Origin: an uncultured Alphaproteobacteria bacterium
GTDB lineage: Bacteria > Pseudomonadota > Alphaproteobacteria > HIMB59
Reading direction: 5' to 3'
Assembly: GCA_902610255.1 (NCBI GenBank)
Contig: CACLUX010000004.1
Coordinates: 5,605 to 69,604, forward strand
Length of the DNA stretch: 64,000 nucleotides
Part shown: positions 1-64,000 of the stretch, in pieces
Position numbering within the stretch: the stretch's first letter is position 1
Layout: every line of letters begins with the position of its first letter
Position numbers and translations under genes: made by a program
The notes under the pieces: generated by a model
The model's input: the letters and a program-made list of their open reading frames with translations, nothing else
What the model was told of the DNA's origin: nothing
The model's database searches: none

Positions 1-458
1 GGTATTTAAATATGGAATGTCTAGTGGGTCAAAAGTTTCAATTCCTTTTGGAGGCCAAACTCCTATTCCAAGAGTACCTGTGAAAACTTCTTTGTACTCG
101 GCTAAGAATGTTTTAGGTAATAGACTTGCATCAAAAAAAGCCCAAAAAAAAGCGACAAAAACATAACTTCTGATGTGATGAACAAAGCCATACCCCACCT
201 AAGACCAATCTCAGTGATTGAATTATGTACTTTCAAAAAAGTACTCTCTTTTATTATGTCTCGCCACCACATAAACATAGTAAAAAGTATTAGAACAAGA
301 CCTGCCAACATAGGCCATAGCATCTCATAGTGCATATATAAAATAGCTCCTGAAACTAGAAAAAGAGCTGAGAAAGCCCCAACTAATGGCCAGGGACTGG
401 GATTTACAAGATGAAATTTATGTTTCTTTTCAGAGTCTTTAAATACTAAATCAACCAT
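1..458 (-). CDS. ctaE: Cytochrome c oxidase subunit III, runs off the window edge; 1-nt frameshift at the A5 run 157-161
   Basis: [16 protein letters not shown] and [12 protein letters not shown] motifs. Adding one T to the T5 run restores [14 protein letters not shown]...[21 protein letters not shown], open to position 1. Confidence 0.93.
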
Positions 459-470
459 TTACAGAATATT

Positions 471-1007
471 TCATTCTTTTTTCTCAAAAAAGGTATATGA
501 CAAAGTGACATTCTTAGTCCTACTTGCCTCAGGATCGTCAAGTATCAGTGGATCTAAATAGAAAGTAACAGGAAACTCAACAACTTGATTTGGTTTTATA
601 GTTTGATCAATAAAGCAAAAACATTCAATTTTATATAAGTATGGGCCAATTTTAGGTGGTAAAATGTTAAATATAGAAGTACCTGTTGAGCTAACATCAG
701 TATTGTTTTTAGCTTTAAAAACAACATCATACTTTACACCCTCTGTAATATTCATTTTTTGAGGAGCTTCGAACATCCAGTCCAAACCTTCATTTACCTG
801 AGCTGAAAATATAACTTTTATATCGAGTTCACCAGAATTGATATTTTGTTGTTGTTCTTGAATTTTAACCTCTTTATTAAAACCTTGAAATCCAGTTAGG
901 TCACAAAAAAGCTTATATAGTGGAACAGAAAAAATTACTAAACTTAACATAAATCCAAGTATCAACATTAAAAAAATTAATGTTTTATTTTTATTTGATA
1001 CGTTCAA
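471..1007 (-). CDS. ctaG: Cytochrome c oxidase assembly protein CtaG/Cox11
   Basis: VPLYKLFC and KIECFCF copper-binding motif, TLSYTFF end, cox operon context. Confidence 0.95.
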   Translation of the reverse strand: MNVSNKNKTLIFLMLILGFMLSLVIFSVPLYKLFCDLTGFQGFNKEVKIQEQQQNINSGELDIKVIFSAQVNEGLDWMFEAPQKMNITEGVKYDVVFKAKNNTDVSSTGTSIFNILPPKIGPYLYKIECFCFIDQTIKPNQVVEFPVTFYLDPLILDDPEASRTKNVTLSYTFFEKKE

Positions 1008-1105
1008 ATACCAGATTTAATTCTAAATATTGTAATAAAATAAAATGCTGTTACGAGCATGAAAAGTAGAGCCAAGACTAATAAATTTTTATTTTTTCTT
1101 TTCAT
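1004..1105 (-). CDS. 33-aa single-TM protein between ctaB and ctaG (CoxF-like); absent from the ORF track
   Basis: MKRKNKNLLVLALLFMLVTAFYFITIFRIKSGI*. ATG overlaps the ctaB stop (TAATG) and the stop overlaps the ctaG TTG start (TTGA). Confidence 0.8.
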   Translation of the reverse strand: MKRKNKNLLVLALLFMLVTAFYFITIFRIKSGI

Positions 1106-2031
1106 TAGAATAAATATTTATCAATAACTGTTAAAGCAAAAATGAGAAAAAGATAAACAATTGAATATCCAAAAAGTTTAATTGAGTCTTTCTTTATATT
1201 TTGAGACTTATTTAGTTTAAAAAGTTTGTAAATAAAATATGCATTGAGAAGATTGGAGCCTAAAAAAAAGCTCACTCCAGCGTATTTAAAAAAATATAGA
1301 GAGTTTACTGATGCAACCATAAAAAGAGTATAAATATTCATCATAAAAAGTGTTTTTTTTATACCGTGTTTAACGGGGTACATCGGTATATCAGCATCAG
1401 AGTAATCTTGGTTTCTAAATATAGCTAATGCCCAAGAGTGTGGAGGTGTCCATAAAAATATTATTAAGCATAATATTGTCGGGTAGAAAATTTGTTCACT
1501 TGAAATACTTATCCACGCAATCACTGGAGGGAGAGCACCTGCTAAACCACCAATTACTATATTCTGCGCAGTTTTGTGCTTCAGATACATTGTATAAAAA
1601 ACAGAGTAATAAAGAATTGTAAATGCTAATAAGATTGAGGCCTTAATATTTCCAAAGAAAAATAAACCTACTACAGAAAAAAAAGAAAAAATTAATCCAA
1701 TCCCAAGTGCTGTATTTGCCGAGATATTTCCTGAAGGAATAGGTCTAAACTTTGTTCTATCCATTTTCGAGTCAATTATTCGATCAAACCACATGTTTAA
1801 AATAGCTGAACCAGATGCTCCCATTGCTATAAGGGTAAGAGACATTCCTTTTATAAATAAACTTTTATCAGATGGGGCTAATAACATCGCACATAAAGCC
1901 GTAAATATTACAAGAGAAATTACACCAGGTTTAATTAGTACATAAAGTTGTTTTAAAAAATTAACAACTTGCAAAAAGAACAAGTTTTGTTCTGTCTGTA
2001 CGAAAGTTTGATGATGCTTTTTTTCTAACAC
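1105..2031 (-). CDS. ctaB: Protoheme IX farnesyltransferase (heme O synthase)
   Basis: DRIIDSKMDRTKFRPIPSG, QNIVIGGLAGALPP, WTPPHSWALA. Confidence 0.96.
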   Translation of the reverse strand: MLEKKHHQTFVQTEQNLFFLQVVNFLKQLYVLIKPGVISLVIFTALCAMLLAPSDKSLFIKGMSLTLIAMGASGSAILNMWFDRIIDSKMDRTKFRPIPSGNISANTALGIGLIFSFFSVVGLFFFGNIKASILLAFTILYYSVFYTMYLKHKTAQNIVIGGLAGALPPVIAWISISSEQIFYPTILCLIIFLWTPPHSWALAIFRNQDYSDADIPMYPVKHGIKKTLFMMNIYTLFMVASVNSLYFFKYAGVSFFLGSNLLNAYFIYKLFKLNKSQNIKKDSIKLFGYSIVYLFLIFALTVIDKYLF

Positions 2032-2034
2032 AAA

Positions 2035-4481
<2,447 letters not shown>

Positions 4482-4546
4482 CTAAGACATATTAGTAATC
4501 TTTTTTGTACAGTATATTGACAGGATGTCGCTTAAACCCGCTATAA

Positions 4547-5254
4547 TTATAAAAAATAGTGAAATGTTAGACTAAGTGCGGCAATAACTGCTGTGTCAGC
4601 TTTTAAAATGTTTGGGCCCAGACTAACATTAAAGAAATTTTTTGAGCTACCTGATATAAATGCTCTTTCCTCCTCCTCAAAACCCCCCTCAGGTCCTATA
4701 ACAACTAAAATTTCACTATTTGGTTTAACTTTAGCTTGTGATAGATGAATTCCTTTGAGATTCTCATCAAACATCAGCACTGTTTTACTAGACATGATAT
4801 TAGACCTATCTTTAAGGTCAATTAACTTGTCTATGTTTGGTATTGATAATCTTCCACTTTGTTGAGCAGCACCTACAGCATATGTATTAAACTTATCAAG
4901 ATTAATCTTTGTGTTTATAGTTCTATTAAATGATGTTGGAAATAGACATCTCACACCCATTTCAGTTGATTGTCTTATAATTAACTCACTGTTTTGGTAT
5001 TTTATGGGAGAAAACATTAAGTCTATCAAAGTTTCTGCTCGAGGTGCTGAGATTTGACTTATCGATTTCGCTTTTAAAAAATTTTTTTTTATATCAATTA
5101 TTTCGCACTTCCACTCTCCAGAAATATTGTTAAACAAAGAGATCTCATCTCCTATTTTAAGCCTTATAACTTTTACAAGATGGATATAATACTTTTTTTC
5201 TAGCTCATAAGTGCTACCCTGCTTTATAATTGAATTACAATAAACTCTCTTCAT
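4547..5254 (-). CDS. rsmE: 16S rRNA m3U1498 methyltransferase (start placed at ATG 5254)
   Basis: HLVKVIRL, IGPEGGF, SLGPNILKADTA SPOUT motifs. Confidence 0.92.
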   Translation of the reverse strand: MKRVYCNSIIKQGSTYELEKKYYIHLVKVIRLKIGDEISLFNNISGEWKCEIIDIKKNFLKAKSISQISAPRAETLIDLMFSPIKYQNSELIIRQSTEMGVRCLFPTSFNRTINTKINLDKFNTYAVGAAQQSGRLSIPNIDKLIDLKDRSNIMSSKTVLMFDENLKGIHLSQAKVKPNSEILVVIGPEGGFEEEERAFISGSSKNFFNVSLGPNILKADTAVIAALSLTFHYFL

Positions 5255-6161
5255 GAATAACAATTATAAGAATAATTTAATTTTTAAATTATTTCCACCT
5301 TTCACACACCCATACATTCTTTTAGTTAGATTAGATAAACCTATTGGTTTTCTTCTACTTTTTTACCCAATTAGTTTCATTTTAGCATCCTCAACAAATA
5401 GTTCGTCTAGTAATATTTTAATTTTGTTTATAATTTTTTTTATAGGTTCATTGGTTATGAGATCTGCTGGATGCATAGTGAATGATTTTATTGATAAAGA
5501 CATTGATAGGAAAGTTAGTAGAACACAAAATAGAGCTTTAGCCTCATCACAAATAAGTTTTAAGAATTCACTCATACTATTATTTTTTCTTTTAATAATA
5601 GGTTTGATAATTTTATTACAATTAAATTATGAAGCTATTGTGTTAGGGCTTGTTATCACTCCTTTGATAATTTTATACCCTTTAGCAAAAAGATTTTTTT
5701 TCTTACCCCAATTAATTTTAGCTTTGACTTATAATTGGGGCTGTTTTATTGGTTGGGTGGCAATGGGCTCAAACGTACCCTTTTTATCTGTTCTCATTTT
5801 ATATATGTCACTAATTTTTTGGACACTTACTTATGATACTATTTATGCTACTCAGGACGAAAAAGAAGACAAAGAATTAAAATTATACTCTAGCACATTA
5901 TTTTTTGGAGCCGGTAGAATGATCATTTTAAATTTAATGATTTTTTTTAAATATTTTTTATTAGCAGTTTTTGGAAGTGGTTTGAATTTCATTTTTTTAT
6001 ACTATGTCTTATTAACAACGATTTTCTTGATAAACATTATAGATCTCAATTTTATGTGGAAAAATATACCTGAAAAGGCTGGCTCATACTTTAGTCGCAA
6101 TAACTATTACGGTATCAGCATACTTTTTAGTATAATAATTGGAAGTCACCTTAATGTCTGA
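5253..6161 (+). CDS. ubiA: 4-hydroxybenzoate polyprenyltransferase
   Basis: RLDKPIG, MRSAGCIVNDFIDKDID, YDTIYATQD. Confidence 0.95.
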   Translation: MNNNYKNNLIFKLFPPFTHPYILLVRLDKPIGFLLLFYPISFILASSTNSSSSNILILFIIFFIGSLVMRSAGCIVNDFIDKDIDRKVSRTQNRALASSQISFKNSLILLFFLLIIGLIILLQLNYEAIVLGLVITPLIILYPLAKRFFFLPQLILALTYNWGCFIGWVAMGSNVPFLSVLILYMSLIFWTLTYDTIYATQDEKEDKELKLYSSTLFFGAGRMIILNLMIFFKYFLLAVFGSGLNFIFLYYVLLTTIFLINIIDLNFMWKNIPEKAGSYFSRNNYYGISILFSIIIGSHLNV

Positions 6162-7881
6162 GTCTAAAGAACATTTTATAAGAATTTCTAAATTATTTCT
6201 TAATTTCAAATTAAGAATGTTTGTTGCTATTTTATGCATGATTATCTCAGCTCTATGCACAGGTTTTCATGCATGGTTAGTTAAACCAGCTCTTGACAAT
6301 GTTTTGATTAATGCTGATAAGTTTTATTTATATTTTATACCCATTGCTATTTTAATAACTGGTGTAATAAAAGGGTTTGTAACTTATATCCAAATTACTT
6401 CTCTACAATTTATGAGTCATAGAATTATTGAAAAACTCAGACGTGATGTTTTTAAAAATATAATAAATGTGCATTATGGGTTTTTTGTTAAAAATAAAAT
6501 AGGATCATTAATTACGAGAATTACTACAGATACTTATTACTTAAGTGGGGCAATGGCCAACACTTATACCGCATTAATAAAAGACTCTTTAACTTTAACT
6601 GTTTTAATAGGAAATATGTTTTATCAAAATTGGAAATTAGCATGCATTTCTATAGTGATTTTTCCATTGGCCATTGTTCCAATAAGAGTTTTAGGTAAAA
6701 AAATTAGAAGAGTCACAAAAAGCTTACAAGAACAAGTTGGTACTTTAGCTTCAAATTTAGAAGAGGTCTTTAGAGGGATCAAAAATGTAAAATCTTTCAA
6801 TGCAGAAAATTTTGAAATCAAAAGAGTTAATAAAGAAATTGAGCAAGCTAGAGAATTGAATTTTAAACAGGAAAAAATAACTGCGAGATCTAGACCTTTC
6901 ACGGAAACATTGGGTTCAATGGCAGCTGGTTTAGCAATATTTGGTGGGGGTATTTTTGTAATTAACGAAAATATGACAGCTGGGCAATTGATGAGTTTTT
7001 TAGTAAGTCTTATGTTAGCTTATGCACCACTTAAAAATCTAATAAATGTTAATGTTTTACTTCAAAGTGGTCTTGGTGCAGCCTCCAGAATATTTGAATT
7101 TATAGATTTTAAAAATGAAACAATTGGAGGATCAAAAATAATAAAAGATTTCAAGACTTTGAGTTTTAAAGAGGTTTTTTTTAAATACGAAAATACAAAT
7201 AAAAATATAATTAACCGAGTAAATTTTAACCTAAAAGCAGGAAAAAAAGTTGCTTTTGTGGGACCTTCTGGAGGAGGGAAATCAACACTGATGGCTTTAT
7301 TTTTGAGATTATTTGATATCACTAAAGGTGACATAACAATAAATGAAATTAATATAAAAAAATTAAAATTAAATAGTCTAAGAAATATATTTAGCTTAGT
7401 CAGTCAAGATACAGTTTTGTTTGATGGCACTATTTCAGAAAATATAAAATATAACTCTGGTCACAATAAATCAAATGTAAATCATTTTGCTAATATTGCA
7501 TGTGTAAATGATTTTGCAAATAAACTACCTTTAAAATTGGATACTAAAATTGGAGAAAATGGAATTAAATTGTCAGGGGGGCAAAGGCAAAGAATTTCAA
7601 TAGCTAGAGCTCTTGCTCAAAAAAGCCCTGTTGTATTATTAGATGAACCAACTTCAAATTTAGATCTTAAAACAGAGTCTAAGCTATTCAATAATTTGTA
7701 TCATTTACCTAAAATTACTATGATCGTTGTTGCGCATAGATTAAGCACAGTTAAAAATTTTGATGAAATTTACTATTTAGAAAATGGTGAGGTTGTTGAA
7801 AAGGGAACTCATAAAACCTTAATGGCAAAGAAAAAACATTATTATAATCTTTATCAAAGACAGATTAAAAAAAATGCTTAA
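6154..7881 (+). CDS. msbA: Lipid A flippase ABC transporter (start placed at ATG 6154)
   Basis: TMD plus NBD (GPSGGGKST, LSGGQRQR), heads the waaA-lpxK-lpxL cluster. Confidence 0.88.
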   Translation: MSESKEHFIRISKLFLNFKLRMFVAILCMIISALCTGFHAWLVKPALDNVLINADKFYLYFIPIAILITGVIKGFVTYIQITSLQFMSHRIIEKLRRDVFKNIINVHYGFFVKNKIGSLITRITTDTYYLSGAMANTYTALIKDSLTLTVLIGNMFYQNWKLACISIVIFPLAIVPIRVLGKKIRRVTKSLQEQVGTLASNLEEVFRGIKNVKSFNAENFEIKRVNKEIEQARELNFKQEKITARSRPFTETLGSMAAGLAIFGGGIFVINENMTAGQLMSFLVSLMLAYAPLKNLINVNVLLQSGLGAASRIFEFIDFKNETIGGSKIIKDFKTLSFKEVFFKYENTNKNIINRVNFNLKAGKKVAFVGPSGGGKSTLMALFLRLFDITKGDITINEINIKKLKLNSLRNIFSLVSQDTVLFDGTISENIKYNSGHNKSNVNHFANIACVNDFANKLPLKLDTKIGENGIKLSGGQRQRISIARALAQKSPVVLLDEPTSNLDLKTESKLFNNLYHLPKITMIVVAHRLSTVKNFDEIYYLENGEVVEKGTHKTLMAKKKHYYNLYQRQIKKNA

Positions 7882-8524
7882 AAAACTATCTAAGAATAAA
7901 TTCTTTAAGATTATTTTTGTAAATTTAATTTATCTGTCATTATCACTTATAAAAAAAACAAGTAATTGGTCGGGTGTAAACGAAGAAGTCATAGAAAAAA
8001 AATTACAAGATAATAAATCAATAATTGTGCTTATTTGGCATAACCAACTTATGGGTTCTACATTTAGTTGGAAATTTAAACCAAAATTAAGACCCGTTGC
8101 AACATCTCACAGAGACGGTCAAATAAGTACTTTAGTTCAAAGAAAATTTGGTTTAGATCCTCTTTTACGAGAAAAAGATAAACCGACCGCTCTAATAAAA
8201 GAAATCACTTTAGCCGTGGAAAAAGGAGAGTGCATTTATATCACACCAGATGCGCCTCATGGACCTCCTTATGAAATAAATACTAATATATACAAATTAG
8301 CTAAAAAGTTTGACTTAAAGATCGCTCTACTAACTTTTAAAACCAACCGTTTTTTTCGTCTTAATAATTGGGATAAATTAAAAATACCATTACCTTTCAG
8401 TAAAGGTATTTTTTTTTGGGGTGAAGAAATAATAAACCCAAGTAAGTTCGACGAAAATTCATTTAATACATACATAATAGACAATTTGAATAAAAATTTA
8501 AAAATAGTTGATGCTCATTTTTAG
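7874..8524 (+). CDS. DUF374 / lysophospholipid acyltransferase-family protein
   Basis: IWHNQ, SHRDG, ITPD, WDKLKIPLPF; usual position between msbA and waaA. Confidence 0.8.
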   Translation: MLKKLSKNKFFKIIFVNLIYLSLSLIKKTSNWSGVNEEVIEKKLQDNKSIIVLIWHNQLMGSTFSWKFKPKLRPVATSHRDGQISTLVQRKFGLDPLLREKDKPTALIKEITLAVEKGECIYITPDAPHGPPYEINTNIYKLAKKFDLKIALLTFKTNRFFRLNNWDKLKIPLPFSKGIFFWGEEIINPSKFDENSFNTYIIDNLNKNLKIVDAHF

Positions 8525-9671
8525 CTATAGGTTATTACAACTTGTGTTTTTTCCAGTGATTTTATTCATTGGTTTAATTAGAGTATTCAATAAAAAAGAA
8601 AATTTTTTTTCATATAAGCAAAAAATACTCGCAAACCAAAATTACAAACAAATCAATCAAAGTGATTTTTTAATTCATTTTGCTAGCATAGGCGAATTGA
8701 ATTCTATTAAATTCTTAATAGATAGGCTCAATAATAAAAAAATTGTTTTATCGTGTTCTACATTGTCATCTTTTGAATTATCAAAAAAATTGTACCCCAA
8801 CCTAATTAGTATATTCCTTCCTTTAGATTTTTTTTGGAATGTAAATATTTTCTTATCAAAAACAAATTTTAAAAAAATTTTATGGATTGACTCAGAAATT
8901 TGGCCTAATTGGCTCATAATTTCAAAAAAGAAAAATTTAAAAAATATCTTAGTTAATGGCAGAGTATCGGATACAAGTTATATCAGGTGGTCAAAATATC
9001 CAAATTTAAGTAAAATAATTGGAGAACAATACGATCTAATTTTTGCACAAAGTAAAAAGGATCAAGTGAATATAAATAATTTATTTGGTAAAAAAGTTTA
9101 TTTTTTTGGGAACTTAAAATTTAATATTAATCCAAATATACCAGACTCAAAAAAAAAGATCGTTTGTTTTGCAAGTATTCACTTAAATGAATATGATAAA
9201 GTTATACATATAATAAAAAGATTAAATTTAAGTGAAATATTTGAAATAATTATTATACCGCGTCACATTCAATTCTCTAATAATTTAAGTGAAAAAATTA
9301 TTTCTGAAAATTTAGAAAAAATTACACTACATAATAAATTTGGGGATATTATGTCAATTTTTGAGCGCTCAAAAATAGTATTCATGGGTGGTTCTTTAAT
9401 TAAACATGGCGGACAGAATCCTCTGGAACCTATTTCTAGAGGTTGCTTTGTGCTTTCAGGAGAATTTAATAAAAATTTTGAAGAAATTTATTTTGATCTT
9501 GAAAAACTTAATCTTTGCAAAACAATGAATAGTGGTAATTTAGAGGATATAAGTGATGAAATTAACAGACAAATAGAGGAAGACTTTCATCATGTTAAGG
9601 AAATTGAAAATTTTATTAATAATAATAAAAATAGTTTAAAAAATATTACTGAGATGATTGATAAATGTTAA
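8511..9671 (+). CDS. waaA: Kdo transferase
   Basis: HFASIGE, PLDF, SEIWPN, GNLKF, IPRH, GGSLIKHGGQNPLEP. Confidence 0.93.
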   Translation: MLIFSYRLLQLVFFPVILFIGLIRVFNKKENFFSYKQKILANQNYKQINQSDFLIHFASIGELNSIKFLIDRLNNKKIVLSCSTLSSFELSKKLYPNLISIFLPLDFFWNVNIFLSKTNFKKILWIDSEIWPNWLIISKKKNLKNILVNGRVSDTSYIRWSKYPNLSKIIGEQYDLIFAQSKKDQVNINNLFGKKVYFFGNLKFNINPNIPDSKKKIVCFASIHLNEYDKVIHIIKRLNLSEIFEIIIIPRHIQFSNNLSEKIISENLEKITLHNKFGDIMSIFERSKIVFMGGSLIKHGGQNPLEPISRGCFVLSGEFNKNFEEIYFDLEKLNLCKTMNSGNLEDISDEINRQIEEDFHHVKEIENFINNNKNSLKNITEMIDKC

Positions 9672-10630
9672 AAGCTCCAAAATTTTGGTATCAAAAAACA
9701 ATTTCTTTAAATGCACTTCTTCTCTCCCCTTTATCAATAATTTGGTCAGTTGGAAATTTAATCAAAAGAAAACTATCAAAAGTGCAAAAAATTGACTTAC
9801 CAGTGATAGCAGTTGGAAGTGCTATAATTGGTGGTTCAGGCAAAACACCCTCAGTGTTGTACATCTGTAGAGAATTAAAGAAGATGGGATACATTCCTCA
9901 TATTATCTCAAGAGGTTATGGTGGATCCACTACAGTAGATGAAGTTATAAAGGTAAAACCTCATATGGACTTTAATTTTGTAGGAGATGAGGCTTTAATG
10001 ATGTCAAATTATTTTACAACATGGGTTAGTAAAAATAAATTTCACGCAATGATTTCAGCAAAGAAAGATGGTGCAAATATACTTGTACTTGACGATGCAC
10101 TTCAATCTTACAATGTATATAAAAATATATCGATTTATGTTTATGACTCTATCCAATCATTTGGTAATAGACTTTTAGTTCCCTCTGGACCACTAAGAGA
10201 GTCAGTAAAGAATGCAATTAGAAAATCACAAATATTTTTTTTAATTAATACAGATGTATGTAATGATTTAAATGACAGTCACTATAAGCATATTTTGAAA
10301 TATAAAATAGAAATCGACCCAGAATTTAAAGAAAAAAAATTAATTGCTTTTGCAGGTCTGGGTTTTAATAAAAAATTTTTCGACCAATTAAAATCTGAAA
10401 ATTTAAATTTAGTATTAACAAAAGAGTTCCCTGATCATCATCAATATACTGTCGATGATATTTTTTTATTACTTGATCAAGCAAATAAAAATGATGCTTT
10501 TTTAATAACAACAGAGAAAGATCATGTAAGGATACCTAATGAATTTAAAAGCTCTGTTGGAATAATACATGGAGAAATAGTATCTGATAACAATCTAGGA
10601 TTTACTACGGAAATTGAAAAATATATTTAA
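9665..10630 (+). CDS. lpxK: Tetraacyldisaccharide 4'-kinase
   Basis: GGSGKTP, SRGYGG, GDEA, LDDALQ, FPDHH, TTEKD. Confidence 0.96.
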   Translation: MLKAPKFWYQKTISLNALLLSPLSIIWSVGNLIKRKLSKVQKIDLPVIAVGSAIIGGSGKTPSVLYICRELKKMGYIPHIISRGYGGSTTVDEVIKVKPHMDFNFVGDEALMMSNYFTTWVSKNKFHAMISAKKDGANILVLDDALQSYNVYKNISIYVYDSIQSFGNRLLVPSGPLRESVKNAIRKSQIFFLINTDVCNDLNDSHYKHILKYKIEIDPEFKEKKLIAFAGLGFNKKFFDQLKSENLNLVLTKEFPDHHQYTVDDIFLLLDQANKNDAFLITTEKDHVRIPNEFKSSVGIIHGEIVSDNNLGFTTEIEKYI

Positions 10631-11477
10631 AGTTTTTAGAAATTATATTGAGTTTGTATTTTTTATTATACTTAAAAATATATTAGGATTATTTAGTTTT
10701 AATTTTGCCTCAAATGTTGGAGGAATTTTAATTGGTTTTTTTGGAAAATTTACAAAATATGAGCAAATTATAAAAAATAATTTGAAAGTATTAAACCTCA
10801 ATGATGAAAAGAGTTTAAGATTAACAAAGGAAAATTTAAAAGAGACAGGTAAGGTTTTTTTTGAATTTTTTAACTTAAATAAATTTGATTGGAAAAATAT
10901 AGATTTTGATAATACCCATATCATGGACGAGATAAAAACTCACAAAGGTCCTAAAATCTTTATATCAGCACATATTGGGAACTGGGAACTGACAAGAAAT
11001 TTTATTTTACGACATGGTTTTACATTACATTCGGTTTATAGACATGCAAATAATGAGAAGATCGATAACTATATTCAGAAAAATAGAAAGAAAAATAATG
11101 CTTTTTTTTATAAAAAAGGCTCAGAGAGTGCTAAATCCATGATTAAGGCCCTCAAGCAAAATGAGGACTTAGCTCTTCTAATTGACCAAAGAGATAGTAG
11201 TGGTTTAGAAATAGATTTTTTTGGAAAGAAAGTACTTGCAACAGATGGTTTTGCTAATTTGGCAATTAAATACAAAACAATGATATGTCCAGTATACTCT
11301 ATCAGAAATCAAAATAACAAATTTCAAATAATTTTTGAAAAACCTTTACGTTATGAAGAATATAAAAACTATGATGTAAAAGGCCTAGTTGAGATGATTC
11401 ACAAAAAATATTTTGAAAAATGGATTACACACTTTCCATCACAATGGCTATGGGTACATAAAAGATGGAAATTATAA
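10614..11477 (+). CDS. lpxL: Lipid A lauroyl/acyltransferase (HtrB/LpxL family)
   Basis: AHIGNWE, LIDQ, PSQWLWVHKRWK. Confidence 0.88.
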   Translation: MKNIFKVFRNYIEFVFFIILKNILGLFSFNFASNVGGILIGFFGKFTKYEQIIKNNLKVLNLNDEKSLRLTKENLKETGKVFFEFFNLNKFDWKNIDFDNTHIMDEIKTHKGPKIFISAHIGNWELTRNFILRHGFTLHSVYRHANNEKIDNYIQKNRKKNNAFFYKKGSESAKSMIKALKQNEDLALLIDQRDSSGLEIDFFGKKVLATDGFANLAIKYKTMICPVYSIRNQNNKFQIIFEKPLRYEEYKNYDVKGLVEMIHKKYFEKWITHFPSQWLWVHKRWKL

Positions 11478-12809
11478 TTTTTTTTTGACACTCATTACTC
11501 CATCTTTTAAAGTAACATCAAAATTATTTAATTTTTTTAAAGTTTGTATACTTTTAATAATTTGATTTTCTGATTTCAATATAGCATACCCTTTTTTTAA
11601 GTTTTTTTCTATCGAAGAGGTATTAAGTATCTTATTTAATAAATATATTTTTTGAGAAAAAATCTTAAATTTATTTAAAATTAAAGTTTTGTTATTATTA
11701 TATATGTATCCAATCTTGCTCTGTATTTCTAATATTTTTTGTTTTGGGCTATTGTTTTGTAGTATAATCAATTTATCATTAAATAAATTTGATTTATCGT
11801 AAAAGGAATTATTAACTATCTTTAAATTATCACTGTTCATTTTACTTAATTTGATTTCAACATCTTTGATTGAATTTGAAAAATAATTTACAGAATTTTT
11901 GAATCTCAATAATAGTTGTTCTATTGATAAATATTTTTGTTCGATAGATTGATTTAGTTTTACTTGTAAATCTTGAATTTGATTTAATAAATAATTTTTA
12001 TCAGGAACTGCAATTTCAGCTGCTGCAGTGGGTGTTGGTGCACGTAAATCTGAGACATAATCTAATAAGGTATAGTCAGTATCATGACCAATAGCTGAAA
12101 TATTAGGAATTTTTAATTTAAAAACTCTTTTTATTAAATCGGGTTCGTTAAAAGGCATTAACTCCTCCAAAGAACCTCCACCTCTAGCAAATATGATTAA
12201 ATCTGGCTTTAAAAAGTCTTTTGAGTCATGATTTTCAATAAGATCTAAAAAATCTATAATTTCAATATGAGAATTTTTACCTTGAACAGAAATAGGGAAA
12301 ACCTTTATTTGAGTAACTGGAAATCTCTCGGAAATTCTATGAATTATATCATGAATTACTGAACCAGAGGATGACGTTAACACACCAATAGATTTTGGAT
12401 ACTTAGGCAATTTTTTTTTATTATCATCATCAAACAAACCCAGCAAAGATAATTCTTTTTTCCTGTCTTCAATAAGCTTTAATATTGATCCTGTGCCACT
12501 ATACTCAACCTGATCAATAATTAGTTGGTAAACAGATCTCCCAAATTTAGAATAAGATGTTATCCTACCATAAAAACTATACTCAGTTCCCTCTTCGATT
12601 TGAACTTGCAAATTTTCATAGCTTCCTTTCCAGCATATGCAAGATATGACTTCATCGTTTTCTTTAATTGAAAAATATACGTGTCCAGAACTAGCTATAG
12701 TTATTGATCCTGCCTCTCCAACTAACTTTAAATAAGAATAGTTTTCCTCCAATAAATCTTTTATTGACTTATTCAGTTGTGATACAGTGTACTCAGGAAT
12801 ATTATTCAC
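11472..12809 (-). CDS. xseA: Exodeoxyribonuclease VII large subunit (start placed at GTG 12809)
   Basis: YTVSQLN, SGHVYF, ARGGGSLEEL, SAIGHDTD, RAPTPTAAAE. Confidence 0.95.
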   Translation of the reverse strand: MNNIPEYTVSQLNKSIKDLLEENYSYLKLVGEAGSITIASSGHVYFSIKENDEVISCICWKGSYENLQVQIEEGTEYSFYGRITSYSKFGRSVYQLIIDQVEYSGTGSILKLIEDRKKELSLLGLFDDDNKKKLPKYPKSIGVLTSSSGSVIHDIIHRISERFPVTQIKVFPISVQGKNSHIEIIDFLDLIENHDSKDFLKPDLIIFARGGGSLEELMPFNEPDLIKRVFKLKIPNISAIGHDTDYTLLDYVSDLRAPTPTAAAEIAVPDKNYLLNQIQDLQVKLNQSIEQKYLSIEQLLLRFKNSVNYFSNSIKDVEIKLSKMNSDNLKIVNNSFYDKSNLFNDKLIILQNNSPKQKILEIQSKIGYIYNNNKTLILNKFKIFSQKIYLLNKILNTSSIEKNLKKGYAILKSENQIIKSIQTLKKLNNFDVTLKDGVMSVKKKL

Positions 12810-12839
12810 AAAATAAATATACTTTATTATATTATATAA

Positions 12840-14102
12840 ATGAATGTCATAGTTGTAGGATCTGGTGCCCGAGAACATGCTTTGTGTAGAATTCTTCATA
12901 AGTCCTACCTTTGTGAAAAAGTATTTTGTTTTCCTGGAAATTATGGAATTAGCCAAATTGCTGAGTGTAAAGATATCTCAACCAAAGAGGATATTGTTGA
13001 GGAATGTATTAAAATTAATCCAGACCTTGTTGTTGTAGGTCCAGAAAACTATTTATCAGAAAATCTTGCGGGAGAACTTAGAAATAAGGGTATAAATGTT
13101 TTTGGTCCTGACTCTGAGGGCGCAAAACTTGAATCTTCCAAGCAGTTCATGAAAGAATTTTGTCAATCTCACAATATTCCAACTGCAAAATCTAAAACTT
13201 TTGTTGATTTTGATGAAGCAAAAAACTATCTAGAAAGTTTTAATGGGCCCATTGTTGTAAAATATGATGGATTAGCCGCTGGTAAAGGGGTATTCGTATG
13301 CGCAAATACAAATGAAGCAATAGAGGCTTGTGAAAGAATTTTTATAAAAAAAGAATTTAATCAAGAAAACAACAAAGTTGTAATTGAAGAATTTATTGAG
13401 GGAAAAGAATTGAGTTTTTTTACAATTACTGATGGTGATGAATATTTAAATATTGGTTCCGCCCAAGATTATAAAAGAGTCGGAAATAATGATACAGGAC
13501 CAAATACTGGAGGAATGGGTACTATCAGCCCTGCCCCTATTTTAGATAATAATCTAGATATGATAATAAAGGATCAAATAGTAAAAAAAACTATAGAGGG
13601 TTTAAAGCATGATAACATAGCATTTCAAGGTGTTATATTTTTTGGGATAATCGTCAATGAATATAATCAACCATATTTGCTAGAATACAATACTAGATTT
13701 GGAGATCCTGAAATTCAAAGTATTTCTCTTAGGATAAAGTCAGATTTTTTATCTTTACTCCATTCAACTGCAACAAAAAATTTAAAATATGCTAATATTG
13801 AATTCTTTGAAAATAAAAAATCAATTTGTTTAATTTTAGCGACGAAAGGATACCCGGGAGATTACCCTAAAAATACTGAAATCAGAAATTTAAATGAATT
13901 AAAAAATAATAATGAATTATATATTTTTCATGCGGCGACTAAATTAATAAACAACAAAGTCTTTTCTAATGGAGGTAGAGTCCTATCAATCGTTGTATGT
14001 GGAGATAATTATCTTGAATGTAGAAATAAAGTATATGAAATAGCAGATATTATCGACTGGCCTGAAAAATATTATAGATCTGATATTGGTGCTAATATTT
14101 AG
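12840..14102 (+). CDS. purD: Phosphoribosylamine-glycine ligase
   Basis: GSGAREHAL, DGLAAGKGV, GPNTGGMG, EYNTRFGDPE. Confidence 0.98.
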   Translation: MNVIVVGSGAREHALCRILHKSYLCEKVFCFPGNYGISQIAECKDISTKEDIVEECIKINPDLVVVGPENYLSENLAGELRNKGINVFGPDSEGAKLESSKQFMKEFCQSHNIPTAKSKTFVDFDEAKNYLESFNGPIVVKYDGLAAGKGVFVCANTNEAIEACERIFIKKEFNQENNKVVIEEFIEGKELSFFTITDGDEYLNIGSAQDYKRVGNNDTGPNTGGMGTISPAPILDNNLDMIIKDQIVKKTIEGLKHDNIAFQGVIFFGIIVNEYNQPYLLEYNTRFGDPEIQSISLRIKSDFLSLLHSTATKNLKYANIEFFENKKSICLILATKGYPGDYPKNTEIRNLNELKNNNELYIFHAATKLINNKVFSNGGRVLSIVVCGDNYLECRNKVYEIADIIDWPEKYYRSDIGANI

Positions 14103-14517
14103 TTCTCTTATTTTTAAAAAATTTTTTTATTAAATTTTCCTCATTATTTTTAATTAATTTATACTTTACCTTTGATATGGTTTTTCTACTTGGGTTTTCA
14201 TTTTTAAATAAATAATAAACCTCAGATAATCTTGAGGATTTTATAACCTCTTTGCACATATTACATGGTTCTAAATAAGATATCATTATGAGACCATCTA
14301 ATCTCTTCTGATTTAATTTTTTACATGCCTTTCTTATACATAAAATCTCTGCATGTGCTGTTGGATCATTTGAAGCAATTTCTTGATTGAAAGATCTAGC
14401 AACAATCCTCTCATCAATCGGGTCAACTATTACGGATGCTATAGGAATCTCACCTTTTTCCATAGCTAATTTACTTTGACTAAGTACAATACGTATAAAA
14501 TTTGTTAAGTTGTGCAT
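14092..14517 (-). CDS. tadA: tRNA adenosine deaminase / nucleoside deaminase (start placed at ATG 14517)
   Basis: DPTAHAE and LEPCNMC zinc motifs. Confidence 0.82.
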   Translation of the reverse strand: MHNLTNFIRIVLSQSKLAMEKGEIPIASVIVDPIDERIVARSFNQEIASNDPTAHAEILCIRKACKKLNQKRLDGLIMISYLEPCNMCKEVIKSSRLSEVYYLFKNENPSRKTISKVKYKLIKNNEENLIKKFFKNKRTKY

Positions 14518-14518
14518 T

Positions 14519-15226
14519 GTGAATAGATCCCCAGTCATTGGTATTACAACTGATTATAAGGAAAAAGAAAACACATATTCTAAATATCCTTGGTTTGCTT
14601 TAAGACGCCATTATTCAGACTTTTTGTATCAGTTTGGGTGTACACCAATAATACTGCCTATAACAGAAACTATAGAAAATATAGATTTTTTAGATGGATT
14701 ACTTATCTCGGGAGGGGACTTTGATATTGATCCAAAATATTACGGTGAAAATATTCAGTCAGATAAAATTCAAACCGTTAAAGAAAGAACTAAATTTGAA
14801 TTTGAAATATTAGAAAAATATTTTCCCTGTAATAAACCTATTTTGGGAATATGTGGAGGGTGCCAACTTCTTAATGTATTTTTTGGTGGTAGTTTAATCC
14901 AAGATATTGAGTCATTTATTGAACACGAACAACCCAATCCAAGAGATGAGACTAGTCATGAACTATTTTTAAGTGATGAATCTAATCTTAAGATATTTAA
15001 AAATAGTCAAAAAATTTTTGTTAATAGCGCTCATCATCAGGGTATTAATAAAATTGGTCAAAATTTAATAGTAGATGCCTATGCACCTGATAATCTAATT
15101 GAAGCTTTTCATCATAAACAACATCCATTATGTATGGGTGTTCAATGGCATCCTGAATTTTTAATAACAGAGTTTGATAAAAGTATAGTAAAGCTGTTTA
15201 CAGATCATGCAAAAAATAACTTTTAG
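14519..15226 (+). CDS. Peptidase C26 / gamma-glutamyl-gamma-aminobutyrate hydrolase-family glutamine amidotransferase (start probably GTG 14519)
   Basis: ISGGDFD, GICGGCQ, NSAHHQ, VQWHPE. Confidence 0.88.
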   Translation: MNRSPVIGITTDYKEKENTYSKYPWFALRRHYSDFLYQFGCTPIILPITETIENIDFLDGLLISGGDFDIDPKYYGENIQSDKIQTVKERTKFEFEILEKYFPCNKPILGICGGCQLLNVFFGGSLIQDIESFIEHEQPNPRDETSHELFLSDESNLKIFKNSQKIFVNSAHHQGINKIGQNLIVDAYAPDNLIEAFHHKQHPLCMGVQWHPEFLITEFDKSIVKLFTDHAKNNF

Positions 15227-15893
15227 TAAAAAATTATCAGTTCAATTTAAAATTTCGCGAAACCAAGCAGAAAGTTTAATAAAAAATAAAAAAGTAACTT
15301 TAAATGGTAATATTGAAACAAGACCATTTATATCAGTAACTGATAAAGATATTTTTGAGATTGAAAAACTTAAATCCAATAAACTTAATATAATACTATT
15401 TCATAAACCGCGAGGTTGTATCACATCCAAAAAAGATGAAAAAGATAGAAAAATTGTTTATGACTTTCTTCCTAAGAAATATCAACAGTATCACTATATT
15501 GGTAGATTAGATTATAATTCTGAAGGTTTATTACTATTTACAAAAGAGACCTCTTTTAAAAGATATATGGAACTTCCTAAATCAAATATTAAAAGATCTT
15601 ATCTTGTTAATGTAATTGGTACCTTTGATCAAAATAAGCTTAGATCAATAAATAAAAAAATTTATGGAAAAGAAATATATAAAAAACCTAATGTAAAATT
15701 AGTTCACTCAAATATAAACAAACATGTACTGAGATTTAATCTTAGTGAGGGAAAAAATAGAGAGATAAGAAATATTTGTTCATTATTCAATTTAAAAGTA
15801 GAAAAGCTTAAAAGGATCTCTTACGGTCGTTTTCTATTAAAGTCTATAACCTATGGTGCATACAAAGAAGTGCAGGTAAATGAAAGTTATTAG
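15207..15893 (+). CDS. rRNA pseudouridine synthase (RsuA/RluB family)
   Basis: S4-like N-terminus, HKPRG, GRLDYNSEGLLL, EGKNREIR. Confidence 0.92.
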   Translation: MQKITFSKKLSVQFKISRNQAESLIKNKKVTLNGNIETRPFISVTDKDIFEIEKLKSNKLNIILFHKPRGCITSKKDEKDRKIVYDFLPKKYQQYHYIGRLDYNSEGLLLFTKETSFKRYMELPKSNIKRSYLVNVIGTFDQNKLRSINKKIYGKEIYKKPNVKLVHSNINKHVLRFNLSEGKNREIRNICSLFNLKVEKLKRISYGRFLLKSITYGAYKEVQVNESY

Positions 15894-16407
15894 CGGCAAA
15901 TATAAGGGGAGAAAGATACTTGTTGAGTCTAAAAACGATTACAGACCAACCTTAACAAGAATTAGAGAGGATATATTCAATTTTTTATTACATAATAATG
16001 ATCTGAATATAGACCTCAATCAGGTTATTTTATGTGATTTGTTTGCAGGAACAGGTTCAATTGGTATAGAAGCGTTATCTAGGGGAGTTAAAAAAGTAAT
16101 ATTTAACGATATCGAAAAAAAACATACTAATAAAATTGAAGATTTTCTAAAAAAAATTAATGAGATAAATTATGAAATAACTAATTTTGATCCTTATAAA
16201 CAAAAAATAGATATTTTAAATAACTGCCATGTAATTTATATCGATCCTCCGTATGATCATGGTTTTGAATTAATTCAAAAAAAAATATTGATGAATATTC
16301 AATCAAATATCTTAATCATATTGGAAAGTTCAAATTTAATAAATTTAGGTAATCTCATATTAAAAAAACAATACAAAAATAAAAATTTATTTTTTTTTAG
16401 AACTTAA
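15880..16407 (+). CDS. rsmD: 16S rRNA m2G966 methyltransferase
   Basis: ISGKYKGR, RPT, DLFAGTGSIGIEALSRG, DPPY. Confidence 0.93.
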   Translation: MKVISGKYKGRKILVESKNDYRPTLTRIREDIFNFLLHNNDLNIDLNQVILCDLFAGTGSIGIEALSRGVKKVIFNDIEKKHTNKIEDFLKKINEINYEITNFDPYKQKIDILNNCHVIYIDPPYDHGFELIQKKILMNIQSNILIILESSNLINLGNLILKKQYKNKNLFFFRT

Positions 16408-16697
16408 TAAATTTTGAAATAATTAATAAATTTTATAAAAAATTTTTTAAAATATCTTAATTCTCCAAATACCACAGCAACACCAATTAGTACAAATTGA
16501 TATATAGGAAAAATTATTATTAATCTAATTAACCAATAAAAAAATTTATTTGAAATAAATTTTTCTATAGATATTAATTGAAGTAATGGTTCTGATAAAA
16601 AAACCGAAAGAGATCCTGCTAGTCCAAAAATTATAAATATTTTTAATAGATGTAATTTAGAATTTGCACCAAAAAAATTAATTAAATTATTTATCAC
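16404..16697 (-). CDS. Small 2-TM membrane protein (DUF6787-like)
   Basis: IFGLAGSLS...IIFPIYQ...FGELRYF pattern. Confidence 0.6.
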   Translation of the reverse strand: MINNLINFFGANSKLHLLKIFIIFGLAGSLSVFLSEPLLQLISIEKFISNKFFYWLIRLIIIFPIYQFVLIGVAVVFGELRYFKKFFIKFINYFKIY

Positions 16698-16698
16698 T

Positions 16699-17856
16699 TT
16701 ATACTTTTGTATTCTTTTTTAAAATTTCAACTGCTGGTTGATCAAGAAAATTAATTTTTTCATATATTGACCTTAAGTAGATATCAAAGATTAAATACAT
16801 CAATAAATAACAATAATCATTGAAATCATCTTTAATTGAGATTTGTGACACTAAAAATTTTTTTTGTTGCAAAGTTTTTATAGCTCCCTCTTCTAGGACA
16901 CTCATTAAATTATAACCTTTGATGAGATTAGAATTAGAGGAAATACTATTTTTTGGAGTAGATATTTTAAAAAAACTGAAATGCTTATCATTGGGCCCAT
17001 CTATATAAAGTTGAAATTGACTATGTTGATCTATAGATCCATATGATGAGATATAATTTCTTGCATTTCTATTTTTACCTAAACTCTCTGCAAAAATCTG
17101 TCTATACCATTCATTTACTGTATTTATTTTATCATGATAACTTAAACCTACTAGGATGTTTAAATTATATTTTTTTTCAAATCCAATAGTGTAAAAAATT
17201 TTTTTGGACAACTTGGAGTGATTTTTTTTTATTAATAATTTAGCATTTTTAAATGAATTTAAAATTTTGGATAATGAAAATCCTATTGATAATAATGGTA
17301 AAAGAGCTGTTAACGAGAATATGCTAAATCTACCCCCAATATTATGATCATGATCAAAACAAACGATATTATTTTTGTTTGCAAATTTCTTCATATAATT
17401 TTTTTTATTTTCTGTAATAAAAATAAATTTTTCGAAGATGTTAGAGACTTTTTTTTGATTTAATATTTTAATTACTATGTGTAGAAAATACTTTATTTCT
17501 ATTGTATTTCCAGATTTAGAGATAAATATAAATTTATCATTTTTGTTAATATTTAAATCTCGTAATAAGTTTTTTATTTTAACTGGTGATGGATTATCAA
17601 ATATAAAAAGATTCTTACCCAAAGAATTTGGATCTAAAAATTGTGCAAGTAATTTTGTGCTTAATGAAGATCCACCCATGCCAAAAACATAGGTTCTAAA
17701 TTTTTTTTTTTTAAATATATCTAAGTTATATTTATCAAAATAATTTTTTTGATTAAAGGGATTAAACATGTCTAATGAGAGAAACTCATTAATTGAGTAT
17801 TTTATACTCTTATTAAAGCTAAATTTTAATTTTTTCGAATTATTTTTGACTAACAA
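16699..17856 (-). CDS. pgi: Glucose-6-phosphate isomerase (compact)
   Basis: GMGGSSL, SKSGNTIE, IGGRFSIFS, QIFAESLGK, DQHSQFQLY, DQPAVE. Confidence 0.92.
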   Translation of the reverse strand: MLVKNNSKKLKFSFNKSIKYSINEFLSLDMFNPFNQKNYFDKYNLDIFKKKKFRTYVFGMGGSSLSTKLLAQFLDPNSLGKNLFIFDNPSPVKIKNLLRDLNINKNDKFIFISKSGNTIEIKYFLHIVIKILNQKKVSNIFEKFIFITENKKNYMKKFANKNNIVCFDHDHNIGGRFSIFSLTALLPLLSIGFSLSKILNSFKNAKLLIKKNHSKLSKKIFYTIGFEKKYNLNILVGLSYHDKINTVNEWYRQIFAESLGKNRNARNYISSYGSIDQHSQFQLYIDGPNDKHFSFFKISTPKNSISSNSNLIKGYNLMSVLEEGAIKTLQQKKFLVSQISIKDDFNDYCYLLMYLIFDIYLRSIYEKINFLDQPAVEILKKNTKV

Positions 17857-17882
17857 TTTTTTCTCCCTAAAAGAGTAAAGTT

Positions 17883-18191
17883 TTATCTTTTACTTTTGCC
17901 CTTGAATAATTTTTGAAATAGATTTTCATCAGTCTCATACCCACTGTCACCATCTATTTTATCTATGATTGATGAGTCAACATCTTTTGACTGTGTTTGA
18001 TTAAGGATTGAATTTACGATTGAATTATCATTATTTTTTAAATTATTATTTTTAGAAGAACCAGGTAAGGGTAAATCGCTAATTGGTGGGACTATCAGAG
18101 CTTTATTATACCCCAATCCCAGCTCGTTTTTTACCTCTCTCTGACAAGATATTGCAAGTAAAGCTAATAAAATTATTAAATTATTTTTCAT
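17883..18191 (-). CDS. DUF3035-like lipoprotein
   Basis: Lipobox LAISC, LIVPP...LPLP, downstream of lspA. Confidence 0.65.
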   Translation of the reverse strand: MKNNLIILLALLAISCQREVKNELGLGYNKALIVPPISDLPLPGSSKNNNLKNNDNSIVNSILNQTQSKDVDSSIIDKIDGDSGYETDENLFQKLFKGKSKR

Positions 18192-18673
18192 AATTTCTTA
18201 TTTAAAAATAATATATTTACCATCAATATAAAAAATCCCAAAGTTATACAGCTATCAGCAATATTAAATGCCGGCCAGTGATATTTACTTATGTATATGT
18301 CAATAAAGTCAATAACAAAACCCCTAAATATTCGGTCTATAAAATTACCTAATGCACCAGACAAAATTAAAGTCAAGGTAAGCTGAAAAACCTTATCTTG
18401 TGTTTTTAAGAGTAAATATAAAAAATATGAAATAATTAGCAATATTACTATTGAAACCACTAATTGATTGAGAGATGGATCATTCAATAGTCCAAATGCA
18501 AAACCATAATTTACAACAAATGTTAAATTAATAATTGGGAATAAAGACACTGACTGATAAAGATCAAAGAAATTTATAACTAAAGCCTTAGTGATCTGGT
18601 CCAAAGACACAAGGAAAAAAAATAAAAACAATAAATTTAAGTTAAACTTATTTTTGAAAAGATTTCCAAACAT
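18188..18673 (-). CDS. lspA: Lipoprotein signal peptidase II (start placed at ATG 18673)
   Basis: DQITK, NYGFAFG, GALGNFIDR, VIDFID, FNIAD. Confidence 0.96.
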   Translation of the reverse strand: MFGNLFKNKFNLNLLFLFFFLVSLDQITKALVINFFDLYQSVSLFPIINLTFVVNYGFAFGLLNDPSLNQLVVSIVILLIISYFLYLLLKTQDKVFQLTLTLILSGALGNFIDRIFRGFVIDFIDIYISKYHWPAFNIADSCITLGFFILMVNILFLNKKL

Positions 18674-21428
18674 CTTCACATCGATTGCATAAATTATTTT
18701 TACTAGATAATACTTCTTGTAATACAGCCCAACATCGCTCACATTTTTTTCCATCAGCTAATTTAATCTCTACATAAATTTCCTCATCTTCAGTACAGAT
18801 TGCTTCCTTTGACCTATTTGAAATATCATGTGTTTCAACATCGCTGACAATGCACATCTCGGACAAATCTAAATCTGCAATTATTTTTTGTGTATCTCTG
18901 GATAAAAATAAAATTACTTTAGCTTGAAGGCTTGAGCCAATTAATTTTTCATTTCTTTTTAGCTCTAAGGCGGAGGTGACACATTTCCTTACTCTTTTTA
19001 GTTCTTCAAAAACTTTCTCAAGCGAAATATCCTTATAAGTAAATTCATCATCTTTAACATTTTGTAATAAAATACTTTCTCCGTTATTATAGCCCCTAGA
19101 CTTCCATGCTTCCTCACATGTAAATGAAACTATGGGTGAAAGCCATTTTGTTAAAAACTCAAATATTATATGTAGACATGTTGAAGTTGATCTTCTTTTT
19201 ATACTTTTAGTATCATCGCAATATAAGGAGTCCTTTCTAATATCAAAATAAAATGCTGATAACTCAAGAGTGCAGAAATTTAGTAAAGCAGTGTAAATCG
19301 CATGGTAATCATGTTTTGAAACTAATTCTTTAAGTTTTTCATTAAGGCTTGAAATTCGCGTTAGTAGATACCTTTCTAATTCAGGCATTTCCTCTGGGAC
19401 AACTAAATTTTGTTTATTAAAGTTATTAAGATTTCCTAAAAGGAATCTTAGTGTGTTTCTAATTTTTCTGTAAGAGTCTATTTGGTAGTTGATAATCTGA
19501 TTATCAATTTTTAAATCCTCAGAATAATCTGATGCAACAACCCAAATACGTAATATATCTGCACCGTATTTGTTGATTATTTCATCTGGGGAAATAACGT
19601 TTCCGATTGACTTAGACATTTTTCTACCTTTGCCATCCACAACAAAACCATGTGATAAAATACATTCAAATGGTGCCTTGTCCCTTGTTCCGCACGACTC
19701 AAGCAATGAGGAGTGAAACCAACCTCTATGTTGGTCTGAGCCCTCTAAATACATCGAAGCTGGCCAGTGAAGATCTTCTCTAGCCTCTAATACATAAGAA
19801 TGAGTTGAACCACTATCAAACCAAACTTCAACGACATCTTTTACTTGTTCAAAATCATTTGGGTCATATTCAGGTGATAAAAATCTTGATGGTTCGGAGT
19901 TAAACCAGGCATCACCACCCTCTAATTCAAAAATCTTCGCAATTTTTTCAATAATGTTTTGATCACGTAAAGGTTCACCTGTTTTTTTATTGACAAATAT
20001 TGGTAAAGGCACACCCCAAACTCTTTGTCTAGAAACACACCAATCCGGACGGTCCTGTATCATACTTCTTAATCTTTTTTGTCCTTGTTTTGGAAAAAAA
20101 TCGGTTTCATCAATAGCTTTTAGTGCTTTTGTCCTTAAATCATTTGTGTCCATTGATATAAACCATTGTGATGTATTTTTATATACCAAGGGGGCTTTAG
20201 ATCTCCAAGAATGAGGATAGCTATGAACTAAAATACCTTGTGATATAAGGTTATTGTTATTTTTTATTTCATCACAAACATTTTGATCAACTTTAAAAAT
20301 GTGTTGGCCGTTAAATACAGGAATATGATCATAATATATTCCACTTTCATTTATTGTCATGGGTAATTCTAAATCATGTTGTTTGCCCAAAATAAAATCA
20401 TCCATTCCATGTACTGGACAAATATGAACTATACCCGTACCTTGTTCAGTAGTTACAAAATCACCGTGAAGAACAGGAACTTCAAAATTATATCCAGAGT
20501 TGTATAAAGTGTGTTTACAAAAAGTATTTGTTAATTCATGACCTTTTGTAGAAAAATTAACTTTATATTCTTCAATTTTATTTTCTTTAATAAATGACTC
20601 AACCAAATCGCTAGCTATAATAACGTTTTTATTTCCATCAATAATTTTTAAATTTAAAGATTTGTATTCAATATCGTTATGTACTGCCAGAGCTCTATTA
20701 CCTGGTATTGTCCAAGGAGTAGTTGTCCAAATAACAATAGAGTGATCTTTTAATTTATTGTTATCAGTTTTTGAAATTGGAAAACAAGCATATATTGTTG
20801 TTGATTTATGATCATGATATTCAACCTCTGCATCTGCAAGTGCTGTTTTTTCTATGACAGACCATAAAACTGGTCTGTGTCCTTTATAAATACCCCCATT
20901 TTTAAGAAACTTTCCTAATTCTCTTACTATTTGTGCCTCTGCATGAAAATGCATGGTTGTGTATGGGTTATCCCAATCGCCAATTACTCCCAATCTTTGG
21001 AATTCTTTTTTTTGAATAGATATCCACTTATTAGCAAAATCTCTACATTGTTTTCTGAATTCAATCACAGGTACATCATCTTTATTTTTCTTTTTAGCTC
21101 TGTATTCCTCTTCTATTTTCCATTCAATAGGTAGTCCGTGACAATCCCATCCAGGAACATAAATAGAGTTTTTATTAAGAAGTTGTTGATATTTTATAAT
21201 TATATCTTTTAAAATTTTATTAAGGGCATGACCCATATGAAGATGACCATTTGCATAAGGAGGTCCGTCGTGAAGAATAAATTTTTCTTTAGAATTGGAT
21301 TGTTCTCTTAATTTTTTATATATGTCATTCTTAATCCATTCATCAAGAATTCCTGGCTCTTTTTTAGGCAAGTCAGCTTTCATAGAAAATCCAGTCTTTG
21401 GAAGAATAATAGAGTCTTTAATTTCCAT
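18648..21428 (-). CDS. ileS: Isoleucyl-tRNA synthetase
   Basis: HDGPPYANGHLHMGH, KMSKS, C-terminal CERCW...CNRC zinc finger. Confidence 0.99.
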   Translation of the reverse strand: MEIKDSIILPKTGFSMKADLPKKEPGILDEWIKNDIYKKLREQSNSKEKFILHDGPPYANGHLHMGHALNKILKDIIIKYQQLLNKNSIYVPGWDCHGLPIEWKIEEEYRAKKKNKDDVPVIEFRKQCRDFANKWISIQKKEFQRLGVIGDWDNPYTTMHFHAEAQIVRELGKFLKNGGIYKGHRPVLWSVIEKTALADAEVEYHDHKSTTIYACFPISKTDNNKLKDHSIVIWTTTPWTIPGNRALAVHNDIEYKSLNLKIIDGNKNVIIASDLVESFIKENKIEEYKVNFSTKGHELTNTFCKHTLYNSGYNFEVPVLHGDFVTTEQGTGIVHICPVHGMDDFILGKQHDLELPMTINESGIYYDHIPVFNGQHIFKVDQNVCDEIKNNNNLISQGILVHSYPHSWRSKAPLVYKNTSQWFISMDTNDLRTKALKAIDETDFFPKQGQKRLRSMIQDRPDWCVSRQRVWGVPLPIFVNKKTGEPLRDQNIIEKIAKIFELEGGDAWFNSEPSRFLSPEYDPNDFEQVKDVVEVWFDSGSTHSYVLEAREDLHWPASMYLEGSDQHRGWFHSSLLESCGTRDKAPFECILSHGFVVDGKGRKMSKSIGNVISPDEIINKYGADILRIWVVASDYSEDLKIDNQIINYQIDSYRKIRNTLRFLLGNLNNFNKQNLVVPEEMPELERYLLTRISSLNEKLKELVSKHDYHAIYTALLNFCTLELSAFYFDIRKDSLYCDDTKSIKRRSTSTCLHIIFEFLTKWLSPIVSFTCEEAWKSRGYNNGESILLQNVKDDEFTYKDISLEKVFEELKRVRKCVTSALELKRNEKLIGSSLQAKVILFLSRDTQKIIADLDLSEMCIVSDVETHDISNRSKEAICTEDEEIYVEIKLADGKKCERCWAVLQEVLSSKNNLCNRCEDVWKSFQK

Positions 21429-22353
21429 AATTTAATATTTTTTTTGCTTCAGCAATATCTAAATTGATTTGATTTAATAATTCTTTTATACCATTAAATT
21501 TTTTCTCTTGTCGAATTTGTTTATAAAAAAATAATTCTATATTCTTATGGTAAATATTATTGTCAAAATCAAACAAATAGGCCTCAACAATTGGCTTTTC
21601 TTTATTAAAGGTTGGTCTTATACCAAAATTAACAATACCAAAATAAGTATTTCCATCAATCGAGGCCTCTACAGCATAGACACCATATGGAATAATAATT
21701 GTATTTAGAGGGTACTCAATATTGGCTGTGGGAATTCCAATTAAACGACCTCTCTGATCGCCTTTAATAACTTTACCAGAAATACTAAATTTTCTTTTCA
21801 AATCTTTATTTGCTAATTCAATATTTCCTAAATTCAGATTTTCTCTTATTTTACTTGAAGAAATTTTGTTATTATTTTGCTCATCGAAAATGAGATCAAT
21901 TTCGTTTAGTTGAATATTATTTTTTTTACAAAATATTTTTAAGGTCTGTATGTCTCCTTTTCTTTGATTTCCATATTGGAAGTCTTTTCCTATTAAAATT
22001 CTATTGGCATTAAGTTTACCTAACAAAATTTTGTCCTCGAATTCTAAATGATTTAGTTGAGTAAATTTCTCATTAAAATGTATGTCAATTAAATAGTCTA
22101 AACCTAAACACTCTAAAATCTCTTTTTTTTTTAATTGAGAATTAATCATAAAATTATTTTGCTTTTTAAAATATATTTTTGGATGTGGTGTGAATGATAA
22201 AATTGCAGATTTAGATTTTGATATTTTAGTTTTTTGTATTAAGTTTTTTATTACCTCTCTATGGCCTTTGTGAACACCATCAAAGTTACCTATTGTTACA
22301 CACAGCTTTTCATCGATATTAATTTCTTCAAAACTACTATTGATATATTTCAT
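21418..22353 (-). CDS. ribF: Bifunctional riboflavin kinase/FAD synthetase (start placed at ATG 22353)
   Basis: IGNFDGVHKGH, ISSSKIR, GIPTAN, GIRPTF. Confidence 0.97.
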   Translation of the reverse strand: MKYINSSFEEINIDEKLCVTIGNFDGVHKGHREVIKNLIQKTKISKSKSAILSFTPHPKIYFKKQNNFMINSQLKKKEILECLGLDYLIDIHFNEKFTQLNHLEFEDKILLGKLNANRILIGKDFQYGNQRKGDIQTLKIFCKKNNIQLNEIDLIFDEQNNNKISSSKIRENLNLGNIELANKDLKRKFSISGKVIKGDQRGRLIGIPTANIEYPLNTIIIPYGVYAVEASIDGNTYFGIVNFGIRPTFNKEKPIVEAYLFDFDNNIYHKNIELFFYKQIRQEKKFNGIKELLNQINLDIAEAKKILNYGN

Positions 22354-22361
22354 AAAAAGAA

Positions 22362-22832
22362 TTAAACGGTGTGATATTTGCTCTTGTAATAAATAAGCGG
22401 TTTTTTGGTGTTTAATTTTATGCAGTTTGTAATTAAACATATGATTATTGTATGGTCGCCTGATATGACTTTTTTTTCAACTTTTGCCTCTAGTAGGCCT
22501 AAAGACTCTGGAAAGAAAGGAACCTTATTATTTGCAATTTTGTATTTTGTCTCCACCCATCTCTTCTCTAATGATCCAGCAAATTTATTAGATAAATTAA
22601 GTTGAGATTTAGCTAAAAAATTTACATTTAAAGGACTATTTAATTTAAAACTTTTTAAATTTAAATTTTCATTTCCAAGACAAAATAAAAACTTTGGAGG
22701 GACAAGAGAAAGGCTTGAGAAAGAGTTGACTGTACAACCAAAAAATTGTTTTCTATTTGTTCCATTTGTTACAATCGTAATACCTGTGGAAAATAATGAG
22801 AAAACGGCCGTTAAATTTTTAATATTTTTCAT
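22362..22832 (-). CDS. Flavin reductase-family protein (start ATG 22832; the track's extension runs through tRNA-Leu)
   Basis: FSTGITIVT, TVNSFSSLSL, GDHTI. Confidence 0.88.
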   Translation of the reverse strand: MKNIKNLTAVFSLFSTGITIVTNGTNRKQFFGCTVNSFSSLSLVPPKFLFCLGNENLNLKSFKLNSPLNVNFLAKSQLNLSNKFAGSLEKRWVETKYKIANNKVPFFPESLGLLEAKVEKKVISGDHTIIICLITNCIKLNTKKPLIYYKSKYHTV

Positions 22833-22847
22833 AGTTTTATATGTTGT

Positions 22848-22933
22848 TGGTAGCGCTGGAGAGACTCGAACTCTCACGAGGTTGCCCTCACCGGATTTTG
22901 AATCCGGCGCGTCTACCATTCCGCCACAACGCC
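22848..22933 (-). tRNA. tRNA-Leu(CAA)
   Basis: GGCGTTGTGGCGGAATGGTAGACGCG-CCGGA TT CAA AA TCCGG, long variable arm, GAGAGTTCGAGTCTCTC, CAGCGCT-A-CCA; 86 nt. Confidence 0.97.
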
Positions 22934-23030
22934 TTAAAATAATCTTATTTACTTATATTATTAAGACAAATTAGGCAAATTGATAACTAATTGTATATTT
23001 ATTTTAATTTAAGAATAATATCTCGATACT

Positions 23031-23627
23031 TTGGAATACATTTACTTTATGGCGCCCATACTCACTTTTGCAATGACTGCTGCCATTACACCGGGACCTA
23101 ATAACATAATTATATCAACAAACGCTGTTAATTATGGTTTTAAAGCAACAATTCCACTTATGTTAGGTGTCTTTTTTGGATTTTTATCAGTTTTAACTCT
23201 TTGCTTATTAGGAATAGGAGAGATTTATGAAAACTATCCTAATTTTAAAAATTTTATTAAAATAGTAGCTACAATCTTCTTAACTTATCTTGCTTATAAA
23301 ATTTTTATTTCAACTGAATTTTCAGACAATAATAATAAAAGAAGATTTACATTCAGAGATATTTATTTTTTTCAATTAATAAATCCTAAAGCTGTAAGTG
23401 TTTCCATGTCTAGCTCTGCAATTTTTATACAAAATAAATTCTCATATTTAGAGGAATTTATTTTAATCTTTATTTGTTTTATAATTTCAACATCAACTAG
23501 TGCTGTAGTTTGGGCTGCTATTGGACACTCATTTAGAAAATATCTTAACGATAAAAGAAAAATTATTTATTTTAATAGAGTCATGGCTCTATTGTTACTA
23601 GGCTGTGTTTTTTACATAATTTTATGA
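23031..23627 (+). CDS. LysE-family amino acid exporter
   Basis: ITPGPNN, FQLINPKA, multi-TM. Confidence 0.88.
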   Translation: MEYIYFMAPILTFAMTAAITPGPNNIIISTNAVNYGFKATIPLMLGVFFGFLSVLTLCLLGIGEIYENYPNFKNFIKIVATIFLTYLAYKIFISTEFSDNNNKRRFTFRDIYFFQLINPKAVSVSMSSSAIFIQNKFSYLEEFILIFICFIISTSTSAVVWAAIGHSFRKYLNDKRKIIYFNRVMALLLLGCVFYIIL

Positions 23628-25192
23628 CAGTCAATTTATTTAAATTATTTTTCTTTTTATTAATTAGTTTTCTACTACTTACCCCTATAGCCTTAGTTAT
23701 AACAAACGGTTTGAGTGCAATTTTTTTAACAAATGAGCTTTACATTAATAGATATTTAATTGGGTCTACAAAACTCATAGTAATGGTAAGTATTTTTACA
23801 ACAATCATCAGTGTGCCTTTGGCATGGATAAATACAATGACCGAATTTTGGGGGCGAAAATTTCTACAAATATTTGCAATACTTCCCTTAGCAGTTCCAG
23901 CCTATATTTCAGCATATACTTATGCCGAAATATTAGAGCCAGGAGGTTTTATATCTTTAAAATTTTTGTTATATGATGGTTTCTCAATAAGAAATAGTAT
24001 TGTGGCTTCGCTTATAATTTCTTTATCTTTTTTTCCATATGTTTATATCCTAACTAGGATCGCAATCATAAATTTCTCAACAAGATATATAGAGGCTGCA
24101 AAAACTCTTGGTAAAAATCCTTATCAATGTTTTTTTAAAATTGGTTTACCTATGGCCCTACCTGGAATAGCTGCGGGACTAGCGTTAGTTTTGATGGAAA
24201 CAGTAAATGATTTTGGTGTTGCAGATTTTTTTGGTTTACAAACACTTTCAGTTGGAGTTTTTCATTATATAGCAATATTAAATGACTTACCTTTAGCTTT
24301 CCTATTGGCCTTAATTATTATTTTAGTAATGGGTTTGTTATATTTTTTTGAGCAAAAATTAAGAGGTAAAAGGAAATTCAATAATAATAGTTATGAAAAT
24401 ATTCAGTGGTCAAAATATAAATTAGGAAAGTTCATTGGAATAATTGCATTAATCTTAGGAGTCTTACCTATTTTGTTTGGCTTCATTCTGCCTCTTATTT
24501 TTGTAATTTATACATTTTTAAATAATTTAAATTTTATTGATTTTAATAACTATTTTACCTCACTATATAATTCAATCATGCTTGGAGTTATTGCTGGAAT
24601 TGGATGTGCTATAATCTCAGTATTTATTAGTTTTTACTCAAGATTCACTAGTAAAAATTACATTATTTATTATAAAAAAATAATAAACATTGGGTATGCA
24701 ATACCAGGTGTAGTAATAGCATTAGGAGTGCTTTTCTTTTTATTTTATTTTGATCGATTAACAACATTATCTTTATCTACCACTTTATTAGGCTTGTCCT
24801 TAGCTCTGATAATTAGATTAATTGCTTTATCAAATAATTCTTTAGACTCAGGGATGGAAAAAATTGGAAAATCAATTGATGATGCCTCAAGATTAATTGG
24901 AAGAAAATCGTCAACGACATATTTTCGAATAATTTTGCCTCAGGTAAAGTTGAGTATATTAGCAGGATTTTTTTTAGTATTTGTCGATACTGTAAAAGAG
25001 CTACCTATTACTTTACTACTTAGACCTTTTAATTTTGATACACTTGCTACTAGCCTTTACGAATATTCATCAAATGAAATGTTTGAGTACGGAAGTTTGC
25101 ATGCTTTAACAATTATTTGTTTTCTTTCTATCGTAATTTATTTGTTCGATAACGTGCTAGAAAGAAGAATGTTGTCAAAGACGAAAAAATAA
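23624..25192 (+). CDS. Fe(III) ABC transporter permease (FbpB/FutB-like)
   Basis: Two permease repeats, LPLAVPAY, EAAKTLG, ETVNDFG, KELPITLLLRPFNFDTLA. Confidence 0.88.
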   Translation: MTVNLFKLFFFLLISFLLLTPIALVITNGLSAIFLTNELYINRYLIGSTKLIVMVSIFTTIISVPLAWINTMTEFWGRKFLQIFAILPLAVPAYISAYTYAEILEPGGFISLKFLLYDGFSIRNSIVASLIISLSFFPYVYILTRIAIINFSTRYIEAAKTLGKNPYQCFFKIGLPMALPGIAAGLALVLMETVNDFGVADFFGLQTLSVGVFHYIAILNDLPLAFLLALIIILVMGLLYFFEQKLRGKRKFNNNSYENIQWSKYKLGKFIGIIALILGVLPILFGFILPLIFVIYTFLNNLNFIDFNNYFTSLYNSIMLGVIAGIGCAIISVFISFYSRFTSKNYIIYYKKIINIGYAIPGVVIALGVLFFLFYFDRLTTLSLSTTLLGLSLALIIRLIALSNNSLDSGMEKIGKSIDDASRLIGRKSSTTYFRIILPQVKLSILAGFFLVFVDTVKELPITLLLRPFNFDTLATSLYEYSSNEMFEYGSLHALTIICFLSIVIYLFDNVLERRMLSKTKK

Positions 25193-25600
25193 TTATTTAA
25201 ATTTTTTCATTAACTTTAATGTTTCATCACTAACATGATGCTCAATACCTTCACTGTCATTTTCTGCAGTCTTTCTGGAGACACCTAACTTAATTAAGAA
25301 ATTATAAACAATTTCATGCTTTTGTTTTGACTGTGTGGCTAATTTTTCTCCCTTTTCTGTCAAAAAAATTGAGCGGTATGGTTCAGATTTTGCTAAATTA
25401 AAACTTATTAAACGCTTCAAATTTTTATTAACAGTAGCTTGTGACACACCAAAATGTTGAGCTAAATCAGCATTTTTAACATCACCTTTATTTTTTAAAA
25501 TTTCTTGAATAGCCTCAACATAATCCTCTAGTATTTCGTTCTTATTTTGACTTCTAATATTTGAAAATTGATATGGCTCACTAGATCTAGTGTTTTTCAT
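25193..25600 (-). CDS. mntR: DtxR/MntR-family manganese-responsive repressor
   Basis: EDYVEAI, GVSQATV HTH, DSEGIEHHVS metal site; divergent from a Mn transporter. Confidence 0.88.
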   Translation of the reverse strand: MKNTRSSEPYQFSNIRSQNKNEILEDYVEAIQEILKNKGDVKNADLAQHFGVSQATVNKNLKRLISFNLAKSEPYRSIFLTEKGEKLATQSKQKHEIVYNFLIKLGVSRKTAENDSEGIEHHVSDETLKLMKKFK

Positions 25601-25645
25601 AGCCGGTTCAATCTATTTTGTTAACAATTAAAAGTAAAGAATTGT

Positions 25646-25690
25646 TTGACTAATATTTAGTTATATCTATATTGTTTAGCCTAGGCTAAA
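25646..25690 (+). promoter_or_regulatory. sigma70 promoter (TTGACT-N16-TATATT) with a perfect 16-bp MntR/DtxR-type operator TTTAGCCTAGGCTAAA at 25675-25690
   Basis: Perfect palindrome just after the -10 and 3 nt before the ATG; degenerate second copy TTTAGTTATATCTATA at 25656-25671. Confidence 0.75.
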
Positions 25691-25693
25691 AAT

Positions 25694-26821
25694 ATGACAG
25701 AATTAGTATTAGAATTAAGTAGAAAATTTCAATATTTAAGATTTTCAAAAATTTTCCTCTTTATATGTATTCTCCTTCTTTTATTTGCTGAACAGACTAG
25801 AAGTATTTTAATTTCATCATCGAGTGACGCCTACATAGCTGTATCTAGCTTTGTTGGAGTGACACTTCTTCTATTCGTTATTCTTGAAAAGAGAAATTTT
25901 AATTTACAAAAATTAATTGTACAAAATAAGAAATTTGAAATTCCCATTTGCTCGATTTTAGGAGTTATACCTGGTTGTGGTGGAGCAATAATGGTAATGA
26001 GCCTTTTCACTAGAAAAGTAGTTTCTTTTGGAGGTGTGCTCGCTGCACTTATTAGTACTATGGGCGATGCAGCTTTTCTTCTAATTGCAACAAAACCCCA
26101 GGCTGCTTTAATCATACTACCAGTAACTTTTATAGTTGGTATAATATCTGGATATGTTGCTCAACCTTTTACAAAAAATTTTTTACAAAATAAAATTAAT
26201 AAGAATGTAAATACAACCCATTTACCTAAAAACAAAATATCAAATAAGTTTTATTATATTTGGTTTTTGTTTTTAGCTCCTGGATTTATTTTGGGAATGT
26301 TAAATGCTTTTAACATTGAACTAAACTTTAATTTTATTGGAATTAATGTGGTTGAAGTAATGGCATTTATTTTGGCGATATATTGTGTCTTGTTGTGGGT
26401 TTTGAATCCATTAACAGATATTCAAATGGCTTCAATACATGAAAATTCCTATAGAAAAGTTGTAGATACAACTTGCTTTGTTACTGTTTGGGTAATTATT
26501 TCATTTGTTGTCTACGAATTAATTGATTTATCAACTAAAGGTTTAATATTTGAATCATTAATACTATTTGGTCCATTTATTCCACTTATGGCTATACTGA
26601 TTGGTTTTATTCCTGGCTGTGGTCCTCAAATTATGATCACATCCATGTATGTGAGTGGTCAAATTCCTATGTCCGCACAAATAGGAAACTCTATATCTAA
26701 CGACGGTGATGCACTTTTCCCTGCGATAGCTATATCTGCAAAGGCAGCAATAGTTGCAACACTCTACAGTGCGATCCCAGCTATTATAATTGCTTATCTC
26801 TGGTATTACCTTATAGGTTAA
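25694..26821 (+). CDS. Putative manganese transporter (MntX/DUF2899 family)
   Basis: Duplicated IPGCG motifs, STMGDAAF and ISNDGDALFP; divergent from mntR. Confidence 0.82.
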   Translation: MTELVLELSRKFQYLRFSKIFLFICILLLLFAEQTRSILISSSSDAYIAVSSFVGVTLLLFVILEKRNFNLQKLIVQNKKFEIPICSILGVIPGCGGAIMVMSLFTRKVVSFGGVLAALISTMGDAAFLLIATKPQAALIILPVTFIVGIISGYVAQPFTKNFLQNKINKNVNTTHLPKNKISNKFYYIWFLFLAPGFILGMLNAFNIELNFNFIGINVVEVMAFILAIYCVLLWVLNPLTDIQMASIHENSYRKVVDTTCFVTVWVIISFVVYELIDLSTKGLIFESLILFGPFIPLMAILIGFIPGCGPQIMITSMYVSGQIPMSAQIGNSISNDGDALFPAIAISAKAAIVATLYSAIPAIIIAYLWYYLIG

Positions 26822-26844
26822 ATACTAAATATTAATTAATCGAT

Positions 26845-27414
26845 ATGATTTGGAAGAATTTACATATATATGTTGAAAAAAAATCTAAATCAAAATATTC
26901 ACAATATTTTTTATCTTTAGTTGCTTTTATAGAAAGTATTTTTTTTCCAATTCCTCCTGATTTAATTTTAATACCAATTGTTTATTTTAACCCTAAAAAG
27001 TTTTTAGCGACTGCACTCAATTGTACGATATTTTCAGTCATTGGTGGAGCTTTTGGATATATCATAGGGTATTTCATTTTTGATATTGCCCAATCTTATT
27101 TTGATATAAGCAAGCAGGGTGCATTTATGAATTTTTATAATGATTGGGGTATTTTTGCAGTTTTTTTGGGTGGTTTTACACCTATACCTTACAAAGTTAT
27201 AGCTTTAACAAGTGGATATGCTCAATTTAATTTTATCTATTTTATACTCCTTTCATTGTTATCTAGGGGGTTGAGGTTTTTTATTATTGCTTTTATCATT
27301 AAACAATTTGGAAAATTAGGTATGGAAATTTTACAAAGAAATAAACTATTAATTTTTATAATCATACCTCTTGGAATAGTCTTTTTTATTTATTTATTTT
27401 TTTATCATGATTAA
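26845..27414 (+). CDS. YqaA/DedA-family membrane protein
   Basis: FIESIFFPIPPD, FTPIPYKV, SRGLRF. Confidence 0.88.
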   Translation: MIWKNLHIYVEKKSKSKYSQYFLSLVAFIESIFFPIPPDLILIPIVYFNPKKFLATALNCTIFSVIGGAFGYIIGYFIFDIAQSYFDISKQGAFMNFYNDWGIFAVFLGGFTPIPYKVIALTSGYAQFNFIYFILLSLLSRGLRFFIIAFIIKQFGKLGMEILQRNKLLIFIIIPLGIVFFIYLFFYHD

Positions 27415-27877
27415 AAAAACTTATATTTTATTTCTTGTTTTTTTGTTTTCGCTTGTAGCTATGTCTTTTGCTTTAATAATACAATATGCATATGGTCATA
27501 GCCCATGTAAATTGTGTGTATATCAACGAGTTCCATATTATTCAATTTTGATATTGGGTGTATTTTATTTTTTTATTAAGAGATATTTCAATTTAATTTA
27601 TATATTACTAACTATCTTACTTCTTATTGAATTAGGAATTTCCGGTTATCATTCTCTTACAACATTTGGAATAATTGAGTACACCGGATGTGAAGCTGCC
27701 ACGCTTCCAAATGATGTTACAAAATTAAAAGAAGAATTAATGTCTAATACATTAATTACCACATGCTCTGATGCAAACTTACCTTACTTTGGTATTCCAT
27801 TATCAGTTTATAACTTCTTGTTTTCAATGACTTTTCTGTTATTAATTATTTTCAATGCCTACAAAAAAGAAAAGTAA
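27407..27877 (+). CDS. dsbB: Disulfide bond formation protein B
   Basis: PCKLCVYQR plus a second Cys pair. Confidence 0.9.
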   Translation: MIKKTYILFLVFLFSLVAMSFALIIQYAYGHSPCKLCVYQRVPYYSILILGVFYFFIKRYFNLIYILLTILLLIELGISGYHSLTTFGIIEYTGCEAATLPNDVTKLKEELMSNTLITTCSDANLPYFGIPLSVYNFLFSMTFLLLIIFNAYKKEK

Positions 27878-28412
27878 ATCACTGAGCGGTGAAGATAAAA
27901 AATTAATTGAAGAAATTATCAGAGTTGATCACGCAGGTGAGCATGGAGCAACGCAAATATATCGAGGACAATTAGCTATTTTTAAAGAAAACACAGAATT
28001 TGGTAAAGAAATTAAGGAGATGGCTGACCAAGAAGAAATCCACAAATCTACTTTTGATGAGTACATAGTAAAAGAGAATGTAAAACCAACCGCTTTATTT
28101 CCATTTTGGAATTTAGCAGGTTATGCCCTTGGATTAGGCACTGCATTAATGGGGAAAAAAGCTGCAATGGCATGTACCGTTGCTGTTGAAGAGGTCATCG
28201 GTCAACACTATGAGGAACAAGCCAAGGAACTATCTAAAAGAAAATTAAAACCAGATTTATTGAAGACTGTAAAAAAGTTTAGAGAAGATGAGCTAGAACA
28301 TCATGATACAGGTGTTGAACACCAGGCAGAAATGACAACTGGGTATGTTCTTTTGTCTAAAACAATAAAACAGCTATGCTATACAGCGATAAAAATAACT
28401 AAAAAATATTAA
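27855..28412 (+). CDS. coq7: Demethoxyubiquinone hydroxylase (di-iron)
   Basis: IRVDHAGEHGA, EEIH, CTVAVEEVIGQHY, DELEHHD. Confidence 0.95.
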   Translation: MPTKKKSKSLSGEDKKLIEEIIRVDHAGEHGATQIYRGQLAIFKENTEFGKEIKEMADQEEIHKSTFDEYIVKENVKPTALFPFWNLAGYALGLGTALMGKKAAMACTVAVEEVIGQHYEEQAKELSKRKLKPDLLKTVKKFREDELEHHDTGVEHQAEMTTGYVLLSKTIKQLCYTAIKITKKY

Positions 28413-28969
28413 TCCTTCTCTAAGACACTATCCCAATATAAATAATCTCTCCAACTTGAATGAAGATAATCAGAGGGGAAATTTTTACTTTTTAATCTTA
28501 AAGAATATTGAGAGGGTTCTTTAGGTTTTCTAAGCAATTTAAAACCAACTTGACTTAAATCCCTACTCCCTTTGGTCCAATTACATTTTGAACATGCAGT
28601 CACAACGTTCTCCCAATTTGTCAATCCACCTTTTGAACGAGGTATTAAATGATCGAAAGTTAATTCTTTTGTTGAAAATTTATCATTGCAATATTGACAT
28701 GTGAAATCATCTCTCAAAAAAACATTAAATCTTGTAAATGCAGGTTTATGACTATGTGGTATGTAATCTTTGAGTGCGATAATGCTAGGGAGTTTTATTT
28801 CAAAAGATGGGGATGAAACCTTTTGATCATATTCTTCAACTATATTAACTCTATCAAGAAAAACCGCTTTTACCGTATCTTTCCAACTCCATATAGATAA
28901 GGGGAAATAGCTAAGAGGCCGGTAGTCTGCATTTAATACTAAAGATGGACAATGATTCGAGTTAATCAT
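28409..28969 (-). CDS. HNH endonuclease (McrA-like, stand-alone)
   Basis: LVLNADYRPL, CQYC...DHLIPRSKGG...WENVVTACSKCN. Confidence 0.92.
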   Translation of the reverse strand: MINSNHCPSLVLNADYRPLSYFPLSIWSWKDTVKAVFLDRVNIVEEYDQKVSSPSFEIKLPSIIALKDYIPHSHKPAFTRFNVFLRDDFTCQYCNDKFSTKELTFDHLIPRSKGGLTNWENVVTACSKCNWTKGSRDLSQVGFKLLRKPKEPSQYSLRLKSKNFPSDYLHSSWRDYLYWDSVLEKD

Positions 28970-29014
28970 GATTTAATATTAACATATCTAAAAAAGAGTA
29001 TTTTTAATAGTTTA

Positions 29015-29620
29015 TTAATTCCAGTGTTCATACAGCTTGTTAATTTCATCTAAAGCAATTGGGCTAATTGAATGTGCACAGTTGTCATCTAAAACCAGTT
29101 TACTAGAAAATTTTTTTGATTCCAAAAACGAATTTGTCTCAACTGCCCTATTAAATGGTACGACATCGTCCATTTTTCCATGAAAAATTAAAAAACTAGA
29201 TTTGATTTCAGATATTTTCAAATCATTTAAAATTTCTTTTGGTAATGATCCTGATAATGAAATGATACTGTGAAAATTTAAATTTTTTTGTAGAGCATAA
29301 TATGTCGCCAACATAGAGCCCTGAGAGAAACCAATGATAGAAATCTGAGTTTCATCAACTGAGTGTTCATGAATTATTTTTTCAATTATTTTTTCAAGAT
29401 GAAAGAAGGCTGATTTTAAGCCTTCTTTTAATTCTTCAATTGATCTCTCTTTTAATGGAAACCACTGATACCCAAAATAATTGAATTCACAGGGCTCCGG
29501 GGCATTAGGAGATATAAACTCAGTTTCTTCTTTTTCCATAGATATATAATCTTTTAAGGAAATTAGGTCATTTCCATTAGACCCATAACCATGCAAAAAT
29601 AATACAATTTTCTTCATCAA
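29015..29620 (-). CDS. Phospholipase/carboxylesterase (alpha/beta hydrolase)
   Basis: LHGYGSNG, GFSQG, HGKMDDVVP, AHSI. Confidence 0.9.
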   Translation of the reverse strand: MMKKIVLFLHGYGSNGNDLISLKDYISMEKEETEFISPNAPEPCEFNYFGYQWFPLKERSIEELKEGLKSAFFHLEKIIEKIIHEHSVDETQISIIGFSQGSMLATYYALQKNLNFHSIISLSGSLPKEILNDLKISEIKSSFLIFHGKMDDVVPFNRAVETNSFLESKKFSSKLVLDDNCAHSISPIALDEINKLYEHWN

Positions 29621-29674
29621 TTCTTCTAAAATTTAATAATTAGACATTTATAGATAATTTGATAACTATTTACC

Positions 29675-29875
29675 ATGTTTTCATCTACTGTATTGCCTTT
29701 TGTTTTAGTTGTATCCATGATTTTAGCTCTTTTAATGGTTGTAATTGGTGTAATAGCTATGGCTAAAAATGGAAGTTTTAATAAAAAACACAGTAACAAA
29801 CTTATGCGAATGAGAGTATTGTTTCAAGGTATTGCTGTTTTAGTATTCGCTGCGATAATATATTTATCAAGATAA
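29675..29875 (+). CDS. HIG1-domain twin-TM small protein
   Basis: SNKLMRMRVLFQG. Confidence 0.88.
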   Translation: MFSSTVLPFVLVVSMILALLMVVIGVIAMAKNGSFNKKHSNKLMRMRVLFQGIAVLVFAAIIYLSR

Positions 29876-29892
29876 TTTAAATTACTAAAATC

Positions 29893-31284
29893 ATGAATAA
29901 GAAAAGTAAAATACTATCAACCACAATTAATAAAAGCACTTCCAGTTTAATGGATGATTTTAATAGCTCAATTGATATTGATAAAAGATTAATTGAAGAG
30001 GATATTGCCGTTACAAGTGCACATGTAAAAGCTTTAGTAAAACTAAAAGTTATTTCAAAAAAAGAAGCTCTTACTATTCAAAAAGGATTAAATTCAATAT
30101 TGAATGATAATAAAAAAGGTAGACTAAAATTTTCAAAAAAAAATGAGGATATTCACATGAATGTAGAGTCTTTCCTCAATAAAAAAATAGGTAATGTAGC
30201 TAATAAGATACATACTGGAAGGTCTCGTAATGATCAGGTAGCAACTGATACTAGATTATGGACAATTAAAGCCTCCAAAAATTTACAAGAAGAAATCAAG
30301 AATTTAATGAAGTCTATTTTAAATCAAGCTCGTGGAAATGAAAAAACTATTATTCCTGGATTTACTCATTTGCAAGTGGCACAACCTGTATCTTTGGCTC
30401 ATCACCTAATTGCATATTTAGAGATGTTTAAAAGAGACTTAAATTATTTTGATTTTTGTATAGATAACAGCGATGAAAATGTATTAGGCAGTGCTGCTTT
30501 AGCAGGTAGTAATTATAACTTAGATATAGGTTTACTAAATAAAAGTTTACATTTTTCAAAATCTAAAAATAATTCTATGGATGGTGTAAGTGATCGTGAT
30601 TTTTGCATGTATTTTCTACATGCTAGTTCTTTAACTGCGACGCATTTAAGTAAATTATCATCTGAGCTAATTTTATGGTCTAGTAATTTCATGAAGTTAT
30701 TTAATATAAGTAGTGAATATTCTACAGGTAGTTCCATAATGCCTCAAAAAAGAAATCCCGACTCATTAGAACTTGTAAGATCAAAAACGAATAGCATTAG
30801 AATTAAGTCAATAGAACTCTCAAATATCGTTTCAAACCTTCCTTTAACTTATTTTAAAGATTTTCAGGAGGATAAAAGGATAATATTTGATTGTTATGAT
30901 GAGTTATTAAGCTGTATTAAAATTATGGAAGAAGTTATAAAAAAATCTAATTTTGAAAAATCTATTGGAAGAGATTTATGCAATAATTATTTTGCTACAG
31001 CTACAGATTTAGCAGACTATCTAGTTATAGAAAAGAAAATACCTTTCAGAGACTCTTATAAAATTATTGCTGATATAGTAAATTATGCTCAGAAAAAAAA
31101 TAAAAATCTCTCACAAATAAAAATTGATGAATACCAAAAATTTCAAAAATCAATTGATAAAAATATTTATAAATACGTTGATATAAATAACAGTCTTTCA
31201 AGAAAAAAAACACCCATGAGCTCTAATCCAAAAGATGTTTCTAGAGTGATTAAAAAATATATTAAATTTCTTAGAGTAAGATGA
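29893..31284 (+). CDS. argH: Argininosuccinate lyase
   Basis: HTGRSRNDQV, GFTHLQ, GSSIMPQKRNPD. Confidence 0.97.
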   Translation: MNKKSKILSTTINKSTSSLMDDFNSSIDIDKRLIEEDIAVTSAHVKALVKLKVISKKEALTIQKGLNSILNDNKKGRLKFSKKNEDIHMNVESFLNKKIGNVANKIHTGRSRNDQVATDTRLWTIKASKNLQEEIKNLMKSILNQARGNEKTIIPGFTHLQVAQPVSLAHHLIAYLEMFKRDLNYFDFCIDNSDENVLGSAALAGSNYNLDIGLLNKSLHFSKSKNNSMDGVSDRDFCMYFLHASSLTATHLSKLSSELILWSSNFMKLFNISSEYSTGSSIMPQKRNPDSLELVRSKTNSIRIKSIELSNIVSNLPLTYFKDFQEDKRIIFDCYDELLSCIKIMEEVIKKSNFEKSIGRDLCNNYFATATDLADYLVIEKKIPFRDSYKIIADIVNYAQKKNKNLSQIKIDEYQKFQKSIDKNIYKYVDINNSLSRKKTPMSSNPKDVSRVIKKYIKFLRVR

Positions 31285-31430
31285 TCAAGTTTTTATTAAT
31301 AATATTATTACCCATATTTATTATTGGCTGTGGAAACCAAAAACCTAATAAATTACCAGAGGGTGTTGTAGATAAATCTCAATATCCATTTCCTCCTAAT
31401 GATGACTATGATTACCCTGAGAGCGAATAA
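31281..31430 (+). CDS. 49-aa lipoprotein between argH and lysA (LptM/YifL/LppL-like); absent from the ORF track
   Basis: MIKFLLIILLPIFIIG-C-GNQKPNKLPEGVVDKSQYPFPPNDDYDYPESE*. ATGA overlap with the argH stop and TAATG overlap with the lysA start. Confidence 0.8.
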   Translation: MIKFLLIILLPIFIIGCGNQKPNKLPEGVVDKSQYPFPPNDDYDYPESE

Positions 31431-32617
31431 TGCTGGATAAAATATTAAAAGAGTTTTCTAGTCCTTTTTATCTTTATGATGAGGATAAAATTAAAGATAA
31501 AATAAGTTTTCTAAATAATTTAGAATTAGAATTTCCTAGAAAATTTAATTTTGCTGTCAAAGCTAATCCTAACCTTGCAATTTTAAACCTTATTCATCGT
31601 TGTGGTTTTGGTGCTGAAGTTGTCTCTGCTGGTGAACTATTTAAATCATTGAAAGCCGGGTTTGAACCTGAGGATATTATATTTGATGGGCCTGGAAAAA
31701 CTGATTTCGATTTAAAGTATGCAATCACTCAGAAAGTTCACTCTATAAATGTTGAAAATATTGAGGAAGTTGAATTTATTAATGATTACTCTTTAAGTAA
31801 GGGGCTAAAAACAAATATTGGTATCAGAATAAACCCTGATATTGATGGGTCGACCATGGATAAGATTACTACTGGTTTATCAGGAGGTAAATTCGGTATT
31901 TCAATTGATCAAATTGACTTTGATACAATCTCTAATTTAGAGGGGGTAAACTTAAAAACACTCTCTGTTCATATAGGAAGTCAAATAACAGATTATCAGA
32001 AGTTACTTAGTTCATATGAAAATCTAATCAAAATTGCAGATGAGCAAAATCTTAAAAATAATATAAATATTGATACTTTAGATTTTGGTGGAGGATTTGC
32101 TGTCCTTGATCACTCAGATAAAGAAATCAATTTTGATGGTTGGAAAAATAATTGTAACAAAATACTTAGTGGTAAAAATTATAATATTATTTTTGAACCT
32201 GGAAGATTTATAGTAGCTGATAGCTGTGAACTTATTAGTAAAGTTTTATATATAAAAAATAGTGGCAATAAGAAAATTGCTATTATTGACTGTTCATTTT
32301 CGGAATACATTCGTCCAGCTTTGTATGACATAAAGCCTCCAATAAAAGTTTTAAACAACTCAAAGGATGTTGAAATTTATGATATCGCAGGTGGAATTTG
32401 TGAGTCTACTGATTATTTTGTAAAAGATATTGAACTCCCCAAGATAGAAGTTGGAGATAATATAGTATTTATGAATGTTGGTGCTTACGGATCCTCTATG
32501 TCCTCAACTTATAATAGTCGACCTCGACCTTTAGAGGTATTGTTCAACAAAGATGAGTATCGTGTAATCCGATCTCGTGATACCTTAGAAGATCTATGTA
32601 AAAATGAGATCATGTAA
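31430..32617 (+). CDS. lysA: Diaminopimelate decarboxylase
   Basis: FAVKAN, HIGSQ, DFGGGF, EPGRF, ICESTD, GAYG. Confidence 0.95.
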   Translation: MLDKILKEFSSPFYLYDEDKIKDKISFLNNLELEFPRKFNFAVKANPNLAILNLIHRCGFGAEVVSAGELFKSLKAGFEPEDIIFDGPGKTDFDLKYAITQKVHSINVENIEEVEFINDYSLSKGLKTNIGIRINPDIDGSTMDKITTGLSGGKFGISIDQIDFDTISNLEGVNLKTLSVHIGSQITDYQKLLSSYENLIKIADEQNLKNNINIDTLDFGGGFAVLDHSDKEINFDGWKNNCNKILSGKNYNIIFEPGRFIVADSCELISKVLYIKNSGNKKIAIIDCSFSEYIRPALYDIKPPIKVLNNSKDVEIYDIAGGICESTDYFVKDIELPKIEVGDNIVFMNVGAYGSSMSSTYNSRPRPLEVLFNKDEYRVIRSRDTLEDLCKNEIM

Positions 32618-33183
32618 TGATAATATTTTTAAAGCGCGTAAATATTATAATCGCCTTAATTGTATTATTTTTAACTCTTGGTTTAATTAAATTTAAAAAT
32701 AACTTATCTCATGATCCTGTAAGTAACTTTAATGTTGATGCGATTGTTGTATTAACAGGGGGAAAAGGAGAGAGAATAATTGAGGGTTATAAACAAATAG
32801 AAAAATCTAATCAAAATAAGTTGTTTATTTCTGGTGTTGATAATACCTTTAATTCAGAAGTTGTATTAGTGAATATTCTTAACTTTGATCAAAACATTGT
32901 TGAATGTTGTATTGAGGTTGGATATTTATCAAAAAATACATATGAAAATGCATTAGAAACAAGATATTGGGCCTTAGAAAAAAAAATAAAATCGATTTTA
33001 TTAATTACTTCAGATTTACATATGCAACGTGCAGAATTTTTATTTAATCAACTATCAGGTTTGAAAGTAACTCCTTATTCTGTAAGCAATAGTGATATAG
33101 TCATCCCTTTTGAAAAATTGGTAGAGGAATACATTAAGTTAATTGTCTCAAAATTAGTTTTTATAAAAAAATATGAAATTTAG
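32617..33183 (+). CDS. YdcF/DUF218 protein
   Basis: IVVLTGG, NTYENA, ITSDLHMQRA, EYIK. Confidence 0.88.
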   Translation: MIIFLKRVNIIIALIVLFLTLGLIKFKNNLSHDPVSNFNVDAIVVLTGGKGERIIEGYKQIEKSNQNKLFISGVDNTFNSEVVLVNILNFDQNIVECCIEVGYLSKNTYENALETRYWALEKKIKSILLITSDLHMQRAEFLFNQLSGLKVTPYSVSNSDIVIPFEKLVEEYIKLIVSKLVFIKKYEI

Positions 33184-33844
33184 TTTTTTAATAACATTTT
33201 ATTTTACAACAGCTATTGTATTAATTATTTCTTTGTTAGGCCTTCCCTTCAAATATACAAAATTTAGATTTTTTGTGCTTTTCTTTACAAGGAACATGAC
33301 AGTAATTTTAAAACTGTTTGGAATTAATATAGAAGTAATTAATTCTGATTTTGCTCACAAAAAGGGTTATCTCTATGCGAGTAAACATCAGTCAATGTTT
33401 GAAACAATATACTTTAATGAACTCTTTTATAATCCTGCATATATTTTAAAAAAAGAATTATTGAATATTCCATTATTTGGGACCTATCTTAAAAAATTGG
33501 GAATGATTGCTATTGATAGAAAACAAGGAATCCATAGTCTTCGTTACGTAAATCAGCAAACAGCTGAATATTTAGATCATAGACCTGTAATAATTTTTCC
33601 CGAGGGAACTAGAACAACCTTTAAGGATCAACCTGATTTAAAACCTGGTATTTATTCTATGTACAAGTCTTTGAACAAGCCAGTTGTGCCTATTGCTTTA
33701 AATTCTGGAAAATTTTGGCCTAAAAATAATCAGATTCATAAAGGCTCCATAACAGTAGAGTTTAAAGAACCGATACCTCCAGGGTTAAGCAAGCAAGAAT
33801 TTTTAAACAAACTCAAAATGGAGATAAATAGCCTTAATCATTAG
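33173..33844 (+). CDS. plsC: 1-acyl-sn-glycerol-3-phosphate acyltransferase
   Basis: KHQSMFET, IFPEGTR, VPIALNSG. Confidence 0.9.
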   Translation: MKFSFLITFYFTTAIVLIISLLGLPFKYTKFRFFVLFFTRNMTVILKLFGINIEVINSDFAHKKGYLYASKHQSMFETIYFNELFYNPAYILKKELLNIPLFGTYLKKLGMIAIDRKQGIHSLRYVNQQTAEYLDHRPVIIFPEGTRTTFKDQPDLKPGIYSMYKSLNKPVVPIALNSGKFWPKNNQIHKGSITVEFKEPIPPGLSKQEFLNKLKMEINSLNH

Positions 33845-34730
33845 GAATAAATTTTCCTGCCTGTCTTGCCTTAACAATTCTATCTCTTACGTTTTTGGTC
33901 TTCTTTAATTTTGTTAATAAATTCTTAGAATTTCCCTGATTGAGGGTTTTAGAAAATTTTTTTAATTCACTTATGAAATTATTAGTTAATTTTTGAATTT
34001 GAGAATTATTTGCTAAAAATATATCCCTCCACATTTCTGGATCACTTCCTGCTACTCTAGTAAAGTCTCTAAATCCACCAGCAGAAAATTTTACAAGCTT
34101 TGAATTTAGTGAAGATTCTTTTTTCATTGCCGTCAAAACTAATGAATAGGAAATTAAATGAGGCAAATGTGAAGTCAAGCTAAGCACTTTATCATGCTCT
34201 TTTGCAGACATAATTTCTATTTTCATATTTAGTGACTTCCAAAACCTAACTATCTTATTGATGTTTGTCTTGGAAGATTTTTTTAAAGGACAAATAATAT
34301 TATATCTATTTGTAAATAGTCCATCAAATCCATTCTCCAGTCCAGCTTTTTCAATACCCGCTATTGGGTGTGAGGGAATAAAATTAAATTTATATTTTTT
34401 TTGATTATATAATTTTTCTATATTTACTTTTGTTGAGCCCACATCTGTAACAATTGTTTTATCTAAATTAATGTTGCTAAGTTTTTTGAATATAGATTGA
34501 TACTGGAGCATAGGTACACTAATAATTATGAGATCAATATTTAAATTGTTGATTTCTTGAAGTGATTTCAAAACTTTTACATTATTTAATTTTGATTTAT
34601 TAATTCTAATTTTGAGGTTATTGGATTTATCAAAGGCAAAAATATTAACATTTTTGTATTTTTTAATTACTGATCTTGCTATTGATGATCCAATCATTCC
34701 AAAACCAATTATGAGAATATTTTTAAACAT
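33834..34730 (-). CDS. tyrC: Prephenate/arogenate (cyclohexadienyl) dehydrogenase
   Basis: GFGMIGSS, TDVGSTK, HPIAG, SHLPHL, GGFRDFTR. Confidence 0.92.
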   Translation of the reverse strand: MFKNILIIGFGMIGSSIARSVIKKYKNVNIFAFDKSNNLKIRINKSKLNNVKVLKSLQEINNLNIDLIIISVPMLQYQSIFKKLSNINLDKTIVTDVGSTKVNIEKLYNQKKYKFNFIPSHPIAGIEKAGLENGFDGLFTNRYNIICPLKKSSKTNINKIVRFWKSLNMKIEIMSAKEHDKVLSLTSHLPHLISYSLVLTAMKKESSLNSKLVKFSAGGFRDFTRVAGSDPEMWRDIFLANNSQIQKLTNNFISELKKFSKTLNQGNSKNLLTKLKKTKNVRDRIVKARQAGKFIPND

Positions 34731-35778
34731 TAAATTTATTGGCTGTTTTTACTGCCTTTTTCATGTCACTTTTTGTTCCAATAGTCATTCTTACAAAATT
34801 ATGTAATCCATATGATGACAATGATCTGACTGTAATTTTATTGGAGTGTAAAAAATCAACAAATTTTTGTGTTATTGATGAACTTTTAAACTTTAAAAGG
34901 ATAAAATTGGCCTGAGTATCAATGGTTTCAAATAATTTGTTATTTAGACCACTACAAGTAAGAGATTTGTTTACAAAATTATTTTTTACAGAATCATTAA
35001 TCCATTTTTTATTTTTCAAAGACTCTTGAGCTGCAATACATGATAATCTAGATACATTAAAAGGCTTTTTATATTGATAGAGTTGAGAAATAAGGTTTGA
35101 ATTAGCATATCCCCAACCTACTCTTAAGCCGCCTAGAGCAAATATTTTTGAAAAAGACCTTGTTATAATCAAATTAGAATATTTTTTAACTAATTGCATT
35201 CCATCATCATATTTTTTATCTCTAATATATTCACAGTATGCTGAGTCTAATACAACAATTGTTTTTTTACTTATTTTATTTAAAAATTTAATTAATTCAT
35301 TTTTGTAAAAAATTGATCCGGTAGGATTATTGGGGTTAGCTAAAAAAACAATTTTTGTTTTTGAGCTAATCATTTTACTTAAATTTTCTAATTTAAATTG
35401 AAACTCTTTATCATCATATTTATTTACTTTGCATCTAAAGTGTTTTGCATAGATCGAATACATAGCAAAAGCATATTTAGTAAAAACAACTTCATCATTG
35501 GGTTTTGAAAAAGTAGCATATATCATTTGGAGAACTTCATCTGAGCCTGCGCCTAATATAATTTGTTTATTATTTATTTTATAAGTTTTAGCAATTTGAT
35601 TAATTAAACTCTCTCCATCAAGCTCAGGATAGATATTTGAAAATTTGATATTTTTTTTTATTAATGACTTTACAGATTTAGCTGGGCCATAGTTGTTCTC
35701 ATTTGATGAAAGCCTTACATACCCTTTAAATACTTCTGCTCCACCCTTGTAGGTATTTTTTGGTTGGCTATTTTTCAT
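34723..35778 (-). CDS. hisC: Histidinol-phosphate aminotransferase
   Basis: LSSNEN, GSDE, ANPNNPTG, DSAY, RSFSK. Confidence 0.94.
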   Translation of the reverse strand: MKNSQPKNTYKGGAEVFKGYVRLSSNENNYGPAKSVKSLIKKNIKFSNIYPELDGESLINQIAKTYKINNKQIILGAGSDEVLQMIYATFSKPNDEVVFTKYAFAMYSIYAKHFRCKVNKYDDKEFQFKLENLSKMISSKTKIVFLANPNNPTGSIFYKNELIKFLNKISKKTIVVLDSAYCEYIRDKKYDDGMQLVKKYSNLIITRSFSKIFALGGLRVGWGYANSNLISQLYQYKKPFNVSRLSCIAAQESLKNKKWINDSVKNNFVNKSLTCSGLNNKLFETIDTQANFILLKFKSSSITQKFVDFLHSNKITVRSLSSYGLHNFVRMTIGTKSDMKKAVKTANKFNV

Positions 35779-35861
35779 AATTTTTTGATAATAAATAAAC
35801 TATATAAAGAAAATATCATCATTTTATATTGAAAATTAATCCAAAAAGCCTTAAATTCCAG

Positions 35862-35911
35862 TTTCACCGATTTGATAGCAGCTTGCGGGTGTAAAACAGC
35901 TAAAGCGTATC
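35862..35911 (+). ncRNA. SAM-II (SAM_alpha) riboswitch
   Basis: CACC-GATTTG...GCTTGC-GGGTG...CAGCTAAAG: P1 CACC/GGTG, conserved GAUUU and GCUAAA, pseudoknot GATAGC/GCGTATC. Directly upstream of metX, with promoter TTGAAA(35829)-N17-TAAATT(35852). Confidence 0.85.
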
Positions 35912-35942
35912 TCCCGCAGTTATCTTTCGAACAGGTTTAAAA

Positions 35943-37064
35943 ATGAGAGAAATAATTGCAAATACTGAATATCCAGGTTTCTTACTGAAATGCCAAGAAG
36001 AGCTATCATTGGACTCTGGCAAAAAAATTAAGAATTTTCAAATCGCTTATCAAACATATGGAAGTCTTAATGCTCAAAAAAATAATGCAATTTTGGTTTG
36101 TCATGCATTAACTGGTGATCAATTCCCTGCAGAGGAAAATCCTATAACTAAAAAAAATGGATGGTGGGAATTAATGATTGGACCCGATAGGCCTATTGAT
36201 ACGAATAAATACTTTGTTATCTGCTCGAATGTTCTTGGGGGCTGTGTTGGAACGACAGGTCCTAATGATACTAATCCTGATACGTCAAAAATATATGGTT
36301 TAGATTTTCCCACTATAACGATTAGAGATATGGTGAGAGTACAAAAAATACTTGTTGATGAGCTTGGAATATCCAAATTGCTTTCTGTAGCAGGTGGTTC
36401 AATGGGTGCAATGCAAGTTCTACAATGGGCTGCTACTTATCCGGAAAGTGTGAGGTCTATTATGAGTATAGCAGGTTCATTGAAACACTCTGCCCAAAAT
36501 ATTGCATTTGACGAGGCAGGAAGACAATCCATTATGTTGGATCCTAAATGGCAAAATGGAAGATATTTGGAGAGTAATGAAAAACCTGAGAATGGTCTCT
36601 CTGTTGCAAGAATGATAGCACATATCACTTACTTATCTGAGAAAGCTTTTCAAAATAAATTTGGTCGAAATTTACAAGAAAAAAATGATTTATCTTTTGG
36701 CTTTGGAATAGACTTTCAGGTCGAAAGTTATCTTCGTTATCAAGGTAGATCTTTTGTTGATCGATTTGATGCTAATAGCTATCTATATATGACTCGAGCA
36801 ATGGATTATTTTGACGTGAAAGATGAAATTATTGCAAATAAAAAAACTATAATTGATAATTCGATCCGATTTCTAGTTTTATCATTTACCAGTGATTGGC
36901 TATTTCCAACAAAAGAGTCAAGAGAGATAGTATCTTTATTAAATTCTATTGGGTCCAATGTTAGTTTTGCTGAAGTCGTATCAGATAGAGGTCACGATAG
37001 TTTTTTATTAGATGAGCCACAATTTTTTAAAGTTGCTCAGGGATTTTTAAAGGGAATAAAATGA
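35943..37064 (+). CDS. metX: Homoserine O-acetyltransferase
   Basis: [34 protein letters not shown]. Confidence 0.96.
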
Positions 37065-37657
37065 GAAAAGACTATGAGATCATTTTAAATTTAATTCCAG
37101 AAAACTCAAAGGTGTTGGATATTGGTTGTTCTGATGGAGAGCTAATCACTTACTTAGAAAATAAAGGAATAAGTGCTCAAGGTGTGGAATTGAGTCAAGA
37201 AAAAGTAATCAAATGTTTGGAAAAAGGATTAGATGTAATACACGGTGATATAAATTTAATAGTTGAAGATTTTCCATTTAATCAATTCGATTATTGTCTT
37301 TTGACTCAGACAATTCAGGCAGTTCAAGAACCAGACCAATTATTAAACACCCTCAAAAAAGTAAGTAAAAATATCATTGTGAGCTTTAATAATTCGGCAC
37401 GTCTGAGTAAAATTTCAAATTTTCTTTTAACAGGAAGTTTTGACTCACTTTTAAAAAAAGCAAATAGTGATCACTGGTATAATACTGATTATATTCACCC
37501 ATGTAGCATCAAAGATTTTAAAAAATTAGCAACAGATTTAGATCTAAAAATAATTTCAACTTTTGATGTCCTTTCTCAAAAGAAATTTGAAAACGGTAAA
37601 ATTCCTTCAAATTTATTTTGTAAAGAAGTTCTCTTCCATATTACTAATGAACAATAA
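37061..37657 (+). CDS. metW: Methionine biosynthesis protein MetW
   Basis: [17 protein letters not shown]; coupled to metX. Confidence 0.92.
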
Positions 37658-38003
37658 AAATATAATTTTTGTCTATAACGCCAAAGGTGGTAAATGGAAC
37701 TATATTCTTGATACAGTCCATAAATATGCCTCCCCCAGCACCTATGATTGCAATTTATGTAAAATTACTCACGACCTGAAAATGCGCGAGACGTGGAAAA
37801 AATTTATAGAGAGCTCACCACATAATTTTAAGTTTTTACATTCTGAAGAATTGGAAGAATTTAATCTTCTAAATTACAAAGATGACCTGCCTATATGTCT
37901 TGAGGAAAAAGAAGGTAAATACAAATTATTGATAGATAAGAAACAAATGAATGAATTTAAAAATGAATTTGAATTAATCAATGTTTTAGAAAAGATATTA
38001 TAA
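37647..38003 (+). CDS. Conserved hypothetical protein with CxxC (start placed at ATG 37647)
   Basis: IFVYNAKGG...HKYASPSTYDCNLCKITH. Confidence 0.65.
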   Translation: MNNKNIIFVYNAKGGKWNYILDTVHKYASPSTYDCNLCKITHDLKMRETWKKFIESSPHNFKFLHSEELEEFNLLNYKDDLPICLEEKEGKYKLLIDKKQMNEFKNEFELINVLEKIL

Positions 38004-38750
38004 ACCGACTAAACCCAAATAAATTAATCGAAGCGAGCCTATCACTACAAAAATATTGATAATGGTAAAAAAAGAATTATCTGAAAGTTTACTATTCATC
38101 CAGTGTCCCAAAATTACTCCTATTACTGCAATTGGTGAAAAAATTAAATAACTATATAACTTCTCAAAGTTTAATATTTCCAAATAGAAATACGGGATTA
38201 ATTTAAATAAATTTATTAAAGCAATAGAAAAAACTACGCCTGCAACAAACTGCACTTTTTTATTATAAATTGCCATAAAATATATATTTAATGGCAATCC
38301 TCCAGAGTGGAGTACAAAACTAGTAAACCCCGCTAGTGCTCCCCAAAAAGATTTACTTCCATAAAAGGGTATTTTTTTTAAATTTCTGTTATCTGCGATT
38401 AAGTAATTAAGCAAAACATATAGTAAGGAAATTGATCCAATAAAAATACTTATCATTGATAAATTGATAAATTTAAACAAGATTGTTCCAATAATGACCC
38501 CCAATAAAGAATATGGTGCAATTGACCATAAAATTTTATATTCAAAATGTTTTCTATTTAAAAACAAAGCGATTACATCACATACAATTAACATTGGCAT
38601 TAATATAGCTATTGCAGTTAAAGGACCATAAGTTATGGACAAAAGGGTTACTGAAATTAAAGCCAATCCACCCCCGGAAAAACCTGATTTCGAAATTGCA
38701 AATAAAAGAATAGAAAAAGAAACTATTAAGTTATAACTAATATCTAACAA
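37998..38750 (-). CDS. TauE/SafE sulfite exporter-family permease
   Basis: SKSGFSGGG, GFTSFVLHSGG, KLIPY. Confidence 0.85.
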   Translation of the reverse strand: MLDISYNLIVSFSILLFAISKSGFSGGGLALISVTLLSITYGPLTAIAILMPMLIVCDVIALFLNRKHFEYKILWSIAPYSLLGVIIGTILFKFINLSMISIFIGSISLLYVLLNYLIADNRNLKKIPFYGSKSFWGALAGFTSFVLHSGGLPLNIYFMAIYNKKVQFVAGVVFSIALINLFKLIPYFYLEILNFEKLYSYLIFSPIAVIGVILGHWMNSKLSDNSFFTIINIFVVIGSLRLIYLGLVGL

Positions 38751-38789
38751 AAATTTATCCTATATTTTAAATCTCAATATAAATTAATA

Positions 38790-39497
38790 TTAAGTCGGCA
38801 CAAAATTTTTAATAGGTATTTTTTTTTGTTTTTTTGAACTCTTTGCGTAAACAATCTTTTTACATACGCAAATCATTAGTCCTCCCATATAAGGAAAAAA
38901 TAATTTACCTATTTTTTCAATTGTTCGATGTGATTTGTAATTTAAATAATGATTCCATGGAGGAAAGTGCAAAAATGTTTTTCTATAATCAAGCACCAAA
39001 AAGTCTTGTATTAGTGATTTAAATTGCTTGTTTGAGTAAGATCGACCAAACCCAAAAGGGTTGTTATCATACCGAGTCCATATACCTGATCTTCTGGGAA
39101 TAATTGATAAAAATAAACCGTTTGGCTTAAGTATTCTCCATATTTCTTCAATACTACTCTGGGGCTTATCAACGAACTCAAGTAAATGAGTTGATATTAC
39201 CACATCAACTGAACTTGGATCCAAAGGTAAGAAATATTCATGTATTATTTGGTGTTCGAAATCGTATTTCTCTTTAACATTACCATCTAAAAATTCTGGC
39301 TGCATAGAGGATATTTGTAAATTTTTATTTTGCTTACTAAGAAAAGAAAGAAAAGGGTTTGTATAACCATATCCACAAATAACACTATCGTTTACGGAAT
39401 TTAAATGGGTGTTTAATTGATGACGTATGTTGCGTTTAACAATAGTGCCTAGTCTTGAATTATAAAAACTATAAATATCGGATGCGTTGATATCCAT
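38790..39497 (-). CDS. Class I SAM-dependent methyltransferase (YafS-like)
   Basis: FYNSRLG, LPLDPSSVD, HLLEF, PFGFGRSYS; divergent from gloB. Confidence 0.82.
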   Translation of the reverse strand: MDINASDIYSFYNSRLGTIVKRNIRHQLNTHLNSVNDSVICGYGYTNPFLSFLSKQNKNLQISSMQPEFLDGNVKEKYDFEHQIIHEYFLPLDPSSVDVVISTHLLEFVDKPQSSIEEIWRILKPNGLFLSIIPRRSGIWTRYDNNPFGFGRSYSNKQFKSLIQDFLVLDYRKTFLHFPPWNHYLNYKSHRTIEKIGKLFFPYMGGLMICVCKKIVYAKSSKKQKKIPIKNFVPT

Positions 39498-39537
39498 AGT
39501 TGTATTTTAACGAGATTTACATAACATTCTATTTCTT

Positions 39538-40299
39538 ATGCAAAAACCTAATGTGTATTTGTTTCCCCAATTAGATGATAACTATGGATATTTAATTAAA
39601 AACCCTCATGAAACAAAAGGAGTGCTAGTTGATCCCTCAGATCTAGATATGTGTTTGAAGATACTTGAGCTAAATGATTGCAGTGCTTCTCACATAATCA
39701 TTACACATCATCACGATGATCACATTAGTGCTGTTGATGAAATTAAATCAAGATTTAAATCTTTAGTCATAGGGTACAAAAATGACTCCAAAATACCAAA
39801 ACCAGATAAAGAAGTTGAAGATCAGGAAATTTTTGAGATACATGGAAATGAATATAAAGTCATACATACTCCTGGGCATACGCTTCAACACATAAATTAT
39901 TTTATGCTAAAACATAATATTTTATTTTCTGGAGATACTCTATTTAGCATTGGATGTGGAAGAATGTTTGAGGGAAATCCTGAAGTTTTTTGGAACAGTT
40001 TGTCTAAGTTAAAACAATTACCTGAAGATACAAAAGTATATTGTGGGCATGAATATACTATGGCTAATTTAAAATTTGCCCTAAACATAGACCCTGATAA
40101 TGAAAAGCTTAATGAATATTATAAATGGGCCTCACACCAAGAAAAAGAGCATCGACCAACAATTCCAACAACTCTCTCAGACCAATTGCTCTGTAATCCA
40201 TTTTTAAGATGTGACACAGATCAATTTATGAAATTTTTTGACACGCAAGATGCAACAGAGGTATTTGCTAAAATGCGCTCTGCAAAGGATAATTTCTAG
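39538..40299 (+). CDS. gloB: Hydroxyacylglutathione hydrolase (glyoxalase II)
   Basis: THHHDDH, TPGHT, GDTLFSIGCGR, CGHEYT, KDNF. Confidence 0.96.
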   Translation: MQKPNVYLFPQLDDNYGYLIKNPHETKGVLVDPSDLDMCLKILELNDCSASHIIITHHHDDHISAVDEIKSRFKSLVIGYKNDSKIPKPDKEVEDQEIFEIHGNEYKVIHTPGHTLQHINYFMLKHNILFSGDTLFSIGCGRMFEGNPEVFWNSLSKLKQLPEDTKVYCGHEYTMANLKFALNIDPDNEKLNEYYKWASHQEKEHRPTIPTTLSDQLLCNPFLRCDTDQFMKFFDTQDATEVFAKMRSAKDNF

Positions 40300-40325
40300 A
40301 AAATTATTTTAATCTTGGTGTTTTA

Positions 40326-40598
40326 ATGAAATGTGCTAGTTTCAGAATACTTATGAAAGACACTTTTCAATTAGATAGCGATATTGCTGATGCTTTTCAA
40401 AAAAAGCAAATGGATAAAGTATGCTCTCTCTACTATGAAGCAGCAAATTACTTCGAAGATAAGGCTGATATTGAAGCAGCATGTTTTTTCTATACACAAG
40501 CTCTAGTAATGGCTTTAGAAGAAAATCATGAACTTAAGGAAAAGATTATTTACAAGCTTGAAAAATACGGCAGAAGTAAAGACGCAACTTTAAATTAA
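40326..40598 (+). CDS. Conserved hypothetical helical protein
   Basis: LYYEAA...AACFFYTQALVMALE; fills the gap between gloB and ung. Confidence 0.65.
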   Translation: MKCASFRILMKDTFQLDSDIADAFQKKQMDKVCSLYYEAANYFEDKADIEAACFFYTQALVMALEENHELKEKIIYKLEKYGRSKDATLN

Positions 40599-40609
40599 CT
40601 AAAATCTGA

Positions 40610-41287
40610 ATGGAAAAATCTACCATTCAACTTCCTGATACTTGGCTTGAACATTTAAAAGAGGAATTTAATCAAGATTATATGATTAAACTCAAAAGCA
40701 AACTTTTAGAATTAAAAAAAAATAGAATTATTTTTTATCCTCCAGGAAAACAAATTTTTAATGCATTTAATTTAACTCCTTTAGAAAAGGTGAAGGTAGT
40801 GATATTAGGTCAAGATCCTTACCATGGACCTGGCCAAGCTCATGGGCTCAGTTTTTCTGTACCAGAAAATATAAAACCACCGCCCTCGCTGTTGAATATT
40901 TATAAAGAACTTCAAGATGACTTAAAAAAAAAGGTGAATTACAACAATGGTAATTTAGATAAATGGGCTAAGCAGGGAGTATTTCTTTTAAACACAACTC
41001 TTACAGTAGAAAAATCAAAACCCCTCTCACATCAAAAGTTTGGTTGGGATATTTTTACAGACAAAGTTATCTCAGTTATCAGTAATGAATTAGAAAATAT
41101 TGTTTTCATATTATGGGGTTCGTTTGCTCAATCAAAGAAAGAGATAATTGATTCGAATAAACATCTTATTTTATCAGCACCGCACCCTTCCCCTTTATCG
41201 GCTCACCGCGGTTTTTTTGGGAGTAAGCCTTTTTCTAAGACAAATACCTTTCTAAAATCAAAACAAATTGATATGGTTGAATGGTAA
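40610..41287 (+). CDS. ung: Uracil-DNA glycosylase (family 1)
   Basis: GQDPYH, PPSL, LLNTTLTV, HPSPLS. Confidence 0.97.
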   Translation: MEKSTIQLPDTWLEHLKEEFNQDYMIKLKSKLLELKKNRIIFYPPGKQIFNAFNLTPLEKVKVVILGQDPYHGPGQAHGLSFSVPENIKPPPSLLNIYKELQDDLKKKVNYNNGNLDKWAKQGVFLLNTTLTVEKSKPLSHQKFGWDIFTDKVISVISNELENIVFILWGSFAQSKKEIIDSNKHLILSAPHPSPLSAHRGFFGSKPFSKTNTFLKSKQIDMVEW

Positions 41288-41703
41288 TGAAGACTGATGT
41301 TGAAAATCTCGTAGGGTTTATTGAAAAAGCAGTTATTGCAATAATATTAGTAGCTACTATTACAGCCATTATGTTTGAGATAATGAGAATGATAGAAGTT
41401 CAGTATGTAGAGTTAGCTGATCTACTCCTCTTGTTTATTTATGTTGAGGTTATTGGAATGGTTCGAGTCTACTATGTTTCCAATCGAGTTAGAATGACAT
41501 ATCCCTTATTTATTGCTATTACCGCTTTATCTCGTCTTATTATACTTCAAGGTAAAGACTCAAACCCGGAGCTTCTTCTTTACGAAGCAGGAGCAATAGT
41601 CTTAGTTGCGATTGCAGTCATCATTCTTCGACTTAGGTATGTCCCAATACTTCGTCCTATTGAAGATGTTGATGAAATTAAACCTAGAAGCACAAAAAAG
41701 TAA
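41281..41703 (+). CDS. psiE: PsiE-family membrane protein
   Basis: DLLLLFIYVEVIGM, IAITALSRLIIL. Confidence 0.85.
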   Translation: MVMKTDVENLVGFIEKAVIAIILVATITAIMFEIMRMIEVQYVELADLLLLFIYVEVIGMVRVYYVSNRVRMTYPLFIAITALSRLIILQGKDSNPELLLYEAGAIVLVAIAVIILRLRYVPILRPIEDVDEIKPRSTKK

Positions 41704-41708
41704 TAAAA

Positions 41709-42689
41709 TTGAAAAAAATTGCAGTCATTGGAACTGGGCTTAGTGCGCTTTCTTTGGCATATCACTTGCCTGCACTTGATATTACATTTTTTGAGAAATC
41801 CTGGAGACCAGGTGGAAGAATAAGCACAAGAAAACATGAACAATATGCTTTTGATCATGGTGCTCACTATTTGAAATTAGATCATGGTGTTATTGGCTTA
41901 AATGAATTTTTAAAAAAAATTGATGCTATTAAAATTTTAAAAGGTCAATTTTGTTCAAATATCTCACAAAATTCTCCAATTGAAGATAAAGAGGTCATTG
42001 TTGGTAAAGATGGAAATGAATCAATTCCTATAAAGATACATAAATCACTTCACTACCCTACGCATTTTTCAAAACAGATAACTAACATTGAAAGCCGTAA
42101 TAATGAATATTTCTTAATCGCAGCAGATGAGAAATTTGGACCTTATGATTATGTTTTTTGTAGCATGCCCTATGAACAATCAAAAAAATTGTTAGATCAA
42201 TTTATAGATTATAGTGATATTCCTGAAATAGAGTTTGACTCCATTTGGACAGTCATGATTGCATTTAATAAAAGATTGGGAGCTCCGTTTCAATTTGGAT
42301 ATCACTTAACACCTGAAATTAGTTTCTTAATGAATCAAAATTTTAAACACGAATTTTTTAATGAAGAGTGCTGGGTTGTAAATATGAGAGCTGATTGGAC
42401 AAAAGAGTATTACAACATAGAAAATTATGTTTTAGAGGACTATGTGGTAAATCAAATGAAAAAGTCTTTTCAATCAAAAGCTGATGCTGTTTTTAAGAAG
42501 TCACATAGATGGAGATACTCTTATACAAAGAAAAGTCTAAGAGATCAAAACTCTAAAAGATTCATTGAGTCCATAGATCAGCGTCTATATGCTTTTGGAG
42601 ATTGGTGTGAAGGTCCAAGTATGCAAGATGCTTGGTTATCTGGTAAGAAATTAGCTCAGCATTTCAGTGAAATGAGACTTAAAAACTAA
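41709..42689 (+). CDS. Renalase-like FAD/NAD(P)-dependent oxidoreductase
   Basis: IAVIGTGLS, EKSWRPGGRISTR, FDHGAHY, HRWRYS, GDWC. Confidence 0.85.
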   Translation: MKKIAVIGTGLSALSLAYHLPALDITFFEKSWRPGGRISTRKHEQYAFDHGAHYLKLDHGVIGLNEFLKKIDAIKILKGQFCSNISQNSPIEDKEVIVGKDGNESIPIKIHKSLHYPTHFSKQITNIESRNNEYFLIAADEKFGPYDYVFCSMPYEQSKKLLDQFIDYSDIPEIEFDSIWTVMIAFNKRLGAPFQFGYHLTPEISFLMNQNFKHEFFNEECWVVNMRADWTKEYYNIENYVLEDYVVNQMKKSFQSKADAVFKKSHRWRYSYTKKSLRDQNSKRFIESIDQRLYAFGDWCEGPSMQDAWLSGKKLAQHFSEMRLKN

Positions 42690-42724
42690 ATAAAGATTGT
42701 GAATAATAAAATTTAGGAAGTTCC

Positions 42725-42931
42725 TCAATGTGTTTTATTATAAATTTTTTTCCATTTTAAATAGTCTTGGTCATTTAACATAAATCTCATCAAGTTTTTT
42801 ACATCATTTTTATCAATATTATATTGAGAATTTATTATTTGGTATGGTATCTCGTCGTTATGTGCCAAGAACTTAATATGATCTAATTCATAGGGCGTTA
42901 AATATTTCATTAAACTATAAACATCGGACAT
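42725..42931 (-). CDS. Small protein resembling DUF2805/TIGR03643
   Basis: LAHNDEIPYQIINSQYNI...VKNLMR...YLKWKK pattern. Confidence 0.5.
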   Translation of the reverse strand: MSDVYSLMKYLTPYELDHIKFLAHNDEIPYQIINSQYNIDKNDVKNLMRFMLNDQDYLKWKKIYNKTH

Positions 42932-43019
42932 ATAGAAAAACTATACAAAAAATAGTATTTAAGTCTAGTTTGTGAAAATGTATTACCTAAAAATTAATAA
43001 AAGGTGATTTTTCTGTATT

Positions 43020-43412
43020 CTATTTCAAAGCAGCAAAAAAACTGTCTGATTTATTGCAATCGCCGTAATAAGTTTTTTTCAAATTTACACTATCAGGATA
43101 AAATATGTTTCTCTCATATCTAAGGATTTTTTTATATAGAATTAGGGTGTTAAAGGAGAAGTCAGTTTCAATTCTAAAATGATAACTTACGTCATCTTCT
43201 CCCATGTACTCATATTGTAAATCTTGAAATCTCTCTTTTAAAATAAAGGGGTTTTGGTCAAATGAGTATTCAAATTCATTTATATCCTCATTTTTAAATT
43301 CAATAATTTGTACTTTTGAGTAATCAATAAGAGATGTTTCTTGACAAGCTAATTTTATACTCTGCCCGAAAGATAGAGTTGGAATAAAAAATAATATAAA
43401 AAAAAACCTCAT
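43020..43412 (-). CDS. Hypothetical secreted protein
   Basis: Signal peptide MRFFFILFFIPTLSFG, two Cys. Confidence 0.65.
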   Translation of the reverse strand: MRFFFILFFIPTLSFGQSIKLACQETSLIDYSKVQIIEFKNEDINEFEYSFDQNPFILKERFQDLQYEYMGEDDVSYHFRIETDFSFNTLILYKKILRYERNIFYPDSVNLKKTYYGDCNKSDSFFAALK

Positions 43413-43415
43413 AAT

Positions 43416-43703
43416 TTAATCCATTATGCTTGCTTTAAATCCATACTCTGAGATAGCTTTTTTTCGAAAAAAGCCCTCAATTTTTATCATCGTTACAAAA
43501 TTGTTTGAACATTTAAGAAGAGCTTTAAAAGGTTTAGCGGATCCTTTACAACTTACATCTTTACCATTAGCATCATGTGTTTCACCACAGGCACATTCGT
43601 AATTAATAGAACCATATCCATTGAGTCTCAGTAAATGGGCAGCTTGTAAGGGGTTGTTTTTGAGTTTTTCTCTTACTTCCTCTTTGTTGGTTAATATTTC
43701 CAT
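43416..43703 (-). CDS. Hypothetical zinc-ribbon-like protein (start placed at ATG 43703)
   Basis: YECACGETH...C...LLKC. Confidence 0.6.
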   Translation of the reverse strand: MEILTNKEEVREKLKNNPLQAAHLLRLNGYGSINYECACGETHDANGKDVSCKGSAKPFKALLKCSNNFVTMIKIEGFFRKKAISEYGFKASIMD

Positions 43704-43720
43704 TAAGGAGTTAATTTTAT

Positions 43721-43807
43721 TTAATCCCCCCTCATTATCCACATAAAAAAAGTAGCTAAAAGTATGAGCGAAATAGTTAAATCTACCCAAAGAGTACCAG
43801 TGAACAT
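43721..43807 (-). CDS. Candidate 28-aa hydrophobic peptide; absent from the ORF track
   Basis: MFTGTLWVDLTISLILLATFFMWIMRGD*, starting 6 nt after the upstream stop. Confidence 0.45.
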   Translation of the reverse strand: MFTGTLWVDLTISLILLATFFMWIMRGD

Positions 43808-43813
43808 ATAATT

Positions 43814-44005
43814 TTAATTTTCACTTGGGATGGCGTTTTCTTCTCTCATCAAAATAGGTCGACCATCATGTGCGGTGTTTAAAGGTATAATTTTACCTTT
43901 ATACCTGACACATAAAGTTGGGGCGTTTCTTACTTCTTTTCCCAAATTTACTTCTAAGTCCACAAGAATTAATTCTGCATCATCCAAAATTTTTAATATT
44001 TTCAT
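43814..44005 (-). CDS. Hypothetical 63-aa protein
   Basis: SD GGAGA upstream; co-oriented with neighbours. Confidence 0.65.
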   Translation of the reverse strand: MKILKILDDAELILVDLEVNLGKEVRNAPTLCVRYKGKIIPLNTAHDGRPILMREENAIPSEN

Positions 44006-44097
44006 TAATTATATCTCCGATACTACTTTTTAGTCTAATAGTAATGTTTGGATCTAAACAGACTGATAAAAGGTTTAGTGTCAGTTAAAAGTGAGGA

Positions 44098-44283
44098 CTA
44101 ATTTTCTGCGCAGATATCTTTAATAACTGGTGTATTTGTGCACTCAACACATTTTGTGATTTGAACTACACATCCATCAGCTAATTGAGATACCTCTACT
44201 TCTTTGTTACACTTAGAACAAATAGAAGAAACAGATAAGTCACACTTTGGACAAGATATTGTTTGTGCGTTTTCCATTGCCAT
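44098..44283 (-). CDS. Cys-rich 61-aa microprotein (8 Cys, three CxxC)
   Basis: CPKC, CSKC, CVEC plus two more Cys. Confidence 0.65.
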   Translation of the reverse strand: MAMENAQTISCPKCDLSVSSICSKCNKEVEVSQLADGCVVQITKCVECTNTPVIKDICAEN

Positions 44284-44420
44284 GTATTACTACTAATATA
44301 CCTTTTTAGATGAAGAATGGAATAGATTACGAAAAACAATTAATAATCAATAAATTCAGTATTTTTGCTTTATAAGTTTCTATTTTGATTGATCGAAATA
44401 AAAATGTACTTTTAGTTTGA

Positions 44421-44828
44421 ATGGATACAATTAAATCCCTTATAAAAAGTCATAAAATGATACCTCATCCTGAAGGCGGTCATTACGTCGAAGTTTACAA
44501 AAATAAGGATGTTAGTCACATATACTATTTATTAGAAAAAGGGCAATATTCACATTGGCATCGCATTAAAAAGAACGAAACAATACATTTCTATACTGGT
44601 AGTCCTTTGAGAATATATACATCGAAAAATGGCGAAGAATATGAAATAAATGAGATAGGATCTAAAAATAGATTTATTTACAGCGTAAGAAGTAATATAT
44701 GGTTTTCTTTAGAAACGACTGGATTATTTAGTTTAATTGGTTGCACTGTTGCTCCAGCTTTTGAATTTGAGGATTTAGAAATTGCTCCAAAAAATTGGAA
44801 ACCTACTAAATTTAAAGGTTATCTCTGA
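44421..44828 (+). CDS. Cupin_5/DUF985 protein
   Basis: PHPEGGHY, IYYLL, SHWHRI, GCTVAPAFEFED. Confidence 0.88.
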   Translation: MDTIKSLIKSHKMIPHPEGGHYVEVYKNKDVSHIYYLLEKGQYSHWHRIKKNETIHFYTGSPLRIYTSKNGEEYEINEIGSKNRFIYSVRSNIWFSLETTGLFSLIGCTVAPAFEFEDLEIAPKNWKPTKFKGYL

Positions 44829-44879
44829 CAAAATTAAATATTTACAAGAAAATGTATGTATTTTATAAATTTTCTAATT

Positions 44880-45107
44880 TACACACATAATTTATAAAAT
44901 TGTGTGTATTAAAATATGTTATAATCACATAAATATCTTTAAAATGGAAATCAAGAATTTAAAAAAATTAATTATGATTTTTTTTAAATTTACCTTAAAT
45001 TTGAAATTCTTTCTAATTTTTCGATTTTATTGAAAAATTGTTGATTTTATTGATAATTTTTCTATTTTTATCATAAATTACACATAAATTATATAATAGT
45101 TTGTGTA
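44880..45107. repeat. Two 29-bp palindromic boxes TACACA-N17-TGTGTA (44880-44908, 45079-45107) bracketing an AT-rich phased-tract spacer
   Basis: TACACACATAATTTATAAAATTGTGTGTA and TACACATAAATTATATAATAGTTTGTGTA; three imperfect 20-bp repeats at 45014-45073. Confidence 0.7.
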
Positions 45108-45137
45108 TAAATTGAAAATAATATAAGTTCAATAGAA

Positions 45138-45791
45138 GTGCAAGATATAAAAATCAAACCTTGGGAAGAATTAAAACAAATTCATAAGGAAAAATTTAAA
45201 AATGAGTCAGATTACTTATCTTTTTTCCGGGACGTAGTTTTACATGACACCTCAACTAGAGAAAAGTACACCTCTCAAACTAAAGATAGGGTAGTTGAGG
45301 GAGTAACTTGGGCTAAAGAATTCTCAAAATTTCATCAAAGATATAAAGACGGCTACTCTTACAAGTTTTCTGAAAATAATACAATTTTGAATATTGGGCA
45401 CCAAACCACATATTTAATTAAACCACAATTTGCAGCTTATCATGCAGTCAGAAAAATAATGAGAAATTGGTTAATAAAGAGACTCAAAGATGAGTATGTC
45501 AAAAAAAAGCCAGTGATCTACAATCCTCCTAAAAGTCTCAACCAAGGCGAAAGTAACTTTATTACAAGGCGGACAAAAGTTGCTTATTTAGTATACATGG
45601 GTGACTTAGCTGTTAGAGATAATTTACTTTACTCTATTAGAGATAATAAAACTCTAGTGCCCAAACCAGCTTCGCTATCTTGGTGTGTGTCACTATTTGA
45701 TGATAAATATATATCTGATGGTATACTAACATATCCTAAAAATTTAGGCCCCTTGAATGAAAACTTATTGTCAGGATCATTGTCTTTTTAA
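45138..45791 (+). CDS. Hypothetical basic 217-aa protein
   Basis: Long ORF in very AT-rich DNA, GTG start, no family recognised. Confidence 0.7.
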   Translation: MQDIKIKPWEELKQIHKEKFKNESDYLSFFRDVVLHDTSTREKYTSQTKDRVVEGVTWAKEFSKFHQRYKDGYSYKFSENNTILNIGHQTTYLIKPQFAAYHAVRKIMRNWLIKRLKDEYVKKKPVIYNPPKSLNQGESNFITRRTKVAYLVYMGDLAVRDNLLYSIRDNKTLVPKPASLSWCVSLFDDKYISDGILTYPKNLGPLNENLLSGSLSF

Positions 45792-46001
45792 ATGACAGAA
45801 GTAATTAAAGTATTATTATCATCATACGGCTTTGCAATTTTACTATGGGCAGCTTTTATCTATACTCAAAAAAAATTTGGTAAATTAACAAAAAATGTTA
45901 GTTCCAAAAGAATATATATCAAATATTTCATTATAATCGTTTTAGGGTACGGGACTTTCTCACTAGTCTTAATTAGTGTTTATAGCGATTGGTTTAAATA
46001 A
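45792..46001 (+). CDS. Hypothetical 2-TM protein
   Basis: Abuts the upstream stop; two hydrophobic helices with a basic loop. Confidence 0.65.
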   Translation: MTEVIKVLLSSYGFAILLWAAFIYTQKKFGKLTKNVSSKRIYIKYFIIIVLGYGTFSLVLISVYSDWFK

Positions 46002-46010
46002 TCAAAACTT

Positions 46011-46352
46011 ATGAATAGTGATGATATAGAAACTCAAGATTACATATTTATGAAGTGTCTCCAGGAAAAAATATGTAAAAGACATGTCACACTAAAAACA
46101 ACAGGTAAACAGATAAATGATAAGTCTTTAATTTCAAAAAATGTGATTAATGCTTTTGACTTGGATGAAATTTCATTTTTGACAGGATTAAATTTTAATA
46201 TTGTGAGTGATACTGGGGCAAAACTTATAAGAATGAATCTAGCAAATAAAATTATGTGGGAAGACGATCAAAATAATGAAAAGAGATTTCTTTGGTATTT
46301 GTCTGAGAACGGTGAAAAATATTTAGAAAGAAATTCATACAAGAGAGCATGA
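46011..46352 (+). CDS. Putative winged-helix DNA-binding protein
   Basis: LDEISFLTGLNFNIVSDTGAKLIRMNLA HTH-like segment plus WYLSENGEKYL wing end. Confidence 0.55.
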   Translation: MNSDDIETQDYIFMKCLQEKICKRHVTLKTTGKQINDKSLISKNVINAFDLDEISFLTGLNFNIVSDTGAKLIRMNLANKIMWEDDQNNEKRFLWYLSENGEKYLERNSYKRA

Positions 46353-46537
46353 ACATAGAATTAGTTGTAAATACATTTTGGTTTTTTTCGATTTTTACAG
46401 CAGCTATTTACATTATTAAAAAGAGGTATGTAGGTAAAAAAGAATATTCTATTATAGATAAAGCTTTTAAATTGGGCTTATCTGTATCAATATTTTTAAT
46501 ATTTCTAAGCTTATACTTCTTACTTACACAATCTTAG
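46349..46537 (+). CDS. Hypothetical 2-TM protein
   Basis: ATGA overlap with the upstream gene; two hydrophobic helices. Confidence 0.6.
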   Translation: MNIELVVNTFWFFSIFTAAIYIIKKRYVGKKEYSIIDKAFKLGLSVSIFLIFLSLYFLLTQS

Positions 46538-46809
46538 TTTCCACCCTCAAGTAAAATAAATTTTTGTGTATCTAGATCAACTCCAGCTTCTGTTCTAAGT
46601 TTTATCATTTCAGGAAGTTTTAACATTTCTTGCATTTTATCCATCGACTCTACTTCTATAACCGTATAAATTTCTTCATTGTTATCTTTTGGATGTCCAT
46701 AGGCTAATACACTAAGACCATATTCCTGTCTCAGATTTTCATTTTCTTCAAACATTTGTTTCCAATGTTCATAACCTTTAGTTATTTTTGCATTTGTAAT
46801 AATTTTCAT
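46534..46809 (-). CDS. DUF3764-like small alpha/beta protein (start placed at ATG 46809)
   Basis: YEHWKQMFE...R.EYGLSVLAYG...RTEAGVD; SD GAAAGGA. Confidence 0.6.
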   Translation of the reverse strand: MKIITNAKITKGYEHWKQMFEENENLRQEYGLSVLAYGHPKDNNEEIYTVIEVESMDKMQEMLKLPEMIKLRTEAGVDLDTQKFILLEGGN

Positions 46810-46879
46810 AGTTATCCTTTCTATCAATTATTATAAAATTAATTTAAAAATAATTCATTCAAAAGATTTTGATTATACC

Positions 46880-46907
46880 ATTTAACAATTTCATAAATTT
46901 TCGGAAT
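46880..46907. other. dif/Xer-like 11-6-11 site (candidate)
   Basis: ATTTAACAATT TCATAA ATTTTCGGAAT; outer arms resemble XerD (ATTTAACA) and XerC arms; related copy at 47465-47493. Confidence 0.35.
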
Positions 46908-46931
46908 CATACTTATACTTAAAAACATGAC

Positions 46932-47189
46932 TTACTCATCTTTCATTATATGTTCAAAGAAATGTCTGATACATAAAAACCAGATACAAAGACACATGAT
47001 CAAACCGCCTAGACCTAGAGAAAATACCTCTAATAAAAATAATCCTAATGAGCTAAACATTATTAGCAATAATGAGAAATAAAACTTCCAAAATCCACTT
47101 TTACACACCAAGTCATTTAAAAACTTTATATTTTTTATAAGCGGGTAAGAGACACCACCAATTATGAAAGCTAAGATTACATAGAGCAT
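46932..47189 (-). CDS. Hypothetical 3-TM protein
   Basis: Hydrophobic ORF coupled to the upstream gene. Confidence 0.6.
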   Translation of the reverse strand: MLYVILAFIIGGVSYPLIKNIKFLNDLVCKSGFWKFYFSLLLIMFSSLGLFLLEVFSLGLGGLIMCLCIWFLCIRHFFEHIMKDE

Positions 47190-47443
47190 AAGTTTTTATA
47201 TATTGTCGATGCTTTAAAAATATTATCAAAGGTTAAATTATAAAGCTCATTAATATTTTCACTCTCGCTCTCTGAATTTTCTAAATTAATCATGTTTTCA
47301 TCTGCCCACATATACATATCAATATTCGACTCGATAAGTGTTTCAATATCTTCACAAAAACCATCGGGCAATTGAGGTTTAGCAAAGCTAAATGAACTAA
47401 TAATTAAAAAAAATAAAATATAAAATTTAAAAATTTTTAACAT
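47177..47443 (-). CDS. Hypothetical secreted acidic protein
   Basis: Signal peptide ending SFA-K, two Cys; extended -10 TGTTAGAAT 6 nt before the ATG. Confidence 0.65.
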   Translation of the reverse strand: MLKIFKFYILFFLIISSFSFAKPQLPDGFCEDIETLIESNIDMYMWADENMINLENSESESENINELYNLTFDNIFKASTIYKNLCSM

Positions 47444-47558
47444 TTTTATATTCTAACAAATTTTTATAAACAATTTGAAAATATTGTCGGAAATGTTTCG
47501 GAGATACAGTTTGAACTAACTACCAATTTGTATAATATGCTTGATAATGCTGACGTAG

Positions 47559-47634
47559 GGGGCCATAGCTCAGCTGGGAGAGCGCTACGCTGGCAGCGTA
47601 GAGGTCAGGGGTTCGATCCCCCTTGGCTCCACCA
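47559..47634 (+). tRNA. tRNA-Ala(GGC)
   Basis: GGGGCCATAGCTCAGCTGGGAGAGCG-CTACG CT GGC AG CGTAG...GTTCGATCC...TGGCTCC-A-CCA; G3:U70; 76 nt. Confidence 0.98.
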
Positions 47635-47649
47635 AGATGAAATTTAAAA

Positions 47650-47856
47650 ATGGAACAAAACTTAGATAAACTTTTTTCAATTAACTTTTTAGGAACATGG
47701 CTTGTTACTCTAGCAGTAATAGCATTAGTAATTTTTGCTAGTTATAAAATATTTAATATTCTGTTTAAGTCAGAGATATACTTTAAAAAATCAGCAATTA
47801 GCTATTTTTTAATTTTTATTTTTATTTTCGGCTTCTTGATATACTTCTATAGCTAA
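47650..47856 (+). CDS. Hypothetical 2-TM protein
   Basis: Hydrophobic ORF 15 nt after tRNA-Ala. Confidence 0.55.
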   Translation: MEQNLDKLFSINFLGTWLVTLAVIALVIFASYKIFNILFKSEIYFKKSAISYFLIFIFIFGFLIYFYS

Positions 47857-47999
47857 TAAGCTAACAAAAATTATTTTATCTTTTGATATGCAAAATAGTC
47901 AGGTCAATTAGTCTATAAAATATTTAATTTAATTGTTAATAGAGTGTACTGTTAACTAATAAACTAAACTATTTAGGTAACAATGAAGGAGGGTAATAA

Positions 48000-48287
48000 A
48001 TGAGTATAGCAAGAGTAACAACAGTAAAAATGGACTCAAAGGAGGCAGCTGACCAACAAACACAAGGGTACGTGCAAAGTGCACCAACAGAATTCCCACA
48101 AGCAAGTCAGTTAATTGGCATTAGAATCGATGATGTTACATTAATGGCAGTTACAATTTATCCTGATTCTGAAACTATGAAAGCAGCAGATGCTGCACGG
48201 GAAAAAAGATTAAATACTAATATAGAAAATAGAGTCTCAGTCGAGACAGTAGTTGGCGAAGTTACATTAGATCATCATAATCACTGA
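48000..48287 (+). CDS. Small dimeric alpha/beta-barrel (ABM-like) hypothetical protein
   Basis: Strong SD GAAGGAGG; ARVTTV...AVTIYPDSE...VGEV pattern. Confidence 0.65.
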   Translation: MSIARVTTVKMDSKEAADQQTQGYVQSAPTEFPQASQLIGIRIDDVTLMAVTIYPDSETMKAADAAREKRLNTNIENRVSVETVVGEVTLDHHNH

Positions 48288-48312
48288 TTATGAAGGTAAT
48301 CAGATAAATATA

Positions 48313-48339
48313 AAAGCCTTTAGATCTTCTAAAGGCTTT
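48313..48339. terminator. Bidirectional intrinsic terminator between convergent genes
   Basis: AAAGCCTTTAGA-TCT-TCTAAAGGCTTT with AT-rich flanks. Confidence 0.75.
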
Positions 48340-48350
48340 ATGATTTTTAT

Positions 48351-49343
48351 TTAGACACCCCATCTCATAGCTGCTGTGTGAACAGATGAGTCCCAATGCT
48401 TTAAAAGCTCTTCGTCAAGTTTTGTAAGAGTAATTGAAGCGCCCTGCATTTCAAGAGAAGTGCAATAATTTCCAACAAGAGACCTAGATATCTTTATATT
48501 TTTTTTGTCTAACATATTTTTAGCGTTGTCATAAATTAGGTATAGCTCTGTTAAAGGAGTACCTCCCATACCATTGACGAATAAAAGAATTTCTTCGTTT
48601 GTCTCAGGCTTTAAATCCTCATTAATTGCCTCTAATAACTCGTTTGTAATCTCTTGTGCAGATTTCATTTTATCTCTTCTTCTTCCAGGTTCACCATGAA
48701 TTCCAACACCGAATTCCATTTCATCATCGCCTATATCAAAATTTGGTTTTCCTGCAGCCGGGACAGTGCAACTTGAAAATGCAACTCCCATAGAACCTGA
48801 ATTTTTATTTACCTTATCCCCTAAGGCTTTACATTCTTGTAAGCTACCTCCATGCTCAGCTAAAGAACCAACTATTTTTTCAACAACAACAGTAGCAGCA
48901 ACACCTCTTCTACCAGTTGTAAATGAAGAGTCCTCCACAGCAACGTCATCATTTGTTAATACAGACTCATTTGGACCTTGCATCATCTCAGCTGCCATTT
49001 GGAAATTCATTACATCTCCAGAATAGTTTTTAACGATAAATAAAACTCCAGCTCCACTATCTACTTTTTCAGCAGCAGCCAACATTTGATCTGGTGTAGG
49101 TGATGAAAAAACAAATCCAGGGCAGGCTGCATCCAGCATACCGTAGCCTACTAAGCCACCATGCATGGGTTCGTGTCCACTCCCCCCTCCACTGATCAGA
49201 GCTACTTTTCCCTCTTTTGTGGGGGTGGCTCTAGTGATGAAGTTGGGGTCGTAGTGGCAGTTAACAATATCTTGATGCGCAGCACCAAAACCTTGCAGAC
49301 TCTCCTTTAGAAAATCATCCGCTGAATTCATAAATTTTTTCAT
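48351..49343 (-). CDS. dhaK: Dihydroxyacetone kinase-family substrate-binding subunit
   Basis: SGGGSGHEP, KNYSGD, GRRGVA, GVGIHGEPG, TSLEM. Confidence 0.93.
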   Translation of the reverse strand: MKKFMNSADDFLKESLQGFGAAHQDIVNCHYDPNFITRATPTKEGKVALISGGGSGHEPMHGGLVGYGMLDAACPGFVFSSPTPDQMLAAAEKVDSGAGVLFIVKNYSGDVMNFQMAAEMMQGPNESVLTNDDVAVEDSSFTTGRRGVAATVVVEKIVGSLAEHGGSLQECKALGDKVNKNSGSMGVAFSSCTVPAAGKPNFDIGDDEMEFGVGIHGEPGRRRDKMKSAQEITNELLEAINEDLKPETNEEILLFVNGMGGTPLTELYLIYDNAKNMLDKKNIKISRSLVGNYCTSLEMQGASITLTKLDEELLKHWDSSVHTAAMRWGV

Positions 49344-49352
49344 AGTATCCTC

Positions 49353-49982
49353 CTAACTATTTAACACTGACTCACAGACAGTTTTTATCATTAATTGTGA
49401 AGACCTTGCTCCAGGATCAATATGACCTTTGGCTCGCTCTCCTAAAAAAGAAGCTCTCCCTTTTGTAGCTAAAAGATCTTTTGTTGAAAACATCCCTTTT
49501 TCCGCCACTTCTATAGCTTCTTTAAGTATCTCTTTAACATCTTTGTTATCCTCGACACCTTTTTTAAGGCAGTTAGATACAGGTATGAGAACATCCATCA
49601 TTGTTTTTTCACCTACATCTGCTTTACCTCTTTGTTTTACAGCTTCCACGCCATCTGCAAAAATTTCGATTGCCTTTTTAAAGTCAACACCATTGTCTAT
49701 ATCGTTCCCTTTGGCCATGGTCATAAACAATGTGCCAAACAGGGCTCCAGATGAGCCACCAATACCAGATAAAACTTTCATTGCTATTTGGTTTAGAGCT
49801 TTAGACATTGGCAAATCTTTAATTACAGCTTCTAATTCTATAACCAGCTTTATCCCTCTTTGGACATTAAAAATATGATCCCCATCTCCTATTTCTTGGT
49901 CCAATTTTTCTATTTCACCTGCATTTGCATCAATTACAGCTTGAATTTCTTTTGCTCTATGGATTAAAAAATTAACACTCAT
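49353..49982 (-). CDS. dhaL: Dihydroxyacetone kinase ADP-binding subunit
   Basis: LDQEIGDGDH, GGSSGALFG, GEKTMMD, ATKGRAS, DPGA. Confidence 0.93.
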   Translation of the reverse strand: MSVNFLIHRAKEIQAVIDANAGEIEKLDQEIGDGDHIFNVQRGIKLVIELEAVIKDLPMSKALNQIAMKVLSGIGGSSGALFGTLFMTMAKGNDIDNGVDFKKAIEIFADGVEAVKQRGKADVGEKTMMDVLIPVSNCLKKGVEDNKDVKEILKEAIEVAEKGMFSTKDLLATKGRASFLGERAKGHIDPGARSSQLMIKTVCESVLNS

Positions 49983-50989
49983 TGCACGCTCATTCCTTTT
50001 TCGTCAAAAAATAAAATTTTATTTTTATCTATTGCAAAATTTACTTTGTCACCTTTTTGACCTTGGAATGCTCCTTGATATAAGGATAAAATTTCTGCTC
50101 CATTAAAATCTAACTCTACCACAGTTTCTGCACCGAGAGACTCAACAGTTTTAATTGAGCCTGAAAGTTCACCTTCTCCTATCTTAATGTGCTCAGGTCT
50201 TAAACCAAGTTGACTCGCTTTATCTGGTGATGAAGTATTTAAAGTAGTTCTGCTGAGAATATTAATTTTTGGTGAGCCTAATCTATTTGCAACATAAATA
50301 GATTTTGGATTATTGTATATATCTTCTGGTTTATCAATCTGGGCGATTTTACCATTTTCTAATACTCCGATGCGATCTGCCATAGTTGTGGCTTCAGCTT
50401 GATCATGTGTGACGTATAGAATTGTGGAGCCTAAATTTAATTGGATTTTTTTCAGTTCGACTCTCAAACTTTCCCTTAATTTTGCATCAAGGGATGAAAG
50501 GGGCTCATCCATTAAATATATACTTGGGTCTCTGACTAAAGCACGACCTATCGCAACTCTTTGCATTTCTCCACCTGATAATTCAGTAGCTTTGTTATCT
50601 AATTTAGCTGAAATCTTCAGCATTTCCGCTATTTTTGTGACTTTTTCTCTAATCTTATCTTCTGGGATTTTTCTAAGAGGGGATCGAAGAGGAAAGGCTA
50701 AATTGTCGTAAACCTTGTAATGAGGGTATAAAGAGTATTGTTGAAATACAAACGCTGTGTCTCTAGCTGCAGGCTGTGCTTGTGAGAAATCTTCATCATC
50801 AAAAAGGATCTTTCCTTTATCAATTTTTTCTAAACCTGCTATTGATCTTAATGTTGTTGTTTTACCTGCACCAGTTGGACCCAATAATACAAAAAACTCT
50901 CCATCATTTACCGTAAAGCTAATATCATCTAAAGCCTTTATAGTTTTATCATATATTTTTGTAATATTTTGTAGTTCTACTTTAGACAT
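49979..50989 (-). CDS. Carbohydrate ABC transporter ATPase (CUT1), subunit 2
   Basis: GPTGAGKTT, LSGGEMQR, MDEPLSSLD, TOBE-type tail. Confidence 0.93.
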   Translation of the reverse strand: MSKVELQNITKIYDKTIKALDDISFTVNDGEFFVLLGPTGAGKTTTLRSIAGLEKIDKGKILFDDEDFSQAQPAARDTAFVFQQYSLYPHYKVYDNLAFPLRSPLRKIPEDKIREKVTKIAEMLKISAKLDNKATELSGGEMQRVAIGRALVRDPSIYLMDEPLSSLDAKLRESLRVELKKIQLNLGSTILYVTHDQAEATTMADRIGVLENGKIAQIDKPEDIYNNPKSIYVANRLGSPKINILSRTTLNTSSPDKASQLGLRPEHIKIGEGELSGSIKTVESLGAETVVELDFNGAEILSLYQGAFQGQKGDKVNFAIDKNKILFFDEKGMSVQ

Positions 50990-52071
50990 TAACTCATAAA
51001 CTCACTTTGAAGTGCCTTATCATTTGAACCATCAAAAATTATTTGATTATTATTAAGAGTATCAAATTGAATTTGCTCATTAATATTAACTTGTGTGTCA
51101 CTATCAACTCTAATTTTTATATTTCCAAGTTGAGTTTCAATTGTAAGAATTTTTCTTGAACCTAAATATTCAACACCAAAGACATTACCTTTTACGCCAT
51201 TTTCAGAAACTAATTTTAAATTCTCTGGCCTTACACCTAAAAAATTTTCATTTGAGTCTGTTCCTTCTTTTTGTTCAGGGATATTTAATGATGAGTCTAA
51301 TAATTTAATACTTGATTGACTTGGAGAAATTTTTTCATTTATTGGTATGAAATTCATTCCTGGGGATCCAATAAAATTGGCAACAAACTTTGTTTTAGGT
51401 TTATTATAAATAACTTTTGGTGAGTCTGCCTGCAACACAACTCCCTCATTCATTACAGCTATTCGATCAGCCATCGACATTGCCTCTTGTTGATCGTGTG
51501 TTACATACACTGTAGTTGCATCAATATCATCGTGAAGTTTTCTTAATTCCAAACACATTAATTCTCTAAATTCTGCATCAAGTGTGCCCAAAGGTTCATC
51601 CATTAAAAATGCTTTAGGTCTTCTGACTAGCGCTCTTCCAAGTGCAACACGTTGGCGATCACCTCCTGCTAAAGAGGATACTTTTGATTTTAATAAGTGA
51701 TCAATTCTGAGAAGCTTTGCAGCTTCCAGAACTTTAGCATCTACTTCGCTTCGTGAGAGCTTTTGCATTTTCAGTGGGAAAGCCAGATTATTTCTTACAT
51801 TCATATGTGGATAGAGTGCAAAAAGCTGAAAAACAAAGGCTATATCTCGCTGGGAGGCCCTTAGATAGCCCACATCTTCCTTATCCAAATATATATTTCC
51901 AGAAGTTGGTAGCTCTAAACCGGCAATCATTCTTAAAGTGGTAGTTTTTCCACAACCTGAAGGACCGAGTAAAACGAAGAATTCTTTATTTTCAATAATA
52001 AGATTGGAGTTTTTCACTGCTACGAAATCTCCAAAAGATTTATGTAAATTTTTAATTTCTATTTCTGCCAT
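50989..52071 (-). CDS. Carbohydrate ABC transporter ATPase (CUT1), subunit 1 (start ATG 52071)
   Basis: GPSGCGKTT, LAGGDRQR, MDEPLGTLD. Confidence 0.93.
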   Translation of the reverse strand: MAEIEIKNLHKSFGDFVAVKNSNLIIENKEFFVLLGPSGCGKTTTLRMIAGLELPTSGNIYLDKEDVGYLRASQRDIAFVFQLFALYPHMNVRNNLAFPLKMQKLSRSEVDAKVLEAAKLLRIDHLLKSKVSSLAGGDRQRVALGRALVRRPKAFLMDEPLGTLDAEFRELMCLELRKLHDDIDATTVYVTHDQQEAMSMADRIAVMNEGVVLQADSPKVIYNKPKTKFVANFIGSPGMNFIPINEKISPSQSSIKLLDSSLNIPEQKEGTDSNENFLGVRPENLKLVSENGVKGNVFGVEYLGSRKILTIETQLGNIKIRVDSDTQVNINEQIQFDTLNNNQIIFDGSNDKALQSEFMS

Positions 52072-52073
52072 GG

Positions 52074-52265
52074 CTAATCTGGGAAATGACTTGTGATTAC
52101 AAATCCGATAGTTCCCACCAAAATAACGATAAAGGAATATGTGTACATCCACATAGCAAAAGGCTGCATCAGCATAAATACACCCAATAAAATTAAAACA
52201 GTTGATGCATTTTCCCAAATGGATCTTCTAAAAATTCTTCTCAATAAACTTTTTTTCTCAGCCAT
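52074..52265 (-). CDS. 63-aa 2-TM protein inside the ABC operon (start ATG 52265)
   Basis: MAEKKSLLRRIFRRSIWENASTVLILLGVFMLMQPF...SHFPD; TAATG coupling to the permease. Confidence 0.78.
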   Translation of the reverse strand: MAEKKSLLRRIFRRSIWENASTVLILLGVFMLMQPFAMWMYTYSFIVILVGTIGFVITSHFPD

Positions 52266-53209
52266 TATTTTCTTACCGCTCCGAATGTTATTCCCCTTAG
52301 AAGATGCTTTCTCAATACAACTGTAAATATCATCACTGGGATTAAAAATAATGTTGTCCCTGCTCCAATAGCAGGCCAATCAAGACCGCCCTCTCCTATA
52401 ATAGTTGGGATAAATGGTGGTGCAGTTTGTGCATTAAATTGTGTTAGTAAAACAGCAAATGCATATTCATTCCACGAAAATATCATGCAGAAAATTGCAG
52501 TTGCTGCAATACCTGTAGTTGCTTGGGGAAGGACTACTTTAAAAAATGCTTGCATTCTAGAGTAACCATCTATCATCGCAGCCTCCTCATACTCTCTCGG
52601 TATCTCATCCATAAAGCCTTTTAACAGCCAAACTGACAAACTTAAATTTACAACTGTATACAGAATAATCATGCCAACGTGAGTATCACCAAGACCAAGT
52701 TTTCTGTACATAATAAATATAGGTACTGCCACTGCTATTGGTGGGAACATTCTCGTAGATAAAATAAAAAATAATAAATCATCTTTCAGTGGGACTTTAA
52801 ATCTTGAAAGAGCGTAGGCAGCTAAGGAGCCTAAAAATACCGAAAAGAATGTGGCACCAAATCCAATTATTAAAGAATTGGAATACCTTGGTAAAAATTT
52901 TGATGGACCTGTTATGACCATTTCTCTACTGCGAACTAACTCCTCATACCATGTATCTGGTGGTGGAAGAGAGTCCAAATAATCCTTTGGTTGTCTTGAT
53001 CGATTTGTAAATAAATTCACATAGCCCTCTAAAGATGGTTCAAAAAAGACCTCTGGTGGGTAAGAGATAGCACTATCAACACTTTTAAAGCTTGTAGCAA
53101 CCATCCAAGTGATCGGTATAAGGGTTACGATCATGTAAACGATGATGATAGTGGCAGCTAATTTCCTTGAAAATCCTGTTGCTTCTAGTGGTGATCTTGA
53201 AGTGTCCAT
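52265..53209 (-). CDS. Carbohydrate ABC transporter permease 2
   Basis: AAYALSRF, EEAAMIDG, FSWNEY. Confidence 0.94.
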   Translation of the reverse strand: MDTSRSPLEATGFSRKLAATIIIVYMIVTLIPITWMVATSFKSVDSAISYPPEVFFEPSLEGYVNLFTNRSRQPKDYLDSLPPPDTWYEELVRSREMVITGPSKFLPRYSNSLIIGFGATFFSVFLGSLAAYALSRFKVPLKDDLLFFILSTRMFPPIAVAVPIFIMYRKLGLGDTHVGMIILYTVVNLSLSVWLLKGFMDEIPREYEEAAMIDGYSRMQAFFKVVLPQATTGIAATAIFCMIFSWNEYAFAVLLTQFNAQTAPPFIPTIIGEGGLDWPAIGAGTTLFLIPVMIFTVVLRKHLLRGITFGAVRK

Positions 53210-54111
53210 TATCGCTCTTTAATCTTGTTCATAACTTTTACATACACATTTCCAAAGCCGAATATGGTGACAAATAATATTACAGCAAAAGCAGAGCTGT
53301 AACCTGTTTTCCATTTTTCAAATGCTTCACGTTTTAAATTGATTGATGCTAGTTCAGTCGCCGATCCTGGACCCCCTGAAGTAAGCTCAGCTACCAGATC
53401 AAACATTTTGAAATTCTCGATCCCTCTAAATAATAATGCAAGAAGTAGAAAAGGAAGGACAGATGGCAATGTTATATGGATAAATTGCTGCCACTTACTA
53501 GCTCTGTCAACTTCTGCAGCCTCGTACAAATAATTTGGGATTGATCTTAATCCTGCCAGACAAATTAACATGGTAAAAGGTGTCCACATCCATGTATCGA
53601 CAATCACAATTGACCAAGGGGCTAAAGTGCTTGAACCAATCATATCAAAAATACCAAAGTCATAGAAAAAATTAACTACGTAATTAAATAAACCTACTTG
53701 AGGATTATATAAGTAAGTCCAAAATACACCTACGACTGCGGGGGAAAGCATCATTGGTAAAACTATTAAAGTAGTAAGTAGTTCATTGCCTTTAAATTTT
53801 TTATTTAAAAGAAGAGCAAGACCCAATCCAATTAATGCTTGTAAGACTAATGTCCAACAAACGAAGTGGGCAGTTATCTGCATCTTTTCCCATATCTCTT
53901 CTTTTCCTAAAATCTTTTTATAGTTTTTTAAACCCACAAATTTTACTTCTCTACCAATTTTATTGGCATAAAAGTTGGTGAATGACATCCTTATGGCATA
54001 GATGAGAGGATAAATATTTATAGCAAGTAATAGAATTAAAGTTGGTGCTATGAAAATCCAGGCTATTGCTTTATCAGATAAGCCTTTGAACTTTTTAACA
54101 GCACTTTTCAT
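53209..54111 (-). CDS. Carbohydrate ABC transporter permease 1
   Basis: FVGLKNY, DTWMWTPF, LYEAAEVD, GGPG. Confidence 0.94.
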   Translation of the reverse strand: MKSAVKKFKGLSDKAIAWIFIAPTLILLLAINIYPLIYAIRMSFTNFYANKIGREVKFVGLKNYKKILGKEEIWEKMQITAHFVCWTLVLQALIGLGLALLLNKKFKGNELLTTLIVLPMMLSPAVVGVFWTYLYNPQVGLFNYVVNFFYDFGIFDMIGSSTLAPWSIVIVDTWMWTPFTMLICLAGLRSIPNYLYEAAEVDRASKWQQFIHITLPSVLPFLLLALLFRGIENFKMFDLVAELTSGGPGSATELASINLKREAFEKWKTGYSSAFAVILFVTIFGFGNVYVKVMNKIKER

Positions 54112-54126
54112 ATATGTTTTAGATTG

Positions 54127-54150
54127 AAGGGCGGGATTAATCCCACCCTT
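54127..54150 (-). terminator. GC-rich hairpin after the binding-protein gene (attenuator or mRNA stabiliser)
   Basis: Minus strand AAGGGUGGGA-UUAA-UCCCGCCCUU; the U.G pair forms only on the minus strand. Confidence 0.65.
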
Positions 54151-54166
54151 TATATTAATTTAGTGA

Positions 54167-55477
54167 TTAAATTTTACCGTCGTCTTCGAAGACTTCAGTC
54201 CAATCATCAATGATTTTGTCTAATGCGTCTTTTGCAGAACCTTTTCCATTCACAACGTAGTCATGAATTCTCTCCTGCATTGGAAGCATTAATTCAACAA
54301 ATGTAGGCTCTTGCCAAAAGTCTTTGACGATGCCCATTGAGTCAAGGAAGCCTTGTGCGTAAACAGCTGAGTCAACGAAATCAGGTGATCCAAGAACATC
54401 CATATGACATGAATATCCTCCTAAATCCCACCATTTTTGTTGAATATCTGGCTTTGCAAACCACTTCATGTATTCAAGAGCCAAGTCTTGTTTATCAGAG
54501 TAACTCACAACTGAGATACCTTGACCACCAAGAGTAGCTGCACATACGTTTTGACATGGGTTAGCAAAGAAACCAGAAACTCTTCCGTCGCTGTCTTCTT
54601 TAGAAACGCCAGGCCAGAAAGCATACCAGTTCATTTGAAATGCAACCTGTCCTGATTTATATGCATCAAGATTTGCAACCATATAAGCATCTGAATGCCC
54701 TGGAGGTGCACAGTCTTCATACATTTTTCTATAAAATTCAACAGCCTCTACAGAAGCATCTGAGTTGAAGTAACCATCCATCTCGTATGGGTTATCAGGA
54801 TTTTCGTACTGCATACCCCATGCATACATGGCTGCTGTTACACCCATGGTGATACCTTCAGATCCACGCTCTGTATTGATAGCTGCACCGTATCTTACTT
54901 GTCCATCAATTTCTCTTCCTTGGAAGAAAGTACACATGTCATATAACTCATCCCAAGTTTTTGGAACACCTAGATCATATCCATGCTTACTTTTAAATTC
55001 AGCTTGAAGCTCTGGTCTATCAAACCAGTCTTTTCTATAAGCCCATGCTAAAGCATCACCCATTGCTGGAAGAGCGTAATAGTTAGGTGATCCTTTTGGC
55101 CATGTTGAATATGCGTAAACAGTTGCTGGGTTAAAATCATCCATTGAAATTCCGTTAGCATCAAAGAAATCATTTAGTTTAACATAGTGACCATACTCAG
55201 CACCTTGTCCAATCCACTGTGAGTCACCAATTAACAAGTCAAAAGTTTTACCTTGGTTATTTAACTCGTTAAGCATTCTCTCAGCAAAATTTGGCCATGG
55301 CACAAATTCGAAGTTCATTTCAACGCCTGTTTCAGCTGTAAATTCTTTACTTAGTTCTTGTAATGCATTAGCAGGATCCCAAGCGGCCCAGCCCAAAGTC
55401 AAAGACTCAGATTTAGCATTCAAAGAAAAAAGTAAGGCAAAAACAGGAACTAGAAATACAGATAGTATTTTTTTCAT
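54167..55477 (-). CDS. Sugar/polyol ABC transporter solute-binding protein (start ATG 55477)
   Basis: Signal peptide, SD GAGGAGG, WAAWDPANAL, GDSQWIG, TERGSEG. Confidence 0.92.
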   Translation of the reverse strand: MKKILSVFLVPVFALLFSLNAKSESLTLGWAAWDPANALQELSKEFTAETGVEMNFEFVPWPNFAERMLNELNNQGKTFDLLIGDSQWIGQGAEYGHYVKLNDFFDANGISMDDFNPATVYAYSTWPKGSPNYYALPAMGDALAWAYRKDWFDRPELQAEFKSKHGYDLGVPKTWDELYDMCTFFQGREIDGQVRYGAAINTERGSEGITMGVTAAMYAWGMQYENPDNPYEMDGYFNSDASVEAVEFYRKMYEDCAPPGHSDAYMVANLDAYKSGQVAFQMNWYAFWPGVSKEDSDGRVSGFFANPCQNVCAATLGGQGISVVSYSDKQDLALEYMKWFAKPDIQQKWWDLGGYSCHMDVLGSPDFVDSAVYAQGFLDSMGIVKDFWQEPTFVELMLPMQERIHDYVVNGKGSAKDALDKIIDDWTEVFEDDGKI

Positions 55478-55625
55478 GTTATTATTCCTCCTCTTTAATA
55501 ACAAAACTGGCTGATTATACAGTCTTTTTACATATTTATAAATGTAGATTATTCATAGTTTTAAAAACATTTTAAATAGCAGTTAACTGTAATATTATAG
55601 TTTGTCGCAGGAGGGGGGTTAAGCG

Positions 55626-56678
55626 ATGTCTATTAAAGGTCCAGCTATATTTTTAGCTCAATTTGCAGGTGATGATGCTCCGTTTAACAATTTAGAGAAT
55701 ATCTCAAAATGGGCTAGTGATTTGGGATACTTAGGTGTTCAGATACCTAGTTGGGATGAGAGGTTAATTAATTTAAAACAGGCTTCTGAAAGCAAAGATT
55801 ACTGTGACGAAATAAAAGGGACTCTTAAAAGTTTTAATTTAAATCTAACTGAGCTTTCGACACATCTCCAAGGTCAACTTGTAGCTGTTCATCCTGCATA
55901 TGACTCTGTATTTGATGGTTTTGCAGCCTCAGAGGTAAGAGGAAATCCAACTGCAAGGCAGCAATGGGCAGTTGATCAATTAATGATGGCCGCTAAGGCT
56001 TCGAAAAATTTTGGATTGACTGAACATGTTACTTTTTCAGGAGCATTGGCTTGGCCATATGTTTATCCATGGCCTCAAAGACCAGAAGGGTTAGTTGAAA
56101 CTGCATTTGATGAACTGGCTAAAAGGTGGAAACCTATTCTTAATGAATTTGATGAGTGTGGGGTGAATTTATGTTATGAAATTCATCCAGGCGAGGATCT
56201 TTTTGATGGAATAACTTTTGAAATGTTTCTAGATAAAGTGGGTAATCATGAACGCTGCAACATGTTATATGATCCAAGCCACTTTGTTTTGCAGCATTTA
56301 GATTATTTGCAGCATATTGACATTTATCACGAGAAAATAAAAATGTTTCATGTCAAAGACGCAGAACTAAATCCCACTGGTAAACAAGGAGTCTATAGTG
56401 GATTTCAATCTTGGAAAAACAGAGCAGGTCGATTTAGATCTTTAGGAGATGGGCAAGTAGATTTCAAGTCAATTTTCTCCAAACTTACTACTTACGGCTT
56501 TGATGGATGGGCTGTTTTAGAATGGGAGTGTGCTTTGAAACATCCTGAAGACGGAGCTAAAGAGGGCTCTGTATTTATTAAAGATCATTTGATTAGAGTT
56601 ACCGAGAATGCTTTCGATGATTTTGCCGATGCTGGTACTGATCAAGATGCGAACAAAAAAATGCTTGGAATTGAATGA
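55626..56678 (+). CDS. Sugar phosphate isomerase/epimerase (AP-endonuclease-2 TIM barrel, IolE/MocC-like)
   Basis: YEIHPGED, YDPSH, FHVKD, VLEWE metal ligands. Confidence 0.88.
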   Translation: MSIKGPAIFLAQFAGDDAPFNNLENISKWASDLGYLGVQIPSWDERLINLKQASESKDYCDEIKGTLKSFNLNLTELSTHLQGQLVAVHPAYDSVFDGFAASEVRGNPTARQQWAVDQLMMAAKASKNFGLTEHVTFSGALAWPYVYPWPQRPEGLVETAFDELAKRWKPILNEFDECGVNLCYEIHPGEDLFDGITFEMFLDKVGNHERCNMLYDPSHFVLQHLDYLQHIDIYHEKIKMFHVKDAELNPTGKQGVYSGFQSWKNRAGRFRSLGDGQVDFKSIFSKLTTYGFDGWAVLEWECALKHPEDGAKEGSVFIKDHLIRVTENAFDDFADAGTDQDANKKMLGIE

Positions 56679-56682
56679 TAAT

Positions 56683-57840
56683 ATGACCAATAAATTAAAA
56701 TTAGGAATGGTTGGTGGCGGCTCCGGAGCATTTATTGGAGAAGTTCACCGTATAGCATCTAGAATTGATGACCGCTTTGAACTGGTCGCTGGTGCCTTGT
56801 CATCCAATCCTGAAAAAGCTCAAGCCTCTGGCAGAGATATTGGAATAGCAGATGAAAGGAATTATAAGGACTACCTTGAAATGGTCGAAAAAGAATTGAT
56901 CAGAGAGGATAAAATAGATGCTGTAGCTATAGTGACACCAAATCATATGCACCATCCAATCGCTAAAGCTTTTATGGAGAAAGGTTTTAACATAATTTGT
57001 GACAAACCCCTTGCCATGAATGTTAATCAATGTGAGGAACTTATAAAATGTAAAAAAGACAATAACGTTCTTTTTGCTTTAACTCATAACTACACTGGTT
57101 ATCCCATGATTAGAAATGCCAGAGCTCTTTGTAAGAGAGGTGACTTAGGTGAAATAAGAGTAATTCAAGCAGAGTATGCTCAAGATTGGCTGACCGAAGA
57201 TTTAGAAAATAGAATTAATGATGGGGGAAACAAACAGGCCTCTTGGAGAACTGATCCTAATCAATCAGGTGCTGGTGGATGTATTGGTGACATTGGAACT
57301 CATGCTTACAATCTGATTAGGTTTATAACTGATCTCAATACAGAGGAGATATCTGCAGAGTTAACATCTTTTGTACCTGGGAGAAAATTAGATGATAATG
57401 CTCAAATATCGTTACGATTTAAAGGAGGAGCAAAAGGCACTATCTGGTCTTCACAAGTAGCCCCAGGAAATGAAAATCATTTACAAATAAGAATTTATGG
57501 TAATAAGGCCGGACTAGAATGGTGTCAAGAAGATCCAAATTACCTTTACTTTACAAAATTTGGAGAACCCAAACAAAAAATTACAAGAGGTGGATCAGGT
57601 GCTATGAGCGATGCGGGAGATGTTACTAGAATTCCTGCTGGGCACCCTGAGGGATATTTAGAGGGCTTTGCAAATATATATACTGATGTAGCTAATGCAC
57701 TAATTGATCAGAAAAATGGCAAATTTAATGAGGAAAATCATCATTTTCCAAGTGTAGAAGATGGACTTGAGGGTATTAAATTTATAGAAAGGTCAATCGC
57801 CTCAAGCTCATCAAATTCAAGCTGGGTAAATTTCAATTAA
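56683..57840 (+). CDS. Gfo/Idh/MocA NAD(P)-dependent oxidoreductase (start ATG 56683)
   Basis: GMVGGG, VTPNHMH, CDKP, GDIGTH, GHPEGY. Confidence 0.92.
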   Translation: MTNKLKLGMVGGGSGAFIGEVHRIASRIDDRFELVAGALSSNPEKAQASGRDIGIADERNYKDYLEMVEKELIREDKIDAVAIVTPNHMHHPIAKAFMEKGFNIICDKPLAMNVNQCEELIKCKKDNNVLFALTHNYTGYPMIRNARALCKRGDLGEIRVIQAEYAQDWLTEDLENRINDGGNKQASWRTDPNQSGAGGCIGDIGTHAYNLIRFITDLNTEEISAELTSFVPGRKLDDNAQISLRFKGGAKGTIWSSQVAPGNENHLQIRIYGNKAGLEWCQEDPNYLYFTKFGEPKQKITRGGSGAMSDAGDVTRIPAGHPEGYLEGFANIYTDVANALIDQKNGKFNEENHHFPSVEDGLEGIKFIERSIASSSSNSSWVNFN

Positions 57841-58790
57841 TTCCAACTAAGTTTTTTACGTGTATCCCAATAATCTTGAGTGGACAAACTAAAAGACTCA
57901 AGAGAGGGCAATTCGGTATCTATTTTTTCAAGACAACTTAAATTTTCATCTAACTGTTTGATTGTTGATGCTCCTGTTAGACAAATTTTAACAAACGGTA
58001 GTTGATAAACCCAAAGATAAGACAATTGCTCCAAAGTTAAATCCATAGATGAGGCAACTGACTTTAATTCTTTAATTTTGTTTTGATGAAATTCTTTATT
58101 TGAATTAGTTAGTCTTCCATTTGAGAAAATCTCTTTTGCAATTACATTGATCTTTTTTTCAGATACTTCTTTTAAAATGGAAATACAAGATTGGTCAAAG
58201 ATATTAATGGTCGTTTGTAAATAAGAAAATAGATTAAGTTTTTCATTCTTAATTAAAAGGTCATTAATAGTTTTCTCTTGATCTGGGCCACTTGTTGAGA
58301 TTCCTATTTCTATTCCATTTTTTTTTATTGTCTCAAGCTCCTTTAAAACATTAATATCATCTAAGACTTTACTTTCTGAATTGACAGAATGAATGTGATA
58401 TAGATCAATACTTTTTCCTAAATTAAGTCTTGTCTCCACCCATTGTTGTTTTAAAAATTCAACTGAGTGATCTTTTCTTTCATGTTGATCTGCCTGAACT
58501 TCCCAATTTGCTAAATATTCATAGCCCCACTTAGACCCCACAAAACCATCAAATTGTTTTTGAGCTCTAATCCAACTAGATAAAAATTCCTCAGCATCTC
58601 CATATACCCTTGCCGCATCGAAATATCGAATACCTCTCTTGTAAGCATGGCTAAGTACTTCGTGACAATGAGATCTCATAGAATTTTTTGATATGTCGCT
58701 GCCTAAATCTGAACTATGACCAATGTTTATATATCCGGGCCTCCCAAGAGAAGCCAATCCTAGGCCTATTTTATTGTCTAATTTAAACAA
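57837..58790 (-). CDS. Aldo/keto reductase
   Basis: GLGLASLGRPGY, FDAARVYG, SKWGY, LYHIHS. Confidence 0.88.
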   Translation of the reverse strand: MFKLDNKIGLGLASLGRPGYINIGHSSDLGSDISKNSMRSHCHEVLSHAYKRGIRYFDAARVYGDAEEFLSSWIRAQKQFDGFVGSKWGYEYLANWEVQADQHERKDHSVEFLKQQWVETRLNLGKSIDLYHIHSVNSESKVLDDINVLKELETIKKNGIEIGISTSGPDQEKTINDLLIKNEKLNLFSYLQTTINIFDQSCISILKEVSEKKINVIAKEIFSNGRLTNSNKEFHQNKIKELKSVASSMDLTLEQLSYLWVYQLPFVKICLTGASTIKQLDENLSCLEKIDTELPSLESFSLSTQDYWDTRKKLSWN

Positions 58791-59403
58791 TTATATGATT
58801 TGCTATTTGACTTTTTATTGTCAGTGGGTCAGTTAAATGAATAGTTTGAAAGCCAAGTGATTGCGCCGCCTCAATATTTTCAATACGATCATCAATGAAA
58901 AGAGTTTGTTCAGGTGTTAAATTAAATCTTGAAATCGCTAATTTATAAATTTCAGGGTCTGGTTTTACTAAAAATTCTCTACCAGAGATAATTTTATCAT
59001 CAAATTCTTTCAGGAATGGGTGTTGATCTTCCATACCCTCATAAGTCTCATCTGACCAGTTTGACAAGACATAGCAGGGGTAACCACTTGATTTTATTTT
59101 TCTAAAAATATCAACTGTATCTTGATAAACCCCATTAACCATATTCCTATGATTTGGATAATATTGCTTTATTTCATTCTCATAATTAGGGAAATTTTTT
59201 ATTGCATCTTTAACTGCATCATCAATTTTTACCCCAGCATCGCATCTCATATCTAGATGAGGAAACGCGATTGTATTCATAAAATATTCTCTTTTAGTTT
59301 GATCAGGAATGATATTTTTAAATACATAATGTGGATCCCAATCAAAAAAAACATTACCTAAATCAAATAGAAATTTTGTAATTTTCATCGAATTAATCGA
59401 CAA
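58783..59403 (-). CDS. HAD-family phosphatase
   Basis: FDLGNV, LSNW, KPDPEIY, FIDD. Confidence 0.9.
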
Positions 59404-60700
59404 AAAAATTAATTAGATTTTCAAGATATTCTTGGCGACCGGACTTTGGTTGAGGGTTTATATTTTTAGCAATGACATTTTTATGAATATCTTCAAGAGA
59501 CATTGAAGTCATTAGTTGTTTTTCAGAAGCCCACTGTTCATATCTTTGTTTTAAAAAATTCTCATAACTACTATCATTAATCATTTTTTCAACAGCAATA
59601 AGAGTTCTAGCACAAGTATCCATAGAGCCGATATGTGCATAGAATAGATCCTCAGGATCTATTGATTGCCTTCTAATCTTAGCATCCATGTTAAGACCTC
59701 CTGAGGAAAAACCGCCATTTTTAAAAATATAGTAAAAAGGCAAAACTAATTCTTCTACATTGTTAGGGAATTGGTCTGTATCCCATCCTACTAAGTAGTC
59801 TCCTCTGTTAATATCAATACTCCCAAAGATGTCATTGGAAAGTGCATATGCAATCTCGTGCTCGAATGAATGTTTTGCTAAAATAGCGTGATTTTGCTCG
59901 ATATTTAGCTTGAATTCTTTTTCTAAACCATATTTTTGAAGAAATGCGAAAACATTAGCAGAGTCAAAATCATATTGATGTTTCGTTGGCTCATGGGGTT
60001 TCGGCTCAATGAGGAGTAGACCCTTAAAACCAATTTTGTGCTTATGCTCAGCTACCATGTTCAAAAATCTACCAAGCTGATCATATTCTTGTTTCATATT
60101 AGTATTTAAAATTGTTTCGTAACCCTCTCTGCCTCCCCATAAAACATAATTTTGTCCACCTAAAAACATTGTATTTTCCATACACATCTTCACTTGAGCA
60201 GCTGCATATTGAAAAACATCAGGATCAGGATTAGTAGCAGCACCAGACATGTACCTGCGGTGGCTGAATAAATTTGCTGTTCCCCAAAGAAGTTTTACTT
60301 TACTTGTTTCAAGTTTTTTTGAAATTTCATCGATAATGGTTTTTTGAATTTTTTCTGTCTCCGAAAAACTTTTACCCTCTGGAGCAACATCTACGTCATG
60401 AAAACAGAAATATGGTATTCCTAATTTTTCAAAAAAATCGAATGCATTATTGAGCTTATCTTTTGCTTGTTCTATTTTATCTCCTGCTTCCATCCATGGT
60501 CTTAAAAATGTCTGTCCTCCAAAAGGGTCACCCCCTGGCCAATTAAAAGTGTGCCAGTAACATACTGCCATTCTCAGATGTTCCTCTAATGTTTTTCCTA
60601 GAATTTTTTTATTAGCATCATAAAATTTAAATGAAAGTGGATTTGTAGAGTCTCTACCTTCATATTTAATTGTAGGTATATCTTTGAAATAATCAGACAT
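59393..60700 (-). CDS. xylA: Xylose isomerase (class II)
   Basis: [44 protein letters not shown]. Confidence 0.97.
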
Positions 60701-60703
60701 AAA

Positions 60704-61657
60704 TTAATCGTAATAAAACATTGGGGCTTTTTTAAATTCTTCCCAAGCATGCGGGTCGTGCCCTGTGACTACTGTAGCATTTTTGTCTTTTGCAATTTTT
60801 TTGAGTTTTTTTACAGAGTCAACAACGTCAACAGCAGAGCAAACAAGACCTGGTAGTGTTAAATTGTTCCAATGATCCATTGTGTAAGCTGCATCTATAG
60901 TAAGCAATAAATAACCTGAATTTGGTAAATTAACTAAAAAAGACTGATGGCCCGGTGCATGCCCCGGAGTAAAAATTACAATTATTGATCCGTCGCCATA
61001 TAAGTCATAAAAGTCATCATTTTTATCTCTTAAAAATTTCCAATTAATTCCAGGTTTATCAAAGTCTTTTCTAATATAAGCAGGCTTTGAGAACCAATCA
61101 GGATTAAAAGCATAATCATATTCCTTTTGTTGAACTAGGTGTGTTGCATTAGGAAACCTTCCAACACCACCTGAGTGATCGAGGTGAAGATGAGAATGTA
61201 AGACATATCTTATACCTGCTGGATTAACCCCAATAGAGTTAAGTTGATCAATACAATTTTCAGTTTTTCCCATAATTGGATCATAAGCTGCAACAACAGA
61301 ACCCCAATGAGCATGTTTATCTTCACTGACCTCTTTTGCATTGCCTCCGTCAATGACCACATCCCCTTTTGGGTGTCTTATCAAAAACCATGGAACAGGT
61401 ATCTCAAAGTCCTCATTAGATTGATTCATTTTTATATATTTCATTTTCGTTTTTAGAGTTCCGGTCTGGAACATATAGAGCCTCATGTCAGTAGAAACTT
61501 GTGAGTTCGTAAAGTGACTATATTCTTTTTTTGACTCCTCAATTGCTTCTTTTATGGAATATTCTTTAACTTTTTGATCTGTTTGTTTATTTGTAATAAT
61601 TTTATCAAATTGATCTAAATCAGATTTTTTGTAACTAACGCTTAATTTTTTTTCCAT
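60704..61657 (-). CDS. attM: AttM/BlcC-type N-acyl homoserine lactone / gamma-butyrolactone lactonase with a 57-aa N-terminal extension
   Basis: MRLYMFQTGTLK, IPVPWFLI, SHLHLDH, TPGHAPGHQS, TIDAAY, GHDP. Confidence 0.85.
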   Translation of the reverse strand: MEKKLSVSYKKSDLDQFDKIITNKQTDQKVKEYSIKEAIEESKKEYSHFTNSQVSTDMRLYMFQTGTLKTKMKYIKMNQSNEDFEIPVPWFLIRHPKGDVVIDGGNAKEVSEDKHAHWGSVVAAYDPIMGKTENCIDQLNSIGVNPAGIRYVLHSHLHLDHSGGVGRFPNATHLVQQKEYDYAFNPDWFSKPAYIRKDFDKPGINWKFLRDKNDDFYDLYGDGSIIVIFTPGHAPGHQSFLVNLPNSGYLLLTIDAAYTMDHWNNLTLPGLVCSAVDVVDSVKKLKKIAKDKNATVVTGHDPHAWEEFKKAPMFYYD

Positions 61658-61933
61658 CTACTTAAATTCTATCTCAATAAATTTATAAATAAAATCATTG
61701 TTATTAAATACATTGTGGTTAACTCCCTTTTCTCTAAAGTAGGATCCACCTTTTGCTAGTTTTGAAATTGATACCTCACCATCATGATTAACAATTTTTA
61801 GTTCCCCATCTAACAAGGGCACTACCACATAATCGTATTCATGAATATGCTGGCCAGTTGAGTCCCCAACTTCAAAAGACCACTCTGTAACTCTAGTTTT
61901 TTGATTATCAATCATGACATTGGCTTTAGCCAT
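61658..61933 (-). CDS. BauB-like small cupin (start ATG 61933)
   Basis: IDNQKTRVTEW, TGQHIHEYDYVVVP, GVNHNV. Confidence 0.8.
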   Translation of the reverse strand: MAKANVMIDNQKTRVTEWSFEVGDSTGQHIHEYDYVVVPLLDGELKIVNHDGEVSISKLAKGGSYFREKGVNHNVFNNNDFIYKFIEIEFK

Positions 61934-61937
61934 GTCG

Positions 61938-62297
61938 TTAGATATTTCTACAGGGTACGCTCTCAGCTTTTTCAGCCTTAAGAGCTTCGGCAGCTTTTGT
62001 TGCTTTTTCAACTGAGTCGAAAACAAGTTCAGGAAAAAGAACAAAAGGTTTTGCTCTATCAGCACTGAGCTGTCCAACACACCAGGTTTTACCGGGTTCA
62101 ACACACATGACCATATATGTCCCAGGAATAGGACCATAATGTCTATTATTCAAAGCAAAAAGGCACTCTGCCATATCGTTTAATTTATCGATGTCTAGAT
62201 TTTGAAGTGCTTTTTTTTCTAATTCATTTAACGGAGTATCCAGAGCGCCAAGTGTCTCTTTCCCCCATGGAATCTCCTGCATATTTTGTTTTTTCAT
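61938..62297 (-). CDS. N,N-dimethylformamidase small (alpha) subunit-like protein
   Basis: GTYMVMCVEPGKTWCVGQLSADRAKPFVLFPELVFDSVEKA resembles the DmfA1 C-terminal module; 3 nt after the large subunit. Confidence 0.55.
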   Translation of the reverse strand: MKKQNMQEIPWGKETLGALDTPLNELEKKALQNLDIDKLNDMAECLFALNNRHYGPIPGTYMVMCVEPGKTWCVGQLSADRAKPFVLFPELVFDSVEKATKAAEALKAEKAESVPCRNI

Positions 62298-62300
62298 AGT

Positions 62301-63998
62301 TTAAGGTAAAGGCCCGTCCTTTAAGAAACCTTTAAGCGTATTTTCCATTATTCTAGAAACATTATTATTGTAATTATTATGTGAGAGACTACCGCACCAA
62401 GCCAAAGACCCTGGTGCAAACATTGCTCCATTGTTAGGTGTTTTATAGTAAATCATATCAGCTCTGACCATTGGATTTTCATGACCACCACCATAGTAAC
62501 CACGAACAGCAAAGTGTATTTCCTCGTTAACTTGCAACATCATATTAGAGTGATCCTGCGAGCGAGCCAAATAATAAGCATTATGTGGGGTTCCAAATTC
62601 TAAGTCGTATCTGTCTAACTCCAAACCGGCAGCTCCTCCACCAACTAAACCAAAATCACCAATCACCTCATCTGCTCCAATCCCCTCAAAGATCCATGAA
62701 CATTCAGGTTTAAAACTATCTTCTTCTCTTTTGTAGTATGAGGACACGTCAAATCCATAAGATGTAAAAGTTAACCCACAAACTTTAGAAGGTATTCTTC
62801 CTCGAGCTCTCCACATACCTCCATATTTACCATCAAAAGCATTATTGTATTCACCTGGGTTAGATGTCCATGCTCTTGTGCCTGCTTCACCTTTTCGAAC
62901 TTCGGTAATATTAGGGTTGTCAGGATGATACTCACTAATCCAATAAAATCCATCTGACCCTAGATAAAAACATCTACCACCCTGCATTTGATATGACTCT
63001 AGAGCATCCATATATTTCTCAGATGAATACTCAGGGTGACTTCCAGTCATCACAACTTTATAACGATTTAATAAATTTATACCTTCATGTTCCAAATCCT
63101 CGTCTGTCAGAACATCAAAATCAAAACCTTTTTCTTCTAGCCAATCAGTAAGATGTAAGTCGGCATTGAGTTGCCATAATGAAGGAGAAAGCCAATGTCT
63201 GTATTTGGGTCTCATATTAAGGATTGGTCTTAGTCTTGATGATATTGATACACCATGTCCGTCTGAGTGAAGTGAATAAGTTGATAGCCCGTATTCTCTA
63301 TGTTCATTTAAATATAAATCTGCCGGCTCAAGCACAGGCACTTTACCTGCAAGCAATTGTGCTACCACTGAGTTAGTTCCTAGATTATCATTGGAGTAAG
63401 CCATGTAACTATTAGTAGGCAATAAGAATAAAGTTTTTGCAGTTGCTGTCCCCTTGGGAGGTTTAACACAAAATGGAATATAGTCCTCATTTTCTGATTC
63501 CTCTCGTCCGTCTACTCTTAGTCTTGCAGCGTAGACACCACTTTTTAATCCCTCAGGTACTTTTAAAGTAAAGTCTACATCCCATCTTGCATCGTCTATA
63601 TCATCGTCATGAAAATGAATTGCACCGTATTCCTCAGGTTTATGATGGAAAACCATTTCATCCGCTGTCCAGTTATGTCCTGTCATACCTCTGTTTGGCA
63701 TATTAATAATAAATCCGTGGTGATTATTTGGAGAAGTATCAACAATCTTTGTTGAGGCAATGTTTTTGCCAATATTCGCATGAAAATCCCAGGCACCTAC
63801 GACTGTTGACCTGACAGTGGTATTACACTCATCGTAGCTTGATGCAAGTGTTTCAATTTCAGCCTTCGATAGCGCAATATTAGATAATCTAGGTCTGTCT
63901 ATCTTTCCATTAAATGTCTTTGTTTGCTCAGGTAATTCAATAGGGTGAGGTACCTCTTTAAAATGTCCGCCAGAAATATGTCTGCCTGATCTATTGTT
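62301..63998 (-). CDS. N,N-dimethylformamidase large (beta) subunit family, 5'-truncated by the window edge
   Basis: Frame open to the window end (FNGKIDRPR, GAWDF); AIHFHDDD, PTNSYMAYSN, GLSTY, GSHPEY, AAGLELDR. Confidence 0.9.
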   Translation of the reverse strand, partial: NNRSGRHISGGHFKEVPHPIELPEQTKTFNGKIDRPRLSNIALSKAEIETLASSYDECNTTVRSTVVGAWDFHANIGKNIASTKIVDTSPNNHHGFIINMPNRGMTGHNWTADEMVFHHKPEEYGAIHFHDDDIDDARWDVDFTLKVPEGLKSGVYAARLRVDGREESENEDYIPFCVKPPKGTATAKTLFLLPTNSYMAYSNDNLGTNSVVAQLLAGKVPVLEPADLYLNEHREYGLSTYSLHSDGHGVSISSRLRPILNMRPKYRHWLSPSLWQLNADLHLTDWLEEKGFDFDVLTDEDLEHEGINLLNRYKVVMTGSHPEYSSEKYMDALESYQMQGGRCFYLGSDGFYWISEYHPDNPNITEVRKGEAGTRAWTSNPGEYNNAFDGKYGGMWRARGRIPSKVCGLTFTSYGFDVSSYYKREEDSFKPECSWIFEGIGADEVIGDFGLVGGGAAGLELDRYDLEFGTPHNAYYLARSQDHSNMMLQVNEEIHFAVRGYYGGGHENPMVRADMIYYKTPNNGAMFAPGSLAWCGSLSHNNYNNNVSRIMENTLKGFLKDGPLP

Positions 63999-64000
63999 GA

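What the first reader, a model, noticed from the sequence alone, without database searches (positions are those of the whole stretch)
57837..64000. Seven-gene run joining a dimethylformamidase-like iron amidase, a cupin and a lactonase to xylose isomerase: candidate undescribed catabolic pathway
Seen: dmfA2-like, dmfA1-like, cupin, attM, xylA, HAD and AKR genes are separated by 0-4 nt or overlap, with no visible promoter or terminator between them. Known: DMFase is an Fe(III) amidase with Tyr/Tyr/Glu ligands, and candidate ligands are present here (AYSN, STY, GSHPEY), as is the GLELD Glu. DMF is mainly an industrial solvent, so a streamlined marine genome probably keeps this enzyme for an unknown natural amide. 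Inference: amide cleavage, lactone opening and pentose isomerase/phosphatase/reductase steps may degrade one compound class (N-formylated or N-acylated sugars or lactones), or streamlining has fused two pathways into one operon.
Basis: partly seen in the sequence, partly recalled or inferred. Interest (0 to 1): 0.72.

Follow-up and report, generated by a model that had tools for sequence, protein, structure and literature searches.

The report
Amidase island tail abutting xylose genes
The seven tightly packed genes are two unrelated units placed end to end: the tail of the published "flotillin-associated rhodopsin" island of ocean bacteria, which carries an iron amidase of unknown natural substrate and a lactonase, and the host's own xylose genes, so they are not one new pathway.

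Summary
All seven genes lie on the minus strand, with gaps of 0-4 nt or overlaps and no terminator between them. The DMFase iron ligands and catalytic Glu are present.

The genome is a HIMB59/AEGEAN-169 alphaproteobacterium. The single-pathway reading fails:
- DmfA2-orf119-cupin-AttM are the last genes of the published ~26 kb FAR island (Haro-Moreno 2023).
- xylA-HAD-AKR are resident sugar genes.
- Congeners without the island keep xylA-HAD-AKR behind a 129-nt spacer.
- Outside the HIMB59-like group, 0 of 35 island loci carry xylA.

Within HIMB59-like genomes the AttM-xylA junction is always -1 to +3 nt, so read-through into xylA is likely.

New points:
- The true DmfA1 ortholog lies just beyond the window.
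- orf119 is a second, distant DmfA1 paralog, so the enzyme is encoded by three genes.
- flotillin-A1-A2-orf119 also occurs without a rhodopsin, in two HIMB59-genus genomes and on an Aminobacter plasmid.
- A conserved palindrome upstream of A1 also clusters around the single IclR gene and the trimethylamine/methylamine genes of a close relative. This points to small N-methyl amides as substrate, which is inferred.

The scan has reported this island and the three-gene amidase before on other DNA.

The parts
57837..58790 (-). Aldo/keto reductase, 317 aa. Resident HIMB59 gene, not part of the island.
   Evidence: PF00248, 94.9 bits. Kept next to HAD and xylA in island-free congeners G011 and G023.
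58783..59403 (-). HAD-IA phosphatase-like hydrolase. Its probable ATG is at 59388. Resident gene.
   Evidence: PF00702 and PF13419. Only sub-threshold NCBIfam hits, the nearest being YihX-like glucose-1-phosphatase. Kept with xylA in G011 and G023.
59393..60700 (-). Xylose isomerase XylA, 435 aa. First gene outside the island.
   Evidence: TIGR02630, 652 bits against a cut-off of 533. Present in sister-family genomes that showed no DmfA2 match. A xylB above its cut-off lies on contig C7.
60701..60703 (-). Junction between the island and the resident genes: 3 nt between the AttM stop and the xylA ATG.
   Evidence: Sequence read. The junction is -1 to +3 nt in seven HIMB59-like loci. In G011 xylA is instead preceded by a 129-nt spacer and divergent Liv-type ABC genes. 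The same Liv gene lies 28 kb from xylA in G021.
60704..61657 (-). AttM/BlcC-family metallo-beta-lactamase-fold lactonase, 317 aa, with a 56-aa N-terminal extension. Last gene of the FAR island.
   Evidence: NF045700, 426.6 bits against a cut-off of 390. PDB 9KHQ N-acylhomoserine lactonase, E 2.6e-104. It is cds26, the last entry of the published HIMB59 cluster table.
61658..61933 (-). Small one-domain cupin, 91 aa, of unknown function.
   Evidence: PF07883, 29.2 bits. Matches uncharacterised structures 3LAG and 2FQP at E 1e-22 and 5e-21. Present in 29 of 29 HIMB59-like island loci and 6 of 35 others.
61938..62297 (-). orf119: a second, distant paralog of the DMFase small subunit. Candidate third component of the amidase.
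   Evidence: Always directly downstream of A2: 29/29 and 35/35 loci. hhalign against the DmfA1 profile gives probability 88%, E 2.9e-6. Its profile retrieves DmfA1-type proteins from 1.84 billion sequences at E 5.9e-9. The top structural match of its AF2 model is 6lvb_B: Z 5.2, rmsd 3.3 A, 57 residues.
62301..64000 (-). DmfA2-like large subunit. The window holds its C-terminal 565 codons; the full gene is 784 aa and ends at G000:C4:70259.

Further parts of the same unit lie beyond the window, on the minus strand of G000:C4:
- DmfA1 ortholog, 142 aa, at 70259-70687.
- IclR-operator-like palindrome GTTTCAttattTGGAAC at 70729-70745, inside a 105-nt spacer.
- SSF symporter, 684 aa, at 70793-72847.
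- 3' part of an alpha/beta hydrolase at 72862-73233, cut by the contig end.
   Evidence: Large subunit:
- PF20254 and Laminin_G_3.
- 6LVB chain A, E 2.5e-193.
- Y420, Y460, H540, E542, E679 and F715 are invariant; the N547 equivalent is Asp568.

Parts beyond the window:
- ORFs listed.
- A1 against 6lvb_B: E 0.007 with the single sequence, 7.4e-9 with the profile.
- Palindrome: sequence; conserved across HIMB59-like loci; among the ten sites within one mismatch in the assembly, it alone matches the pattern exactly.
- SSF: PF00474.
- Hydrolase orthologs: 85-100% identical across phyla.

Best explanation
The run is a composite of two units.

**Unit 1 (shown).** A1 (beyond the window), A2, orf119, cupin and AttM are the 3' end of the ~26 kb flotillin-associated-rhodopsin (FAR) island of a HIMB59/AEGEAN-169 bacterium. 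The island sits in what is, in island-free congeners, the divergent spacer between a Liv-type ABC operon and xylA. It leaves only 3 nt before the xylA start codon.

**Unit 2 (shown).** xylA-HAD-AKR are resident sugar genes. They lie next to a Gfo/Idh/MocA oxidoreductase plus TIM-barrel pair and a sugar ABC transporter.

**Transcription (inferred).** It probably starts at a promoter in the 105-nt spacer upstream of A1, which carries an IclR-type operator-like palindrome. It then reads through AttM into xylA-HAD-AKR. The fusion would be physical and limited to the HIMB59-like group, not a shared pathway.

**Enzyme (sequence features shown; activity inferred).** The amidase is a DMFase-family enzyme. 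Its 2-Tyr-1-Glu Fe(III) site and the catalytic His and Glu are intact. It is encoded by three genes: the large subunit, the DmfA1 ortholog, and a second distant DmfA1 paralog (orf119).

**Likely function (inferred, about 35%).** A small N-methylated formamide or acetamide is taken up, possibly by the neighbouring SSF symporter. It is hydrolysed to a methylamine plus formate or acetate. The amine then enters the trimethylamine and N-methylglutamate pathway genes that carry the same palindrome in a close relative.

AttM and the island's Fe-alcohol dehydrogenase resemble the Agrobacterium BlcC/BlcB pair. They probably open a small lactone and oxidise the resulting hydroxy acid. Whether that substrate is related to the amide is unknown.
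For: **Family assignments and ligands:**

**Organism:** record titles of near-identical loci name HIMB59 and AG-9xx single-cell genomes.

**Published island:** PMC10308929 describes the cluster. Its HIMB59 table runs cds20 hydrolase, cds21 SSF, cds22 (A1), the DMFase between cds22 and cds24, cds24 (orf119), cds25 cupin and cds26 AttM. It has no cds27 and no xylose gene.

**Synteny in 80 loci:**
- Outside the HIMB59-like group, FArhodopsin, flotillin, p129, hydrolase, SSF, A1, orf119 and an AttM-like MBL are each linked in every locus with enough flank (29/29 or 35/35).
- In the same loci xylA, HAD and AKR are linked in 0/35.
- In HIMB59-like loci xylA is linked in 28/29.

**Island-free congeners:** G011 and G023 keep SBP-TIM-GFO/AKR-HAD-xylA, with a 129-nt spacer before xylA. 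The flanking Liv gene lies 28 kb from xylA in G021.

**Junction:** it is conserved at -1 to +3 nt, and the -35-like box inside attM is not conserved.

**A1 ortholog:**

**orf119 paralogy:**

**The A1-A2-orf119 trio with flotillin but without rhodopsin:** two HIMB59-genus genomes and Aminobacter niigataensis DMFA1 plasmid p1. Paracoccus pAMI2 has only dmfA1-dmfA2.

**Palindrome:**
- It is conserved upstream of A1 and of FArhodopsin.
- In G021 four sites lie within 20 kb around the single IclR gene, among tmm, soxBA-like, mgsABC-like and gmaS-like genes. None of 200 shuffles reached that count.
- The G000 background is 10 sites per 1.09 Mb.

**Expression:** DmfA peptides from Alpha- and Gammaproteobacteria are reported in Pacific metaproteomes (PMC9477243).
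Against: - Co-transcription of xylA with AttM rests on spacing and on the lack of a conserved promoter.
- The consensus scans have low power in a genome of about 30% GC.
- No IclR gene and no tmm cluster are found in this 80%-complete assembly. The regulon link is shown only in a close relative and was never tested by binding.
- The palindrome was not found in SAR11 or gammaproteobacterial islands, so the regulatory link may be specific to HIMB59.
- The oxyanion residue N547, needed for DMF hydrolysis in Paracoccus (PMC7686228), is Asp here. The substrate or the chemistry may therefore differ.
- No activity has been measured for any island-type enzyme.
- That orf119 is a subunit, rather than for example an assembly factor, is inferred only from homology and invariable adjacency.
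Confidence: 0.72

Rival explanations
1. One integrated pathway. The amidase, cupin, lactonase, xylose isomerase, phosphatase and reductase act in turn on one compound class, such as N-formyl or N-acyl sugars or sugar lactones.
For: - The eight genes are co-directional, with gaps of 0-4 nt and no terminator-like site.
- The AttM-xylA junction is kept at -1 to +3 nt in HIMB59-like genomes whose xylA has diverged to 85% identity.
- Linkage is 28/29 in that group.
Against: - The linkage is confined to one lineage, so it counts as a single event.
- 0/35 island loci of SAR11, Arenicellales, Rhodobiaceae and others carry xylA, HAD or AKR.
- G011 and G023 keep xylA-HAD-AKR without the island.
- xylA was found in 12/16 sister-family genomes searched, DmfA2 in 0/16.
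- One HIMB59-like locus (L045) has AttM followed by other genes.
- Genes in these streamlined genomes are packed this tightly whatever their function; even convergent genes overlap here.
Confidence: 0.06
2. A membrane-raft lipid-amide or signal-degrading module. The amidase and the AttM lactonase act on acyl-homoserine-lactone-like or other lipid amides at flotillin microdomains. The hydrolase and a lipid-carrier-like protein assist. Catabolism of small soluble amides would not be the role.
For: - AttM scores as an equivalog-level AHL/gamma-butyrolactone lactonase.
- Flotillin is the most constant partner of A1-A2-orf119, even where there is no rhodopsin.
- The published description notes a sterol-carrier-like gene in the cluster and a LuxR regulator in the Pseudothioglobus cluster.
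- The alpha/beta hydrolase is 85-90% identical across phyla.
Against: - The constricting Phe693 equivalent is conserved. The Paracoccus paper says the aromatic-lined pocket and this Phe exclude larger amides.
- A sodium:solute symporter and Liv- or amide-type ABC transporters accompany the enzyme, which fits small soluble substrates.
- The operator-like palindrome is shared with methylated-amine genes.
- An Aminobacter strain named DMFA1 carries the flotillin-linked form.
Confidence: 0.14
3. The amidase genes are passengers of the island, with a substrate unrelated to methylamines (for example N-acetyl or N-formyl amino compounds, as in the family's acylase member). The palindrome would be a general HIMB59 promoter element, not a sign of a shared regulon.
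For: - The second solved family member is an N-acetyl-(R)-beta-phenylalanine acylase (8HUY, E 2e-134), so the family is not limited to formamides.
- N547 is replaced by Asp.
- The palindrome is absent from SAR11 and gammaproteobacterial islands.
- Other near-matches in G000 precede unrelated genes.
Against: - Three exact and one near-exact site lie within 20 kb around the IclR/tmm/NMG genes, against a background of 10 per 1.09 Mb.
- The site is conserved upstream of A1 within an otherwise diverging spacer.
- A2 is 74-100% identical across classes and always linked to the island core. That is not how a passenger gene behaves.
Confidence: 0.2

Closest known systems
FAR (flotillin-associated rhodopsin) gene cluster of Pelagibacterales, HIMB59 and Pseudothioglobus (Haro-Moreno et al. 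2023, mSystems, PMC10308929)
   Same: Same genes in the same order as HIMB59 cds20-26 of its Table S2: hydrolase, SSF, 142-aa protein, DMFase, 119-125-aa hypothetical, cupin, AttM. AttM is the last gene. The near-identical loci L015 and L102 carry FArhodopsin and flotillin just upstream.
   Different: - The paper treats the DMFase as one of several metabolic genes.
- It names the small subunit 'inner-membrane translocator' and leaves orf119 hypothetical.
- It reports long spacers at the SAR11 island borders. Here the right border is 3 nt from xylA.
- In this assembly the rhodopsin-flotillin part is not on the contig, which ends in the hydrolase gene.
N,N-dimethylformamidase DmfA1/DmfA2 of Paracoccus sp. 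DMF and P. aminophilus pAMI2 (PDB 6LVB; PMC7686228)
   Same: The large subunit aligns end to end (E 2.5e-193, 44% identity to the pAMI2 protein by tblastn). Y399, Y440, E521, H519, E657 and F693 are conserved. A small-subunit ortholog sits directly upstream.
   Different: - A third gene, orf119, is always present here. It is a distant small-subunit paralog and is absent from pAMI2.
- N547 is Asp.
- The partners are flotillin, an SSF symporter and a lactonase, rather than the LuxR-type regulator and IS elements seen on pAMI2.
- Activity is untested.
Flotillin-A1-A2-orf119 unit on Aminobacter niigataensis DMFA1 plasmid p1 (NZ_CP132959) and in HIMB59-genus genomes G002 and G015
   Same: Same four-gene core: flotillin, small subunit, large subunit (55-57% identity) and an orf119 homolog (32-46%).
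   Different: No rhodopsin, hydrolase, SSF, cupin or AttM. These units are flanked by Liv-type ABC or TRAP transporters instead. No paper on the strain was found, so its use of DMF is suggested only by the strain name.
Agrobacterium tumefaciens blcABC (attKLM) gamma-butyrolactone operon
   Same: The AttM/BlcC-family lactonase scores above the equivalog cut-off. The island also holds an Fe-alcohol dehydrogenase, which sits directly next to AttM in SAR11 (31/35 loci). From my own knowledge, this resembles BlcB next to BlcC.
   Different: - No succinate-semialdehyde dehydrogenase (BlcA) or BlcR was seen.
- In HIMB59 the Fe-ADH is at the far end of the island on the other strand.
- The Fe-ADH reaches no NCBIfam cut-off.
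- A 56-aa N-terminal extension is present on AttM.
N-acetyl-(R)-beta-phenylalanine acylase (PDB 8HUY, 8I59, 8I5A)
   Same: Second solved member of the same family, aligned over the full length (E 2.2e-134). It shows that the fold also cleaves acetyl amides with larger amine parts.
   Different: More distant than the DMFase. Only one molecule name, on chains A and B, is listed for the entry, and its subunit make-up was not examined. No paper was found in the library.

Membership tests
DMFase family (DmfA2 large subunit) | DMFA2_C domain with full-length similarity to a solved DMFase | tested here: met
   PF20254, 307 bits. 6LVB chain A at E 2.5e-193 over residues 3-784.
DMFase family (DmfA2 large subunit) | 2-Tyr-1-Glu iron ligands (Y399, Y440, E521) plus H519 and the catalytic E657 | tested here: met
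   Y420, Y460, E542, H540 and E679 align to these positions and are invariant in 22 relatives. The residue roles are taken from PMC7686228.
DMFase family (DmfA2 large subunit) | Oxyanion-stabilising Asn547 (the N547A mutant is inactive on DMF) | tested here: not met
   Asp568 occupies this position here. In 22 island-type sequences the position holds Asp in 13 and Asn in 9.
DMFase family (DmfA2 large subunit) | Adjacent DmfA1 small-subunit gene | tested here: met
   A 142-aa ORF overlaps the A2 start by 1 nt. Its profile hits 6lvb_B at E 7.4e-9.
DMFase family (DmfA2 large subunit) | Two-gene alpha/beta architecture | tested here: not met
   A third gene, a paralog of the small subunit, follows A2 in every island-type and flotillin-only locus. 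It is absent from Paracoccus pAMI2.
DMFase family (DmfA2 large subunit) | Hydrolysis of DMF to dimethylamine and formate | not testable with these tools
The only indirect hints are the operator shared with methylamine genes and the Aminobacter strain name.
AttM/BlcC quorum-quenching lactonase family | Score above the NCBIfam equivalog cut-off, and an MBL HxHxDH motif | tested here: met
   NF045700, 426.6 bits against 390. HSHLHLDH is visible in the translation. 9KHQ at E 2.6e-104.
AttM/BlcC quorum-quenching lactonase family | Operon partners BlcB-like dehydrogenase and BlcA-like semialdehyde dehydrogenase | tested here: inconclusive
   An Fe-ADH is in the island. It is adjacent to AttM in SAR11 and distant from it in HIMB59. 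No aldehyde dehydrogenase was seen in the stretches examined.
Class II xylose isomerase (XylA) | Score above the TIGR02630 equivalog cut-off, and a xylulokinase in the genome | tested here: met
   652 bits against 533. XylB (TIGR01312), 501 bits against 380, on contig C7.
FAR gene cluster | FArhodopsin-flotillin pair in the same cluster | tested here: inconclusive
   Not on this contig, which ends in the hydrolase gene. Present upstream in congener loci whose A2 proteins are 99-100% identical.
FAR gene cluster | Gene order hydrolase-SSF-A1-A2-orf119-cupin-AttM, as in the published HIMB59 table, ending at AttM | tested here: met
Single catabolic operon that includes xylA-HAD-AKR | Linkage conserved in independent lineages | tested here: not met
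   0/35 loci outside the HIMB59-like group. Island-free congeners keep xylA-HAD-AKR.
IclR-type regulon of methylated-amine genes (lead from an earlier scan note) | The same palindrome upstream of A1 and at the IclR/tmm/NMG genes | tested here: met
   The GTTTCA-N5-TGRAAC site is conserved upstream of A1 and of FArhodopsin. Four sites lie around the IclR gene of G021; none of 200 shuffles reached that count.
IclR-type regulon of methylated-amine genes (lead from an earlier scan note) | IclR gene present in this genome, and binding of the protein to the site | tested here: inconclusive
   No IclR_C match in G000, which is 80% complete. There is one copy in each of four more complete congeners. 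Binding cannot be tested here.

The most novel reading that the evidence does not exclude
The constant core of the island may not be the rhodopsin. It may be flotillin plus a three-gene Fe(III) amidohydrolase: the large subunit and two diverged small-subunit paralogs. In HIMB59 this enzyme would belong to the IclR-controlled methylated-amine regulon. It would hydrolyse naturally occurring methylated formamides or acetamides to methylamines, at or near flotillin microdomains. That would add an unrecognised amide branch to the marine methylamine cycle and give the FAR island its first concrete biochemical role.
Probability: 0.25. Interest if true: 0.7.

Novelty: new variant of a known kind. Interest (0 to 1): 0.42.

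Why it matters
The proposed seven-gene pathway is not real, so no new sugar-amide catabolism should be inferred from it.

What remains is still useful.
- The amidase is one of the most conserved genes of an island carried by abundant ocean bacteria: 74-100% identity across bacterial classes.
- DMFase-type peptides are reported in ocean metaproteomes.
- The natural substrate is unknown.

This work contributes four points.
- The enzyme is encoded by three genes.
- It travels with flotillin even where there is no rhodopsin.
- A cultured Aminobacter carries the same core.
- In HIMB59 it shares an operator-like site with trimethylamine and methylamine genes.

Together these turn a vague annotation into a testable hypothesis: methylated amides feeding the methylamine pathway. 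They also name a culturable organism in which to test it.

The case also illustrates that, in streamlined genomes, operon-like packing can join unrelated functions.

Tried and rejected
- **Complex prediction** (A2 + A1 residues 30-142 + orf119 residues 20-119): no verdict (score 0.00, controls not run). This is not evidence either way.
- **Foldseek of the orf119 model against PDB**: no match at E <= 0.001. Only the VIA-align second look put 6lvb_B on top, at a modest Z of 5.2.
- **Single-sequence and profile searches of orf119 against PDB**: nothing.
- **Promoter/terminator consensus scan**: not above chance. A -35/-10-like pair inside attM, about 95 nt before xylA, is not conserved in relatives, so I dropped it as an internal promoter.
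- **Genome-wide palindrome search in G000**: the other near-matches precede unrelated genes. The tmm/IclR cluster is not in this assembly, so the regulon had to be examined in congener G021.
- **Alignment of the island-border spacers of G011 and G021**: too diverged to place the breakpoint to the base.
- **Quick tree of A2 homologs**: long branches and an unfinished careful search. I use it only to say that the flotillin-only forms group together, not for rooting or order of events.
- **Literature:**
  - no paper found on Aminobacter strain DMFA1;
  - no paper found on the beta-phenylalanine acylase;
  - no paper found that documents natural marine DMF;
  - xylose is not mentioned in the AEGEAN-169 paper.
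- **4-pyridoxolactonase and vitamin B6 degradation** as a reading for AttM plus the hydrolase: rejected, since the score is 126 bits against a cut-off of 325.

Full report
**1. What is in the sequence**

The window has about 30% GC. It is G000:C4:5605-69604, from a 1.09 Mb, 80%-complete assembly.

From 64000 down to 57837 there are seven minus-strand ORFs. Pfam and NCBIfam name them as follows:
- a DmfA2-like protein, cut by the window end;
- a 119-aa ORF with no family hit;
- a 91-aa cupin;
- an AttM-family lactonase (NF045700, 426.6 bits, cut-off 390);
- xylose isomerase (TIGR02630, 652 bits, cut-off 533);
- a HAD-IA hydrolase;
- an aldo/keto reductase.

The gaps are 3, 4, 0 and 3 nt, followed by two short overlaps. 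The AKR stop overlaps the stop of a convergent Gfo/Idh/MocA gene by 4 nt.

A consensus scan finds no terminator-like site between the genes. Promoter-like sites are fewer than expected by chance.

**2. Beyond the window**

The contig continues for 3.6 kb.
- The large subunit is 784 aa. It has a Laminin_G_3 domain and a DMFA2_C domain. It aligns end to end with the Paracoccus DMFase large subunit (6LVB, E 2.5e-193).
- A 142-aa ORF (G000:C4:70259-70687) overlaps its start by 1 nt. This ORF is the real small-subunit ortholog: 6lvb_B at E 0.007 with the single sequence and 7.4e-9 with a 16-sequence profile.
- Next come a 105-nt spacer, a 684-aa sodium:solute symporter, and an alpha/beta hydrolase cut by the contig end.

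**3. The catalytic site**

The residue roles come from the Paracoccus structure paper (PMC7686228). Y399, Y440 and E521 are the iron ligands. H519, N547 and E657 are needed for activity. F693 from the neighbouring subunit narrows the pocket.

Here Y420, Y460, E542, H540, E679 and F715 align to these positions. They are invariant in 22 relatives.

N547 is Asp568 in this protein. Island-type sequences carry either Asp or Asn at this position. The iron site looks intact, but one residue that matters for DMF hydrolysis differs.

**4. Who has it, and with what**

The protein has thousands of relatives at 70-100% identity. They come from marine Alpha- and Gammaproteobacteria and a Verrucomicrobiaceae MAG. 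Within the genus, 19 of 24 genomes searched have it. None of 16 sister-family genomes searched has it. Record titles place the near-identical copies in HIMB59 and AG-9xx single-cell genomes.

I compared 80 loci with up to 10 kb of flank.

In the 45 loci outside the HIMB59-like group, each of the following is linked to A2 in every locus with enough flank (29/29 or 35/35). These loci are SAR11, Arenicellales, Poriferihabitaceae, Rhodobiaceae and other Gammaproteobacteria.
- a 232-aa rhodopsin;
- a flotillin;
- a 129-aa protein;
- the hydrolase;
- the symporter;
- A1;
- orf119;
- an AttM-like MBL.

In the same loci xylA, HAD, AKR and the neighbouring sugar genes are linked in 0/35. In HIMB59-like loci xylA-HAD-AKR follow AttM in 28/29.

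**5. It is a published island**

A full-text search led to Haro-Moreno et al. 2023 (PMC10308929). The paper describes the ~26 kb flotillin-associated rhodopsin (FAR) gene cluster of Pelagibacterales, HIMB59 and Pseudothioglobus. It lists an N,N-dimethylformamidase among the cluster's metabolic genes.

Its Table S2 for HIMB59 gives this order:
- cds20, hydrolase;
- cds21, symporter;
- cds22, which is our A1, named 'inner-membrane translocator' with no domain predicted;
- the DMFase, between cds22 and cds24;
- cds24, hypothetical, which is our orf119;
- cds25, cupin;
- cds26, AttM.

There is no cds27 and no xylose gene. The paper reports transcription of the SAR11 cluster at 60 m and co-transcription of the rhodopsin and flotillin genes.

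**6. The boundary**

xylA was found in 12 of 16 sister-family genomes searched, and in the same-genus genomes G011 and G023, which gave no DmfA2 match.

In G011 and G023 the block SBP-TIM-GFO/AKR-HAD-xylA is intact. There xylA is preceded by a 129-nt AT-rich spacer and divergent Liv-type ABC genes.

In the 94%-complete congener G021 the same Liv gene lies 28 kb from xylA. The stretch between them holds the whole island:
- an Fe-alcohol dehydrogenase;
- ParA-like and unknown genes;
- a GST;
- PxpA/B/C-like genes with a biotin carboxylase;
- an ABC transporter;
- rhodopsin, flotillin, p129, hydrolase, symporter, A1, A2, orf119, cupin and AttM.

The island therefore occupies the former divergent spacer and ends 3 nt before the xylA start codon.

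Across HIMB59-like genomes whose xylA has diverged to 85% identity, the junction stays at -1 to +3 nt. The only -35-like box inside attM is not conserved. Read-through from the island into xylA-HAD-AKR is thus likely. It is a juxtaposition specific to this lineage, not a shared pathway.

Expanded sugar use is a known AEGEAN-169 trait (PMC10308909). A xylulokinase above its cut-off lies on another contig.

**7. orf119**

It has no Pfam or PDB sequence hit, yet it always follows A2. Three results tie it to the DMFase small subunit.
- Profile-profile comparison with the A1 family gives 88% probability, E 2.9e-6, over 58 columns.
- Its profile, run against 1.84 billion representatives, gives only 92 hits. 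Several of these (P0164 at E 5.9e-9; also P0197, P0205, P0212 and P0211) score higher with the A1 profile than with the orf119 profile.
- An AlphaFold model (pLDDT 73) has 6lvb_B as its top VIA-align match. The figures are Z 5.2, rmsd 3.3 A and 57 residues, over the same C-terminal sheet-plus-helix region. That Z is modest on its own.

The enzyme is encoded by three genes. Whether orf119 is a stoichiometric subunit is inferred, not shown.

**8. Flotillin is the constant partner**

Two HIMB59-genus genomes carry a second, diverged copy of the unit. It consists of flotillin, A1, A2 (57% identity) and orf119, with no rhodopsin. It lies between Liv-type ABC and TRAP transporters.

The same four genes, followed by a Liv-type ABC transporter, sit on plasmid p1 of the cultured Aminobacter niigataensis strain DMFA1.

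The classical Paracoccus pAMI2 locus has only a LuxR-type regulator, dmfA1 and dmfA2.

**9. A regulatory lead**

I tested the idea.
- The SSF-A1 spacer holds GTTTCAttattTGGAAC at G000:C4:70729-70745.
- The core GTTTCA-N5-TGRAAC is conserved in HIMB59-like loci while the rest of the spacer diverges. A second copy precedes FArhodopsin.
- G000 has no IclR match, but it is incomplete. Four more complete congeners have exactly one each.
- In G021, 20 kb around that gene hold four such sites, three of them exact. None of 200 shuffles reached that count. The background in G000 is ten sites per 1.09 Mb.
- The genes there are trimethylamine monooxygenase, SoxB/SoxA-family oxidase subunits, three glutamate-synthase-like genes and a type III glutamine-synthetase-like gene. 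From my own knowledge, the last two sets look like N-methylglutamate synthase and gamma-glutamylmethylamide synthetase.
- The site was not found in SAR11 or gammaproteobacterial islands.

This supports co-regulation of the amidase operon with methylated-amine catabolism in HIMB59. It does not prove it. The inference that follows is a substrate that releases a methylamine.

**10. Reading**

The run is the island tail plus resident sugar genes.

The amidase most likely cleaves a small N-methylated formamide or acetamide. AttM and the island's Fe-ADH resemble the BlcC/BlcB pair and probably handle a small lactone and its hydroxy acid. In SAR11 the Fe-ADH is adjacent to AttM in 31/35 loci.

The cupin matches only uncharacterised structures. 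DMFase-type peptides are reported in Pacific metaproteomes (PMC9477243).

**11. Status**

The island and its DMFase annotation are published. The scan has reported the island and the three-gene amidase on other DNA before.

I found none of the following in the papers I read:
- the correct small-subunit assignment;
- the paralogous third gene;
- the rhodopsin-free flotillin-amidase core in a cultured bacterium;
- the exact border at xylA;
- the shared palindrome.

As a candidate new pathway the finding is not supported. As a pointer to an unexplained, very conserved marine enzyme it has moderate interest.

Noticed in passing
L079 (Arenicellales, 2.9 Mb chromosome), L090 (Rhodobiaceae, 5.25 Mb chromosome), L074 (Poriferihabitaceae), L085, L087: Complete rhodopsin-flotillin-p129-hydrolase-MBL-SSF-A2-orf119-A1 clusters occur in MAGs with large genomes. 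The 2023 paper assigned the marine metagenomic FArhodopsin sequences it recovered to three streamlined taxa only. In these MAGs the gene order differs: A1 follows orf119.
   Followed up: partly
L103 (G002:C1:80500-96800) and L104 (G015:C52:1700-18000): A second, diverged flotillin-A1-A2-orf119 unit without a rhodopsin (A2 57% identical) lies in some genomes of the same genus, between Liv-type ABC and TRAP/TAXI transporters.
   Followed up: partly
L108 (Aminobacter niigataensis DMFA1 plasmid p1, NZ_CP132959: 9232-14345): A cultured soil or sediment bacterium carries flotillin, a small subunit, a DMFase-like large subunit and an orf119 homolog, next to a two-component system and a Liv-type ABC transporter. 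It could serve as a genetic model for the marine enzyme.
   Followed up: partly
L117 (G021:C4:103200-123100), sites at 9888, 10734, 12859 and 18853: Four copies of GTTTCA-N5-TGRAAC flank the only IclR gene and the tmm, sox-like and N-methylglutamate-pathway-like genes. This whole cluster is missing from the G000 assembly.
   Followed up: yes
window 60704-60874 (AttM residues 1-56): The K/E/D-rich N-terminal extension of AttM is kept in HIMB59-like orthologs (312-317 aa). It is absent from most SAR11 orthologs (271-278 aa) and from the solved homolog 9KHQ (261 aa).
   Followed up: partly
window 55626-57840 (+) and 49979-55504 (-): A Gfo/Idh/MocA oxidoreductase and a xylose-isomerase-like TIM-barrel protein lie next to a CUT1-type sugar ABC transporter with two ATPase genes, and a Dak2-domain gene follows. 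The oxidoreductase gives weak levoglucosan-dehydrogenase and xylose-dehydrogenase hits. This looks like a 3-keto-sugar type module of unknown substrate.
   Followed up: no
L084 (NZKH01000033.1, 4.8 kb contig labelled Methanobacteriota archaeon): This contig holds hydrolase-A1-A2-orf119 at SAR11-like identity (A2 76%). It is probably a mis-binned bacterial contig, not an archaeal copy.
   Followed up: no
L038 (BOYI01000001.1), downstream of attM: The first in-frame ATG of the xylA reading frame lies 517 nt after the AttM stop, and the match starts late. This may be a 5' truncation, a frameshift or an assembly error in this MAG.
   Followed up: no
L101 6640-14264 (G021 island, left half): PxpA, PxpB-like (420 aa) and PxpC-like genes lie together with a stand-alone biotin carboxylase and an ABC transporter. 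This is a lactam- or urea-carboxylase-like set, different from plain 5-oxoprolinase. It sits in the same island as the amidase and the lactonase.
   Followed up: no
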